Below are positions 1-53,686 of a stretch of 53,686 nt of DNA, piece by piece. Within the stretch, counting starts at the first letter, position 1, and every line of letters starts with the position of its first letter. The stretch covers positions 1-53,686 of IMG/VR virus record IMGVR_UViG_3300014491_000004; one strand, given 5' to 3'. The notes under the pieces are model-generated. The model worked only from the letters and a program-made list of their open reading frames with translations. It made no database searches and was not told the origin of the DNA. The DNA is from a virus (Duplodnaviria; Caudoviricetes). The translations under genes were made by a program, and so were the position numbers.

Positions 1-28
1 AGATTGCCAATATTTTCTTCTTCTTCAT
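1..28 (-). CDS. 5' end of a gene running off the left edge (MKKKKILAI...)
   Basis: On the minus strand CAGGAGG (SD) precedes an ATG at 28, and a GTATACT -10-like box lies at about 71-77. Confidence 0.5.
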
Positions 29-136
29 TGGGGCCTCCTGAGTGCGGCTAGTCTTATCGTCCATGTTCCAGTATACATTCAAAATACCGAAAAAGGATAT
101 TTAGCCAAACCGTCCAATTTTAGTATATACTAGACC

Positions 137-724
137 ATGGGCACAGTCACGTATAAAAAACAACCAGGCATACATGCTTCTGGGGGTACGGTTCCGCTAG
201 CTGGAACCAAACATCTCTACACCGTAAAAGCTGTTCTTTGGCCGGAAGAAGTCACAGAAGTAATTCAATCCTTGCTAATCCCTCGTTCTTTGCATGTTTG
301 CTGCGGATACAGCCCTTTAGGGGACATACGAGTGGATTTTGACCCATTGACCAAGCCTGATATGGTGTGTGACGCCTCAGCACTTCCTTTCCCCGACAAT
401 AGCTTTGAATCTGTATTGTGCGACCCACCGTATAACGGAAAAATGCAGTGGAACCACGATCTTTTATGTGAATTGAGTAGGGTTGCATCAAAACGGATTA
501 TTTTTCAACATTGGTTCATCCCAGCGGATCATGAAGGCAGGTGGAAGAAATGGCACAAATTTCAATTAAGCGATGTTTTTGTTTGGCAACCCCGTACATA
601 TTTTGGGCGAGGACAATTAATCAGCGTATTTGATGCAGTGCAGGATTTTAGCGTCTCTACAAAATTCAGTACCAAAAAACCAGGAGACATCAAATCTTTA
701 CTGGCGGCAAGATCCAAAACTTAA
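137..724 (+). CDS. SAM-dependent methyltransferase, probably amino (N6-A/N4-C) DNA methyltransferase
   Basis: LHVCCG motif-I-like segment, VDFD/CDA SAM-binding residues and catalytic DPPY. A TATACT box lies upstream. Confidence 0.7.
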   Translation: MGTVTYKKQPGIHASGGTVPLAGTKHLYTVKAVLWPEEVTEVIQSLLIPRSLHVCCGYSPLGDIRVDFDPLTKPDMVCDASALPFPDNSFESVLCDPPYNGKMQWNHDLLCELSRVASKRIIFQHWFIPADHEGRWKKWHKFQLSDVFVWQPRTYFGRGQLISVFDAVQDFSVSTKFSTKKPGDIKSLLAARSKT

Positions 725-735
725 TCAGCAAAGCT

Positions 736-1458
736 TCACGGACGAGGCCTCCCCGTTCGAAAAGCGACCTTGGATTCCATTTTTTTAGGGTCAAATGGTT
801 TGGAGTCTTTATCCCTATCTGTAACGAATGCATCAGAACCTATACCGGCTACACGAGGTACATCAACTTTTTTTGGATTGGTAGGTTTGCCACTCAGAGC
901 CCTGTCTGTAACAAAACCTTCTGACCCAGCTTCTTTTTCTTCCGACTGAGTTTCCCCATCTTCGGATTCATCCTCTATCTCAGATGTAATAGGAACCCCG
1001 GCTTCTTCTGCTTCACCGATTTCTTCAATGCCTTCTTGAGCAAAAGCATCTTCTACGGGAGTAGAATTCAAATCAATACCCAAATGATCAGATAACATTT
1101 CTAGAGCACCGGCTTGTTCATCCAAGCTATGGTAAGCTTCACTAACCGCCGCTGCCAGCTGTTCAGGGGCTTCATCAGCAATGCGCTTAAATGCTTTGGC
1201 GTAGTTGCGAGCGGCCGTAACTTTGGCGCTAAGAGGAGCTTCTTTCGGGGGTTGAATAAGGTCAAGATTTTCCTTTAAATTATCATAGGCTTCTGCTTGA
1301 GCAGCGCATGCCTCTGCCAAATTAGTTAAATCTTGCTCGATTTGACTCGGGTCAGAGTCCGCTACTTGACGCATTTTAGCGAATTTTGTTGTTGCCGCAG
1401 CTTGCTTTTCTATTCTGCGAGCTTGAATTTTATCCATGATTTCATAACGATTTGCCAT
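736..1458 (-). CDS. Putative internal head protein (acidic, helical)
   Basis: 240-aa ORF with a GGGAG SD, K-x-A sites, and two copies of an FVTDR..KP..PKK motif that is also found in 36506..38395. Confidence 0.55.
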   Translation of the reverse strand: MANRYEIMDKIQARRIEKQAAATTKFAKMRQVADSDPSQIEQDLTNLAEACAAQAEAYDNLKENLDLIQPPKEAPLSAKVTAARNYAKAFKRIADEAPEQLAAAVSEAYHSLDEQAGALEMLSDHLGIDLNSTPVEDAFAQEGIEEIGEAEEAGVPITSEIEDESEDGETQSEEKEAGSEGFVTDRALSGKPTNPKKVDVPRVAGIGSDAFVTDRDKDSKPFDPKKMESKVAFRTGRPRP

Positions 1459-1487
1459 AATTACTCCCTATATAGTGATTAGAATAG

Positions 1488-4400
1488 TTAAATCTCATTG
1501 GTCCCTGCAATTTGTGTTAATTTTTCTTCCTCTGCCCCTATTAATTCTTTGAATGGATCGGATGCGACTTGTGTTTGTGGTAAAACTTTGCTGTTGGATG
1601 CCCCTTTTTGGTGATCCGCACGGCTGGAGTTCTTGATGTTATTTTGGGGGAAATTGTTCTCCGTGTCACCCGTGTAATCCGGGGAACTTGGCGTATTTCC
1701 GTGCGCGTCGTACCCATCATCTTCCGGATGCGGCACAGGCGATCCTTGGTACGCCGGGTTCGGGTACCACACATCACGGTCAGAAAGAATCCAAGCCTGA
1801 TCCGGTCGTTCTAGCCCCATTTGGCGGGCATATTCGCGATCCGAATCTCCTTCCGTGGACGGGAAGCTCTGTCTTTCTTCCATCATTGCATTGTATTCAT
1901 TCTCAGACGCAGCTAATTTTTTTTCTTCTGATCCTATTAATTCTAATTGAGCATCTTCTGCGCTCATATGATACTTGGCGTTTTGAAGCTCGGGCTCAAT
2001 AGTTTTTTTACGCATTGCTCCATCATTTTCTTGACCCGGCATAATTGCCATAGCTGCTCCTGGCTGCTGCGGAACTGGCGCTGGTTGAGCTATGCTTTGA
2101 TTTTGCACAACATTGGGGCTTACCGTAGGAGCTACGGGATTTTGCGCGGGGTTCTGTGCTGGGTTTTGTACAGCATTGGGGTTTGCTGGAGCTACAACCA
2201 CGGGAGCTGCGGCTTGTTTCACTGGTTGAACAAGTTCACCTAAAGCTTGTTTTGCTGCATCCAAATCATCTGTAGTGAGACTAATTTGAGGTTTCCCTTG
2301 TTTTACCCCCGTGGTTCTGGTCCATACACCATATCGAGGTATAAAATATTCTTCTTTTTTCATGCCGATAGTATAGGAAAGAGGCTTTCCAAAATCTGTA
2401 ACAAAACCTTTTTCATTTTGGAATACAACATTTATTCCTGCTTGTTTCACTTCAGCCTTAGCTGTAATTGGACCTCTTCGCTCACGAACAAACGCTCTCT
2501 CCTGTAATTGGAGTTCATGCTCAATTGCATCATCGGTACTCTGATATGGGATTTCTTCTTCGTAGTCTTTTTTAAACCACATTTTCTTTTGTAACCACCA
2601 AGATGGTCCATGATGTTCATTATCTTCCTGCCAGTCATGCATGATGAGATAGCGTTCTTTCGCTTCTTCACTCATTTGAGGAATGCTATCTGGGTCAATG
2701 TCCAAATCTTCAGGGATACCAGCTATCTTACGTTTACTGCCTCTAATCTTCATCTGCTGGAGAAAATTTTTATCATCAGTATCGGGATTCCATTCGGGTT
2801 CTGAGGTTAATGCTTCAGGCATTTTATTATAGGAACATCTAGGAGAATGCCCAAGACTCCCCATAGGCATAGCAGCTCCGCATTCAAAACACCAATAGCT
2901 ATCATACCCACAATCCGGGCAGAAAAATTTCACACCACTCGCTGTTGACTCATTCATGACCAAATCTTCCGTCATATTAGGACTATTACAATTAGGGCAA
3001 TTAGATTGTTCTTCCATGTCAATAGACGCTGCTACAGACATCGCATCATCTTGAGCAACCCCTGGAGGTGCGTTTACAAGGCGAGGTTGAATACCAGGGT
3101 TCCTGGGAGCTAAGTACGGAGCATTAGGGCTATGGGGACCTGGAGTAGAATCCGGAGCATCCGGTACAGCCATAGGTTGTGAATTATTTCCAGGGGTTGG
3201 GGGAAGATTGGGATTCTGGGCTTTCTTTCTCATGCCTATTTCTTCAATATGACGAAAGTTGGGGCTAATTCTCCAGCGTGGCTGTCCCGTTTCGTCTGTA
3301 GCGACCATTCCGCTTTCTCCATTCGATACTTCAGGTCCGTAGTCTTCAAACATTTGGTCGCTTATAGCTTCAGCTACCCGAATCATATCTTCTGGTGTGC
3401 CATCATAATTTTCGCTGATAAAACCAAGTCTGTGGCTATTGAAATCTCGAATTTCTCTGACTACTCGATTCGCTCTATTGCCGCCTTTAGTTATTTCCCC
3501 AGCACCTTCTTTATACGCATGAGGCAATCTGCCAGTGTCGCCTGGAGTAATATCGGGACGTAATTGTTGCAGGGGCTCAGTGGCTTCTTTAAATTCACCC
3601 TCATTCTCTTTAGGAATTTCATGAATGTTATTTTTACCACACATCGGACATGTGGTTAAGCGAATATCATATTTTTTATCATACCATTTCCAATCACAAT
3701 CATCGCAGTGCATTCTTATTGTGTATTGCCATTCGGATGCTTTTTTAGCTCCTTGAACCCCCATTCCACGCAAAAATTGAGTGTCGTAAATTTTCTCTGC
3801 GTCATCAACTAACGGCTGTGTGGCATCATCAATTTCATTTTTGGTGGTGTAATCATCTTCAAAAACTTCGGGGTAAAAATCGATAAGTTCTTGCATAGTA
3901 CTAGGGTCGCCGCTACCCTCATTTTCGTATGCTTCTACTGCTTGACGCAGATTCTGATATCCATCCGTAGTAAGTGGGTTCTCCAAAAATTCTCCACATT
4001 TGCCACAGTAATCTGGAAAATCAGATTCACTTACAGAAAAGGGACCTTGAGGCAGTTTTTCTGGATCATTTTCTAAAGCTGGAGCAATCCCCGCCGCGGA
4101 CGCTGCTACACCATTTGTTTCAAGATAATGTTTTAATTCCTTAGCACAATTTGTGCAGTAAAGATCCCCTTCATACATATAAACTAGCTTACCTGGATTA
4201 TAAGCCGTTTTTTCCATGGCAAATCTAGCTTCTACAGATGCTATTTTAGGATCAAATAAATTTTGCTGCTCATTAGAGGAGGCTAAATAGGCTGGTTCAG
4301 CAAATTCTCTAGGGCGTAATTTCTCTCTATTTGTAAAATGAAAAGCGTGCTCAGCAATCCACTGGTCATCGGTGATAAGAGGTACTGTAGGGTGAGAATG

Positions 4401-6119
4401 CCCCTCAGCATGAACTTCATTTACATAGGGATCAGCAATGTCACACTGAGAACAAGAATAATTTTGAATCCGATGAGGATTATCTGAAGTCCAACGATAC
4501 ACAAAAGCATTCTCAACTTGCTTACGCATCTCTGGGGTAAGATCTTTACCAGCTATGAGTTTTGCTGTTTTATGTCCTGATTGCGCCATAGCAGCATCGT
4601 ATAAATCTTTATGGTTCGTACGTAGGTGCTCGAAACCAGCTATAGTGCTGAAATAGGCGGGGACTGATGGAGTCTCTTTGCCACACTTCTTACACTTCAT
4701 GGCATCTGCGGTTTTGTCAAAATATTGGTTCAGAACATCGTTTGTAGTTGCTGTTTTTCCAGCCTCCGCTACGCTTACTGTGGGCTGTTGAATATCATTA
4801 TCTATAGTGACAGGACTAACAACTTCAGATGTAGATTCAGCAATATCATCTTTTACAGATGATGCTTTTGCCGGACGAGACCTTGTTGGCTGCGTCTCTT
4901 CTTTTTCTTCACGTTCTTTAATTTCCTTGTCAATTTGACTCATCAAGCTAACAAAGGTGCTATTTTCTCCACCCAATTCATCAGCATGTAGAGTAATATA
5001 ACGCTCCATTAACCAAGGAAGTTTCTCCAAGTAACTTTTCATCGCGTGTACACCCAAGCCAGTGCGCTCTTTCCATACCTCTTCGATTTCACCGCGTTTA
5101 ATAGTCCAAGATGTTTTACCGGTATCTTCCTGTTCTTTCCAAGTTTTATGAGGATTGGCTAATTCTGCTCGCCAATCTTTGATTTCTTTACAGTGTTTAC
5201 AATGAGGGGTGTATTGACCAGTCTCTTCATGTTTACAATTTTTATCATGATTATATTTCCATTTATGTTCAGCCAGAGAGATGTTGTAGGCCGGTCGGTT
5301 GCCTACTTGTTGAATCAATTCCCAGTAAATATCAAACAATGTGATAAAAGTTTTTCCAACACGGGGTCCCAATGATCTTGGCTCTTCAACCCAACGAGCG
5401 AATCCTTTACGGAATTTAGCTACTTCCATTTGAGCTTCAGGACTTTCAAAATCAACATCACTACCATGCTCTTCCGTGTCGAGTATATTTTGTTCGGCGT
5501 CATCTTGTTCTTCATTCCGCACTGGTTGCCACATGGATATTTCTTGATCTGGAGTAGGTGAGTTATACATCTTCTGCTGACGTAGTTCTTTGTTCATTTC
5601 GCTGACGCGAAATTGGAATGACTTACATAAGAAAACGGTGAGCTGTTTAGCTTCATCTAATTTACCTATATCTTTATGAAAGCTTTTGATTTTTGTTCGG
5701 AACTGGTCAAGAATTTTTCGTTGTCCCAATACCGTAAAAATCATCTCATGAATAGCTTCATCCTTGAGATCATCACCAGCGGGACCTTTTACTTGAGTGA
5801 TTAGCTTTGTGGCAATTTCACTTTGGAACCAACGAGACCAGCGGAAGGGCTGGCCATCGGGGCCCAAGGGATAGGGTAGTTCTTTACCTGGATTAGCTTG
5901 ATTGTATCTTTCAATGTAAGATAAAATATAAAGATCAAAATGGTGGTTATAGGCTATACGGCGAATTGCGGCGGCGGAAAGATGAACTGGCTTCCCTTGT
6001 AAATCCGATAAACTAATAACAGACCCCTGAGGTCCGCTATTTGTTGAAGCAACTCTATACTGTATTCCCTGCGAATCTGAAACGATTTGTCCGGCTTCAA
6101 GCGAGCAGAACTTTAACAT
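1488..6119 (-). CDS. Modular polyprotein A (1543 aa): sigma-70-like N-terminal module, several Zn-binding modules and small phage-type domains
   Basis: Long ORF of unrelated modules joined at KTA/KKA/KEA/KQA/KIA. It has multiple CxxC pairs, one QQNLF and two DxxFLxxM tags. Confidence 0.7.
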   Translation of the reverse strand: MLKFCSLEAGQIVSDSQGIQYRVASTNSGPQGSVISLSDLQGKPVHLSAAAIRRIAYNHHFDLYILSYIERYNQANPGKELPYPLGPDGQPFRWSRWFQSEIATKLITQVKGPAGDDLKDEAIHEMIFTVLGQRKILDQFRTKIKSFHKDIGKLDEAKQLTVFLCKSFQFRVSEMNKELRQQKMYNSPTPDQEISMWQPVRNEEQDDAEQNILDTEEHGSDVDFESPEAQMEVAKFRKGFARWVEEPRSLGPRVGKTFITLFDIYWELIQQVGNRPAYNISLAEHKWKYNHDKNCKHEETGQYTPHCKHCKEIKDWRAELANPHKTWKEQEDTGKTSWTIKRGEIEEVWKERTGLGVHAMKSYLEKLPWLMERYITLHADELGGENSTFVSLMSQIDKEIKEREEKEETQPTRSRPAKASSVKDDIAESTSEVVSPVTIDNDIQQPTVSVAEAGKTATTNDVLNQYFDKTADAMKCKKCGKETPSVPAYFSTIAGFEHLRTNHKDLYDAAMAQSGHKTAKLIAGKDLTPEMRKQVENAFVYRWTSDNPHRIQNYSCSQCDIADPYVNEVHAEGHSHPTVPLITDDQWIAEHAFHFTNREKLRPREFAEPAYLASSNEQQNLFDPKIASVEARFAMEKTAYNPGKLVYMYEGDLYCTNCAKELKHYLETNGVAASAAGIAPALENDPEKLPQGPFSVSESDFPDYCGKCGEFLENPLTTDGYQNLRQAVEAYENEGSGDPSTMQELIDFYPEVFEDDYTTKNEIDDATQPLVDDAEKIYDTQFLRGMGVQGAKKASEWQYTIRMHCDDCDWKWYDKKYDIRLTTCPMCGKNNIHEIPKENEGEFKEATEPLQQLRPDITPGDTGRLPHAYKEGAGEITKGGNRANRVVREIRDFNSHRLGFISENYDGTPEDMIRVAEAISDQMFEDYGPEVSNGESGMVATDETGQPRWRISPNFRHIEEIGMRKKAQNPNLPPTPGNNSQPMAVPDAPDSTPGPHSPNAPYLAPRNPGIQPRLVNAPPGVAQDDAMSVAASIDMEEQSNCPNCNSPNMTEDLVMNESTASGVKFFCPDCGYDSYWCFECGAAMPMGSLGHSPRCSYNKMPEALTSEPEWNPDTDDKNFLQQMKIRGSKRKIAGIPEDLDIDPDSIPQMSEEAKERYLIMHDWQEDNEHHGPSWWLQKKMWFKKDYEEEIPYQSTDDAIEHELQLQERAFVRERRGPITAKAEVKQAGINVVFQNEKGFVTDFGKPLSYTIGMKKEEYFIPRYGVWTRTTGVKQGKPQISLTTDDLDAAKQALGELVQPVKQAAAPVVVAPANPNAVQNPAQNPAQNPVAPTVSPNVVQNQSIAQPAPVPQQPGAAMAIMPGQENDGAMRKKTIEPELQNAKYHMSAEDAQLELIGSEEKKLAASENEYNAMMEERQSFPSTEGDSDREYARQMGLERPDQAWILSDRDVWYPNPAYQGSPVPHPEDDGYDAHGNTPSSPDYTGDTENNFPQNNIKNSSRADHQKGASNSKVLPQTQVASDPFKELIGAEEEKLTQIAGTNEI

Positions 6120-6148
6120 TATTAAACTACCTTAGGGGAATTTAGACC

Positions 6149-6379
6149 TCAGTCGAGTATTGGGTCGTTAGGGTCGTGATCCGTGCTGGCGTCTTCCTTA
6201 AGAACCGCCTGAATAGTTTCAAGATATTCTTTGTGGTCCTTGAATGCCTGGGGAGCTTCAGGGGCTCCATTCTGATCTTTTAGATCAAAGGCAACTTTTG
6301 TACCAGCCATGCGTTGAAATTCAGAAGCGTACAATCCGTCCATTGCGTCTGCGTCTATTTTTGCAATTTTTTTAGCCAT
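6149..6379 (-). CDS. Small putative virion/head protein
   Basis: 76-aa ORF with a CAGGAG SD and the candidate late-promoter motif upstream. Confidence 0.6.
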   Translation of the reverse strand: MAKKIAKIDADAMDGLYASEFQRMAGTKVAFDLKDQNGAPEAPQAFKDHKEYLETIQAVLKEDASTDHDPNDPILD

Positions 6380-6430
6380 AATTAGGGTCTCCTGGAAGAA
6401 AAGATCTTCCTGCTTAGAATTTGGTAGTTG

Positions 6431-6589
6431 TTAAAATCCGAACAAAAAACCTTCAGAAGTAGCCTTTCCCTCGGGAAATGTAGGTAACTCAAAAATCAAA
6501 ATATCTTGTGCAACTTCAACTGATCCATTGCCTAAGGATGGTACATCCATGATTAATACATCTTGTGAAACCTCAGCGTAATCACTCAT
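6431..6589 (-). CDS. Small fibre-associated protein, 52 aa, absent from the ORF track (MSDYAEVSQDVLIMDVP...GFLFGF)
   Basis: Manual translation. It fills the gap directly after the 6594 gene and has an internal repeat AEVSQDVLIMDVP / VEVAQDILIFELP. Confidence 0.6.
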   Translation of the reverse strand: MSDYAEVSQDVLIMDVPSLGNGSVEVAQDILIFELPTFPEGKATSEGFLFGF

Positions 6590-6593
6590 AAAA

Positions 6594-7709
6594 TTATTCG
6601 CTCAAATATTTAAGATGCTGAAAAGCGTCTGCCGCTGCTGCTAGGGGAGGATTTCCCGTAGCGGGGTCAGTTGCAATACACGCGTCTGTATAAACATAAC
6701 CACTAGTTAAAGTATAAGTAGTTCCTAAACCAATAGTTGCTCCTGCCCCCAATACTCCAATTTCAATTGTATGAACAGCAGAATCCACTTTCTTAGCATA
6801 ACTTCTAGCTAATACCATATTAGGATTTACTGTTAATCCAGCATTTCCCATGCCGTAAGAGTCATAGATCCCCACGGTAGCACCACTTACATAATCTACT
6901 GTTTGTGCAGGAACTTTATTTGTACAATTATAGTTTGGAGTTGTACCGTTCGCAGTCCATTGACTGTATACGCCAGTCCCTGAAGCAATCTTAGTCAGTT
7001 TACGAGCATCTTTTTGTGTGGGGGCATTTTGTGTGGTTCCTGTGTTATCCCATATTCGCACATAATCACAGTATTCGGCTAAACCTACGATATTAGACCA
7101 ACTGCCGCTGGCATAGCCTAACTGCACTTGATTGGCTGAGCTATGGGAAGAATAATAAGATTGAGTGCATAGCCCTGTAGTTAAGGGAATTACTTGCACG
7201 CCATCTAGCCAGCATTGAACGGTTCCTACAGTTGGACTAATAGTAACTTCAATTTCGATACCATGGTTTGGTACTGAGCTGGTAGAAATCAATCCGTTGG
7301 CACTTGCTGGACCAACTGGTGTAAATACAGGATATTCTGAGTGACCATAATACCCAAATTGTAGTCCCCCTGCTGGGTTTACAGCAAGTGACATTTGTCC
7401 GGTGCCGCTGTCTAACAATGAAATAACGGTAGCATAAGTGCCTAACGGCAATACACCACAACCATAGGTACGAAATACAATTAGCGTGCCTTGAGATGAT
7501 TTGAGATTCTTTCGAAGATAGGCATTAGTATCAAGATGTACGCCCTGATTTGGAAAACTACCAATAGCAGCATTTCTTGCGTATGCACTAGAAACTATAG
7601 GCGTGCTACCGTTGCCAATTCCAACATTTTCGTAATAAATCCCAGCTTGTAATTGAGTTGTATTATAGTAATCGAATGTGTCCGCCGCTTGGTATCCCAT
7701 ATTATCCAC
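6594..7709 (-). CDS. Tail fibre/receptor-binding-associated beta-sandwich (lectin/LamG-like) protein
   Basis: G/T/S/N/Y-rich beta-strand composition, with IEIEVT...GTVQCWLDG...DYVRIWD resembling a ConA-like fold. It overlaps the fibre gene. Confidence 0.55.
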   Translation of the reverse strand: MDNMGYQAADTFDYYNTTQLQAGIYYENVGIGNGSTPIVSSAYARNAAIGSFPNQGVHLDTNAYLRKNLKSSQGTLIVFRTYGCGVLPLGTYATVISLLDSGTGQMSLAVNPAGGLQFGYYGHSEYPVFTPVGPASANGLISTSSVPNHGIEIEVTISPTVGTVQCWLDGVQVIPLTTGLCTQSYYSSHSSANQVQLGYASGSWSNIVGLAEYCDYVRIWDNTGTTQNAPTQKDARKLTKIASGTGVYSQWTANGTTPNYNCTNKVPAQTVDYVSGATVGIYDSYGMGNAGLTVNPNMVLARSYAKKVDSAVHTIEIGVLGAGATIGLGTTYTLTSGYVYTDACIATDPATGNPPLAAAADAFQHLKYLSE

Positions 7710-8991
7710 TCACCGTCATATTAATTGTAAGATTTAAACGCATTACACTGCTAGCACTTATAACATTAAATTGTACCTCGTCATATTGATTTAATGTTAT
7801 GCTAGTCCATCCACTTAAAGATAAACTTTGATTTTTTTGTACCCCACTTAAATTTGGACCGTTCCCTGACCCCACAATACTAACTGTAGTAGAAAAATTG
7901 GCGTATGTGCTTCGAAGAACATCTATTACAGCTGAGCCAGGTTGATCTGCGGTTAAAGTCCAACCGGTTATAGTTCCCCCGATAGGCATATTAATTTGAC
8001 CCTTTAACCCCGTACCTACAATCGAACCCCCGCCATCAATTACATACTGAATCGCCGTAGTGCGGGTTGTTGTACTTGGAGTTACCCATTTAACGGTTGG
8101 TCCTGCTGGGGAACCGCTTGTTTCACTGGTGAGAATCTGACCCACAGTACCAGCGGAACCCGTACTATCATATATCGCTTTCGATAAATGTAAACTTCCC
8201 GTGGAGTCAATTCGAATACTCGGAACATATCCGAAACCTCCTTGAGCGTTTGCATTGACATTCCATTGTTGAATGTCGTTGCCTTGAGCGTCCCCCCAAA
8301 CAGTAATCATACCAAATGGGTATGTAGTATAAGATCCTGATGTAGCACTGGTAATATACAACATAGCGGGCTGCGGTCCACTACCTCCACTTACTCTACC
8401 CAAAAAGGCTGTGCCCCCAGGATTACCATAGTACAAATAACTAGGGCGAATATATACTAGACCACCGGAATCTTCCATGCTTAAGGCAATTTCTCCATCT
8501 CCCTGTTGAACAACAAGTGTACCCTCTCCGCCGTTTCCGCAACTTAACTTAAAAATATCATCTCCATCACTATCACCGGTCACATTCAGAGCAGCGTCTA
8601 CAAGCCCTGTTCCCTGACTAATGATAGTTGTGTTACCAAAAGTATCTACGGAAAAAGCCGCAGGAGATACACCGTTGGAATACAAGTTAATGATACCGCT
8701 ACCATGGGCATCACCAGTAACACTTAAAGCTACGCCTGTACCTGTAGGTGCAATGGCGATTAATCCGTTAACAAAATCAGCCGCGGTGCCTGGAATACCA
8801 AAAAAAACACCAGCTTTGTTTCCTTGAATAGTATTATTGCTGCCCCCAGGCGTAGAGGAAGATAAATTGGCGATACTTTGGGCAGTTACAGAATAGGCAA
8901 CTCCCGGTGCCGATGGACGGGCAATAGGCAAAATATCTGCACCTTGTGCAGGAACTCCCGATGTAAGTTGACTAATTTTCTCGTCAGACAT
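7702..8991 (-). CDS. Tail fibre protein
   Basis: N-terminal KISQLT..P..GADILPI, Gly-rich GDxxGxDI repeats, and a C-terminal IDGGGS..TG.KG domain typical of phage fibres. Confidence 0.7.
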   Translation of the reverse strand: MSDEKISQLTSGVPAQGADILPIARPSAPGVAYSVTAQSIANLSSSTPGGSNNTIQGNKAGVFFGIPGTAADFVNGLIAIAPTGTGVALSVTGDAHGSGIINLYSNGVSPAAFSVDTFGNTTIISQGTGLVDAALNVTGDSDGDDIFKLSCGNGGEGTLVVQQGDGEIALSMEDSGGLVYIRPSYLYYGNPGGTAFLGRVSGGSGPQPAMLYITSATSGSYTTYPFGMITVWGDAQGNDIQQWNVNANAQGGFGYVPSIRIDSTGSLHLSKAIYDSTGSAGTVGQILTSETSGSPAGPTVKWVTPSTTTRTTAIQYVIDGGGSIVGTGLKGQINMPIGGTITGWTLTADQPGSAVIDVLRSTYANFSTTVSIVGSGNGPNLSGVQKNQSLSLSGWTSITLNQYDEVQFNVISASSVMRLNLTINMTVSG

Positions 8992-8993
8992 AA

Positions 8994-9728
8994 TTACTCC
9001 AGTAAAATAAACCCACTTCCGTCTTCCAAAATGAAACGGAAAGTCCCATTTTCTTGTAACAGATAGTTATTTGCACTTAGAATTGTCACAGTTGCTGTGA
9101 CTTGTAACTCTATAGCGGGACTTCCCACTAAAATCGGACTACCGTTGGCGTTGTACCCAGTCATGGTAAGAATTATGGTTTGGGGAGTCAAAGGAGGAGA
9201 AGCTGATAGATTCATGGGTATAATTCCCGAACCAATGGTAACCAATAATCCGCTATCAAATCCATCGGTTCCTGTAATCCGTATTTGTGCTACATCAATA
9301 GTGCTCCACAATAAAGTGATTGAGTTGGGAGTGATAACATTATTTGAATCCGAAACTGTAGTGGGTATGGCGCTCAGAGCAATTTGGGGAATGGGAGTGT
9401 CAGCGATTGTAGAATACCCAGCAATGATCGCGAAGCCTCGAAGTGAAATAGAATTGGCGTCTTCAAAAGGGGGGTTGACCATGTGATGAATAACTTGCAC
9501 TACTACTTGAGGTTGCACAAATGCTTGACTCATGTAAATCAAATAACGATTATTTGTACCATCAAATGATGAAGTTTGCACTGAAGTAAGTACACCGTTG
9601 ATGAAGATTTGCAAATCCCTAGCTGGATCAAATGATCCTAAAGGTCCGCTTTGTGTAAACGGTCCTGTATAAGGAGCCAACTCTAATTGAATACGATTTG
9701 GATACGGAGCATTAATTTGTGCTAACAT
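8994..9728 (-). CDS. Virion structural (fibre-attachment/Ig-like) protein
   Basis: Beta-rich, with a C-terminal LLQENG..ILEDGSGFILLE motif of the kind commonly found just before fibre genes. Confidence 0.55.
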   Translation of the reverse strand: MLAQINAPYPNRIQLELAPYTGPFTQSGPLGSFDPARDLQIFINGVLTSVQTSSFDGTNNRYLIYMSQAFVQPQVVVQVIHHMVNPPFEDANSISLRGFAIIAGYSTIADTPIPQIALSAIPTTVSDSNNVITPNSITLLWSTIDVAQIRITGTDGFDSGLLVTIGSGIIPMNLSASPPLTPQTIILTMTGYNANGSPILVGSPAIELQVTATVTILSANNYLLQENGTFRFILEDGSGFILLE

Positions 9729-12700
9729 TTAAACCTCTTCAAACAACTCTCTTTGTACCGGGGGAAACGCATCCCGCAATAGTTGGGCGTACTCTATTTC
9801 TCCCAAATAAGAGTCATCCCACTTAAGCTTTGGATCCTTCCAATTATCATCATCCCAATGAATTACGTAATGGATTACTCCTCTGGTATCCCTATATACT
9901 TTCACAACTGTACCTTTATAAATCTTTTCCCTATTCCATTCATCTGGTTGATATACAATACGCTCTCCCTGCACCCATTTTCGCTTAGTTGCTGCTTCTT
10001 TAAATAGTTCACTTTGTTGCGGTGTAATTTTATCCATTATCTCCTTATCTGCCTCTTCCGCTATATCGCTACTACCGTTCATCCACTCTTTAGGATTACG
10101 CCAACGAATTACGTAATGTCTTTCCCCGGTATTTTTATCTCTGTAACGACCTATAACTACGCCATTCCAAACGTTTGGATCAAAAATTCCTTTATACCGG
10201 ACATGTTCCCCTATCCTCCATTTCCACCCCGATGCATCTTTGAATATATTTATTTGGGCTAAGTCTAAACTATGTTCCGGTGTCTTAGTTTTATACTTAT
10301 CCCCATGATATTTGATTTTACCATTTCCCCAGTCTAACCAGCCGTCCCACTCAATTATATAAATCTTTTCCCCAGGGTAAAAAAATCCTTCTTGGCGCAT
10401 TTGAGTATATTTTTTTTGTACCCTACCCAAATCCCCGTAATGTGTATGTATTACCCTATCCCCAATTGCATACTTAAATCCAGCGGATGATTTCTCAAAG
10501 GGCAGTTCTTCCTGCGTTGATCTTAACCATTTTTCTAGAATAGCGAATGATGTAGAATTTACCAACTTACCGTCAAAATCCATCCTACGAGTGTCCCATG
10601 TAATGTTATAGTAATTACTCTCCTTGCCCCGCAGTCTAAAGGTTACTGTACCCCTTCTGTTAAGCCCTTGAACTACATCTTGAACTTCATCCCCCACTTG
10701 AAATTTGTAAGCTCGGGCACTGGTTTTTTCTTCGTCAAACATCTGCATCTGCTGAGGGTGAGGGCGTAAGTCCCCTTCCGATACTTTATTACGCTTTGAA
10801 GCCTGGTGAGGATTTTCATCAAACAAATCTAATTGCATGGGGCGCAAACTTTTTTCCATTGCACGCTGTTCTACTGGTTTTTCCATACCCAAACGACCTA
10901 GTTTGGCATCCCAAAGGACTATATATTGATATCCGCGTTGAAAGATAAGTTTTTTTATAGTTCCAAAAAATAAAATATGTGGTAATAAATGGTTATACCA
11001 GCGAACTCTATCCCCCACTTTAAACTTATGACGCCTGGAGGCTTGTACCCTACCCGATTCTTCGTCAAACAAGTCTAACTGCACGGAGCGTAAATTTACT
11101 TCCTTTGCTGGCAAACTAAAAGGTTTGGTACAGGAATCATCGTTTGGTATCGCGTCCCACAAAACTTCGTATTCATACCTACCTTTGTGATTGCGTTTTG
11201 TTATAGTTCCTATACATATGCTACCTAGCATATGTCTAACTCTATCCCCTACTCTGAATTTGAACTTAGCGGTAGCGGTTTTAAACAAACTCTGCTGAGC
11301 TGGCATCAAAGTACGATCTAATTCCCAAGCCGTATAATAATGTTCAAGAGCACCTGTGACTACATTTGTCCAGTACCATCGCACTCTGTACCAAATATCC
11401 CTAGCATCAATATCAAGCTCTTCTACTTCCCCAGATAGCAATTGATCATCTGAAAAGTATTTTATGACCTTGTCTCCTTTACGGAATCTATGTTTTGTGG
11501 AGCCTTCCTTGAATAATTCTTGCTGAGCCGGATTTAGTCTATCTTCAACAATCCAACCTTCATAAAATTCTGGTTCTGTCCAGGTTACAAGGCATAGTAC
11601 CTGTGCTTCCCCGGAACCCCACCTTTTTCCCCATCGAATTTCTTTTATCTCACCTGGTATAACACATTGTTTAGAAAATTTACTAATAGCAAGTAGGGGA
11701 TATTTTCTTACAACATAATCCCCTACTCGAAATTTCCATTTCGTAGAACTTTCCTTGAACAGATCTTGCTGCAACGGTTTTATCTCGTTTTCCCGCCAAG
11801 CGTTGGTTCCTCCCCTTCTATCATCATAAGGATCTCGCCATTTGACTACATATAGCAAGGAGGAAACCTCTTTTGACCATCTGCAACTTAATATTTCCCC
11901 TATAGCATCAACATTTGAACTCCAGCTGTTTGAGCCCCTAGATAATAGCCAGTCAGGTACATTAACTATAACTTTATCCCCCTTTTTAAATTTTTGTCTT
12001 GTGGATGAGAGTCGCTGACCTTTCCATCCCTTACCTTTCATCTCATCTGGATCTTCATCCACATCATAAGGAAGTCCTTTGTGGAGATGAGGCTTACCCT
12101 CTTCATGTAGCTGTTCTATCTTCGTTTCTTCTTGTTGTGTTAAGTCTTGAATCGCTTCCACTTCTTCATCTTCGGGGGACATCTTTTCATAGTGCTCCGG
12201 TAGGCGCATCCAAGCAGGTGTAGTTTCTTCCTCTTCTTCCAAAGATACAGGCTCTGTGGCCGGTTGATCCCGCTGAATTTCGTCTTCTTGATGCTCGTTT
12301 CCTTTTTCTTCTAGCTCCTTTTCATGGAGTAATCTAGTTTCTTCTTCATCTTGCAGCTTCTGAAGCAGACGATCCTTGACCTTTTTATCTTTAGTATCGT
12401 GAATCTTTTCTAGTTCTCTCTTTTCCTTCATCTCCTTCTGCTTCTCTTGGAGTTCTTGAGGAATTTTTTCTACCCTATCTTTCTTGTTACGGATTTCACG
12501 CTCACGCAAAATCTTTACAATATTATGCTGCACCGAGGGCAGGATCCTCTCGAACACACAATGAATATGTTTGCAGATTACATAGTTGCCCCTCAAATCC
12601 AGACGCTCTTTTGGAGCTTGAAGCAAGGGGCGAGTTGGAGGGAGTAATCCATCTCGCTGATGAAGGTTCCATTGCGCTCCCCACATTAAAAATGCTGGAC

Positions 12701-13604
12701 AGCTGCAATTGCATTTAACATCTAAGTCATTTGCCCGTTGACTATCTGCTATTTTTGTAACATCAAACTGCACTCTAACATCGTGACCCGCAGGATCGCT
12801 ATCTTCCTTGTTACACTTGACATTGTAATGGAGAGATAAAGTCTTGGGGTTAGAATCAATTAAAGTAGGAGTACAACCAGGACGATATTTTTTTGAGAAT
12901 TGGTTTGTCTGTCTTACTATATCAGGAAGAGATATGGCTGTTTTCATCATATCTTGACTAGCCCTGGGGTTAAACAAGTTACGCTGTTGTGCAAGTGGGA
13001 TTAACACCGAGGAATATGATATATTGTTCTCATTCAATTTATCCCATTTAACTTCTACTACAAGCTCGGGCCGATTTTTTACTTTTCTTAAAATTCCTGT
13101 TATAGTACCTTCTTGAGCATAGTCGTAAACCCAACACACTCTTGTACCCACGGCAAAAGTCTCCCGCAAAGCTCTTTCCTCTTTACCTATAGCGGCTGAT
13201 TTATCAAATAATTCTCCTTGAGGTTCTACAGGAACTAGGTAATTGGGCGAATACCAGTCGAGACCAAACTTTTTTTCCGTCCAGGCAGAATAGTCCCAAA
13301 TAACCCCAACTTCCATTGTTTTATCTCTATTATTATATTGAAGCTCCTTTACCGTACCCAGAAAATCATATGTTTTCCCAGAAGTATCATTAATATGAAT
13401 AAACCTCTTTACTTTAGTACCGGGAGCAAATTTTTGACGAAAAGCTCTTTCCTCTTTACCCATAGCTGCGGTTTTTGGATCCTCGAATATTTCCCCCGTA
13501 GCAAATTTATCCCTTAACTCAGCTTGCTTTTCTCGGTGCTCTATGTGGCGTAGGGCAGCGGTGAGCGGGATTGTGATGTATTTGGAAGCATCGACCATGG
13601 ACAA
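9729..13604 (-). CDS. Modular polyprotein B (1291 aa): SWIM-type Zn-finger core flanked by 11 SH3/KOW-like modules (plus one truncated), each ending in a QxxLF-type motif
   Basis: Core CNCSCPAF...CKH. Repeats follow F[KR]VGD[RK]V..G.[IV]...Y.V.W...L.P.QxxLF and most are followed by K-x-A/S. Confidence 0.8.
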   Translation of the reverse strand: MSMVDASKYITIPLTAALRHIEHREKQAELRDKFATGEIFEDPKTAAMGKEERAFRQKFAPGTKVKRFIHINDTSGKTYDFLGTVKELQYNNRDKTMEVGVIWDYSAWTEKKFGLDWYSPNYLVPVEPQGELFDKSAAIGKEERALRETFAVGTRVCWVYDYAQEGTITGILRKVKNRPELVVEVKWDKLNENNISYSSVLIPLAQQRNLFNPRASQDMMKTAISLPDIVRQTNQFSKKYRPGCTPTLIDSNPKTLSLHYNVKCNKEDSDPAGHDVRVQFDVTKIADSQRANDLDVKCNCSCPAFLMWGAQWNLHQRDGLLPPTRPLLQAPKERLDLRGNYVICKHIHCVFERILPSVQHNIVKILREREIRNKKDRVEKIPQELQEKQKEMKEKRELEKIHDTKDKKVKDRLLQKLQDEEETRLLHEKELEEKGNEHQEDEIQRDQPATEPVSLEEEEETTPAWMRLPEHYEKMSPEDEEVEAIQDLTQQEETKIEQLHEEGKPHLHKGLPYDVDEDPDEMKGKGWKGQRLSSTRQKFKKGDKVIVNVPDWLLSRGSNSWSSNVDAIGEILSCRWSKEVSSLLYVVKWRDPYDDRRGGTNAWRENEIKPLQQDLFKESSTKWKFRVGDYVVRKYPLLAISKFSKQCVIPGEIKEIRWGKRWGSGEAQVLCLVTWTEPEFYEGWIVEDRLNPAQQELFKEGSTKHRFRKGDKVIKYFSDDQLLSGEVEELDIDARDIWYRVRWYWTNVVTGALEHYYTAWELDRTLMPAQQSLFKTATAKFKFRVGDRVRHMLGSICIGTITKRNHKGRYEYEVLWDAIPNDDSCTKPFSLPAKEVNLRSVQLDLFDEESGRVQASRRHKFKVGDRVRWYNHLLPHILFFGTIKKLIFQRGYQYIVLWDAKLGRLGMEKPVEQRAMEKSLRPMQLDLFDENPHQASKRNKVSEGDLRPHPQQMQMFDEEKTSARAYKFQVGDEVQDVVQGLNRRGTVTFRLRGKESNYYNITWDTRRMDFDGKLVNSTSFAILEKWLRSTQEELPFEKSSAGFKYAIGDRVIHTHYGDLGRVQKKYTQMRQEGFFYPGEKIYIIEWDGWLDWGNGKIKYHGDKYKTKTPEHSLDLAQINIFKDASGWKWRIGEHVRYKGIFDPNVWNGVVIGRYRDKNTGERHYVIRWRNPKEWMNGSSDIAEEADKEIMDKITPQQSELFKEAATKRKWVQGERIVYQPDEWNREKIYKGTVVKVYRDTRGVIHYVIHWDDDNWKDPKLKWDDSYLGEIEYAQLLRDAFPPVQRELFEEV

Positions 13605-13649
13605 AATTAGCCCTCATCATATATTCCAAAAGATTGTTAGCTAAGGGGG

Positions 13650-13979
13650 TTACCAAGCAAATGGGCTAGAATTGCCTTCACCGAAAAATGTGATGCGGAT
13701 TTTTCCCATATCTCCGGAGCAAAATCCTAAAATCATCAGGTTCCGGATAATTCTCATTTTGGCATATTTCCTGAATTCGCTTAAAGTCAGATTGGCTTTG
13801 AGGTTGTTGCAATAGCCACACGCGGGAACAAGATTTTCATCGGTATTTTTACCACCGCGGCTGCGGGGCTTGGCGTGATCAATGGTAAGTTCTTCTGGTT
13901 TGGCACCACAGTACCAACACCTACCTTGACATTTTTTTGATGCTCTTACCCATTGATTTTTTCGGGGGGATCGAATCAT
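13650..13979 (-). CDS. Small HNH endonuclease
   Basis: CWYCG...TIDHAKPRSRGG....NLVPACGYCN..K is a canonical HNH with Zn ligands. Confidence 0.9.
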   Translation of the reverse strand: MIRSPRKNQWVRASKKCQGRCWYCGAKPEELTIDHAKPRSRGGKNTDENLVPACGYCNNLKANLTLSEFRKYAKMRIIRNLMILGFCSGDMGKIRITFFGEGNSSPFAW

Positions 13980-13989
13980 TGAAGACTGT

Positions 13990-14454
13990 TCATATAGTTT
14001 TGTCTAAGCCCATTCTACGCCTAAATTCCGGATCATCGGTAGAACTTTCCTTGGGAACAGCTTTTCCTCGTTTGACAGATGGGGTAAATTCTTCTTCAGC
14101 AAAGCCTTGTTTCTTGACGGGGGGACTGCCTTGGGGACTGCCTTGGGGACTGCCTTGGGGACTGCCTTGGGGACTGCCTTGGAGTTTAGCGATAGGCTCT
14201 GATGATGTTTTAGGGGCTTTAGGGACGACTTTAGGTGCAGATGGGGCTTGGACTACTTCTTGAATAAATTCGCTCTTTACAAGGGCTGCTAAGCCCAATT
14301 GAGTCTGTTTTACAGCTTTTATAATCTCCCCATTTCGATATACAGTAAGCCGGTTAGCGTTTCCAATATCATGAACCAGAATATCTCCTACTTTAACGAA
14401 AAATCCAAAATCGGCAAAGTGGATTGGGGACTTAACTAGATAATTTTTTTGCAT
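13990..14454 (-). CDS. Hypothetical late protein with GSPQ repeats
   Basis: 154-aa ORF with a GAGGGAG SD, downstream of the capsid region. Confidence 0.65.
   Translation of the reverse strand: MQKNYLVKSPIHFADFGFFVKVGDILVHDIGNANRLTVYRNGEIIKAVKQTQLGLAALVKSEFIQEVVQAPSAPKVVPKAPKTSSEPIAKLQGSPQGSPQGSPQGSPQGSPPVKKQGFAEEEFTPSVKRGKAVPKESSTDDPEFRRRMGLDKTI
14121..14182. repeat. 12-bp tandem repeat (ggggactgcctt) x5 encoding QGSP
   Basis: Read directly from the sequence. Confidence 0.95.
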
Positions 14455-14469
14455 GCAATCTCCCTCTAC

Positions 14470-16212
14470 TTAAATACTGGGAATTGGCCAGTTTTGAAAG
14501 TTGAAGGAATACCTCCTCTTACCACTATCCCAAATCCTGTACCAGCCTTTGGCTTCCGCAGCAGATTTTTCATTAATTCCGGCTTTCACTCTCATGGCAT
14601 ATTTGGATACACGCCTACTTCCGTTCGTGTATGAAAAGTTGGGTTTTATTTCTTCTTCAAAATCAAACCCCAACTTTTCATATAGATTTCCCGTATGAAA
14701 TCTATTATCAGAAAATGTAATAATACGTTTGAATCCCATAGCTTTTAATTTTGGGATAGATAAGTTAAGAGCTTTCTCATGCGGGTTCCAAGCTTTATAT
14801 TGATGATCCCAGCAAGCTCTGTGCCATAACACAGTACCTTCTTCCCGCTTCATGAAGACCCAAACACCCACTATCTGCCCTTTATATTTGGCGGTAACTG
14901 TTAAGCATCCAGAGGCAGCCCCAAGATAATGATATTGATCAAGAAAAGCACGAGCATCGGATGGGATTTTATCAAATATCTCATAAGTAGGTTTAATTCT
15001 TTTTTTACGGGTAGGAGATAAAATTTCCTGTATTTGAGCTTTGATGATACTTTGTTTAGTTTCCCATTCATCTGAATATATTTGAATCAAACGATCCTTA
15101 CGGGATTTAGCTAATAGGTATTTCTCCCAGTCATTTTTATTGGGGTTCTTATACTTTTCACTATGCCAAATAAGACCATGATATTCAATAGCTAACTTTT
15201 TTGCTGGGACATATACATCATATGACCTGCGACTATTGAGTAATGGGTAACAAGCAGGTAAGGTATCAGGAGATAATAAAGTTACAAAGTTTCTTACCTC
15301 TGATTCTTTTGAAAACTCACTTTGTCCTATTTGCTGGCACCCACATGAACGAGTACTACCATCATTTACATCGGCTAATCTTGCTGATATTTTATTACCA
15401 CAAGCACAAATAAATTGAAGTTTTTTGTTAGACATAGGAGGATATTCTCCTTTTTGTCCTTGTATTAAAGAAAGATTACCCCATTTGAGGGTTCCCCAGT
15501 AACCTGTAGAAAAATAATTACACTCCCCGCAGGATTGTTGATATCCTTGTGTGACATGACCAAATTGTATTTTTTTAACTTTCCCACACATACACAAAAA
15601 TGAAAATTTTTTTGATGAAAAAGGATGTAGCGTTTCTGGAAAATTAAAATCATGTAGTTTTAATTTACCCCAGCGTTTCCTATACCAGTATTTTTTGTTT
15701 TTTTGGTTACATCTACCACAACTCTTAGTATCCCCTTTTGTTACATTTTGAAAAATTGCCATATGTGTATTGCCGCAATCACATAAAAATTTAAATTTTT
15801 TATTGGAGCTAGCCCCCCACTCAGTAGGCAAATTCTCCTCTTGTATCAACTTTAACTTACCAAATTTTTGATTGATCCATGTGCTTTGAGATTGATAAGT
15901 ACATTTCCCACAGCTTTTAGTGTTTCCACTACTTACCGCTTGAAATTTCATGTATATCGATCGAGAACAAGTGCATACAAAACAAAATTTGTTGTGAGAA
16001 TTTTTAGGCAATTCAACAGGTAAGTTTTGCCTGGTATCAAGTTTCAAATGACCAAAGGATTGGTCTAACCAGTAATTTATAGGTTTGTAAGAGCATTTTC
16101 CGCAGGTTTTAGTTTTAGCTAAATTTCCATAAAGTATGTTGGATTTCCTGCCGCATTGGCATAGCACGGCTATTTTTGTACGAGACAACGGAAATTTTTG
16201 AGTAACTAGCAT
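14470..16212 (-). CDS. Homing endonuclease-like protein: repeated CxCG...SCGxC Zn modules, PD-(D/E)xK (Hef/Vsr-like) nuclease and a C-terminal GNAT/Mom-like domain
   Basis: About five CxCG...KSCGKC-type repeats, YDVYVP..KLAIEYHGLIWH, then FLDQYHYLG...TFSDNRF..GNLYEKLGF...RIWDSG. Confidence 0.75.
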   Translation of the reverse strand: MLVTQKFPLSRTKIAVLCQCGRKSNILYGNLAKTKTCGKCSYKPINYWLDQSFGHLKLDTRQNLPVELPKNSHNKFCFVCTCSRSIYMKFQAVSSGNTKSCGKCTYQSQSTWINQKFGKLKLIQEENLPTEWGASSNKKFKFLCDCGNTHMAIFQNVTKGDTKSCGRCNQKNKKYWYRKRWGKLKLHDFNFPETLHPFSSKKFSFLCMCGKVKKIQFGHVTQGYQQSCGECNYFSTGYWGTLKWGNLSLIQGQKGEYPPMSNKKLQFICACGNKISARLADVNDGSTRSCGCQQIGQSEFSKESEVRNFVTLLSPDTLPACYPLLNSRRSYDVYVPAKKLAIEYHGLIWHSEKYKNPNKNDWEKYLLAKSRKDRLIQIYSDEWETKQSIIKAQIQEILSPTRKKRIKPTYEIFDKIPSDARAFLDQYHYLGAASGCLTVTAKYKGQIVGVWVFMKREEGTVLWHRACWDHQYKAWNPHEKALNLSIPKLKAMGFKRIITFSDNRFHTGNLYEKLGFDFEEEIKPNFSYTNGSRRVSKYAMRVKAGINEKSAAEAKGWYRIWDSGKRRYSFNFQNWPIPSI

Positions 16213-16263
16213 AATAAGTCTATATAGACAATACTCAAAAATTTGTTAGTAAAATTTTAGGGT

Positions 16264-16296
16264 AAAAAGAAAGGCGAACTTTTTAGGTTCGCCTTT
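16264..16296 (-). terminator. Rho-independent terminator
   Basis: aaaggcgaac / gttcgccttt stem followed by a U-rich tract on the minus strand. Confidence 0.75.
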
Positions 16297-16323
16297 AAAG
16301 ATAAGCAGTTGAAAATAAGTAGT

Positions 16324-17529
16324 TTAGTTCTCTCCAGTGTTAACAGTAAGTCTTTGAACCTGTATTTCTGATGTTTTCTTGGTGTGGAATGCTTTCAGAC
16401 TTTCGGAGCGCTTGAGTCTCGTCGCTTCCGATTGCGTTTTTCCCTCAAGGGATTTTGATATCTTGTCGCGGGTGGCGGCGTCCCGTTCCTTGCCAAAGAA
16501 CACATGGTTCTCGCCACGGGGACGGGCGGCGTCAAGCGCGGCTACGCCTTCCGGGTTGCTGGCATAAAATTCCTTGTGCGATTCTGACATATTATCTTTG
16601 GTTTCTTTGGTATGGGACTTGCCAAGCATAGTCAGACCGTTGGTAGGTACAATGCCCTTCATTGATTCGGAACGAGCTTGACGAGATTCGTCGGACCATT
16701 GCCAGTGTTTGCCTTTGGCGATTGAGATTCCCTGACCGACAGGGTGGGTAGATGGCTGCGGTCGTCCTTTTAGGGTCTTGCTGATCTTCGCTGCAACTTC
16801 AGGTGGACAGCCTAAGATACGACGGTGATGCTGGTCGCCCCTGGGCATGTAGGAATAGGCATCGTCTTTGGTTTGTTCTTTTTCATGCCGCTCAGTGATG
16901 GCTTTACTGATAGCCGTTTTGGTTTCGTCGGTTTGTAAGTTCTTACCAAGAACGTATCCGCTCTGTAGATAAACCGCCATCTCGCTAAGTAGGATACGGT
17001 GCTGTTCCACGCCACGCATCACCCATACACGCTTAGGGACACCCGTCGTCCAGCCGAGGGCGACGTATGATTCGACTTGGTCTGGCGGGCACACCGAACA
17101 TTCTTTCTCGGTGCGGTAGATTCTGACCCAGCCTTTGATAGTTGACTCCACGCCTTGGGCGCGGGCTTCCTCGTAAGCTTTGGCTACATCCTTAACCAGC
17201 GCCTCGTCGAAATTCTGTTCCACGAGTTCCACGTAGCGCAAGCCAACCATGAGAATGAACGCGGCACGCGCAGCGGAGACACCCGGAAGAGCCCTGTAGA
17301 GGTAGTAGTGCGCCAGCAGATGGTCGGCGGGTCGGAGGTCAATCCTGTTCCATGAGTGGGTTTGGAAAGATTTGTAGTCCGGAAACACAGCTTGCGGCAG
17401 GATATGGTGCCTGTCGAACAGCCCTGTTGGTTGTGGGGTCTCTTCCAAGAAGCTGATGTAGCGATCCAGCCAAAACGGGTTGTGATCTAGTTTCGCCAGA
17501 ATAGTTTTGATATCCATATCGCCCTCCAA
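16324..17529 (-). CDS. Free-standing HNH homing endonuclease with NUMOD3-like repeats, whose C-terminus duplicates the capsid C-terminus
   Basis: RHHILP...N...L...DHLLAH, GKSHTKETKDNMSESH and RGENHVFFGK. It ends VQRLTVNTGEN and is visibly GC-richer than its flanks. Confidence 0.85.
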   Translation of the reverse strand: MEGDMDIKTILAKLDHNPFWLDRYISFLEETPQPTGLFDRHHILPQAVFPDYKSFQTHSWNRIDLRPADHLLAHYYLYRALPGVSAARAAFILMVGLRYVELVEQNFDEALVKDVAKAYEEARAQGVESTIKGWVRIYRTEKECSVCPPDQVESYVALGWTTGVPKRVWVMRGVEQHRILLSEMAVYLQSGYVLGKNLQTDETKTAISKAITERHEKEQTKDDAYSYMPRGDQHHRRILGCPPEVAAKISKTLKGRPQPSTHPVGQGISIAKGKHWQWSDESRQARSESMKGIVPTNGLTMLGKSHTKETKDNMSESHKEFYASNPEGVAALDAARPRGENHVFFGKERDAATRDKISKSLEGKTQSEATRLKRSESLKAFHTKKTSEIQVQRLTVNTGEN

Positions 17530-17600
17530 GACTATAATACCATGTATTTAGAAAATATCAATAATTGAAAATGTAAAAATTAAAAAACCATTTACTGAGC

Positions 17601-17635
17601 AAAAGAAAACGGCTGACCTTGTGGGCCAGCCGTTT
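17601..17635 (-). terminator. Rho-independent terminator after the major capsid gene
   Basis: aaacggctg / cagccgttt stem followed by U-rich sequence on the minus strand. Confidence 0.75.
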
Positions 17636-17662
17636 AAAGATAAGCAGTTGAAAATAAGTAGT

Positions 17663-18622
17663 TTAGTTCTCGCCTGTGTTGGCGGTTGCAACGAAGCGAC
17701 CGTTAACAGTAAGTCTCTGGACTCCGCTCGGATTAAAAATGAGGAAGCCAAGATTCTCAAAAATAGAGAACCCGATTTGACGTAAGTCAGGTCTATCTGC
17801 ACTCATGACCGTTAGCGGAATTCTTTCGGGAATGACTCCGAGGAATTCAGCATCGGCCAAAATGTAAATGCAGCCATAACCTACTTTACGAGATTGGAGA
17901 AGAGTTGCACCCCACAAATATCCCATGACCCCAGTCTTTAAAAGCTTACGCTGAGTTTCACGGTCGATGTTTTGTTGAGTCCACTTCAACAAATCCGTAT
18001 AATCACGCGGATTGAAGAAGCAGAAAGCTACAGACAAATCATGACGCTGCACTTGACCAAAGCCGTCTGCCATTGAGTTGAGGTCAATAGGAGCGTTGAT
18101 CTGAATGTCCGGGTTATAAACCGGGTCGTTAGCAGCATGCGTTGCCGCAGCGTTAGCGACTGCATCGAAGAGCGAAAAAACGTACGAGTCTTCTTGCGCA
18201 CCAACTTCAGCTTTCGCCAAGTTGAGTGAACGAGCGACGAGATCGAATCTGCGTTCCTTGATTTGGGTAATAGGAATCATTGGGTTCGACACAATTTCAA
18301 ATGTGGGAACCGTGACACGCTTTGGTTTAGTAACGCGGACAATATCTCCGCCTTCTTCACCCACAACGAATGCTTCAACAAAGGACGAACCAGGTGTTGA
18401 ACCAACCGTCATAGCTGCGGTGTCAAATTCTTTATCGTAGATCGGCAGTGCGCCGTCCGGTAGAGTTTCGACCATCAATGCTTTACGAGCGATGGACATA
18501 TAATCTCTACGACGACGAAGGGAAGGTCCCAACGACGCCGCTAGTTTTTGTCTGCCACCGGCTGTCTTGAGCAGTTGCCCAAGCATTGCGGTCTGTTGCT
18601 GAGTACGTGAAAGGTTTGCCAT
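17663..18622 (-). CDS. Major capsid protein (HK97-like fold)
   Basis: 319 aa, located after protease, scaffold and decoration genes. Strong AGGAGAGG SD and its own terminator. Motifs LPDGALPIYDK, VPTFEI.SNP.I....IK.RRF and IGFSIFE.LG..I.NP.GV. Confidence 0.85.
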   Translation of the reverse strand: MANLSRTQQQTAMLGQLLKTAGGRQKLAASLGPSLRRRRDYMSIARKALMVETLPDGALPIYDKEFDTAAMTVGSTPGSSFVEAFVVGEEGGDIVRVTKPKRVTVPTFEIVSNPMIPITQIKERRFDLVARSLNLAKAEVGAQEDSYVFSLFDAVANAAATHAANDPVYNPDIQINAPIDLNSMADGFGQVQRHDLSVAFCFFNPRDYTDLLKWTQQNIDRETQRKLLKTGVMGYLWGATLLQSRKVGYGCIYILADAEFLGVIPERIPLTVMSADRPDLRQIGFSIFENLGFLIFNPSGVQRLTVNGRFVATANTGEN

Positions 18623-18639
18623 ATTTTATTTTCCTCTCC

Positions 18640-19473
18640 TTAGATTAGGCTCGCTACACCAAGCCAAGGCTCAATGGTAGACGGCACATGCGTGCAAATT
18701 CCTACAACTCCAACACCTGCTGCTTTAGCCTGATGTGTTTGATCGGTGTATTTCCCGACATTCGCATAAGTTACAGAGGTACCACAGTATAGGTATTGTC
18801 CGATTTTAAAAGTTCCATTAGCGTCATAGCCCTGATAGTCCACATTGCCCTGCCAAAGTGCGCGGACAACAGGAGCTTTTTTAGAACCAGACGGCCCAAT
18901 TGCACCAGCGAATTCGCCGGGACCGTTGAGCAGCGTTGCGAACGGGACATTTCCTTCGTTAGCTCCATAAGAACCTGCACCTGTATCACAAGGTACAATG
19001 TTTCCAATAGAACCAAACGCAGGCTCGTAAGCTGACTGGTAAGCAATGGGATAGGTAAGAGTAGCAGCACTGTCAATCAGCGCTACAATTACACCACCAA
19101 GGTACCCAGCAGAAGTAAGAGTCTGTTGGTCACTTCCCGGATCACCAGTTAGGGAAACGGCGGGCGTACAGTTGACCGAATCGTTTTGACCGTAATATGT
19201 TAATTTACAGGTTTGTTATCAACTACTTATAACAGTAATGGTACTGGATGTAACATTACTATAAGTAGTTGAGATAAGGCATTTCTGCTTATCTCTTACG
19301 GTTACTATTCCCGTAATGCTCGGACTATCGCACCATCCATTTGGATGCCTTCTCGCTTAGTCTCTCAGGCTGCTATTTCTAGCTTGCCCCTTGTTGGCGT
19401 TTCAGCGTTCAAGTCAATAAGAGAAGGTTTACAAACTTTAAGTTTCCTTAAAGCGGCCCCAATTGAGGCTCAT
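18640..19473 (-). CDS. Head decoration/cement-like protein, intron-split: join(19473..19466, 19207..18640), 191 aa, MSLKLTYYGQNDSVNCTP...WLGVASLI
   Basis: The frame is open from 19206 to 18640 with no early start codon. Removing 19208..19465 joins ATG AGC CT|T AAA in frame behind a GGAG SD. The gene lies directly upstream of the MCP. Confidence 0.8.
19208..19465 (-). ncRNA. ORF-less group I self-splicing intron (258 nt)
   Basis: P1 GCCU|C-AAUU-GGGGC with a U.G pair at the 5' splice site. P3 CCUUCUC/GAGAAGG. P7 GACUA/UAGUC within R-like GAGAGACUA and S-like GAUAGUCC. Terminal G. Splicing restores the reading frame. Confidence 0.9.
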
Positions 19474-19636
19474 ATTTTTTAGTTTCTCCGTGTAGCTTAA
19501 GAATTGTTTTAAAACCAATCTAGTCCTTTTGGAAAGGAGTAAGACTATAGAATTAAAACGGCTACATTCATGCGATTAATAATTGGTTTTCAAACTAACT
19601 ATCTTTTTTATCATTTTGTTAGTATTTATAGTAATA

Positions 19637-20551
19637 ATGTCCTTACCAAATTGGATTCGTGATAAATTAGCTACTTTTGAATCTAAAGCTGATTTTTCAC
19701 TTTATTGTAATTTTATTGATAGTTGCCCTACGAGGGATAAAAATGGGTCCGAATTACATCACATTTTACCAAGAAGTGCTTTTCCAGAAGATACTAAATA
19801 TCCAGATAATTTGATTTTTCTTTCATATCAAGACCATTTTAAAGCACATTATTGGCTAGCGGTATGTGCTCCTCAAATTTATAAATTTCAACTTACATTT
19901 TATTACATGGCCAATAATAAAACTGTGTATCAAGTCTCTGAAGAAGAATTACCTAGTTATGCTGAAGTATATGAGCGCGGAAGAATATTACAGTCAAAAA
20001 TAGTTACTGAATATAATGAAAAAGAAAATATTAAGCTACAAAATTTCCAATGTGATATTTGCGGGAAAGAATTTATACAAGTTACTAAAGGGGTTTTTGG
20101 TGGGCATAGACGTTTTTGTATAAATCATGCTGCTAAAAAAATACCGGATCGTCCCAATGTTATCTTTACAGATGAACAAATCAAACGATGTGGTAAATGT
20201 TTAACCAATAAGCCTCTTAACGAGTTTAATAAAGAACGTAAAGCCAGGTTAGGAAGGGCTAATTTTTGCAGGTTATGTGCCCGTGCTCACAACAAAGCAA
20301 AAAATGTAGATTTCAAATTAGGTACTATAAAAAACGAAACTAACACTTTAAAAGATTACACATGCCCTAATTGTGAGAGGGAATTTAAACAAGTAAAGCC
20401 TGGTGTTTTTGGTGGGCATAGACGAAGTTGTATTAACTATAGAGATAGGCGAGAAGAATTTCTTAAATGGTCAGGTACTATACAGGAGTTTGCTAACTTA
20501 CATGAACTCCCTTTTCAAACTGTATGGCGCTGGCATCTAAATCGAAAATAA
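19637..20551 (+). CDS. Free-standing HNH homing endonuclease with duplicated Zn-finger DNA-binding modules
   Basis: ELHHILPRS..P....NLI.L...DHFKAH, two CxxC..EF.QV..GVFGGHRR.C repeats and a CxxC...CxxC module. Likely start is MSLPNW at 19637 (the ORF track starts at 19583). Confidence 0.8.
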   Translation: MSLPNWIRDKLATFESKADFSLYCNFIDSCPTRDKNGSELHHILPRSAFPEDTKYPDNLIFLSYQDHFKAHYWLAVCAPQIYKFQLTFYYMANNKTVYQVSEEELPSYAEVYERGRILQSKIVTEYNEKENIKLQNFQCDICGKEFIQVTKGVFGGHRRFCINHAAKKIPDRPNVIFTDEQIKRCGKCLTNKPLNEFNKERKARLGRANFCRLCARAHNKAKNVDFKLGTIKNETNTLKDYTCPNCEREFKQVKPGVFGGHRRSCINYRDRREEFLKWSGTIQEFANLHELPFQTVWRWHLNRK

Positions 20552-20556
20552 TGGAG

Positions 20557-20586
20557 CAAAACAAAAGCCCCGGTTTCCCGGGGCTC
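20557..20586 (-). terminator. Terminator between the convergent scaffold and HNH genes
   Basis: agccccgg / ccggggct stem with an A-rich flank that reads as a U-tract on the minus strand. Confidence 0.7.
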
Positions 20587-20607
20587 ATTGTTAGAAGTAA
20601 AAATAAG

Positions 20608-22872
20608 TTAAAAGTCATCGTCCCCAAATAAAGCGGAAGCGATATTCATTGGTTTAGGTGCAGAGGCTGTAACAGCTTTTAGTTTTTTGATAACTGGTGT
20701 TTTGGCTGAACTTTCTTTTGATTTAGTAGGTAGTTTGAGTTCGTTAGTTTCGTCTTGTTTTACACGTTTAAATCCGCCATCTTCGGGCTTCTGATCTTCA
20801 ATTGCCTCAGCGAATAGATCGCCTTCGTGATCGGATTCATTATCTCTACTCTCACCCTTTGCGGTATCTGTTTCCATCTTATTGGCGAGTTCGCCTGTAG
20901 ATGTTGGAATTACAGTCATACCAGCAACATCAGCTGCGGTACGAATTTCACCGGCAATAAGATGAGCCAATGGGTCACTATCACTACCGCGCAAAGAGAA
21001 GAAATCATCCATTGATGCCATTTGAGGTTCATCCAAACTAGCTTCCATGGTTTCCGCAGCGCTGGGGGCAAAATACTCTTCCCCATTACCAGCGGTATGT
21101 TCATCATCCTCATTTGCCAGGGCGCTAACTTTTTCTTCCATTTCTTCTGTAGCGCTTCCATCTTCATTGAAGATTCCGGACATATCGAGTTCTTCACCTT
21201 CAGGTCCAACTTCCTCGGGTCCTTCATTCATTTTTGACAAATCAAGTTCTTCATCGCCTTCAGACAGGATTTCCTGTTCCAAAGCTTGGATCGCTTCTTG
21301 AGCTTCTTCAATTTTCTCTTCAACGACCATTTTCTTTTCATCAGAAAGAACTTCACCTGGGGTATCCGCGCCCTCTTCGGTTGGCGGCATATCCATTGGT
21401 GCTTCTTCCATTGCTTCATCTTCTGGTGGTACATCCATTGGAGCTTCTTCTACTGGAGCTTCACCGTCCATGGGAGGTACATCATCGGTTGGTGGGGCAT
21501 CCATAACAGGTGGGGCAGCTTTTTTAGTGGTTGCTTCTTTCTTATCTTTCTTGTCTTTAGACTTTCCTGTGTTTTTGCAGAAGTTACAACTGCAATCTGG
21601 TTTGTGAGCGGCTTCCTTCTTGTTGTCACACTTACAAGGTCCTTTACATTTTTCGCACTTGGCTGCTGCTTTTTCAGTAGCTCCGCATTTGCATTTGCCT
21701 TCTTCGCAATCGCACTTAGCAGTCTTAGACGCTTTCTTGTCGCCATCAGATTTGTTAATAGTATTATCTGGACGATTCTGAGGTTCGGTTTGAGATGAAG
21801 TTGAACCAGCGTCCATTTCCTTAGGCTCAGTATGCTTACCGCCGCCGCAGCCTCTACCATCATTATAAGTTTCGGGTTGAGGACCAGATTCTTTACGATC
21901 ATCAGCAACTTTATCAGTTATACGGCGACCACCGGCATTCTTGGGTTCACCCTTGAGTTCGGCAGCTACAGCTCGTTGTTCTGAAGTTAGTTCGGATGAT
22001 GGTGGGAGAAGATCATTCATTTCTTTCTTGTGAACTTCTTCGGCTTGCTTGGTATAATGAGAATTCTTTGCGGTTTGACGAAGCATCGCATTCAATACCG
22101 GAGTAGTATTTTGAAGTAGGGTAGCAGCTGCGCTCTTTTGCACTTCTGCGGGCGCGGTTGGGAGCATAGTTTTTGCGATTGTCCACGCTGCGGCAACACG
22201 CTGTTGTGCTTCTTTCCTAATCGCCTCGCGTCTAATTTTTGTATCTGCCAGCTTTTGATTTACTGAAGCTGTGGCTTGAGTCGGAGTTGCCATATAATTG
22301 CCTTCCTTTTTTGAGTTCAAATGGGCAAAATTGCCCCTCTCTTCAAGAGATTGATAGTTAATTTTCTTACTAGTTGAGTTTTTAGAAGCCGCCATAGGGG
22401 GTTCCAATGGGGGGGCTCCTGCTTCAGGGGGTGTAGTTGGTGCTGCCGGGTGTACGGGTTCTGATACAGGAGGGGCAGATTCAGGCGCTACAGGACTTGG
22501 TGGGGGCATCATACCCATATCTGCACCGCCGCCTAAATCACCTTCCATGCCAGGTAATGCAGAACCAGGGGCTACTTCTCCTCCGGCAATATCAGTAATT
22601 TCAATATCAATTTCACTTAAAAGTTGTTTTATATCCTCAGACCAGGGACCACCTTTAAACTTTTCCCATTCACCTATAAGCTGCACGCCCTCGCGCATAT
22701 TATGAATTTCTTCTTCAAGTTCTTCGCGTTTCTCTGCGAGTAGGTCAAATTCAGGCGATGAAGACATATCCGGAGGAAGGTTGGAATCCATTTCCAAAAG
22801 CTGATCATCCATCATATCCAGATCTGCTTGTTTTCGTTCTAGTGCTGCTTGTACTGTTTTTAGGTTTGCCAT
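20608..22872 (-). CDS. Probable capsid scaffolding/prohead core protein
   Basis: 754 aa, highly acidic and Pro-rich with coiled coils. It lies between the protease and capsid genes and has many K-x-A sites. Confidence 0.7.
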   Translation of the reverse strand: MANLKTVQAALERKQADLDMMDDQLLEMDSNLPPDMSSSPEFDLLAEKREELEEEIHNMREGVQLIGEWEKFKGGPWSEDIKQLLSEIDIEITDIAGGEVAPGSALPGMEGDLGGGADMGMMPPPSPVAPESAPPVSEPVHPAAPTTPPEAGAPPLEPPMAASKNSTSKKINYQSLEERGNFAHLNSKKEGNYMATPTQATASVNQKLADTKIRREAIRKEAQQRVAAAWTIAKTMLPTAPAEVQKSAAATLLQNTTPVLNAMLRQTAKNSHYTKQAEEVHKKEMNDLLPPSSELTSEQRAVAAELKGEPKNAGGRRITDKVADDRKESGPQPETYNDGRGCGGGKHTEPKEMDAGSTSSQTEPQNRPDNTINKSDGDKKASKTAKCDCEEGKCKCGATEKAAAKCEKCKGPCKCDNKKEAAHKPDCSCNFCKNTGKSKDKKDKKEATTKKAAPPVMDAPPTDDVPPMDGEAPVEEAPMDVPPEDEAMEEAPMDMPPTEEGADTPGEVLSDEKKMVVEEKIEEAQEAIQALEQEILSEGDEELDLSKMNEGPEEVGPEGEELDMSGIFNEDGSATEEMEEKVSALANEDDEHTAGNGEEYFAPSAAETMEASLDEPQMASMDDFFSLRGSDSDPLAHLIAGEIRTAADVAGMTVIPTSTGELANKMETDTAKGESRDNESDHEGDLFAEAIEDQKPEDGGFKRVKQDETNELKLPTKSKESSAKTPVIKKLKAVTASAPKPMNIASALFGDDDF

Positions 22873-22917
22873 AGTTGGTAAATTCCTTGTTCTATAGAGA
22901 ATTTCGTAGTTGGGTTT

Positions 22918-23832
22918 CTAGCGCCGTAACCCCCCTTTGATGTCATTTTCAAGCAAAAATTCACAGATGTCCGACCGGTCAGAAGCTGCTTTTGCAAACG
23001 CAGCTGTCTTAGCCGCAGTCTGTGTATATGGGGTTTTTGGTCCTTCCCACGATTCAGCGACTATATTTCGTTTCACCGCGCCAGGAAAAGCTGGAGTTGC
23101 TACCCAACTGGCTTCTACAAATTTTACTCCGCCATTAGGCATCGTTTTATGCCCGCAAAGTTCCGCTATTCTACGAGGGATCCCGTTATCGTCGGCCAGA
23201 AAGGTCCCTTTTTGATATTGTAAATGGGAACAGTAGGTACTAGCATCAGTTACATGCGCACCGCAGTAAGAACAAATAACTAAGTCTGTAACACATCCCA
23301 TGGAGAGATAACGCACGTTGCCGTCTCGAATGTCGCTCACCAGCTTCTCGTGAGTGACATCAGTCGCTACGAGGATGTCACAGAAATAAACCCAGATGCC
23401 GCCCGCGATATTGATCTTACGCAAGACTTGACTGAGGATATGCCCTTTTGCATATTTCGAATTCTGGAAATGCTCAACGAAGTTGAACGCGCCTACGAAA
23501 GATGGTGCAGAAAGTTTCAGTACTTCGTTCGTCCACGCGTCATCGTTATTATTCACCAAATGACTTGTCTCGGGCTTGATGAAATAGTCGAATGGTTCTT
23601 CTTCAGTCATCACTGATGCCATGATCGTGCAATGGCTAAGCAAGTAATTTGAGGACTTTGCAATTTTTTGCGCGGACGCGGTTTTGCAGAACGGATGATC
23701 CCCGTCAATGTGGCATCCACGAAATGCTCGGCTGCCGTACATTTTTTCCCAATCACCGGGTTTTAGAACGGGCTCTGTAACAGCCGCATTTGCAAATTTT
23801 TTAAAAGGCATCCTATTTTGTTTTGTCCACAC
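22918..23832 (-). CDS. Prohead (capsid maturation) protease with Zn-ribbon insertion
   Basis: NNNDDAW, NFVEH, LSMGC (Ser nucleophile), CSYCG..C.H and FVEASWVATPAFPGA match an HK97/herpes-type protease pattern. The real start may be MPFKK at 23811. Confidence 0.85.
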   Translation of the reverse strand: MWTKQNRMPFKKFANAAVTEPVLKPGDWEKMYGSRAFRGCHIDGDHPFCKTASAQKIAKSSNYLLSHCTIMASVMTEEEPFDYFIKPETSHLVNNNDDAWTNEVLKLSAPSFVGAFNFVEHFQNSKYAKGHILSQVLRKINIAGGIWVYFCDILVATDVTHEKLVSDIRDGNVRYLSMGCVTDLVICSYCGAHVTDASTYCSHLQYQKGTFLADDNGIPRRIAELCGHKTMPNGGVKFVEASWVATPAFPGAVKRNIVAESWEGPKTPYTQTAAKTAAFAKAASDRSDICEFLLENDIKGGLRR

Positions 23833-23921
23833 AATTGGCTCAAGTATTTAACAGAGGCTTAAAAAAATAGCACAAGCATCTTTAAATAATTGACATATTT
23901 ATACCAATGCTGAGTCCTTAC

Positions 23922-26900
23922 TTATGATGTGGGTATTGAATAAACACCTTTACAATCTGTACATTCAGTCAAATCCATGCCCGCAACTTTCTTCAAGTTA
24001 GCGCTCTTACATAAAGGACATCCACTTCCTAGCACTCCCATGCCGTGTAGATGTTCTTTATCTCCAGTAGAAAATTCAGGTGTGGCTATGGGTTTTTGTT
24101 TCTCTTTTGGCGGATTATAGGGATAATCGTAGAAATTAGCGGTAAACTCTTCCCCTATCTCAGCCCACATTTCCTCCATGGTTCGGCCATCCTCGGCTGC
24201 TTGTTGCTGAATATAATCTTCTTCCATAAAATGGCGCTTGGCTTCTTCTTTAGCATCACTTACTTGTTCAAGGAAGTATTCGCCTTCTGAGTCTAATTGA
24301 TCTTCGTCATCTGCTATTTTATTTTCTATTTCTACGACAGAAGACAAAACTTTAAAACAAGATTCTTTTGGCTCTATAGGATTATCTGGAGTTTGGTGCA
24401 TCATATCCCATAAATTATTCCATGCTTTATTCATCAACCCTTTTGCCATAAATTCTTTGGGTATACTATTACGCTGAATTAATTCTGTTACATCGGCCAA
24501 ATCTTTGGTTCTGCCCCATGGATTAGAAGCGTAACTACCCAATTTTAAATCAATCAATTCTTCTAATGTAATTAATTTCGGTACAAGCGTTATTTCTGAC
24601 GGGACGGGAAAAGGAACAGGACCTATATTCATACGATCCCCAGCCAGTAATAAATCAACTTCTTCATTTGTTTCATTATCTATAACTGTGTTTGGAGTAT
24701 TGGCTTTATGAAATCCGTTTCCAATAAGTAGTTGTATGGATTGAATTCTATCAGGTACAATAATATCTATATCTTTAGTATAACGAGGATATCCGTATTC
24801 TTGTACCGCATAACCCCCCGCTACTAATGTTGGGATTCCATTTTCCCCTAAGATTTTAACCGCTTTTTTAAGAGTTTCCTCAATTTTAGAACCAGAAGAT
24901 TTTCTAATCCAATGAGCTTCTTTGCGATTAAAAGCGGCTTGTTTACTGCCTTCTACCCCAAAAGAATTGAGCCATTTTTTGTCATGGGGATTTATCGTTT
25001 TTTCATGGGTTACATTACCCTTGACATCATCAACCATATCTAAAAACTCCGGAGTAAGAGGTCGATCTCTGACATGGTCATGCGTGTAACCATTGGCTTC
25101 AAATTCTTGATTCAGTTTTTTGATTTCTCCCAGTAGACGCTGAGATTCTTCTCGGGGTATTTCTGGATGATCTGCGATGCTGTACAAATAATCAATTTCA
25201 TTGATTATTTCTTCTTTGGAACGAGGAGTTTTTCCAGCGCTAGAGAATCGATATACCTTCGGTAAAGCAGCACCTTTAATACGGGGATCAATCTGCTTCG
25301 GCTTAGGTAATTTGGGTTCATCAATAATTCCATCCCGCACTCCGTGCATCGCTTCATCTTGCTCATCAGTGTCTAAGTGCCGTCTCATATCATCGCGGGG
25401 CGGCAACATAGTAGGAGTTTCATGAATGTCTACAAAGGATTTTTTCCTACTACCCGTGGTTCTTTGATATTTCTTCAAATCTGTTTTTTCTGACCTGGGA
25501 GTTCGCTCCTTGAATGTAATTTGCGTTTGATTTGGATCCTTTTCTTGTGGTGACCCTTTTATGAGTAATCTTTCCAAGGCTCCGGTGGCGTTACCATAGA
25601 ACTCACTAAACTCATCATCACTAAAACCATCATTATAATCACCACCCATCCAAATTTTTATCTGCCCGTTGGATAAATCTTTATTTTCTCTGTCTGGATC
25701 TGAAACCAATTTCACAGCTTCATCATAGGAAATAAGTTCATAAACAGGACTGGCATCCCAAGAAAAATTCTGACCCGCATTTTCTCCGTAACGTAAAACA
25801 GTGTTCGCTTGATCATTATCTTGTTCGTAAGGATCTGTAATGGCGTATTCTAGGTCACTTATACGGCGTTCATTGAGCACTTTATCTCCAGCCATGTTAA
25901 AAGCCATGTCCACCAATGGCCAAATGACTCCCCCTATTCGACGATCATAATCCAACATATCCCTAAGTACGGAATCATCTAATAAATTAAATTCAAAATT
26001 TGGGTTGAGTCGTTTTTGGATTTCGATGAAACGATTCAGCTCATTAGGGTTTTCCGCTTTAATTTTTTCTGCCATTATTTTTAATGCACGGGGACTCAAA
26101 CCATTATCAATTAAAATATTGATTCGCTCTTCTGGTGCCGTGTTGTCATCAAAAGCGTTAGGATTATCTGTAGTGGATTGTAAAAGATCGTAAGCATTTC
26201 TCGATTCTTGATCTCCGATTGCATTGAGCATCTGCCCTACATCAACCCAGCTGTTGACAATGAAAGCGTCCAAATCCCTATTAAATGATGACGGATCCCC
26301 ATCATCTTCGGCCAATCCTAAGGCTGTAGCAATCGTAGCTACAGCTTTGTCCCCTTTGCCTACAGCTTCCCAGACTTTATCTGGATTTCCAAAATTTGGG
26401 TTTGCTTGTTTAATTTCATCTTGTTCTTTAAACGATAAATCGTCCCAATGAAAATTATGCTTTGGCAAATATCCGCCGCCCATAATGCCGAAGATACGAG
26501 GGTCTTTTAGCAAAGCTATAATGTAAGGATGATATCTGACCACAGGTTTATCATTGTTACGTCCTTTCATTTCCCCCAAGAATTTACCCGCGCGGAGAAT
26601 AAAGGTGCAGTGAGGTGACCAGTATTGATTGCCCCCTTTCATTACCGGTTGTCTTAAACTTAAAATTCTATCCCCGGTATTCTTACGAGGAGAGTTACCG
26701 CAGTGACCCATAGCTTTAGCTTCTTCCGAGCAGTACGCCCTATCTAATAACCACCAAGCCCAACCGTCAGGAAATCCAATAAAAATTTCATCTTCAGGAT
26801 CATTGTCTTCTTCTGAAATAGTTCGTCTTTCAGATTCCACTCGTTCCCTAATATCATTTTCCAGCTTCTTAAAATCATCAACTAACTGTTTCGGAGTTTC

Positions 26901-29900
26901 AAAATACCAGACTTTATTCTGAATAGCGTGATCTTGCAGTCCCAGGAAATGGCTTAAATTGTTTTGCAGGTCCGTCATGCTAGTGATGCTAGTGGGTATA
27001 TCCTCTTTAGTGATTGGATTTTTTCTGCTATACATACCCAAATCATTCTTGAAAATAGCTTTTGCCGCCGCACTCCGCAGGCTACCTCCCGCTAACCTGG
27101 ACTCCAAATGTAGCCGATACCAGCGCAAATACCATACAATACGATCAGCTTTCTTCAGGGTTTGCTTTGCCCAAGAAATTTCTTTTTTAATGATAGATTC
27201 CAATCCTCTGGACTCAGGTAAAGCAAGAACCTGTTGAAACATATCGAAGTAATTAGTAGCCAATACATCCCAGGAAGCCGTAATACTTAACCCCCCAGTC
27301 ATATTCATTTGGTCATTTTCTTCTTCATCCTCATTGGGATTATCAGTTGCCATAAATTCGTTTGGAGTGCCCCCAATGGGAGTACCTATACCGTAAGATT
27401 TAGTGGATGAATTTTTGGATAAAAAATCATCTGCATCTTTATAAGCGTACAAGGCTGAATTAAAAGCCGAATCTAAATGAGCAGCAGCGGAACGCACAGC
27501 CCATACAATGTCCATTTTGACTATTTTTTTGACCGTTTCTAACCAATCCAAACGACCCTGTACAGTCTCAAGAGCTTGTAAAGTTTTATCAAACATTGGG
27601 ACGCCGTTAAACAAGACTAAATTTGAATGAACTATATCGCGTAACATACCGGAATATTTTTTAATATAAGGAATCAATTTTACAGCCAGCTGTTGGGTAT
27701 TTTTTTCCCTTCCCAGCACGTCATCATTCCACAATTTACTGGACTTTACTCTCCAGCGTTTAAACAAAAGAGTAACCTCCAACGCGGTAGAAGTTTTTTG
27801 TGCTTGAGCTGTTTTACTAGTTTTAATTTCTGACACTTTCTCAGCAAACTTAGGAATCTGACCTCCTATTACGCTCTTTATTATTTCCGGGGTCACGGCG
27901 GTAACAGATGTGATTTGGTCGGGCTTGACCCAGCCTGTAGCTTTTAACCACTTACCTTTGGATGAAGCTTGACTCAAAGGATCCGCGGTATCTGTTTTCC
28001 ACTTCTCCCCCCCTGTGGTAAAGGCGACGATACTAATCTTACCTGTGCCCATGGATTGATTGAAATCCCAATCCATCTTACCTGCCCAACGCACAGCATC
28101 TGAAGGGTCAGAGAAAGCAAATATCTCCCCATTACCATAACGCTCTTTTGCTTCTTCTTTAACCCAGTTGGATGTTTGTAAGGGTATGATTCCCTTCTCA
28201 TGTATGGACGGAACCTTATCGGTATGGGTTACATGGAATAATTTTTTATTGGCTGCTGCGTTTAATCTTTTTCTTTCAGGAACTATCTCCCCTTCAATTG
28301 TGTTCGGACCCAGTGAAACATCAACATGGCGATTGGGTGATGGTTTCATTGAAGTATCTGTATCCAAGTCGTGGCTTGCCAAATAAGTTTTCAATGTATT
28401 GATGTCTTCCCCGCTATCTATATTTTCTCCCCACTGTCTAATTGTCCAACCGTCATCAAATACAGAAAGCACCATTTCTGGGTGTTTAACATTTCTATAT
28501 AAACTACCGGAAACATGATACCATTGACCTAAAGAACGCATATATTGATGAATGGGGGAGTTTTTCATACTCTGCGGGGATAAAATTTCTTGAGCTTTCT
28601 TTCTGGCTTTGATGCCCATTGAATTCAGGAAATCTTTATCCCGAGTATAAGGAGAATAATCTTTAGAGAAATCGGGCTTAATATCAGTACCTACTCCCGT
28701 ATCACGGAGAAATCCTTTTTCTTCTGGTGCCAAATAATCCTGTTTCTTGATATGCTCATCATCGCTATAATGGATGTATGTACGAGGTTCTCCAATATTG
28801 AAAACCACTCGTTCCAGCTTTTCTTTGGCTTCTTCTAAAGATTTGCATTCACCTACCTGCCTACCGACATTTAAAGCATCAGAAGCGTCATAATCTGTCC
28901 ATTCCCAAGTACCTTTATACTCGTCCAACTCCAAATGTCGATGATCGTATACCCCGCCCCATTCAATAAAGGCTTCGGCTTCTAGTGGACTGGACGCCGT
29001 TTTCTCTTGGGAAAATAATTCTCCTTGGGCATTCAGAGGAATCAAATCCGCGGCCCGGACATAGGATATCCTATTACCACCATCCCATCTAATTCCAATT
29101 ACAGCTGATCTGTTTCTTGGGTTGTATGGTCCTATGGATTCAATTGTACCCTCTGATTTTGATTTGTGATATCGAACTCTACCCCCTACTTTGAAGTTAT
29201 CTCTGATATATTTTTCATCCTTGCCTATCGCTGATGTTTTTTCTGAAGCAAATAATTCTCCTTGGTCATTCAAATGAATTAACTTATCAGAAGTTGGTAC
29301 AGCTACAATCCCTTTATCAGTTTGATAATCCCAAAGAACTGGAACAACTCCATTTTTAAATTTTGAATTATAATACCAATGGTCGCCGTTATCTACTACT
29401 GTTCCCTCATGCTTACCCATATAGGGTTTATAAAATACAACCCTATCCCCAGGTTTAAAACTTAAAAAATGTTTCTCAGCTTTACCCATAGCGGCTGTTT
29501 TATCATCCGAGAATAATTCTCCTTGGTCGTTCAAAGGTATTAAATTACTCATAAATGGGGCGATGCGACGAAGCTTACGCTGGGACTCTTCGTATCCGTT
29601 CCATGTCACTGGGACACGCCATTCCCTGAGCTTTCTATCAAAGTAGCCATTTTCCACCACTATACCTATAAGCGGCAAGCCCCTTATCAACTCATCATAA
29701 CATTTCGCACTTCCGCAGTATTTAACTCTACGCCCCGGATAGAAAGTATCTAACATGTATCTTTCTTGCTTACTTTTGGCCGCGGATTTGGAAGCTATAC
29801 TTCCATCAGCTGTAACAGCTCGTGGGTTTTCTGGGCAGGTACAGTCCTCACATATACAATCTTTTTTGGCTCGATCACAACCATTACACTGCGGTATATC

Positions 29901-31592
29901 TTCATGCTCAATACAACCACCACATTCACACGCAACACAGGATTTAGACGCTGTTATAGGAATTGATTGAGGAGTAGGTCGTTCAAAATTATGATAAAGA
30001 GCTATCTTATCTTCCAAATCATTGGCGCTACACACTAAGTCAGCCTCAGAGTTTAAAAAATGAGTAATAGAATTTTTTGGTGGGCTAAATATAATATATT
30101 CATTTTTTCCTCGGCTCCAGCGGTGCAAACCATTTTCATATTTACCACTATAAGTGTACCCAAATTTTTCTAATACCTGGTTAAGGTCTTCTTCTGTTCG
30201 GTGAACTCCAGCGGCCGTCATTTCAAACTCAGGGTCACTTTCCTTAAAAAAATTATACCCTTGGGGCTTTAAAGGATCGCTTTCCTTAAAAAAGGTATGT
30301 TCCTGCACTTCTTCATTTATTGGAGAATCCATGCTACCTAGTAAGGATTTTTTTACGCTAACTTCAAACCCAGGAAGATTTTTTTTAAATACTTTAACGG
30401 CGATAGGTGGGACTGTATTTTCCCACTGAGACGAAGCAATACTAATCTCCAACTTTACGGTTTTTTTAATTCTATTGACTTCAGCGTACCCACGAATTGA
30501 CTTATCATATGATATTCTGGGGATCATCGCCCCCTCATATTCCCCCTTTATAAATCTCCAATGATCACTTTCAGTACCCTCTCCATAGTAAAATCCGTAA
30601 TCTGGGTGGTATAACCAGCAGTAATATCTAGCCCTGCTTTCAGCGATAGGTACATCAGAATGCGGACCGATAAAACGAACGGTGGTTGCCGCTTTCTTTG
30701 AAGTTAGCTTTGAAAAATCCTCATCAAAAGTATAACCAGGAAAATATTTCTTAAATCCCTTCACTACAGCTTGCGGGATAAAATCCCATTCTGGTTCAAT
30801 AGCGGTAGAAGTGTCTAAAGATATGTATTTCGTGGATTTCTTTACCCAAGCATACCCTCGATTACAATCATCGTATAAATTATTGGGAATTTTAGCCCCT
30901 GGAAAACTTGTGGACGCGTGAACCCCTTTAAACAATTTTATGTGATCAGCTGTCATACCCTCAGCGAAATAAAACCCGTAGCTAGGGTGGTATACCCAGA
31001 TGTAATTTTTGTTGTGTGTCTTCGTAGGAGCAATATCGCTGTGGGGTCCTATAAAACTCACGGTAGCAGCTGTCAATTTTTTATTGGGTATTTGCCCCTC
31101 AATAGTTCTTTCTAGATAAGGAGGAGCCGCGGGTTTAAGATTTCGAACCCAATCTGCTTTTGACAAATATGCTTTCAATTCTTCTAAGGTCTTGCCTTCA
31201 ACCCCAGTATCTTTATCGAATCGCTGAATTTTCCAACCATCAGAATATAAACGAACAGAATTCATTGGCATTTGAAAATGATAAAAAGGATTTCCACCCG
31301 TCCAGCCTCGGAAGGTTTTTTTCAACATTTGCATGAAATCATATTGGCGATGAAATTCTACATCGGGATCGGTATCGATTTGGTCGGGTTCAATTGCTGC
31401 GGTGATTGCCTCTGGTGGAATCGTTACACTCACTCCATTTTCTACTTCTGTGGAACCGCGTCCGGCGTAATCTTTGCCCGTCTGAGTGGTAAAATCCGGG
31501 TCGCTATGATGTTGATGCGTGGCGTACTCTGGGTCATTGATAACTTCCAGCAGAGCATCCAGAGCTTGTTTTTTGAACAATGGGGATTTCAT
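23922..31592 (-). CDS. Modular polyprotein C (about 2556 aa): duplicated unknown domain, 3 SH3/QGELF modules, ART-like, PcfJ-like, nucleotidyltransferase and Zn-ribbon domains
   Basis: Single ORF, probably starting MKSPLFKKQA at 31592. Motifs LFHVTH...SIHEKGI (ART-like), EAKAMGHCG..ILSLR..HCTF..EMKGRNN (PcfJ-like) and VAGGYAV..YG.PRYTKDIDI (NTase). Confidence 0.8.
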   Translation of the reverse strand: MKSPLFKKQALDALLEVINDPEYATHQHHSDPDFTTQTGKDYAGRGSTEVENGVSVTIPPEAITAAIEPDQIDTDPDVEFHRQYDFMQMLKKTFRGWTGGNPFYHFQMPMNSVRLYSDGWKIQRFDKDTGVEGKTLEELKAYLSKADWVRNLKPAAPPYLERTIEGQIPNKKLTAATVSFIGPHSDIAPTKTHNKNYIWVYHPSYGFYFAEGMTADHIKLFKGVHASTSFPGAKIPNNLYDDCNRGYAWVKKSTKYISLDTSTAIEPEWDFIPQAVVKGFKKYFPGYTFDEDFSKLTSKKAATTVRFIGPHSDVPIAESRARYYCWLYHPDYGFYYGEGTESDHWRFIKGEYEGAMIPRISYDKSIRGYAEVNRIKKTVKLEISIASSQWENTVPPIAVKVFKKNLPGFEVSVKKSLLGSMDSPINEEVQEHTFFKESDPLKPQGYNFFKESDPEFEMTAAGVHRTEEDLNQVLEKFGYTYSGKYENGLHRWSRGKNEYIIFSPPKNSITHFLNSEADLVCSANDLEDKIALYHNFERPTPQSIPITASKSCVACECGGCIEHEDIPQCNGCDRAKKDCICEDCTCPENPRAVTADGSIASKSAAKSKQERYMLDTFYPGRRVKYCGSAKCYDELIRGLPLIGIVVENGYFDRKLREWRVPVTWNGYEESQRKLRRIAPFMSNLIPLNDQGELFSDDKTAAMGKAEKHFLSFKPGDRVVFYKPYMGKHEGTVVDNGDHWYYNSKFKNGVVPVLWDYQTDKGIVAVPTSDKLIHLNDQGELFASEKTSAIGKDEKYIRDNFKVGGRVRYHKSKSEGTIESIGPYNPRNRSAVIGIRWDGGNRISYVRAADLIPLNAQGELFSQEKTASSPLEAEAFIEWGGVYDHRHLELDEYKGTWEWTDYDASDALNVGRQVGECKSLEEAKEKLERVVFNIGEPRTYIHYSDDEHIKKQDYLAPEEKGFLRDTGVGTDIKPDFSKDYSPYTRDKDFLNSMGIKARKKAQEILSPQSMKNSPIHQYMRSLGQWYHVSGSLYRNVKHPEMVLSVFDDGWTIRQWGENIDSGEDINTLKTYLASHDLDTDTSMKPSPNRHVDVSLGPNTIEGEIVPERKRLNAAANKKLFHVTHTDKVPSIHEKGIIPLQTSNWVKEEAKERYGNGEIFAFSDPSDAVRWAGKMDWDFNQSMGTGKISIVAFTTGGEKWKTDTADPLSQASSKGKWLKATGWVKPDQITSVTAVTPEIIKSVIGGQIPKFAEKVSEIKTSKTAQAQKTSTALEVTLLFKRWRVKSSKLWNDDVLGREKNTQQLAVKLIPYIKKYSGMLRDIVHSNLVLFNGVPMFDKTLQALETVQGRLDWLETVKKIVKMDIVWAVRSAAAHLDSAFNSALYAYKDADDFLSKNSSTKSYGIGTPIGGTPNEFMATDNPNEDEEENDQMNMTGGLSITASWDVLATNYFDMFQQVLALPESRGLESIIKKEISWAKQTLKKADRIVWYLRWYRLHLESRLAGGSLRSAAAKAIFKNDLGMYSRKNPITKEDIPTSITSMTDLQNNLSHFLGLQDHAIQNKVWYFETPKQLVDDFKKLENDIRERVESERRTISEEDNDPEDEIFIGFPDGWAWWLLDRAYCSEEAKAMGHCGNSPRKNTGDRILSLRQPVMKGGNQYWSPHCTFILRAGKFLGEMKGRNNDKPVVRYHPYIIALLKDPRIFGIMGGGYLPKHNFHWDDLSFKEQDEIKQANPNFGNPDKVWEAVGKGDKAVATIATALGLAEDDGDPSSFNRDLDAFIVNSWVDVGQMLNAIGDQESRNAYDLLQSTTDNPNAFDDNTAPEERINILIDNGLSPRALKIMAEKIKAENPNELNRFIEIQKRLNPNFEFNLLDDSVLRDMLDYDRRIGGVIWPLVDMAFNMAGDKVLNERRISDLEYAITDPYEQDNDQANTVLRYGENAGQNFSWDASPVYELISYDEAVKLVSDPDRENKDLSNGQIKIWMGGDYNDGFSDDEFSEFYGNATGALERLLIKGSPQEKDPNQTQITFKERTPRSEKTDLKKYQRTTGSRKKSFVDIHETPTMLPPRDDMRRHLDTDEQDEAMHGVRDGIIDEPKLPKPKQIDPRIKGAALPKVYRFSSAGKTPRSKEEIINEIDYLYSIADHPEIPREESQRLLGEIKKLNQEFEANGYTHDHVRDRPLTPEFLDMVDDVKGNVTHEKTINPHDKKWLNSFGVEGSKQAAFNRKEAHWIRKSSGSKIEETLKKAVKILGENGIPTLVAGGYAVQEYGYPRYTKDIDIIVPDRIQSIQLLIGNGFHKANTPNTVIDNETNEEVDLLLAGDRMNIGPVPFPVPSEITLVPKLITLEELIDLKLGSYASNPWGRTKDLADVTELIQRNSIPKEFMAKGLMNKAWNNLWDMMHQTPDNPIEPKESCFKVLSSVVEIENKIADDEDQLDSEGEYFLEQVSDAKEEAKRHFMEEDYIQQQAAEDGRTMEEMWAEIGEEFTANFYDYPYNPPKEKQKPIATPEFSTGDKEHLHGMGVLGSGCPLCKSANLKKVAGMDLTECTDCKGVYSIPTS

Positions 31593-31739
31593 CCTAATAA
31601 AGAAGCCAAAAGCATGAAAACACAACGATTAAAAAAATAGACATTTTCGGCGTTTCCGGTGTATACTGGGTATGTAAGCAAATCGTCTCCACAGTCGCTT
31701 TAGTCCAGCACGGTTGGGGACGTTAAAAATGAGGACAAT

Positions 31740-32864
31740 ATGGAACTTTTCAAAGCTAGTCAGCAGTGGAGCACCCGCCCAGACGACGAAAAATTCAACG
31801 ATATTCAAACTGCCTACGAACAATCTCTAGCCTACGCCAATTCCAGCCGGGAAAAAGCTAATGTCGATCCCGCCACTCTGCGCGTAGAAGCATACAATAG
31901 TGAAGTTCAACTCGTAGGTAAGGGCAACGAACCCGCTACTTTGACCAATTGGGCTTTCGGTCAACTCGCCGCCCGTGTCGAAGCTCCGGCTTCCTATCTT
32001 CGTAAACTACCCGCTACTCTCGCCGTCCAAAATATTAACCATGGTCTGAAAACCCGCTATATCGACCCCGATGAGCGCGTGAATCTTTTGGTTCACGCTA
32101 ATGGGGGCTTGGTGGTACGGGCGTTGACTTCGGAAAAATACACCCGCATTTGGAACCATGACCTTCTACGTCGGATGCTGGATTATCCGCAGTACGGATG
32201 GAACACCCCGGTTGCTTTCGAGCATAGCGGCATGAGTGCGGCTGCTACAGGTCGGACGCGGGAAAAAACCATCTATGTCTCCGATCACGATATGTTCGTA
32301 TTTCTCGTGAACAACAACAATCGCATCAACGAACCGGGAAATCCCGAAGGTTTGGGACGCGGATTCTTCGTTGAAAATTCTGAAGTGGGGGCCTCAAAAC
32401 TGCGCATCACCACTTTCCTATACAGGTTCATATGTTCGAATCATATCGTGTGGGGGGCAAAGGATGTTAGCGAAATCGCCTTGCGACATGTTGGCAAGGT
32501 GAAGGACCGCATGAATGTTATGCTTGACCGGCTGCATATCGAACTCAACCGCTATGCCAATGAATCGGTGAGCGATATCGAAGCCAAGATTCGCACCGCC
32601 AAATCTACCATCATTGCTGCGGATCAAGAGCAGGTAATCGACACCATCTTTGCTAATTTGAAGAAGGCTGGTGCGCCGGTATCCCGCAAGCAGTTAGAAG
32701 CCGCCCAGACGCTGGCGATTGCTAACGAAAGCACTGACGGCAAGCCGAACTCCATTTGGGGTATGGCACAGGGTTTGACTCGTCTCTCTCAGGATCAGCC
32801 GTTTGCTGATACTCGGTTGAAGATGGATGAGGCTGCGGGACGCCTGATTGATATGGCGTTCTAA
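31740..32864 (+). CDS. DUF932-family phage protein
   Basis: LTNWAFGQLA, VRALTSEKY.RIWN, SDHDMFVF, NSEVG...L.I..FLYRFICSN and LRHVG. GAGG SD, with a GTATACT box upstream. Confidence 0.8.
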   Translation: MELFKASQQWSTRPDDEKFNDIQTAYEQSLAYANSSREKANVDPATLRVEAYNSEVQLVGKGNEPATLTNWAFGQLAARVEAPASYLRKLPATLAVQNINHGLKTRYIDPDERVNLLVHANGGLVVRALTSEKYTRIWNHDLLRRMLDYPQYGWNTPVAFEHSGMSAAATGRTREKTIYVSDHDMFVFLVNNNNRINEPGNPEGLGRGFFVENSEVGASKLRITTFLYRFICSNHIVWGAKDVSEIALRHVGKVKDRMNVMLDRLHIELNRYANESVSDIEAKIRTAKSTIIAADQEQVIDTIFANLKKAGAPVSRKQLEAAQTLAIANESTDGKPNSIWGMAQGLTRLSQDQPFADTRLKMDEAAGRLIDMAF

Positions 32865-32869
32865 AAGGT

Positions 32870-33003
32870 TTTCGACTGAAGCACTTCATGATGTAGTAGT
32901 CAATGGGAAACTGTAAAGGTTTTTCATTGGGGAGTGCTCCAGTTGAAAGTACGGGGAAATATGGGTGTTACCGAACCGGGAGGAGGTAGCACCCATAAAT
33001 TCC
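32870..33003 (+). ncRNA. Candidate structured RNA (two long hairpin domains)
   Basis: Paired arms ttcgactgaagcacttc/ggagtgctccagttgaa, caatgggaaac/gtttttcattg and atgggtgttacc/ggtagcacccat. The G.U wobbles work on the + strand. Confidence 0.5.
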
Positions 33004-33053
33004 AAATTGGTGTTTTGGTGTTTTTAGTGTATTATAGTAGGGAGGAACAATTT

Positions 33054-33191
33054 ATGTGCTATATCGGAGTACCGCAGGAAACCTTGTTTGTCGAGCCGTT
33101 GGAATTGCCCTGTGCTATGCCCGGGCGTGAAATTGAACAGCCAAACCCTTTGTATGTGCCTGAACCGGAACCAATTGAGGTTCCTGCCTAA
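33054..33191 (+). CDS. Small Pro/Glu-rich protein (45 aa, MCYIGVPQETLFVEP...)
   Basis: GGAGG SD and GTATTAT box. It abuts the next gene. Confidence 0.65.
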   Translation: MCYIGVPQETLFVEPLELPCAMPGREIEQPNPLYVPEPEPIEVPA

Positions 33192-34037
33192 ATGAAACGC
33201 AGACTCAAACTGGTGCATCCCAAAGTTGAGCAGGTGCCTGATTACATTATGCCCTTTACGGCATATCGGGCTTGGCAATGGGATGCCGATGGTGTAAAGT
33301 CTCTTAATAACGCCGCGTGGACACCTGGAGTTGCATTTGAAGCCTGTTGTGAAGCTGTGAACCTTGCTCCGCTCCATCAATGCCCAGATGAAGATTGTAC
33401 CTGTGGGATGTATGCGGGAATTAATCTTGAGCACTTGATCAGCATCAATTATGCCAGTTCAGGAATCCACGGGGAAGTATCGCTTTGGGGGAAATTGCTC
33501 AGACACTCCTTAGGCTGGCGTGCGCAATACGCCTACCCAAAATTCTTCATTATCCCCCCTAGCATGGTTCCCTATTCCATGCAGGATGTGGCGCAAAGAC
33601 TCGAAACACTCATCGCCTTCAACGTGGATATTTACCTTCAAGTGAAAGAAGAAGCCTCACCCAAAGGCGAGAAAATCCCTTTATGGATGAAAGATTATGG
33701 CTGGAGTCAACAGGGGATCGCTCATCTTATCGACATTCGCAAAAGTTGGTATGAGACACGCCCCGCAGCTCGTCAAATAGCTGTTGGGGATCGCTTGCAT
33801 ATCAAAAATAAAGGTATCGGTGTCGTTAAGAATATTTTTCCTTCCGATGGTGAATCTTTGCTTATCGTTAAACTGTGGAACTTCCATAGTAAATTTTACG
33901 AAAAAAATGTTAAATGGAGCCAAAAAAATTGGCGCTGGGAAACAGCCGAATCGGGCTTAACTTGTGGTATCAATTTTAGACAAAGCTTCATCACGTCAGC
34001 GCTCAGAAGTGTGACGTTGCAAGCCTCGACGCGCTAA
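33192..34037 (+). CDS. Hypothetical phage protein with Cys/His metal site and C-terminal KOW-like motif
   Basis: AYRAW..., H.CP...CTCG.YA, GEVSLWG....H..GWRAQYAYP and IAVGDRL...G.GVV. Confidence 0.65.
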   Translation: MKRRLKLVHPKVEQVPDYIMPFTAYRAWQWDADGVKSLNNAAWTPGVAFEACCEAVNLAPLHQCPDEDCTCGMYAGINLEHLISINYASSGIHGEVSLWGKLLRHSLGWRAQYAYPKFFIIPPSMVPYSMQDVAQRLETLIAFNVDIYLQVKEEASPKGEKIPLWMKDYGWSQQGIAHLIDIRKSWYETRPAARQIAVGDRLHIKNKGIGVVKNIFPSDGESLLIVKLWNFHSKFYEKNVKWSQKNWRWETAESGLTCGINFRQSFITSALRSVTLQASTR

Positions 34038-34059
34038 ACGCAACATTGTGGTATCTTTT

Positions 34060-35484
34060 TTAAACAGTGATTGATCGAGGATAAATCCAACGCTCATATC
34101 CCGCGTCATACATACACCTAGCTCCATTTCTATACATGTTTTGATGCTCTGTTTCCAGTGGATTGAAACCAAGTTCATTCTGCAAAATCTGAGGTAAATA
34201 CTTCCTGCGTAACTGTCTTTTATTCCATACTCTTCCTTGAAAATACCATTGGTAGCTGGGGGGTAGCAATTTATCAGATACAAACTCCAAATGTTTATAC
34301 ACATCTCCACCACTGTAGCGATTGTTTGAAAAAGTGACAATGGGTATGGTAGGTAAATATTTTAATGCGTTTTTGAAAAGTTTTTGAGCCCCTCCTACTA
34401 CTGTAACCCCACGAGGAAATGCCATACGAGTTAGGTTAATAAATTTCTTCTCATGTTTAGCAAAAGTAATTACCCCTACTAACTCATTATTCAGTTTTAG
34501 TCCATAACACCAATCTTGATTAGCAGATGGGGTCGTTCCTTGAAGGTGATTTTCCGCTAAAAATTGTTCCGCTTCATCCCTAGATATTTGATAAAATTTG
34601 GTACAACGGGCAAAGACTCGCCGGTGCTTACCCAGTTTCGATGCTATAACGGATTTCCAGATTTCTTGAATAACAGGGTCGTTCCACTCATGTTCATCAA
34701 TTTGAAGTAGCGAAATTCCAGCTTCTTGGCAACGCTCAAATTTGTCCCTATGCTTAAATTTGAATTGAGGAGGTTCTGTGCCATCTAGTGAATGATAATA
34801 TTTACCGTTGAACTCTATAGCTAGTTTGTAGTCGGGAATCCATATGTCTAACTCCAAAGGTTTGATAACTTGACGATTATTTGATTCAAAAACTACTCCC
34901 AAGGTTTTGATAACTTCTTCAACTTTTAGAACAGGAGAAAATTCATTTTTACCTGGAATAAGACAGCCGAATGTGTGTTCTTGCGGTACTAGAGAACACA
35001 CATTATTTTTCTTTTTGGCGATAGCGGATGTGAGTTGAAGTGTTGGGATAATAGGGTAGTCTTTTAGTAAAATAGTTCGAGCTTTATTTCTACCGCATTT
35101 TGGACAGCCTCTTCCAGCTAAGTGATTATTGGCTCGTTGTTTGAAAACTCCATGTACAGGGCAGGTAATTTCTATTTTTACATTATAACCAATGTGCTGA
35201 AAATGGGGGAGATAAGTGTAATAATTATTGTGGATTTTATTGCAGGCGGCAATAAATTCTACTGTGGTCTGATGGGGGGCGGCTTTTTTTAAATTCCCAC
35301 ACTTAGAGCAAGCACTTCCTTTCAAATGATTATACGGAAGTTGCCAAAAAGAACCATGGGTAGGACAAATAATTTCTACTTCAGTTACAGCATTTTTGTA
35401 TTTTAAAGCGGAATAATCATAAGTGTGATTGTGAGTGGTTATTGCTTTTTGAATGTATTCTTCTTGAGTTAAATTTTTAGGCAT
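34060..35484 (-). CDS. Homing endonuclease-like protein: CPxHG Zn repeats, PD-(D/E)xK nuclease and GNAT/Mom-like domain
   Basis: Two I.CP.HG.F.Q....HL.G..C.KC repeats, LELDIWIPDYKLAIEFNGKYYH, then FLAENHLQG...TFSNNRYSGG.VY..L.F. Confidence 0.8.
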   Translation of the reverse strand: MPKNLTQEEYIQKAITTHNHTYDYSALKYKNAVTEVEIICPTHGSFWQLPYNHLKGSACSKCGNLKKAAPHQTTVEFIAACNKIHNNYYTYLPHFQHIGYNVKIEITCPVHGVFKQRANNHLAGRGCPKCGRNKARTILLKDYPIIPTLQLTSAIAKKKNNVCSLVPQEHTFGCLIPGKNEFSPVLKVEEVIKTLGVVFESNNRQVIKPLELDIWIPDYKLAIEFNGKYYHSLDGTEPPQFKFKHRDKFERCQEAGISLLQIDEHEWNDPVIQEIWKSVIASKLGKHRRVFARCTKFYQISRDEAEQFLAENHLQGTTPSANQDWCYGLKLNNELVGVITFAKHEKKFINLTRMAFPRGVTVVGGAQKLFKNALKYLPTIPIVTFSNNRYSGGDVYKHLEFVSDKLLPPSYQWYFQGRVWNKRQLRRKYLPQILQNELGFNPLETEHQNMYRNGARCMYDAGYERWIYPRSITV

Positions 35485-35516
35485 AAAAAAGAGCAGGCTG
35501 TTTGTGCCTACTCTTT
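35485..35516 (-). terminator. Hairpin plus U-run immediately before the endonuclease ATG (terminator or translation-control hairpin)
   Basis: The minus strand reads AAGAGTAGGC-ACAAACA-GCCTGCTCTT-TTTT-ATG. Confidence 0.6.
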
Positions 35517-35552
35517 AATACTGACTTATGGTAAAACTTCATCCAGATGGGA

Positions 35553-36221
35553 TTAGTTTGTATATAACAAACTGCGACCTGTAGAGTCTCCAGTGTTCAA
35601 ACCACCATCAAGGAAATCTCCGTAAACCGATCCACGGCAATCCAGTATATCTGTAGCCATAATTGTGCAATCTTCTGCTACAGCTGCCGTATCAATCGTA
35701 AATGATGTATTGTAGCTTTCCATCCAACACCCTTCATATAATGTTGCTACTGCATATAAACCAGGGTTACCAAGGTTATTCAAACCACCTTCATTTCCAT
35801 TCAATGTGTCTGGAATTGCCTGACCACGGTTGGGATCTTCAGAAGCTAGTTGCGAGAAAATAATTTCTGTTTTGATATCAAATGGCCAGCGATGATGTTT
35901 AAGGGATCGTACAGCACCACTTACTCCTGATTTATACCCTAATGCTTGCTGTAAGTTCAACAAATACAAACAAGTACGGGTCATAGTGATTTGCAGGGGT
36001 TGAGTAACACCAGGCACTAACTCTGCTACTTGGTCTCCATACCCCAAACCACGAACAGCATCAATTGTTTTAGATTCTGACCAACTAAACGTACTGGTAA
36101 CACCTAATTTAATAAATGCTCCAACATTTACCATGTCAGTAAATATTTTGAAGCGACTACTAATTACTGATTCAGTATTAGGTGTAGTTCCTTGACGATA
36201 TACATAGCCACCTTCAGCCAT
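35553..36221 (-). CDS. Tail tube protein
   Basis: 222 aa with a strong AAGGAG SD. LGVTSTFSWSES..IDAVRGLG.GD..AELVPG, WPFDI and YEGCWM.SY match myophage tube patterns. It lies downstream of the sheath. Confidence 0.8.
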   Translation of the reverse strand: MAEGGYVYRQGTTPNTESVISSRFKIFTDMVNVGAFIKLGVTSTFSWSESKTIDAVRGLGYGDQVAELVPGVTQPLQITMTRTCLYLLNLQQALGYKSGVSGAVRSLKHHRWPFDIKTEIIFSQLASEDPNRGQAIPDTLNGNEGGLNNLGNPGLYAVATLYEGCWMESYNTSFTIDTAAVAEDCTIMATDILDCRGSVYGDFLDGGLNTGDSTGRSLLYTN

Positions 36222-36312
36222 AATTTTATTTCTCCTTTACGGTTCTGGTTCCGTAAAAAGTCTACCATTTTGAATAGCAGCTCCTTTACACCCAAACCTT
36301 TAGCTTTCCTAG

Positions 36313-36384
36313 TTACCCAGCTTCTATATGAGACCTTGAAAGATGTTTACCTAATAATGATTGTCTTACATGATCAATATGTTC
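36313..36384 (-). pseudogene. Decayed NUMOD3-like homing endonuclease fragment
   Basis: A start-less frame reads EHIDHVRQSLLGKHLSRSHIEAG*, and a shifted frame continues WVTRKAKG. Confidence 0.45.
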
Positions 36385-36396
36385 TTACTATATAAA

Positions 36397-36487
36397 TCGG
36401 GGAACACTACCTTCGTTCCATCATCGTTTCGTAACTACATAACGGCCCTAAGGCTGCGCTGCACGATGCCCAGTATTTGTTCCCCGA
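36397..36487. ncRNA. Candidate structured RNA element (long bulged hairpin)
   Basis: tcggggaaca/tgttccccga closing stem, inner catcgt/acgatg stem and apical cggcc-ctaa-ggctg hairpin. Confidence 0.45.
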
Positions 36488-36505
36488 ACTCTTATACTAC
36501 TGTGG

Positions 36506-38395
36506 TTACACAGCGGCGGCTAACTCCAAACCGCCCAACATAGATGATTTTTTATTTTTCTCTTTGATCATCGCTGCTTCTGCTTCACTCTCTTCAGCTT
36601 GCTGTTGTTTGCTGAGTGTTTTAGTAGCATTTTCAAACATAGCCGCCGCGCGGAAAATTGATTCTACTGCCTCTCGCACTGGACGAGAATCATTTACCAA
36701 GGTAAGAGATTTTGCTTCTAAGTATTTCTTTTTAAGTTCATTACCTATAGTTTCTGACTGCTTTACAGCCTTACTTACAGTCATATCAGCAGCTAATTTG
36801 ATAGGAGCTGTTGTAGCTGGACGCTCTAGTTTAGCTGGAGCTTCATCTAGCATACTGTGAGCTTCCCCAACTTCTGGTGTACGCCCACCATCTTCAACGA
36901 CTTTACCTTTTTCCCCGATATCAAAAGACCATGCACCGCCAGCAGCACCGGAAGCATATTTTGCTGCTAGTTCTCGATACATACTAGCTTGACGCTTTTT
37001 CCAATGCGCCAATGCTGCCATACGCCGTGGAACGGTATCTGTTTCATCATCAGATTCTTTGTAATGAGGAGAGTCCCCTTTATTTTTCATGTAATAAGCC
37101 AAGGCAAAAGGATTATCAATATCTTTATGATCCTTCATATGTTCAACCGTACCGCCCCAACCTTCAGGAGATACACTTTCTTTATCTGTAAATGCTCCAG
37201 CTTCCATCACCGGATCGTTTTCTCCGAGATCCCCAGGCAACATACCTGTGGGGGCTATGCCTTCTTCTTGAAGTCCGTGATCAAAAAAACGATCATCCTC
37301 AGGGTTTTCTGGGTGCATATGTTGTTCTTGTTCATCCATGTCTGGTAAACTACCAGGTGCATGGCTGGGTTCTACGCCAGATTCATCAACTTTTAAATTG
37401 TGTAATTGATATCTTTCATCGGCAACTTTTTCAGATGCTGCTAAATTCAAACCGCCTAACTCAATCGGCGCTTGACCTGGGATTGGATTACCATTATTGG
37501 TACTAGAGTCAGAATCCATTTTATTCGTGGAGTGTGATCCGCTTCCATGACCAACATCACCTATATTTCCATTACCACCCATTGCATGGTCACCGAGATC
37601 AGCTCTCTTATTTGAGGCTGCAATTGGTGTATTTGCTAAGGCTGGGGCTGGAGCTACTGGTGCTTGTCCCTGTCCTTCGGGTTGTTCCGGAGGTAAAATA
37701 GGACGCGATTTAAGAATTTCCGTCAACTTGATTAAAGCATCTTGCTTAGGTTTACTTTGAGCAAAATCTTCTTCCTTTGGCATATCGCCAATAATTTTAA
37801 TCAAAGCATCCGTTGGAATATAATCAATTGGATTCACTTCGCCGCCTGCATCTTGCGGGGTAGTGGGTGGAGCAGATACTGGGTCCATTGCCACGGGTTC
37901 AGCGGCTGGGTCAGAAACATCAGTAGCGGGATTGGCCATAGGGTCAGCAATTGGAGGTTCTGGGATAGCTTCTTTCTTCTTCTTCGCCGCTAAACGGGGT
38001 ACTTCCATTTTTTCGGGTGTTTTTGGTTCGCCCTTTTCATCGCGGTCTGTAACAAATGCACCAGCGTTTGCTTTCTTAGTAGAACCTTGTTTTCGCCAAT
38101 TTAAAATCATATCAACCTCTCTCTTGATTGTGTTTGCCTCTTGTGGCATTACTGCATCATCCATATAGTTTTCAATAGTGGATGCCCCTTCTGATTTCAT
38201 GCTTTGTGGGTCCTTCTTCAGGACACTTGTCAAATGCTCGACTATTCGCTGAAGTTCATCCACTCGGGGGTCATTTTGATTCTTACTCATCCATTCTTGC
38301 TTTAGAATACTAGCTTGTTGAATAGCATCTTCCATTGTTTGCTTGCTAACTGCTACTGTCGCTTTTATTCTTCGGCTAATAAGTTTAGATTTCAC
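36506..38395 (-). CDS. Putative internal head protein (acidic, modular)
   Basis: 629 aa with K-x-A sites, a GAFVTDRDEKGEPKTPEKMEVPR motif shared with 736..1458, and an SPEGW.GTV..MK...IDNPFALAYYMK.KG mini-domain. Confidence 0.6.
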   Translation of the reverse strand: MKSKLISRRIKATVAVSKQTMEDAIQQASILKQEWMSKNQNDPRVDELQRIVEHLTSVLKKDPQSMKSEGASTIENYMDDAVMPQEANTIKREVDMILNWRKQGSTKKANAGAFVTDRDEKGEPKTPEKMEVPRLAAKKKKEAIPEPPIADPMANPATDVSDPAAEPVAMDPVSAPPTTPQDAGGEVNPIDYIPTDALIKIIGDMPKEEDFAQSKPKQDALIKLTEILKSRPILPPEQPEGQGQAPVAPAPALANTPIAASNKRADLGDHAMGGNGNIGDVGHGSGSHSTNKMDSDSSTNNGNPIPGQAPIELGGLNLAASEKVADERYQLHNLKVDESGVEPSHAPGSLPDMDEQEQHMHPENPEDDRFFDHGLQEEGIAPTGMLPGDLGENDPVMEAGAFTDKESVSPEGWGGTVEHMKDHKDIDNPFALAYYMKNKGDSPHYKESDDETDTVPRRMAALAHWKKRQASMYRELAAKYASGAAGGAWSFDIGEKGKVVEDGGRTPEVGEAHSMLDEAPAKLERPATTAPIKLAADMTVSKAVKQSETIGNELKKKYLEAKSLTLVNDSRPVREAVESIFRAAAMFENATKTLSKQQQAEESEAEAAMIKEKNKKSSMLGGLELAAAV

Positions 38396-38405
38396 TCATT
38401 TTCCC

Positions 38406-38852
38406 CTATACAGTTGTATCTGAAATTGTAGGAACTACCACTTGTGATCGTAATATTGCCATTGCCTGTGCAATTCTACCTGTGCCTGCTGTCATCATAA
38501 TATTTGCCCATGCTTGACAAGCCTCACTTGGATTATTTGTTACACAGTCCAAAGGTCCTTGTATTGGAGCCGGGATATTTGGATTTTGAGGTCCTGGCAA
38601 GGCTTCCATGAATCGTACTATAAAACTCGATAATTGAGTTGTAATTCCCACCCATTGTTCTGTTAAAGGAAAAGCAAAAGTAAACGATGGATTATTGGGA
38701 TCATTAAAATTTCCAGCGATGTTAATTTGGGGATCTCCAAAAGCAGCAATTTTTTGCTTGTCACTAGTATCTGTGGGGTCGCCAACAAATAAACATTGGA
38801 GTTGGATACTTATGATTCCGTTAGCTTGAGTCAAGATCGCGTGAACCTTCAT
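38406..38852 (-). CDS. Hypothetical virion protein
   Basis: 148-aa ORF with an AAGGA SD, between the sheath and tube genes. Confidence 0.6.
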   Translation of the reverse strand: MKVHAILTQANGIISIQLQCLFVGDPTDTSDKQKIAAFGDPQINIAGNFNDPNNPSFTFAFPLTEQWVGITTQLSSFIVRFMEALPGPQNPNIPAPIQGPLDCVTNNPSEACQAWANIMMTAGTGRIAQAMAILRSQVVVPTISDTTV

Positions 38853-38953
38853 ACTTTTCCTTGCCCTTTTTTCCTAAGACATTTACACATAGCTTAAACT
38901 CCAGCTTGAGCGGCTTGCGCTCTAGTTATTGGATTTATCTATTAATCCCCAAC

Positions 38954-41900
38954 TTATAACACAGTTACGACATTAAAAGTCACTACCAAATAAAGCAAAC
39001 AAAACATAGGTTTAAAAGTCACAGTAACATCAACCTCTGTCGGGTCATTTGGATTCTCTCTAACCTCAGGTGTATCATACGCTGTGATGATATAGTTGCT
39101 TACTTCAGATGTCAGACGAGCAATACATACATTGGTGATATCTGTGAGTAAACTATCCTTAATCTTGCGCCCAACGAATTGCTGTAAATCAGCTCTAAAC
39201 GCCTGCGCTGTATAGTCAGCAATTGTTGTTGATGTTGGTATCCTGGTCAAGTCGTTTGCTGGATTAGTGGTAAGATAATCTCTGATCTGTAAAGCTCCGT
39301 TGTTGTTCAAGAGTAATGTCAAACCATCACTTGCCATCAAATCCATTGTTGCATCGTCGTATGTAATCAGCAATCGACTAAATCCTACGAGGTTTTGTAG
39401 AACTAAGTTGGTTGCCACATCATTTGCTGGATTGCAGTTTGCACCAGCTAAAGCCGCCGCCATGAATGGTCCATCAACTAAATATTCATCCGCTTGGAAG
39501 GTTGTAGAGTTTGTTACCAATACACCGGCCGCAGCATTACCGATTGCAACTACACGCTGATTGAGCAGTGAACGGGCATTTGCGCGAGCTTGATTGGCTG
39601 TTGTGAATTGACTGTATCCCACGAATCCAATAGCTTCACCTTTATAACGTGCAGTTGCCTGTGAGGACAATTGATTGCTGAGGGCTTGGTGTACCACTGG
39701 GTCGTTGGACAAAGGCACTACAACATTCGCCTTGGTATTGAACCCTGGTAAATTACTTTTGAGTTGTTGCAAAGCAGCGATGTAATCAGCACTAGAAGCG
39801 AGATTGGTTCCCTGTTGAACAGGTACTTGAATGGCTCCGAAGGTCTGCATACCATTCAGCGCTGCTAGTTGAATACCTAAAGACAGACGATTGATCGTGC
39901 TTGGTTGTCCGTAAGCGGCGTAAGCATCTGAAGGATTGGTGTAAATTTTGCAAGCATAATCAGATGCTACCTTATTTGTTGTGTAACTTACATAATAGTA
40001 AGTTCCGATGGCGGGCTCGTTGCCGCTTCCTCTTACTGTGGTAACAATTACTGAATCTCCTGCTGTTGAACCAAATGTACTGGTTACTTTTGTTGTACAA
40101 CCAAAAATTGCCACTTCATTATTTGATTGACAAGGCGGTACACTAGGGGTACCAGTATAACGTTGTTGCAGAGAGGTAGCGGATGTTGGAGAACTCCCCG
40201 TAGCTGGGGTGTTTACATTGAATACCAGCCTGTCTCCCGGTACAAAGTTGTAACTCTGAGGCAGTGATGTAATTCCGTAAGCTACATGGTCTGCTGGATT
40301 GACGATTGTTACACGGAAACCTGTAACCAAATCAATATAGGTTTGGTCTAAGTACCCGATGTTACTTCCGCCCGTACCTGTGCCCGTGGCTAAATTAGAT
40401 GTAACTGTATAACTATGAGTCACAGGAGTTGTGGTAGCATTTTGTCCACCCGTCAAACTAGTTGCCGCGGTAACTCTGGGCGATCCACTGGGGGATAAAG
40501 CTGTGATTTGTCCACCATTTGTAGTTTCAGCGGATGGAAAATAACTAGCAATTTGAGCAGAAGTATTTAGAGTTCCGTTCCAAAAGGCATAGATTGTAAC
40601 TAAATTCCCCTGAACTACGACTGGTTGAGGATTAATTGTAGTTGTATCAATTGCAATTTGAACATCATTTCCCCCCACCCCTGTTGTGCTAGCAACAAAT
40701 GTCAAAGAGCCTGATGCGAATGGAATTGTAAGGGTGGCCTGTGATGCTCCAATCACAGTAGCATTGCCATCATTGTTGAAAGTAAGAGTTACTGTTTCAG
40801 TTGGAGACCCATTATCATCTACTGCGTCAGAGAAATTGAATGGGTACACGATCCCAGTAGCCGCGAATGCCCCTTCTTGAGTTACAGAAGATGATCCAGC
40901 ATTAAAAGTTACCAGGGGCATATAACGATTCAAGTTATCTTGAATTACATATGTGCCGAACCCGGAAAATCCTGGTTGCACTACAGTAAGAGTGTACTCT
41001 TGATCTTCTAAAGTATTGCGATAGTAAGATGCGTACACATTGGTGCCAGCTGGGGGAGGATTATATAAAGTTACTTGTTGAGCCAAGCCATTCACTGCGG
41101 CTACTGTAACAGCCCCACTCTGGAAAGCTACCAATGGATTTACGCCAACGTATACAGTTACCAAATTTGGATTATTAGTTGGTGTTGCATTTCCACTTCC
41201 AGTAGTTGGTGTATCCGGTAAAGTGAATACAGCATTTTTACCATTTACAGCGCCAGACAAAAGTCGGAGCCACACAACTTCATCGACCGAGGTTGTAAGA
41301 ACTTCCGCTGGACTGAACGGCGTATCACCTGTATTATCCGTACCCAACACAGTGCTGACATTATTACCCCAGTTTACCGTATTAGCTACAGGATTGCCCA
41401 ATCTGTCATAAGCTACACCCAAACTAAAATCAACATCAAGGTTGTATGTACTAGTGTTTGGACCTAAACCAATTTGAGTAATGCTGGCTACATTTGCGCT
41501 AGGGAGAAGATCATAAGTATTTTGCCAAGTATTGGTGTAATAAGTGAATGTAAGAGTCTGACCGTAAGCTACACTACTAGCAAGAGTTACAAGACCTTGA
41601 GCACCGTTAACTGCGGATACTGTAACTGGATTTCCGTTTACCATGGCGATTACATTTGTTGGAGTTGTGGTAACAATTCCACCATTTGTCCCATCTGTAA
41701 TTGGAATATTTTGTACTTGGAAGACTGTGTTACTGCCTTGACCCACACCGCCCGCGAATGGCGTTGCACCTGTTGATACTGTTAATTGAGCTGATGGGTC
41801 ACCAGTAATGGAACCAGAAGTTAAATACCCACCATCCAAAGTAGGAATATTTCCAAGGTTTACTAAATTGTAGAGAGATTGTAAGGTACGGATTCCACCA

Positions 41901-42601
41901 AAATATTGACCTGTGGGGCCACTAATATCAATTGTGATTGCATCGGTCCCCGCACCTATTACTGCTTGAGCGTCGGGTATATTCTTGCCGCTGTTAATAA
42001 ATTGAAGTGTAACTAAATTACCTGTAGCACCTGGTTTTGTTAAACTAAGAGTTATGGAACCTGTACCAGCGGGTGACCCACTTGGTCCACCAGCTACAGT
42101 TTGTACGGCGTATTGTGGTACTTGAAAAGTATCATTTTCTTGTTGGATATAAGTATCACCGCGTTTGAAATAGTATGAGATTGTTAAATCAGTACCAGCA
42201 GGGATGATATCTTGAGTTACAAATTGTCCGGTTGCTCCAACGAGTGAAATTACAGTGACAGGAACCACATTACCGTTGGAATAAACGGCTTGACATTGAA
42301 TTAAGGCTGGGTTATTTGTGGTAATACCTTTTCCAGAGCCATCTACCACTGGGTAAAATGTGGTTTGGAAACTTTGAGTCAACCCCGAAGCGCATTGATC
42401 GGAAATATTTTCATTCACTGATTGGTCATCTGCAACTGATGAAGACCCACGGAACAATTCCACGTTATTGAAGGTGAAAAATTGTTGACCTTCACCAATA
42501 AATACAGGAATTCTAACTGCTACATTAGCTGTTGCTGCTTGAGCAATGAACTGCTCAAATGTAAAAACTCCGGGTGCGGCATATGAACTAAACAAGGCCA
42601 T
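38954..42601 (-). CDS. Contractile tail sheath protein with inserted Ig-like domains
   Basis: N-terminal Y.APGVF...IPVFIGEG and a C-terminal sheath domain (AAALAG...L..DGL.LL...FVGRK...DPTEVDV.V.FKPMF.L.Y..V.F). AGGAG SD. Confidence 0.9.
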   Translation of the reverse strand: MALFSSYAAPGVFTFEQFIAQAATANVAVRIPVFIGEGQQFFTFNNVELFRGSSSVADDQSVNENISDQCASGLTQSFQTTFYPVVDGSGKGITTNNPALIQCQAVYSNGNVVPVTVISLVGATGQFVTQDIIPAGTDLTISYYFKRGDTYIQQENDTFQVPQYAVQTVAGGPSGSPAGTGSITLSLTKPGATGNLVTLQFINSGKNIPDAQAVIGAGTDAITIDISGPTGQYFGGIRTLQSLYNLVNLGNIPTLDGGYLTSGSITGDPSAQLTVSTGATPFAGGVGQGSNTVFQVQNIPITDGTNGGIVTTTPTNVIAMVNGNPVTVSAVNGAQGLVTLASSVAYGQTLTFTYYTNTWQNTYDLLPSANVASITQIGLGPNTSTYNLDVDFSLGVAYDRLGNPVANTVNWGNNVSTVLGTDNTGDTPFSPAEVLTTSVDEVVWLRLLSGAVNGKNAVFTLPDTPTTGSGNATPTNNPNLVTVYVGVNPLVAFQSGAVTVAAVNGLAQQVTLYNPPPAGTNVYASYYRNTLEDQEYTLTVVQPGFSGFGTYVIQDNLNRYMPLVTFNAGSSSVTQEGAFAATGIVYPFNFSDAVDDNGSPTETVTLTFNNDGNATVIGASQATLTIPFASGSLTFVASTTGVGGNDVQIAIDTTTINPQPVVVQGNLVTIYAFWNGTLNTSAQIASYFPSAETTNGGQITALSPSGSPRVTAATSLTGGQNATTTPVTHSYTVTSNLATGTGTGGSNIGYLDQTYIDLVTGFRVTIVNPADHVAYGITSLPQSYNFVPGDRLVFNVNTPATGSSPTSATSLQQRYTGTPSVPPCQSNNEVAIFGCTTKVTSTFGSTAGDSVIVTTVRGSGNEPAIGTYYYVSYTTNKVASDYACKIYTNPSDAYAAYGQPSTINRLSLGIQLAALNGMQTFGAIQVPVQQGTNLASSADYIAALQQLKSNLPGFNTKANVVVPLSNDPVVHQALSNQLSSQATARYKGEAIGFVGYSQFTTANQARANARSLLNQRVVAIGNAAAGVLVTNSTTFQADEYLVDGPFMAAALAGANCNPANDVATNLVLQNLVGFSRLLITYDDATMDLMASDGLTLLLNNNGALQIRDYLTTNPANDLTRIPTSTTIADYTAQAFRADLQQFVGRKIKDSLLTDITNVCIARLTSEVSNYIITAYDTPEVRENPNDPTEVDVTVTFKPMFCLLYLVVTFNVVTVL

Positions 42602-42612
42602 AATAATATCTC

Positions 42613-43404
42613 CTAATAACTGATTGCTGCCATTCTATTTAAGGTAGTAAAAGTCTGTTTTTCATTATGATATTGAACAAGTTGTTGTAAATAAGCCATA
42701 AACTCATCATATGACATATGTCTTTTAGCCCAATTACAGGGTCTACAACAAGGAACACAGTTCTCTAAAAAATATCCAAGAGTGCCATTTTTACGATCAA
42801 TTCCATTGTAGATATAAGGTCCATTACTTTCTTTTTCATAACTCGTATTGGATGGAGACATACCACAATAATGACAGTTTTGTTGAATAAGTATAAAAAA
42901 CTGTTCATCCGTTAGCCCCCAAATATGCGATCGTGTTTTTGCGTTTCTTTTATATCCTCTAAGCACGCGCAATCTACAAGCCTCTCCTAACGGTTTACGC
43001 CATAAACAACCACAACTTCTAGTTGGATGTTTTCGACTCGTCAAAGATGCCGTACAATAAGTTTTCTCTGGACTTCCACAATCGCATTGAACACGCCAAA
43101 TAGCATAGCCTCTCTTACGATCATCGGTATATCCAAGAACTACTAATTTACCAAATCTTTGTCCTGTTATATCTACCCATTTCTTTTTAGTCTTCTTACC
43201 TTTCATTATCCTGATTTCATGAGCAAGACATCCGCAACTACGTGTGCATCTGTTGCGAAGAGATGCTCCACTAATAAGTTTCTCTTTACCGCAGTCACAA
43301 ATACAATTCCAATAAGTTATTTTATTTTTAGTTGAGTTATAACTAAGAACCAAAATACGATCAAATCTTTGTCCTGTTATATCTATTCTATTTTTTCCAC
43401 CCAT
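42613..43404 (-). CDS. HNH homing endonuclease with DITGQRF..L.V..W.C.CDCG repeats
   Basis: Two DITGQRF...CDCG...RSCGCL repeats, then CHYCG...NGIDR....GY...NCVPCC..CN.AK. Likely start is MGGKN at 43404. Confidence 0.85.
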   Translation of the reverse strand: MGGKNRIDITGQRFDRILVLSYNSTKNKITYWNCICDCGKEKLISGASLRNRCTRSCGCLAHEIRIMKGKKTKKKWVDITGQRFGKLVVLGYTDDRKRGYAIWRVQCDCGSPEKTYCTASLTSRKHPTRSCGCLWRKPLGEACRLRVLRGYKRNAKTRSHIWGLTDEQFFILIQQNCHYCGMSPSNTSYEKESNGPYIYNGIDRKNGTLGYFLENCVPCCRPCNWAKRHMSYDEFMAYLQQLVQYHNEKQTFTTLNRMAAISY

Positions 43405-43405
43405 A

Positions 43406-43762
43406 TTAATCATCCAAAGGTTCTGGTGTACTAACAAAATCCAACCTAGTTTTAGTGCTTGGTTCATACTTTCCGTCCACTTTGGCTAAGATTTGTTTAC
43501 CACTTTCTTTTCGGATTTTGTCTTTAACTGCCGCTCGATCATGAATGATTCCCCAGCGTTCGGCGGCATCTTTACCAATTGCTACATCTAAGGATGGGTT
43601 GGACATATTTCCTGTAAGCACAGCGATTTGTGATACTTTTTGTTCTGTCAAACCACCACATTTAGAACAGGGAATAGTATCTGGGCGATCCCCCATAGAA
43701 CAAATATGTTCAGTAACCACTCCGCAGGATTCGGTTAGGCACAAAAACTCATAAATAGCGAT
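43406..43762 (-). CDS. FmdB-like Zn-ribbon protein with an apparent ATC start
   Basis: (M)AIYEFLC...CG....CSKCG pattern. The GAGGG SD is spaced correctly for the ATC at 43762. Confidence 0.65.
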   Translation of the reverse strand: MAIYEFLCLTESCGVVTEHICSMGDRPDTIPCSKCGGLTEQKVSQIAVLTGNMSNPSLDVAIGKDAAERWGIIHDRAAVKDKIRKESGKQILAKVDGKYEPSTKTRLDFVSTPEPLDD

Positions 43763-43796
43763 ATAATTACCCTCTGTATAGAGTTTTGAAGACGAT

Positions 43797-45716
43797 TTAA
43801 CTGTATGCAGGGATAAAAACCATATTCCCAAAAGCGGCTAAACGAGGATTAAGATGGAGTTTAGTGCTTGCGTATGGAATGCCAACAATTTCCAGACTAG
43901 CCAGTCGTGTAACTAAAGGTACATAGACTTTCCAATCTGCTGAAGCGGTTACTGAAACTGAAAATACGTAACTAGGAGCTGTGGCGCTGGGATCACGAGC
44001 CTGACCAATAAAACTTCTGGTAATTTCAAAAATAGTCAATCCATCCGCTTCAGTGTTAGTGCGACTATAAATCAAAAGTTCCCGTTTTAACATCTCCGAG
44101 AGATCAGAAGCTGTTTGCATGTCATTTGCTTTAACTTCCAACGTGAAGGAGAGGTTTTCCTTGGAACCAAATACTTCATAAGTCTCTGTTAAAGTTGGAC
44201 TTACTATAATTGCACATTGGTCTCCTACCACTACATTGTCACCTATAGCCAGTCTTAAACCAGGCAATATTAGCTTTCGTTGTCCCCATGCTGTGCCTGT
44301 ATCTGTGGTATTTACATAGTTGTTCCATGTAAAATTGGCTGTAAATTGAGTATCAGATAGTCCAGAAGCCAGTACCGTAACCACGCTTCCGTTCAAAAAT
44401 CGCTCTTTTGTTGCACCCAATAACACCATATCACCAGCTTGAAATGTATTATTCGCTGTTACGGTTAATACATTGTCATAAATCAAAGTAGCTGTTATAG
44501 GGGCGATAGTGGAATTGAAGGGCTGTGGAACCCCTGCGGATGTTTGTTTCACGCCCACAAGCTCTGTATCGTCCGCAGTGGCTACTTGGGCAGCTGTTAT
44601 AGGGTATGTTGTACCATTAGCCCCGGTCTTGGTGTATGTAATACTTAAAGGATTCACTAAAGTCAAACTATTCAATTCCAATTTTTTAGCCACCGCTTTC
44701 TGCTGACCGGAATTAACTCTGACTTCCCAGCGTAGCCAGTCCCCGGGTGTTAGCAGTTGAGGAATAGTAAGTGTGCCATCGGAGTTAACAATTGGATTTG
44801 TGAATGTGCCAGCTGGGGTATGAATAAACACTTGATCCGGAGCTAAAGTTTCAGTGCCTGTCATATTTACTTGCAGAATATTTTCTGGCATTGTACCGGT
44901 GGTATAGTAAGGATTCTGTTTCACTATCATGTTGGCTGTGATTGTAGTCCCGAGCGGATATAGAGACGAGAGAGTAATCCATTGATCCCCTTGAAAATTG
45001 TAATCAATTCCCTGCCGTAACTCGTATCCATTTTGATCCGTAAAGGTTACAGAAATGTAAGGATTGGGAATATTAATAAGTTCATTTCCATCGGTTGTAG
45101 AAGAGACTACAGATACACTTTGAGGATGCTCGTACCAATACTCTGTAAGAGGAGCTAGACGCTGACCGGTGTTTGGACCGCTTATGTAAGTACAAACCAG
45201 AGTTTGAGTAGGATTGAGTAAATAAGCAAATGCTCCTAAACTTTGGTTGAAGCCGGTAAACTGTACCGGAAGAGATGTAGCAGCATCTGACATTGATATT
45301 GTGGTTACATCAATGCCGGGAGCAAAATATACAATAGACCCTTGAGCCTGTTTTAGCTTTCCTTCAATCCATCGATATTTTTGTACCGTGAGCCCCAAAT
45401 CCCTGGTCTGGTCATCAAAAAAATCTACATTGATATAGTAAACACCAGCATCGGGAGTTAGACGAGTTTTATCTGTTTCTCTAGTCCATTCGATGAATTG
45501 CCCATCTTTGTCTCCCACCTTAGCGAGAATGGCTCGACCAATTTGGGTACACATAAAATAATCAGGCGAAAGTCTCGTGCCTGAAGTAGTTATGTTGGTG
45601 AATGTAACTTGAACATCATTCCACGCAATACGTGTATTTGCAACGAATGTCACATTTCCCAAAGTCTGTTTGAATCTGGGATTTTTAGAGACAGCTTCCT
45701 CTATGATCCGCCGCAA
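43797..45716 (-). CDS. Putative tail completion/terminator or neck-associated structural protein (start uncertain; frame open upstream through IVDLSGANLVNY)
   Basis: 639+ aa, beta-rich, upstream of the sheath. The C-terminal SFTLEVKAND...DLSE.L resembles tail-terminator folds. Confidence 0.55.
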   Translation of the reverse strand: MRRIIEEAVSKNPRFKQTLGNVTFVANTRIAWNDVQVTFTNITTSGTRLSPDYFMCTQIGRAILAKVGDKDGQFIEWTRETDKTRLTPDAGVYYINVDFFDDQTRDLGLTVQKYRWIEGKLKQAQGSIVYFAPGIDVTTISMSDAATSLPVQFTGFNQSLGAFAYLLNPTQTLVCTYISGPNTGQRLAPLTEYWYEHPQSVSVVSSTTDGNELINIPNPYISVTFTDQNGYELRQGIDYNFQGDQWITLSSLYPLGTTITANMIVKQNPYYTTGTMPENILQVNMTGTETLAPDQVFIHTPAGTFTNPIVNSDGTLTIPQLLTPGDWLRWEVRVNSGQQKAVAKKLELNSLTLVNPLSITYTKTGANGTTYPITAAQVATADDTELVGVKQTSAGVPQPFNSTIAPITATLIYDNVLTVTANNTFQAGDMVLLGATKERFLNGSVVTVLASGLSDTQFTANFTWNNYVNTTDTGTAWGQRKLILPGLRLAIGDNVVVGDQCAIIVSPTLTETYEVFGSKENLSFTLEVKANDMQTASDLSEMLKRELLIYSRTNTEADGLTIFEITRSFIGQARDPSATAPSYVFSVSVTASADWKVYVPLVTRLASLEIVGIPYASTKLHLNPRLAAFGNMVFIPAYS

Positions 45717-45744
45717 ATAATTTACAAGATTGGCCCCCGATAAA

Positions 45745-45933
45745 TCAACTATATGAAAACAAAGGACTTAATCCTTTGACCCCCTTTTTACGAGCCCAGT
45801 ACAGGCTTCTAGCTATACGCATACGCTCTGATTCAGGTGAATGTTTTCGGCCGAGGCCATGACCTTTTTTCGCCTGACTAATATGGGCACAGTGTGCTTC
45901 ACTACAGGTGTTTGTCTGACAATAAACTATCAT
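45745..45933 (-). pseudogene. Degenerate NUMOD3-type endonuclease remnant
   Basis: SEAHCAHISQAKKG..GRKHSPE...R...SLYWARKK motifs with no nuclease domain. Confidence 0.55.
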
Positions 45934-45948
45934 CGTGATTTATGACCT

Positions 45949-46467
45949 TTACCACCCGCTAGGTACATATGATTTGCTACTACCCGTAGACAATTCGTCT
46001 CCAGCTCCGTAGGTTTCTGGACCGTCTACAATCTTTACACGTAAAGCAGAATAATCAACTCCAGGAGGGGGAGGTGGAATAAACTGTTGTATGGGTTCAA
46101 CATATTGCTCTATAGATCTTCGAACATCATATACAGATACTTGGGCGTTAATCCGCGGGTACCATACATTAGTAATCTGCACCATTCCTTGCCAAGGATA
46201 ATCTTCAATCATCCACTGACTTCCATCATGTGATTGAAACTTAGCTCCAGGAATAAGATAGGCGAAAAATATCTCATCTCCTTCAACAGGTGAAAGAGGG
46301 TTAGGAAGAAGAGTACCTCGGGGATTGGGGGCGAACTGAGCGAAAGTTGAAATTCTCGCATCATCCGGGTCCCCTACAATTTTCTGAAGTTCTGGGTCAG
46401 AATTCGGCCTATCCGATTCGTCCAATATACGAGCTGTTTTTGCTAACTCTGCTGCGTCAAATGTCAT
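45949..46467 (-). CDS. Hypothetical virion protein
   Basis: 172 aa with a GAGGT SD, the late-type motif upstream and an N-terminal KTA site. Confidence 0.6.
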   Translation of the reverse strand: MTFDAAELAKTARILDESDRPNSDPELQKIVGDPDDARISTFAQFAPNPRGTLLPNPLSPVEGDEIFFAYLIPGAKFQSHDGSQWMIEDYPWQGMVQITNVWYPRINAQVSVYDVRRSIEQYVEPIQQFIPPPPPGVDYSALRVKIVDGPETYGAGDELSTGSSKSYVPSGW

Positions 46468-46522
46468 GAGAATGTACCTCTACAATGTTTACAATAGTTA
46501 TTTTTAATGGTATTATGGGAAA

Positions 46523-46723
46523 ATGACTGTAAAGGAACGCTGGGAAAAAGGAATTCCACACGATCCACGAAGTGAGGAAATTTATCGCAATATTGCTGCT
46601 ATTGACTTTACACAAAATAATGATTATTTTTGCTTTAAATCAGGCGGAGATGGAGATAATGGTGAGGCGCTAATGTATCTTCTAGATATTTACTTCGAAG
46701 AGGATCTTGCCGATTTACCGTAG
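46523..46723 (+). CDS. Small hypothetical phage protein
   Basis: TGGTATTAT extended -10 just upstream. Conserved-looking FKSGGDGDNGE.LMYLLDIYFE. Confidence 0.65.
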   Translation: MTVKERWEKGIPHDPRSEEIYRNIAAIDFTQNNDYFCFKSGGDGDNGEALMYLLDIYFEEDLADLP

Positions 46724-46749
46724 TTACTTTTTGGTGTAAAATCAGGGAG

Positions 46750-47100
46750 ATGAGACCTAAACGAGATTACACCTGCAAAGACTGCCGTCAAGAACACGAC
46801 ACCTTCATAGTGTTCGACTCAGTCTGGGCGGCCGCTAAACTGTTTCCCAGAGAGTTCTGCTGTCGAGCGTGCCTTGAGAAAAGGATCGCCCGACCGTTGA
46901 CCTTGGATGACTACACCTTTTGCCCAGCGAACTTCAACACCGTAGAGGGGTTTGACACCGAGAACAACTACCGCAAACTGTACGCCAAGGACGGCTTGGA
47001 CTACGACAAAGCCAAGGCGGAGTACTTTGAGCGGTGCGTCCGGCTCGGCGTGGAACCGCGCTGGAGCGTGTCAGTGCCCATGAAAGACTACTTGATTTAA
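46750..47100 (+). CDS. Hypothetical Zn-binding phage protein
   Basis: CKDC...V.D.VW...C..CLE.RI.R.L...D. GGGAG SD, GC-rich. Confidence 0.65.
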   Translation: MRPKRDYTCKDCRQEHDTFIVFDSVWAAAKLFPREFCCRACLEKRIARPLTLDDYTFCPANFNTVEGFDTENNYRKLYAKDGLDYDKAKAEYFERCVRLGVEPRWSVSVPMKDYLI

Positions 47101-47161
47101 TGTCTGTGCGTTCTCATAAAAGCGGAGTCGCCATTTCTGAGAAAGTCGAAAAGTTTAGGAG

Positions 47162-48448
47162 TCAGGAAGTTATCTTGCCAAATTCCACTGTGCGACCGAT
47201 AGGAATATTCACGTTCTCAAAATCTTTATTTGGAACTGTGCGTGGATCAAATACTGGCTCACCCCCGCCTTTTCCATCCAGCGGATCGGGGCGAACCACA
47301 GGATTAAATATCGTAGGTAGCCCCGTATTCACCACGGGAATTAAATAACGAGTATCCCCAGGCGACAGCAAAGATACGGTGAAATCTTGCTGAAGAATAA
47401 TACCTCGCGGCATTTTGTAAACCACATTGCTGATTGTCATGCGATCCCCATTGCGCCGTATGATTAAATCACCGTTCTGCACGATTGGGGTACGAGTCAA
47501 ATAACTACGAGAGTCTCTGGTGGTTTTGATACCACCTTCAGTAATCTCACGCATCAAAGCGGAATCCGGAGGTACAAAAAGAAAATCATACGGACCTATG
47601 TATCCGCCTACAAACCCTGTTTCAAAACAAACCCTACATCCTGTTTTTGGTTGTTGACTGCCGTACACACAGCCGCAAGCAGTGCCTCGCCATTTGCGAA
47701 ACATAAGATAAGCTGGTTCCCCAGTTGTTTCAAATAAATATTGATTACGCCGTACCATTTCCTCAAACACCCAATCAATCTGATCTACCTCTTGAGTATT
47801 TTTTATCATTGACCCGTGATCCCCAGGTGCATGTAACTCTCCTTTTGCACTCACCGGTACTACTGTATAATAAACACGATTTAAAGCGGTATAAATATCT
47901 ACATAATTAATGAGTTTATTGTAAGTTACTTGCCAAAGAGTTATGCCAGCGTAATTAGCATGGTTGACATCATCTGTATCAACCAAAGCTGTATCACTCA
48001 CAGCTCCCCCTTCCGCTAAGGTGTTGTCCATTTCCATGTAAATTGAACGATCAAACCCCTCAACTTTTATGGGGCGAAATGTTTGTCCATCCACACCTAC
48101 ATTGCCGCTTACACTTACAGTAACGCTCACATCATCCGGACTATTGCTTATGACAGCTCTACCAGCTTGTACTGTAGCATATGGAATATCTGGTATCCTA
48201 AAAGCCCAACGTCCCAATTCTCCTTGTTCAATAAAATCATCAGGTTTGAGAGTGTATGTGACTTGTTGAAGAGATGTCATATCTCGATAGAAATTACCTG
48301 CCCAACTCTGTTGAATACATTCCCAGTTAGACGGGTGTTCGTAAGCACGATAAATGTTGTAACCCTTAACAGCTTCAGGATCATGAGCCCACCACAAATC
48401 ATGGGATCCTACATAACTGCTGTTCAAAACTAGTAAGTTGGTAATCAT
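47162..48448 (-). CDS. Neck/head-closure protein
   Basis: GE...L.RKW.G..C.C.......C..CF.TGFVGGY plus PI...GDLI......R..I..V, the pattern of large-myophage neck proteins. Confidence 0.65.
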   Translation of the reverse strand: MITNLLVLNSSYVGSHDLWWAHDPEAVKGYNIYRAYEHPSNWECIQQSWAGNFYRDMTSLQQVTYTLKPDDFIEQGELGRWAFRIPDIPYATVQAGRAVISNSPDDVSVTVSVSGNVGVDGQTFRPIKVEGFDRSIYMEMDNTLAEGGAVSDTALVDTDDVNHANYAGITLWQVTYNKLINYVDIYTALNRVYYTVVPVSAKGELHAPGDHGSMIKNTQEVDQIDWVFEEMVRRNQYLFETTGEPAYLMFRKWRGTACGCVYGSQQPKTGCRVCFETGFVGGYIGPYDFLFVPPDSALMREITEGGIKTTRDSRSYLTRTPIVQNGDLIIRRNGDRMTISNVVYKMPRGIILQQDFTVSLLSPGDTRYLIPVVNTGLPTIFNPVVRPDPLDGKGGGEPVFDPRTVPNKDFENVNIPIGRTVEFGKITS

Positions 48449-48522
48449 CTATTAAAGGGAAAGAATAGCGTTTTTTGTTTTCCGGTCTTATTTGGTTTCA
48501 TTTCTTCTGAATAATGAAATAG

Positions 48523-48627
48523 CTAGTCGGCGGAGTGGTGACAAAACGCGCAGAATGGATTTGTTCGCCCACGGTTGACATGCCAGCGAGTGTGTATCGC
48601 CTTAGCGTAGCTGCCGTTCTGTACGCT
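48523..48627 (-). pseudogene. Orphan C-terminal Zn motif, probably from a deleted homing endonuclease
   Basis: A start-less frame reads SVQNGSYAKAIHTRWHVNRGRTNPFCAFCHHSAD*, behind a CAGTATT box like those upstream of the intact endonuclease genes. Confidence 0.55.
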
Positions 48628-48665
48628 GATTCTATCTAATACTGAGAAGTCAAATTTCTACACGG

Positions 48666-49619
48666 CTAACCGAGGAGCCAACGAGATTGTCTCAATCCGG
48701 CTGAATAGGGTCTATTAGCTGTAACTAATGGAGCCATGGTGTTAAATTGAGTCAAGTAGGTTCCTGCTAAAGATTGGTACAAAGCTGATTTATTTATATC
48801 TAGCGAAACCCCGTTAAGACTGTAAGAAAATTCGTCCGCGGCCCATCGAGCTGACTCACCAGAAAGACAAAAAGCGGCTGCTCCCATTGCCGCTATATTT
48901 CCCCAGTCCCGAGGAATTGTATCCATGGTCCAATTAAAATAATTCATGGGATTATAAAGATTTAGCTGTGAAATAGACATACTCAAATTTACCAAAATAG
49001 TTGTATCCAGCCATATAAATCCCACTCTAGTTGTATAATTCGCCACAACTTTTCCGGGGGTTGGAGGACGAAAATGATAATTTCTATCAGGATTAACATC
49101 GGAAATTAATTCTCGAACCACTCGAATTGCCTGCGCATACATAGCTGGGGAAGTCTGAGCACTGGCGATACCCAACTGCTTACCAATAATCATAGAAGGT
49201 GCTTCGAAAGCAGGATCTGTTGGATCCACAGTTTGCACAATAAAATCCATGTGAACATAGTTCTGGGGGCAGCTTGCTGCATATTGTTGAAACTGCCATA
49301 CGATCTTATAAATTCCCTTCCAAGCGGTAGGAATGGTCACTACAGCCGCATAGGTGCCCAAAGAGAGACGTTTAGGGGTCTGCTGGGGCTGGCTGACTAA
49401 GGTAGAGCTTTCAGGTGGGAGAGGTGGCCCACCTTGCATGTTTTCTGGTTGGTGCATATCATATTCATATGCTACCGTGGGGGATGTTGGTAATATATCG
49501 CGGAGTTTGTATATGGTGTAACTAATAGAAACGGGGTCAATTAGGTTACCGCTGGCGTCTCGAATCAAAATAGCCAAATCAGCGGAACCGGTTATTTGCC
49601 CCTGCGTAAGAACGATCAT
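48666..49619 (-). CDS. Head-tail adaptor/neck protein
   Basis: N-terminal Ig-like part and C-terminal W.D..I...L......N..P...FSYSLNGVSLDINKS..Y pattern. GAGG SD before MIVLTQG. Confidence 0.65.
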   Translation of the reverse strand: MIVLTQGQITGSADLAILIRDASGNLIDPVSISYTIYKLRDILPTSPTVAYEYDMHQPENMQGGPPLPPESSTLVSQPQQTPKRLSLGTYAAVVTIPTAWKGIYKIVWQFQQYAASCPQNYVHMDFIVQTVDPTDPAFEAPSMIIGKQLGIASAQTSPAMYAQAIRVVRELISDVNPDRNYHFRPPTPGKVVANYTTRVGFIWLDTTILVNLSMSISQLNLYNPMNYFNWTMDTIPRDWGNIAAMGAAAFCLSGESARWAADEFSYSLNGVSLDINKSALYQSLAGTYLTQFNTMAPLVTANRPYSAGLRQSRWLLG

Positions 49620-49753
49620 GAAAATCCTCTCTATCAAGGATTCCCATAAAGGACTTATTTTTCATCGCTCAAACTCTTCGTGCAAGCCAAACAATTAAAA
49701 GTATAACTAAAATCGTTCCGAATAAACCTAACATAATTTCTCCTATTTCAACT

Positions 49754-49963
49754 TTACCCAACTAACCATTTCCAGAATCCTAGTTTTTTACTTGGTTTAG
49801 ACTCAGGGGTTGGATAAATACTCTCGTCATACACTGAAAGAGGATAGTCAGTTTTTACTGAATCTGGCACTGGTATTTCTGGCATTGATATTTCTGGTTT
49901 TACAACCTTCGGAGCTGAAGTTACTTTTTTAGTGCGTTTTTTAGACTTATTTTTTTTACTCAT
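49754..49963 (-). CDS. Small basic hypothetical protein with amphipathic C-terminus
   Basis: GAGGT SD before MSKKNK, ending LGFWKWLVG. Confidence 0.55.
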   Translation of the reverse strand: MSKKNKSKKRTKKVTSAPKVVKPEISMPEIPVPDSVKTDYPLSVYDESIYPTPESKPSKKLGFWKWLVG

Positions 49964-50045
49964 ATCAACCTCTAATCTAGAAATGGATAGTTGAAAGGTT
50001 TTGACAGCGACACCATCAACTTTCTTGCCCTGGATCATCCAGAAG

Positions 50046-50210
50046 TCAGTAAGTATCTGTGTTTATGCGGGTTTCCCCGATGAAAACATCGTAGAATCGG
50101 AAGCCACAAAGTGAGCAGAACTTCGAATTCCAGCGGGTGTCCTTCGTCTCGATAGGCGTCATGATCTTATGGCAAAAGTCGCACTGGTAAGCGTTCGGGA
50201 CTTCAGGCAT
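50046..50210 (-). CDS. Small Zn-finger protein
   Basis: CDFC...CSLC, with an AAGGGG SD before MPEVPN. Confidence 0.55.
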   Translation of the reverse strand: MPEVPNAYQCDFCHKIMTPIETKDTRWNSKFCSLCGFRFYDVFIGETRINTDTY

Positions 50211-50454
50211 TGTGTTTCCCCTTACCACAGTACACTTCGATGGACGTTTCTTTGGATGCGGCGATCAAAATTTCCTCCGCCCACAAACCGTATTCCCCGC
50301 CCAGACCTTCGGCTACTTCGTCAGCGAGACATTTGATGCAGATTTGATCGCGTTTCTTCATTATGGGGATCAGATTTTTTTTGAATCGTCCCCGCAAAGG
50401 TCCGTAACCTAAACAGGCTGCTAGCCTGCGCCATTGTTCCGCTGTCCATTCCAT
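50203..50454 (-). CDS. Hypothetical protein (MEWTAEQW...)
   Basis: GGGAGGG SD before the ATG at 50454. It overlaps its neighbours in a coupled fashion. Confidence 0.55.
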   Translation of the reverse strand: MEWTAEQWRRLAACLGYGPLRGRFKKNLIPIMKKRDQICIKCLADEVAEGLGGEYGLWAEEILIAASKETSIEVYCGKGKHNA

Positions 50455-50867
50455 TGACCCTCCCTTGCATAGTTCTTTCGCACGATGCCCGCCAGCTTTG
50501 CAAATGCTATAAAGCTTGTGCTGTACGGCAATGCGATTCCCATTTCGGCGTACATGCCGATGAGAATTTTCGCCCAGTGCTCGCAGTGTCCGCCCGTCCA
50601 GCCAGAACAGCATAAGTCCACGAAAGTATTGTCCGTGAGATGTCTAAACGCCCTGACATAAGCGCGATGATGGGCAGCTTCGTGGAGAATGAGGTGTACT
50701 GGTACTTTAAAATCCACTTCTGGATTGATAGTGATCACACAGGTGTCATCGTCGTCGAATCTGTGCTGTGCTACTTTGACATCAGTAGAGAAATTCAGTT
50801 CGCACGGGAGATGCAACCTCTGCATCAGATCGGCATGCAGTTCTGTCCACTCTTTAATCGTTGGCAT
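50421..50867 (-). CDS. SprT-like HExxH zinc metallopeptidase domain protein
   Basis: ILHEAAH...GGH..HW, with a GAGGAG SD. Confidence 0.65.
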   Translation of the reverse strand: MPTIKEWTELHADLMQRLHLPCELNFSTDVKVAQHRFDDDDTCVITINPEVDFKVPVHLILHEAAHHRAYVRAFRHLTDNTFVDLCCSGWTGGHCEHWAKILIGMYAEMGIALPYSTSFIAFAKLAGIVRKNYAREGQWNGQRNNGAG

Positions 50868-50908
50868 GGACTGTCTCCTCTTTAATCGTTGGCATGGACT
50901 GTCTCCTC
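50850..50908. repeat. 28-bp tandem duplication covering SD, start codon and first codons
   Basis: tttaatcgttggcatggactgtctcctc occurs twice, at 50853 and 50881. Confidence 0.95.
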
Positions 50909-51490
50909 CGTCCCTGCGTTCACCCGCACATCACCAAATGTTCCGGTTTCTCCCGCGTATCGTGGTTTCGTCATTAACGATTCCACTTTGGCTGTAGCGG
51001 CTTGAACGATTTCTGGCAGATTATGCGGACTCAGAGCCAGCATCGTTATGAGCACATCCGCCGACTCATCGAGTGTGTCTCCCCGTTTTCCCCGAACCGC
51101 TTCCGCAAGTTCCGCAGACTCCAGATGCAGGTACGCGCTTCGATGTATCCAATGGGTTGACCACTCTCGATGCTTCATCATTTCCAGAATCCGAGTTCTT
51201 AAACACTGGCTCACTGTCTCACTCCTCCGCAAATCTGGGGTATCCCCTGCGCTCACCCGCTGATTCCATTCGCTTACAGCCGTGTCGATTGTCTTGTTGG
51301 CGATTTGCTGCACTTCGCATGACCCGCAGTGTACGAAGAAATCATCCTCTTCGCCTAAGTCGTCCAAGATCGGAGCGCCGCCGCAAAATGGGCACGGCAG
51401 TAGCGTTTTCTCAGCCGCGCAAACCTGACACGGGCCATCCGTATAGTTAGGCTTGTCGCACGTATGGTTATTTTTCACTGTCTCACTCAT
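50882..51490 (-). CDS. Fusion of a Lar-like (restriction alleviation) Zn domain and a MazG-like NTP pyrophosphohydrolase
   Basis: LLPCPFCGG...V.C..C...AV.EWN.R followed by ESAELAEAV......DESADVLI. Confidence 0.7.
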   Translation of the reverse strand: MSETVKNNHTCDKPNYTDGPCQVCAAEKTLLPCPFCGGAPILDDLGEEDDFFVHCGSCEVQQIANKTIDTAVSEWNQRVSAGDTPDLRRSETVSQCLRTRILEMMKHREWSTHWIHRSAYLHLESAELAEAVRGKRGDTLDESADVLITMLALSPHNLPEIVQAATAKVESLMTKPRYAGETGTFGDVRVNAGTEETVHAND

Positions 51491-51512
51491 CCGTCCCTGC
51501 GCTCAGCCGCTC

Positions 51513-52307
51513 TCACAGTTTTTTCCACTCTTTTCCGATTTGTTCTGTTTCATAAGTACAAGAGGGTTGATATTCTTTTCTAAAATCTTCTGGTAATTCT
51601 AACATAAGTGACCAGGCGACACAACAATATCCCAATAAATCTACAACTGAATCTTCCATTCTTTCAAATTTAGCGGTACGATTATCAGCCTTGAGCTGTG
51701 CATAGCGAGCGATTTTATCCCATAATCTAGGAACTAGTCCAGGCAAGCCATGACGACGAAAACTTTCTCCATAATCCTGCGCTTTTTCGTGAAGCAATTC
51801 ACATACTTTTTTAACCCGCCAGCGCACTAAGTCATCCAATTCTCCGCTGAGAAGTTTAGCTTTTGATATCTTCTTACCAACTATTTGCCCTTCTTCCATG
51901 AGTACTAGTACCGCCGACATATACACCAAGAAATGCAGACCTTGATCCGTGAGATGTAAAAACATCGGTGCCCATTTTTTTATAGGTTCTTTGCGATTAT
52001 GCTCTATCAGACCCTCAAGAATTAAAAATCTGTACACCCATTGAAGTGCAATATTTTCGAGTGTTATCTCTATATCGTCTGAAATATAGGGTAGAATGAT
52101 TCCTTTGAATGGACTAGCTTCAACTAACTCTCCAGCAATATAGCCTTGACCAGTAAGGTAAGTTAATTGATCCGATTCTTGGAAGAGAGAAAGCGCATCT
52201 AAACTGTTTATTCTTGACGGAAGAGAATCAATAACTAGTTTCCAGTTATCCCCTCGTACCATTAAACTTTTGCGTATTTCCAACCAAAATCCCAAAGAAG
52301 TGTGCAT
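51513..52307 (-). CDS. DUF1599/nucleotide-modification-associated (MazG-superfamily) domain protein
   Basis: C-terminal K..DYG.SF...G..G...RL.DK..R...L......E...D...DL.GY. Confidence 0.7.
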   Translation of the reverse strand: MHTSLGFWLEIRKSLMVRGDNWKLVIDSLPSRINSLDALSLFQESDQLTYLTGQGYIAGELVEASPFKGIILPYISDDIEITLENIALQWVYRFLILEGLIEHNRKEPIKKWAPMFLHLTDQGLHFLVYMSAVLVLMEEGQIVGKKISKAKLLSGELDDLVRWRVKKVCELLHEKAQDYGESFRRHGLPGLVPRLWDKIARYAQLKADNRTAKFERMEDSVVDLLGYCCVAWSLMLELPEDFRKEYQPSCTYETEQIGKEWKKL

Positions 52308-52313
52308 ATTTGT

Positions 52314-52607
52314 TTAATCCTCCGAAACAATAAAATCACCGCCAAAAAAATCTATCCATTCTTTTAATGCTCGCTCTCTATCCTCGATATATTGTAAAGT
52401 GTAGGACTCTTTCTTTGTGGATTTTTTGGGATTATCTTTCAAATCTTCATCCAAAGCTGTGCAATATTTTTGCCATGCTTTGTTCATTGAGGTTGTGTAT
52501 TTGCGGTTCGCTACTTCAAACACTTTATCTTCTTTAGCTTCCTTCTGTTCTTGTGTTTCTTGAGGGATAACTGCTATGACAGCATTAGTCTTAAGTTTCT
52601 TAGCCAT
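52314..52607 (-). CDS. Hypothetical protein
   Basis: 97-aa ORF in a tightly packed minus-strand run. Confidence 0.6.
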   Translation of the reverse strand: MAKKLKTNAVIAVIPQETQEQKEAKEDKVFEVANRKYTTSMNKAWQKYCTALDEDLKDNPKKSTKKESYTLQYIEDRERALKEWIDFFGGDFIVSED

Positions 52608-52610
52608 TTA

Positions 52611-52781
52611 CTAATTGTCCCATTTATGCCATGTGCCATCAGGGTATTCAATAGCCCACGAAGCGTCATCTTTATTTTCTTCGACAAAAGTCAGGGCTTT
52701 TTTTAAAGTTGGAAACTCTTTGTCAGGAGTTTCTCCAGGACCTTGTCCTTGTGTACACCATACTTTATAATACTCGTTCAT
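52611..52781 (-). CDS. Hypothetical protein, 56 aa, absent from the ORF track (MNEYYKVWCTQG...WHKWDN)
   Basis: Manual translation. ATGA overlap with the upstream frame's stop, and it fills the gap exactly. Confidence 0.65.
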   Translation of the reverse strand: MNEYYKVWCTQGQGPGETPDKEFPTLKKALTFVEENKDDASWAIEYPDGTWHKWDN

Positions 52782-53264
52782 CGAAATTTTGGCTCGTCCC
52801 AGCGTTCAACTACATGAATCGTACGAGCTTCATTAACAGTAAACATTAAAAAATGGGTCTTTCTCATCGGATGCGTATCTTTCATCCGAAATGAAAAATT
52901 TCGCTTCCGGCCAACGTTCTTGAATAGATTCAATGGTCTTAAGAACGGGGTACGGGATAGGTTTAGTATAAATACGTTGATCCGTATCATTAAAATTACG
53001 CGTAGTAATAATATCTTTGTGTCGAAGAGGCACCCACACCCAATTTGGTCGGCTCACTGAGTCCGTGAGTGATTTCCTACTATGTACTCCAAATTTTGCG
53101 TTAAGGTATCTGATAACATCATGTAAAGGATAGGTAGGCATATCCAACACCATTCCTAACTTCACACATAGGGCTAGGTACTCTTCATCCGGTAATGTCG
53201 CATCCGGCTTAACAGGAACCGGAGGATCATATTTTGATTTTAAACTGAGGTTTAATTGAATCAT
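52778..53264 (-). pseudogene. Hypothetical phage gene broken by a 1-nt frameshift in an A6 run
   Basis: Removing one A from 52848..52853 gives ...DEKDPFLMFTVNEARTIHVVERWDEPKFR*, whose stop overlaps the next ATG. Confidence 0.65.
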
Positions 53265-53370
53265 TTTTAATCCTTATTCGATGCTTTATTTTCTTCGCGT
53301 ATCTGCCCGTTTCGTTGCGATTAAAGTCAAAGATGCCGTTGTTAGCTGTGGCGTAAGTCCGTTATTAGCA

Positions 53371-53685
53371 TTACTTCACCTCCATGGCTTTAAGAGCAAT
53401 CGAAACAAAATCTAATTCTTTACCCATAGCTTTAGCAGTAGAAGCAGCTTTAGCAGCATAAGCAACATACTCAGCATTAGCAGCAGCCCTAGCAGCATAA
53501 TAAGCATTAGCAGCAGAGTAAGCAGCAGCATACTTAGCAGAAGCTTCGGTACGATCCTCCCCGCTTAACCACTTATCTGCCCACTGATTCCAACTTGAGT
53601 CTTTGTAAACTTCTTTAGCACAGAGAATACCAAAGGCTACCTTTTGAACATAGGTTATTTCGGGAAGAGGGATTTTCTTTAGCGT
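53371..53685 (-). CDS. 3' part of an Ala/Tyr-rich repeat protein running off the right edge
   Basis: Open frame TLKKIPLPEIT..QKVAFGILCAKEVY....WNQWADKWLSGEDR..ASAKYAAAYSAANAYYAARAAA...KAMEVK*. Confidence 0.7.
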   Translation of the reverse strand, partial: TLKKIPLPEITYVQKVAFGILCAKEVYKDSSWNQWADKWLSGEDRTEASAKYAAAYSAANAYYAARAAANAEYVAYAAKAASTAKAMGKELDFVSIALKAMEVK

Positions 53686-53686
53686 A

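Follow-up and report, generated by a model that had tools for sequence, protein, structure and literature searches.

The window, that is, the whole stretch of 53,686 nucleotides analysed here (IMG/VR virus record IMGVR_UViG_3300014491_000004), carries a cluster of virion genes in which ORF B is placed between the gene for the major head protein and a group of fibre-like genes (Table 1). The three ORFs directly downstream of B are rich in Gly, Ser and Thr and fibre-like by eye; the first of them starts at the base adjoining the B stop codon, and the ORF at 7702-8991 matches the virion structural protein family phrog_10330 (E 4.9e-15). Directly downstream of ORF C, the same strand encodes a head maturation protease. 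The order of genes (sheath, protease, major head protein, B gene, fibre genes) is shared with the Tunturiibacter phage Tunturi_5, whose major head protein is 71.3% identical to that of the window. Its gp336 (XOB77779.1, annotated 'tail protein') is 48.5% identical to the B core over query residues 10-239, and gp337, annotated 'tail fiber protein', occupies the position after gp336 as the fibre-like ORFs do after B.

Table 1. Positions of ORF B, its parts and neighbouring features in the window.
Feature	Position	Strand	Remarks
ORF B	9729..13604	-	1291 aa, TTG start, from window translation
Modules B1 and B2	12972..13475	-	residues 44-133 (QGELF) and 134-211 (QRNLF)
Conserved core of ORF B	12030..12971	-	residues 212-525
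Modules B3-B7	10821..12011	-	residues 532-928; QQDLF, QQELF, QQSLF, QLDLF, QLDLF
Module B6	11067-11282	-	QLDLF; used for AF2 model
Truncated module B8	10737..10820	-	residues 929-956; QMQMF
Modules B9-B12	9732..10736	-	residues 957-1291; QEELPF, QINIF, QSELF, QRELF
Three modules in ORF C	29013..29783	-	ORF of 2567 aa; residues 615-871, all ending QGELF
Head maturation protease	22918..23832	-	phrog_18299, E 1.3e-12; syntenic with Tunturi_5 gp331
Major head protein	17663..18622	-	319 aa; phrog_2522, E 8.6e-43, aligned over 3-302 of profile
Three ORFs directly downstream of B	6594..9728	-	Gly/Ser/Thr-rich, fibre-like by eye

The ORF B product begins with an N-terminal ITIPL segment, followed by two modules, a SWIM-like and coiled-coil core, and a second array of nine full modules and one truncated module; a protein in public data (P0002, a cluster of 69 member sequences) is 1290 aa long and 99% identical to it. 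An earlier note had described eleven full modules and one internally deleted module in this polyprotein, and translation, regular expression and a module HMM all agree with that count. B1 and B2 form a subtype with an N-terminal K[TS]AA[IM]GKEE helix segment that is common to the modules of ORF C, where the three QGELF modules reported before were found again by both the expression and the HMM. The truncated B8 consists of an N-terminal K..V.EGD stretch and LRPHPQQMQMF, without a barrel.

Each module ends in a short peptide, and the expression Q..[LIMV]P?F, run on the ORF B translation, recovered all twelve of those listed earlier in identical form, at residues 129, 207, 612, 694, 770, 842, 924, 952, 1031, 1117, 1197 and 1284. 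Motif ends are spaced by 72-87 aa within the arrays, the single interval of 28 aa being that of the truncated module, and the final QRELF is followed by EEV and the stop codon. The 11 pentamers of ORF B compare with 0.33 expected (shuffle mean) and with a maximum of 3 in 5000 shuffles; ORF C has 3 against 0.52 expected, with 3 or more in 1.7% of 2000 shuffles. The QQNLF previously assigned to the same set in polyprotein A does exist, but as a single pentamer against 0.36 expected it is compatible with chance, since 31% of shuffles yield at least one. As background, six-frame ORFs totalling 391,053 aa contain 0.27 motifs per 1000 aa, and the 332-kb relative G001 has 31 motifs in 108,035 aa (0.29 per 1000 aa), 6 of them in its ORF B ortholog. 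No motif was present in the other virion-cluster proteins of the window, and only one chance-level QLEIF was present in the G001 homolog of ORF C, which has other recurring peptides instead. Several other recurring short peptides were also observed in virion proteins of the window phage.

Across the family, position 4 of the pentamer is L in 38, M in 13 and I in 5 of 56 cases, and position 2 is R in 15, Q in 13, K in 6 and L in 5. The residue after F is small in 44 of 67 instances (A 24, S 12, G 8), and some members carry an extra residue between L and F (QEELPF, QRRLQF, QESLGF, QAELKF). The K-x-A/S said usually to come at once after the motif does so at offset 0 in 4 of 12 B motifs; with an offset of up to three residues allowed, the count is 7 of 12 in B and 3 of 3 in C. 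In all eight proteins that were read to their end (B, P0003, P0004, P0005, P0006, P0008, P0016 and the L014 ORF), the motif lies 0-25 residues from the C-terminus, with 0-13 residues after it in seven of the eight; in P0006, the F of the motif is the last residue.

In a 14-module alignment, G, G, W, Q and F are invariant and V and L nearly so, while the modules are only 20-47% identical to the first one. The term hypervariable, which had been applied to them, is appropriate as far as old divergence between paralogs is concerned, and nothing beyond that was found; the array contains no tandem repeats at the DNA level, only short remnants at the KFxVGD codons. The module is covered by no Pfam or PHROG family: none of the 14 modules scored above any Pfam gathering cut-off (best MSL3_chromo-like, E 0.0055; Chromo, E 0.093), and ORF B as a whole scored no higher than 13 bits where 28 were required. 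The AF2 model of B6 has five strands (14-17, 24-32, 36-42, 55-60 and 64-66; pLDDT 82.5), and the predicted structure is an SH3-like, five-stranded, strongly bent antiparallel barrel of about 60-70 residues. VIA-align placed this model closest to PWWP 6kco (Z 8.5, rmsd 1.9, 56 aligned), HspQ 5ycq (Z 8.4, rmsd 2.4, 60 aligned), R67 DHFR (Z 8.2, rmsd 2.4, 58 aligned) and NusG-KOW (Z 8.0, rmsd 1.9, 54 aligned), and the original call of an SH3/KOW-like barrel is borne out. The top Foldseek match was again 5ycq (E 2.3e-3). The five-stranded barrel is thus that of the SH3-like small beta-barrels (Tudor, chromo, PWWP, KOW, HspQ/YccV, R67 DHFR, YorP); however, the Z values across PWWP, HspQ, R67 DHFR, KOW, chromo and Tudor range from 8.5 to 7.4, and a Z of 7-8 is typical for a common structural arrangement; a function common to the module and its structural neighbours cannot be inferred.

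The distribution of the modules is narrow. When an HMM of the module alignment was run against 2252 six-frame ORFs from the window and 32 related loci, the matches comprised 11 modules of B, 3 of C and 6 of the orthologous protein from relative L001, with none in the remaining ORFs scanned. The 32 related IMG/VR loci show 54-69% identity, and gp336 and most other orthologs, at about 330-370 aa, are without the barrel modules that ORF B has. Among five related records, the module profile matched one (G001) and gave no match in G002, G003, G005 or Tunturi_5. The carriers are the window, G001, where modules are also found in a multidomain ORF of 1735 aa, and some metagenome proteins (P0003-P0006, P0008, P0017, L014); P0016 holds a remnant similar to B8, with the motif kept and no barrel. 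Judged by sequence comparison, the modules are lineage-specific additions to a conserved core, and the match to only one of five related records indicates that they are dispensable, as decoration domains typically are. The profile also retrieved 417 proteins at E<=0.001, among them generic tandem SH3-like repeat proteins that share the F-[KR]-V-G-D-R-V start and tandem arrangement of the B modules (P0015, with the Mind bomb SH3 repeat PF18346; P0023, P0027); however, such arrays (P0019, P0022, P0026, P0028, P0043 and others) are without the Q-x-x-L-F tail, and most of these proteins are apparently not phage virion proteins. Standalone small proteins consisting of a module plus motif were absent among the 150 profile matches listed, in which the short proteins are fragments of B-like proteins.

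Tandem small domains are common on phage structural proteins, where spacing, weak adhesion and packing are their usual roles. Our preferred, though still tentative, interpretation is that QxxLF serves as a structural cap and as a linker in a decoration module that occurs in repeats. ORF B would belong to a jumbo myovirus, a relative of Tunturi_5, and encode a virion-cluster protein that is presumably located in the virion and whose core, in one sublineage, may have acquired strings of paralogous SH3/Tudor-like barrel repeats at both ends. In each repeat unit, Q-x-x-[L/M/I]-F would close the conserved sequence, forming a short turn or helix that follows strand five directly; its Leu and Phe probably pack back onto the barrel, and a hinge of small residues (A/S/G, here K-x-A/S) comes next. 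The array could then act as a beads-on-a-string extension with variable surfaces, perhaps serving in spacing, weak adhesion or packing, and the resemblance of the motif to clamp-binding peptides would be a product of convergence or coincidence.

Several observations argue for the cap and linker. The motif is coupled to the barrel, as it starts 3-5 residues past the final hydrophobic position of the strands; nine of the 12 B modules read L-x-P-x-Q there, and the other three L-x-P-x-x-x-Q. In the B6 model, strand 64-66 passes directly into a confident helix, 67-71, which spans QLDL (mean pLDDT 85 over residues 61-70, falling to 61 for the last two residues). Structural neighbours align through model residue 71-72 (PWWP 6kco 7..72, MRG15 chromo 4..72, LBR Tudor 3..72, YorP 1..72), suggesting that a C-terminal element past strand five is normal in this fold class. 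Conservation of Q and F matches that of the barrel-core residues G, G and W, all five being invariant, and outside the modules the motif occurs at background frequency. Furthermore, the final module keeps the motif close to the protein end, which fits a part of the domain and not a mere inter-domain spacer, and the position of ORF B among head and fibre genes, together with the database annotation of gp336, points in the same direction. Against the cap, the generic arrays indicate that the barrel folds without a tail, B8 and the P0016 remnant keep the motif without the barrel, and the E. coli clamp co-fold described below exceeds its controls; the one-residue L-F insertions, which mimic the pentamer/hexamer alternation of clamp motifs, are also odd for a tight cap.

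An alternative, which we regard as unlikely, is that QxxLF is a short docking peptide for another partner, such as a capsid or scaffold surface in the course of assembly, a neighbouring barrel or a host hub other than the clamp. Conservation is focused in the five-residue peptide while the barrel surfaces diverge, truncated modules retain the motif, generic arrays of the same barrel lack it, and the other recurring short peptides in virion proteins suggest a peptide-docking style of assembly. However, this evidence does not separate docking from the structural cap, and a domain element would account equally well or better for the helical model and for how closely the motif adjoins the barrel.

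QL[SD]LF and a hexamer class constitute the bacterial beta-clamp-binding consensus, and the resemblance of the module tail to it is real. All 12 B motifs fit the loose form Q-x-x-[LIM]-(x)F, although only two are an exact QLDLF. As in bacterial clamp-binding motifs, the conserved positions are Q1, L/M4 and F5, hexamer variants occur, and the location is near-C-terminal, down to the terminal F of P0006. We rate it as rather unlikely that the peptide is indeed a beta-sliding-clamp-binding motif and that the array accompanies the DNA into the cell, whole or in cleaved form, and docks host DnaN, as a multivalent sponge or tether that would block host replication and repair or recruit phage factors. 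The presence of modules in ORF C, beside the head protease, and in the 1735-aa G001 ORF would suit such a role, as proteins of this type are proposed to be injected in the available text of PMC5512222. B6 (alignment A1) co-folded with DPO3B_ECOLI gave an ipSAE of 0.46 against 0.02 for the best of 3 controls, with at least 77% of contacts agreeing between runs and a partner pLDDT of at least 73; the E. coli clamp is a stand-in and may not match that of the host. In calibration, 58 of 80 solved complexes and 2 of 110 mismatched pairs pass, but passes at <=0.60 comprise only 7 of the 80 solved complexes plus both passing mismatches, and errors outnumber correct calls among such passes except where the pairing was already probable on other grounds. 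As clamp-peptide complexes have already been solved, the pass may also reflect memorised structures. Co-folding with DnaN, which had been proposed as a check, lends the idea weak support.

Other features speak against clamp docking. Only 5 of the 56 pentamers have L at position 2, which is mostly R, Q or K, and the small residues conserved after F are not a feature of clamp motifs. Unlike those motifs, the B peptide abuts a folded barrel, is modelled as a helix and occurs in 12 copies in a virion-cluster protein. The gene is located among capsid, fibre and tail genes, and the annotation of its ortholog is that of a tail protein; modules are absent from the cultured relative and most others, so that the function cannot be essential for takeover, and small stand-alone carriers of the motif are missing from the profile matches listed. 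More doubtful still is the specific scenario in which a virion protein delivers up to 12 barrel-borne docking peptides that titrate or tether the host clamp at infection, with ORF C and relatives doing likewise among effector-like domains. From the earlier picture of an array of tagged barrels, the barrel fold and the motif likeness are retained, and the chance-level peptide of polyprotein A drops out.

Least likely, in our judgement, is that QxxLF with its small residues is a processing signal directing a phage protease, either the head maturation protease or a different one, to cleave B and C at each module boundary, freeing many barrels of about 9 kDa in the capsid. The protease encoded in the cluster is the candidate enzyme if processing takes place, and the motif stands at every module boundary with A, S or G, or a nearby K-x-A/S, behind it; multi-site head-protein cleavage is established in other giant phages (SPN3US; abstracts of PMC10052503 and PMC7411985), and autoproteolytic domain release is proposed for polyvalent proteins in the available text of PMC5512222. 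However, a motif so near the C-terminus in 8 of 8 proteins leaves little or nothing to release, the L-F insertions shift the register relative to Q, a change not readily accommodated by protease subsites, the motif is missing from the window's other virion-cluster proteins and, apart from QLEIF, from the G001 homolog of ORF C, the major head protein is without a long propeptide, and the available parts of the Tunturi and phage G papers report no cleavage for this phage group.

Polyvalent proteins, according to the available text of PMC5512222, are very large, multidomain and encoded among late or virion genes, with processing and injection proposed. ORFs A and C and the 1735-aa G001 ORF look similar to those described by Iyer et al. 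(2017). Polyvalent proteins fuse several effector or enzymatic domains in a single virion-associated chain; ORF B combines one core with repeats of one module. No Pfam domain passes in ORFs A, B or C, which show no catalytic or known polyvalent-protein domain, and neither 'SH3' nor 'clamp' occurs in the available PMC5512222 text. In the literature searched, no description was found of SH3-like repeats that carry an invariant Q-x-x-Φ-F tail. Should this tail be no more than a fold element, the modules would be a repeat family not described before, useful as a marker of one sublineage among the soil jumbo phages that resemble Tunturi_5. We know of no earlier case of a virion component organised to bind the clamp multivalently; were the tail a clamp-docking peptide, ORF B would be the first, and would offer a direct route to study the takeover of host replication by jumbo phages.

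The core to which the modules are attached, of about 340 aa, contains a KTAISLP box, a putatively metal-binding SWIM-like pattern CxC...CxH, a helical or coiled region of about 100 residues and a PHLHKGLPY box. It is 56-71% identical to its homologs, with many invariant columns, among them the C-x-C ... C-x-H, and its AF2 model is poor (pLDDT 57.9). SWIM (PF04434) had no Pfam match in ORF B at E<=1, and in the Atlas neighbour cluster of the core (score 0.89), SWIM is found on 10% of members. In some relatives, this conserved virion protein hosts inteins.

The modules of ORF B and ORF C constitute a new family of repeats, set apart by a conserved tail of an unusual kind. A public protein of 1290 aa is 99% identical to B, and its cluster comprises 69 member sequences; thus, B is not an assembly oddity. 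The QxxLF-like peptides listed in the earlier note, 12 in B, three QGELF in C and one QQNLF in ORF A, were all recovered by a regular-expression scan. B contains 11 pentamers versus a mean of 0.33 and a maximum of 3 in 5000 shuffles, while C contains 3 versus a shuffle mean of 0.52, with at least three in 1.7% of 2000 shuffles. In an alignment of 14 modules, two glycines, the tryptophan, the glutamine and the phenylalanine are invariant, and identity to the first module is 20-47%. With the HMM built from these modules, 11 were found in B, 3 in C and, at locus L001, 6 in the B ortholog, but none in the other six-frame ORFs (2252 scanned in the window and 32 related loci). Residues 929-956 of B represent a module with an internal deletion that has kept both of its ends. 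At the DNA level, no tandem repeat was detected, only short remnants at conserved codons, indicating that the module copies are old paralogs; recent duplication and a targeted-diversification mechanism were rejected on the same ground.

The module is, according to its model and structural matches, an SH3-like small barrel, as had been guessed from the sequence. The AlphaFold2 model of one module, B6 (14-row alignment; pLDDT 82.5), has five strands, and Q-L-D-L is covered by a helix at residues 67-71 (pLDDT 85 over block 61-70 and 61 for the last two residues). Foldseek returned no match in the PDB at E<=0.001, the best being HspQ (5ycq, E 2.3e-3, TMq 0.66), followed by PWWP, NusG-KOW, R67 DHFR and chromo domains. 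When the B6 model was compared with 48,161 chains by VIA-align, the top matches were PWWP 6kco (Z 8.5, rmsd 1.9, 56 aligned), HspQ 5ycq (Z 8.4, rmsd 2.4, 60 aligned), R67 DHFR (Z 8.2, rmsd 2.4, 58 aligned) and NusG (Z 8.0, rmsd 1.9, 54 aligned); in such comparisons, common arrangements typically score a Z of 7-8. Among viral models, the Foldseek matches were limited to small phage proteins that are uncharacterised, and no match reached E<=0.001. As judged by sequence profiles, the module belongs to no curated family, because none of the 14 modules reached the Pfam cut-off and B had no PHROG match; PHROGs contains no family for C either. Histone-like DNA packing by basic barrels was also considered and rejected, as the net charges of the modules (just -2 to +7) are not distinctive.

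Among known systems, those closest to the module by fold are the Tudor, chromo, PWWP and KOW barrels. In architecture, B comes closest to proteins with tandem SH3-like repeats and to the large phage polyvalent proteins; the polyvalent-protein paper (PMC5512222) uses neither 'SH3' nor 'clamp' in its text. By descent, the closest to B are gp336 of Tunturiibacter phage Tunturi_5 and its uncultured orthologs. No description of such a QxxLF-tailed array was found among the matches listed in a targeted literature search, and the one paper retrieved on QxxLF and bacteriophage was unrelated, dealing with Pol III alpha.

The modules are a sublineage-specific addition to both ends of a conserved virion-cluster protein, since among five related records the module profile matched G001 alone, with no match in G002, G003, G005 or Tunturi_5. 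The conserved part, or core (B residues 212-525), comprises a KTAISLP box, an invariant SWIM-like C-x-C...C-x-H pattern, a long helical region and a PHLHKGLPY box; its AlphaFold2 model was poor (pLDDT 57.9). Proteins matching B at E<=0.001 numbered 13 among 7939 candidates. An alignment-based IMG/VR scan with the core identified 32 loci, on contigs that reach 455,708 bases, unlike a single-sequence search, which identified none, and at most of these loci the protein consists of just the core, at ~320-370 aa. The core alignment (A3) was built from 11 of the 27 core ORFs outside the window, leaving out duplicates, L004, L021, L022, L029 and L032, from which one anchor pattern is absent, and L030 and L031, which carry an intein. 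Searched against PDB sequences, the core matched nothing beyond low-complexity, TPR-like noise (best E 0.026), and an Atlas search gave only viral 'hypothetical' clusters. The core ortholog gp336 is 48.5% identical, is annotated as 'tail protein' in the database and is flanked by the major head protein and a 'tail fiber protein'.

Inteins were observed in several core orthologs (P0007 and P0009-P0014, by Pfam intein/Hint domains; L030:8420-10789 and L031:3936-6305). The insertion point lies precisely between C-S-C and P-A-F-L-Y-W-G, both invariant, within the SWIM-like pattern, which suggests a functionally critical site. In addition, a G-W-x-G-x-R-[LV]-S-S peptide (B residues ~523-538, window ~11990-12040, minus strand; also P0003, P0008, P0017 and L001:1-2763) lies at the junction of the core and the first C-terminal module, is conserved in homologs and occurs again at the C-terminus of the ORF C homolog of G001.

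A cluster of virion genes lies on the minus strand of the window (53,686 bases of an IMG/VR virus record, estimated completeness about 17%). Its major head protein shares 71.3% identity with that of Tunturi_5, described as a 308,711-bp jumbo myovirus with an acidobacterial host (PMC11924767), and 33.5% with its counterpart in Bacillus phage G. The G+C content of the window is about 0.38-0.48, versus the 58.4% reported for Tunturi_5 (PMC11924767).

Positions of the giant ORFs, virion genes and neighbouring ORFs in the window
Feature	Position	Strand	Remark
ORF A	1488-6119	-	one QQNLF
ORF B	9729-13604	-	1291 aa
ORF C	23922-31625	-	three QGELF
Major head protein	17663-18622	-	phrog_2522, E 8.6e-43
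Head maturation protease	22918-23832	-	phrog_18299, E 1.3e-12
Tail sheath	38954-42601	-	phrog_2839; 1215 aa
Acidic ORF	736-1458	-	240 aa
Acidic ORF	36506-38395	-	629 aa
ORF adjoining B	13990-14454	-	154 aa
DUF932-family protein	31740-32864	+	Pfam E 3.5e-07; phrog_1362, E 5.5e-33
HNH-like or zinc-ribbon-repeat ORF	13650-13979		by eye
HNH-like or zinc-ribbon-repeat ORF	14470-16212		by eye
HNH-like or zinc-ribbon-repeat ORF	16324-17529		by eye
HNH-like or zinc-ribbon-repeat ORF	19583-20551		by eye
HNH-like or zinc-ribbon-repeat ORF	34060-35484		by eye
HNH-like or zinc-ribbon-repeat ORF	42613-43467		by eye

Across the family, the regular expression has 67 instances in 12 proteins. Some of these are probably due to chance: three from P0009, which bears an intein, two from A, and one each from P0016 and C. 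In the 56 pentamers, the second residue is R 15 times, Q 13 times, K 6 times and L 5 times, and the fourth is L in 38, M in 13 and I in 5. One extra residue precedes F in 11 instances, at least seven of them at module ends (e.g., QEELPF, QRRLQF, QESLGF, QAELKF), and the residue following F is A in 24, S in 12 and G in 8 of the 67. A K-x-[AS] sequence, previously noted as usually following the motif at once, does so immediately in only 4 of the 12 B motifs, but lies within three residues in 7 of the 12 and in all three of C. The motif starts 3-5 residues past the last strand, with L-x-P-x-Q in 9 of the 12 B modules, and in each of the eight proteins read to the end, the last module carries it 0-25 residues from the C-terminus, P0006 ending at F itself. 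In the complete relative G001, the motif occurs at background frequency (31 in 108,035 aa, six of these in the B ortholog). The single pentamer of A, taken earlier for a copy of the motif, is compatible with chance (shuffle mean 0.36; at least one in 31% of shuffles). A portable motif that also follows non-barrel domains (QQNLF in A, QKEMF in the 1735-aa ORF of G001) was dropped as chance-level, because of that proportion and because 0.27-0.29 motifs per 1000 aa predicts a few in the ~10,000 aa of large ORFs.

A profile search with the modules matched 417 proteins at E<=0.001, and the generic tandem SH3-like arrays among the 150 listed lack the motif. A homolog search with P0016, the sole motif-rich protein without the core, returned only P0016 itself. 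P0125 (721 aa) is a more distant module-bearing protein whose C-terminal region is HNH-like. Two of its modules have G-Q-M-x-[ML]-[AS]-[GA]-W as their last residues and another has QGLLF; thus, the tail varies in its Q-to-aromatic distance.

We tentatively favor the explanation that QxxLF is a structural cap and linker of the repeat unit. Such a role would be consistent with a motif tightly attached to strand 5 and confidently predicted as a helix, with structural neighbours of the barrel that align through the C-terminal element, and with an invariance equal to that of the barrel core residues. Its retention on the last module, a frequency elsewhere that does not exceed background, the location of the gene among capsid and fibre genes and the dispensability of the modules in most relatives would also fit.

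An alternative hypothesis is that QxxLF is a docking peptide, which is doubtful for a partner other than the sliding clamp and unlikely for the clamp itself, the partner proposed in the earlier note. For either partner, docking would account for the motif being missing from generic arrays of the same barrel yet kept in two barrel-less remnants, for the alternation of pentamers and hexamers, and for a co-fold above controls. A consensus motif and pentamer and hexamer classes exist for clamp-binding peptides. No PF00712 match was found in the window and five relatives, and no PF02768 or PF02916 match in G001, G002 and Tunturi_5. With neither a DnaN-like nor a T4-type clamp detected in the window, in G001 and G002, whose completeness is rated at 100%, in three other relatives or in Tunturi_5, the target would be the clamp of the host, or one missed by these models. 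The co-fold proposed earlier was run for module B6 (alignment A1), with the clamp of E. coli as a surrogate, and scored 0.46 against 0.02 for the best of three controls, with at least 77% of contacts agreeing between runs and a partner pLDDT of at least 73. Of 80 solved complexes, 58 attained the pass mark, as did 2 of 110 mismatched pairs, and passes scoring <=0.60 came from just 7 of the 80 solved complexes and both passing mismatches. Unless the guess was a likely one from the start, a pass of this kind is wrong more often than it is right, and it may reflect likeness to solved clamp-peptide complexes already known to the model. To the co-fold model, therefore, the module tail looks like a clamp peptide, which is weak support for a binding that is itself only predicted.

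That QxxLF is a cleavage signal releasing the modules is improbable: a protease gene lies nearby and small residues follow F, but C-terminal motifs leave little or nothing to release, one-residue insertions shift the register, and other virion proteins lack the motif.

Several other features of the cluster were observed. The sheath-family match of the tail sheath ORF is confined to residues 880-1211, the Pfam match to the sheath C-terminal family has E 0.013, and the N-terminal ~880 residues form additional Gly/Thr/Val-rich domains. The ORF adjoining B contains G-S-P-Q in five tandem repeats, and the DUF932-family gene lies within the virion cluster on the opposite strand. The six HNH-like or zinc-ribbon-repeat ORFs within the structural cluster are likely homing endonucleases; at several of their positions Tunturi_5 has no gene. 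By eye, an F-V-T-D-R-D..G.P..P.K..V-P-R.A peptide was found in two copies in the 240-aa ORF and in one copy in the 629-aa ORF, and may be a docking or assembly signal common to these two otherwise unrelated acidic proteins. Similarly, a [FW]-L-x-x-[MF]-G-[VI]-x-G/A-x-K-[KQ]-A-[SAQ] peptide was seen by eye at several sites in ORF A and ORF C, and may be a better marker than QxxLF for domain boundaries or processing sites.
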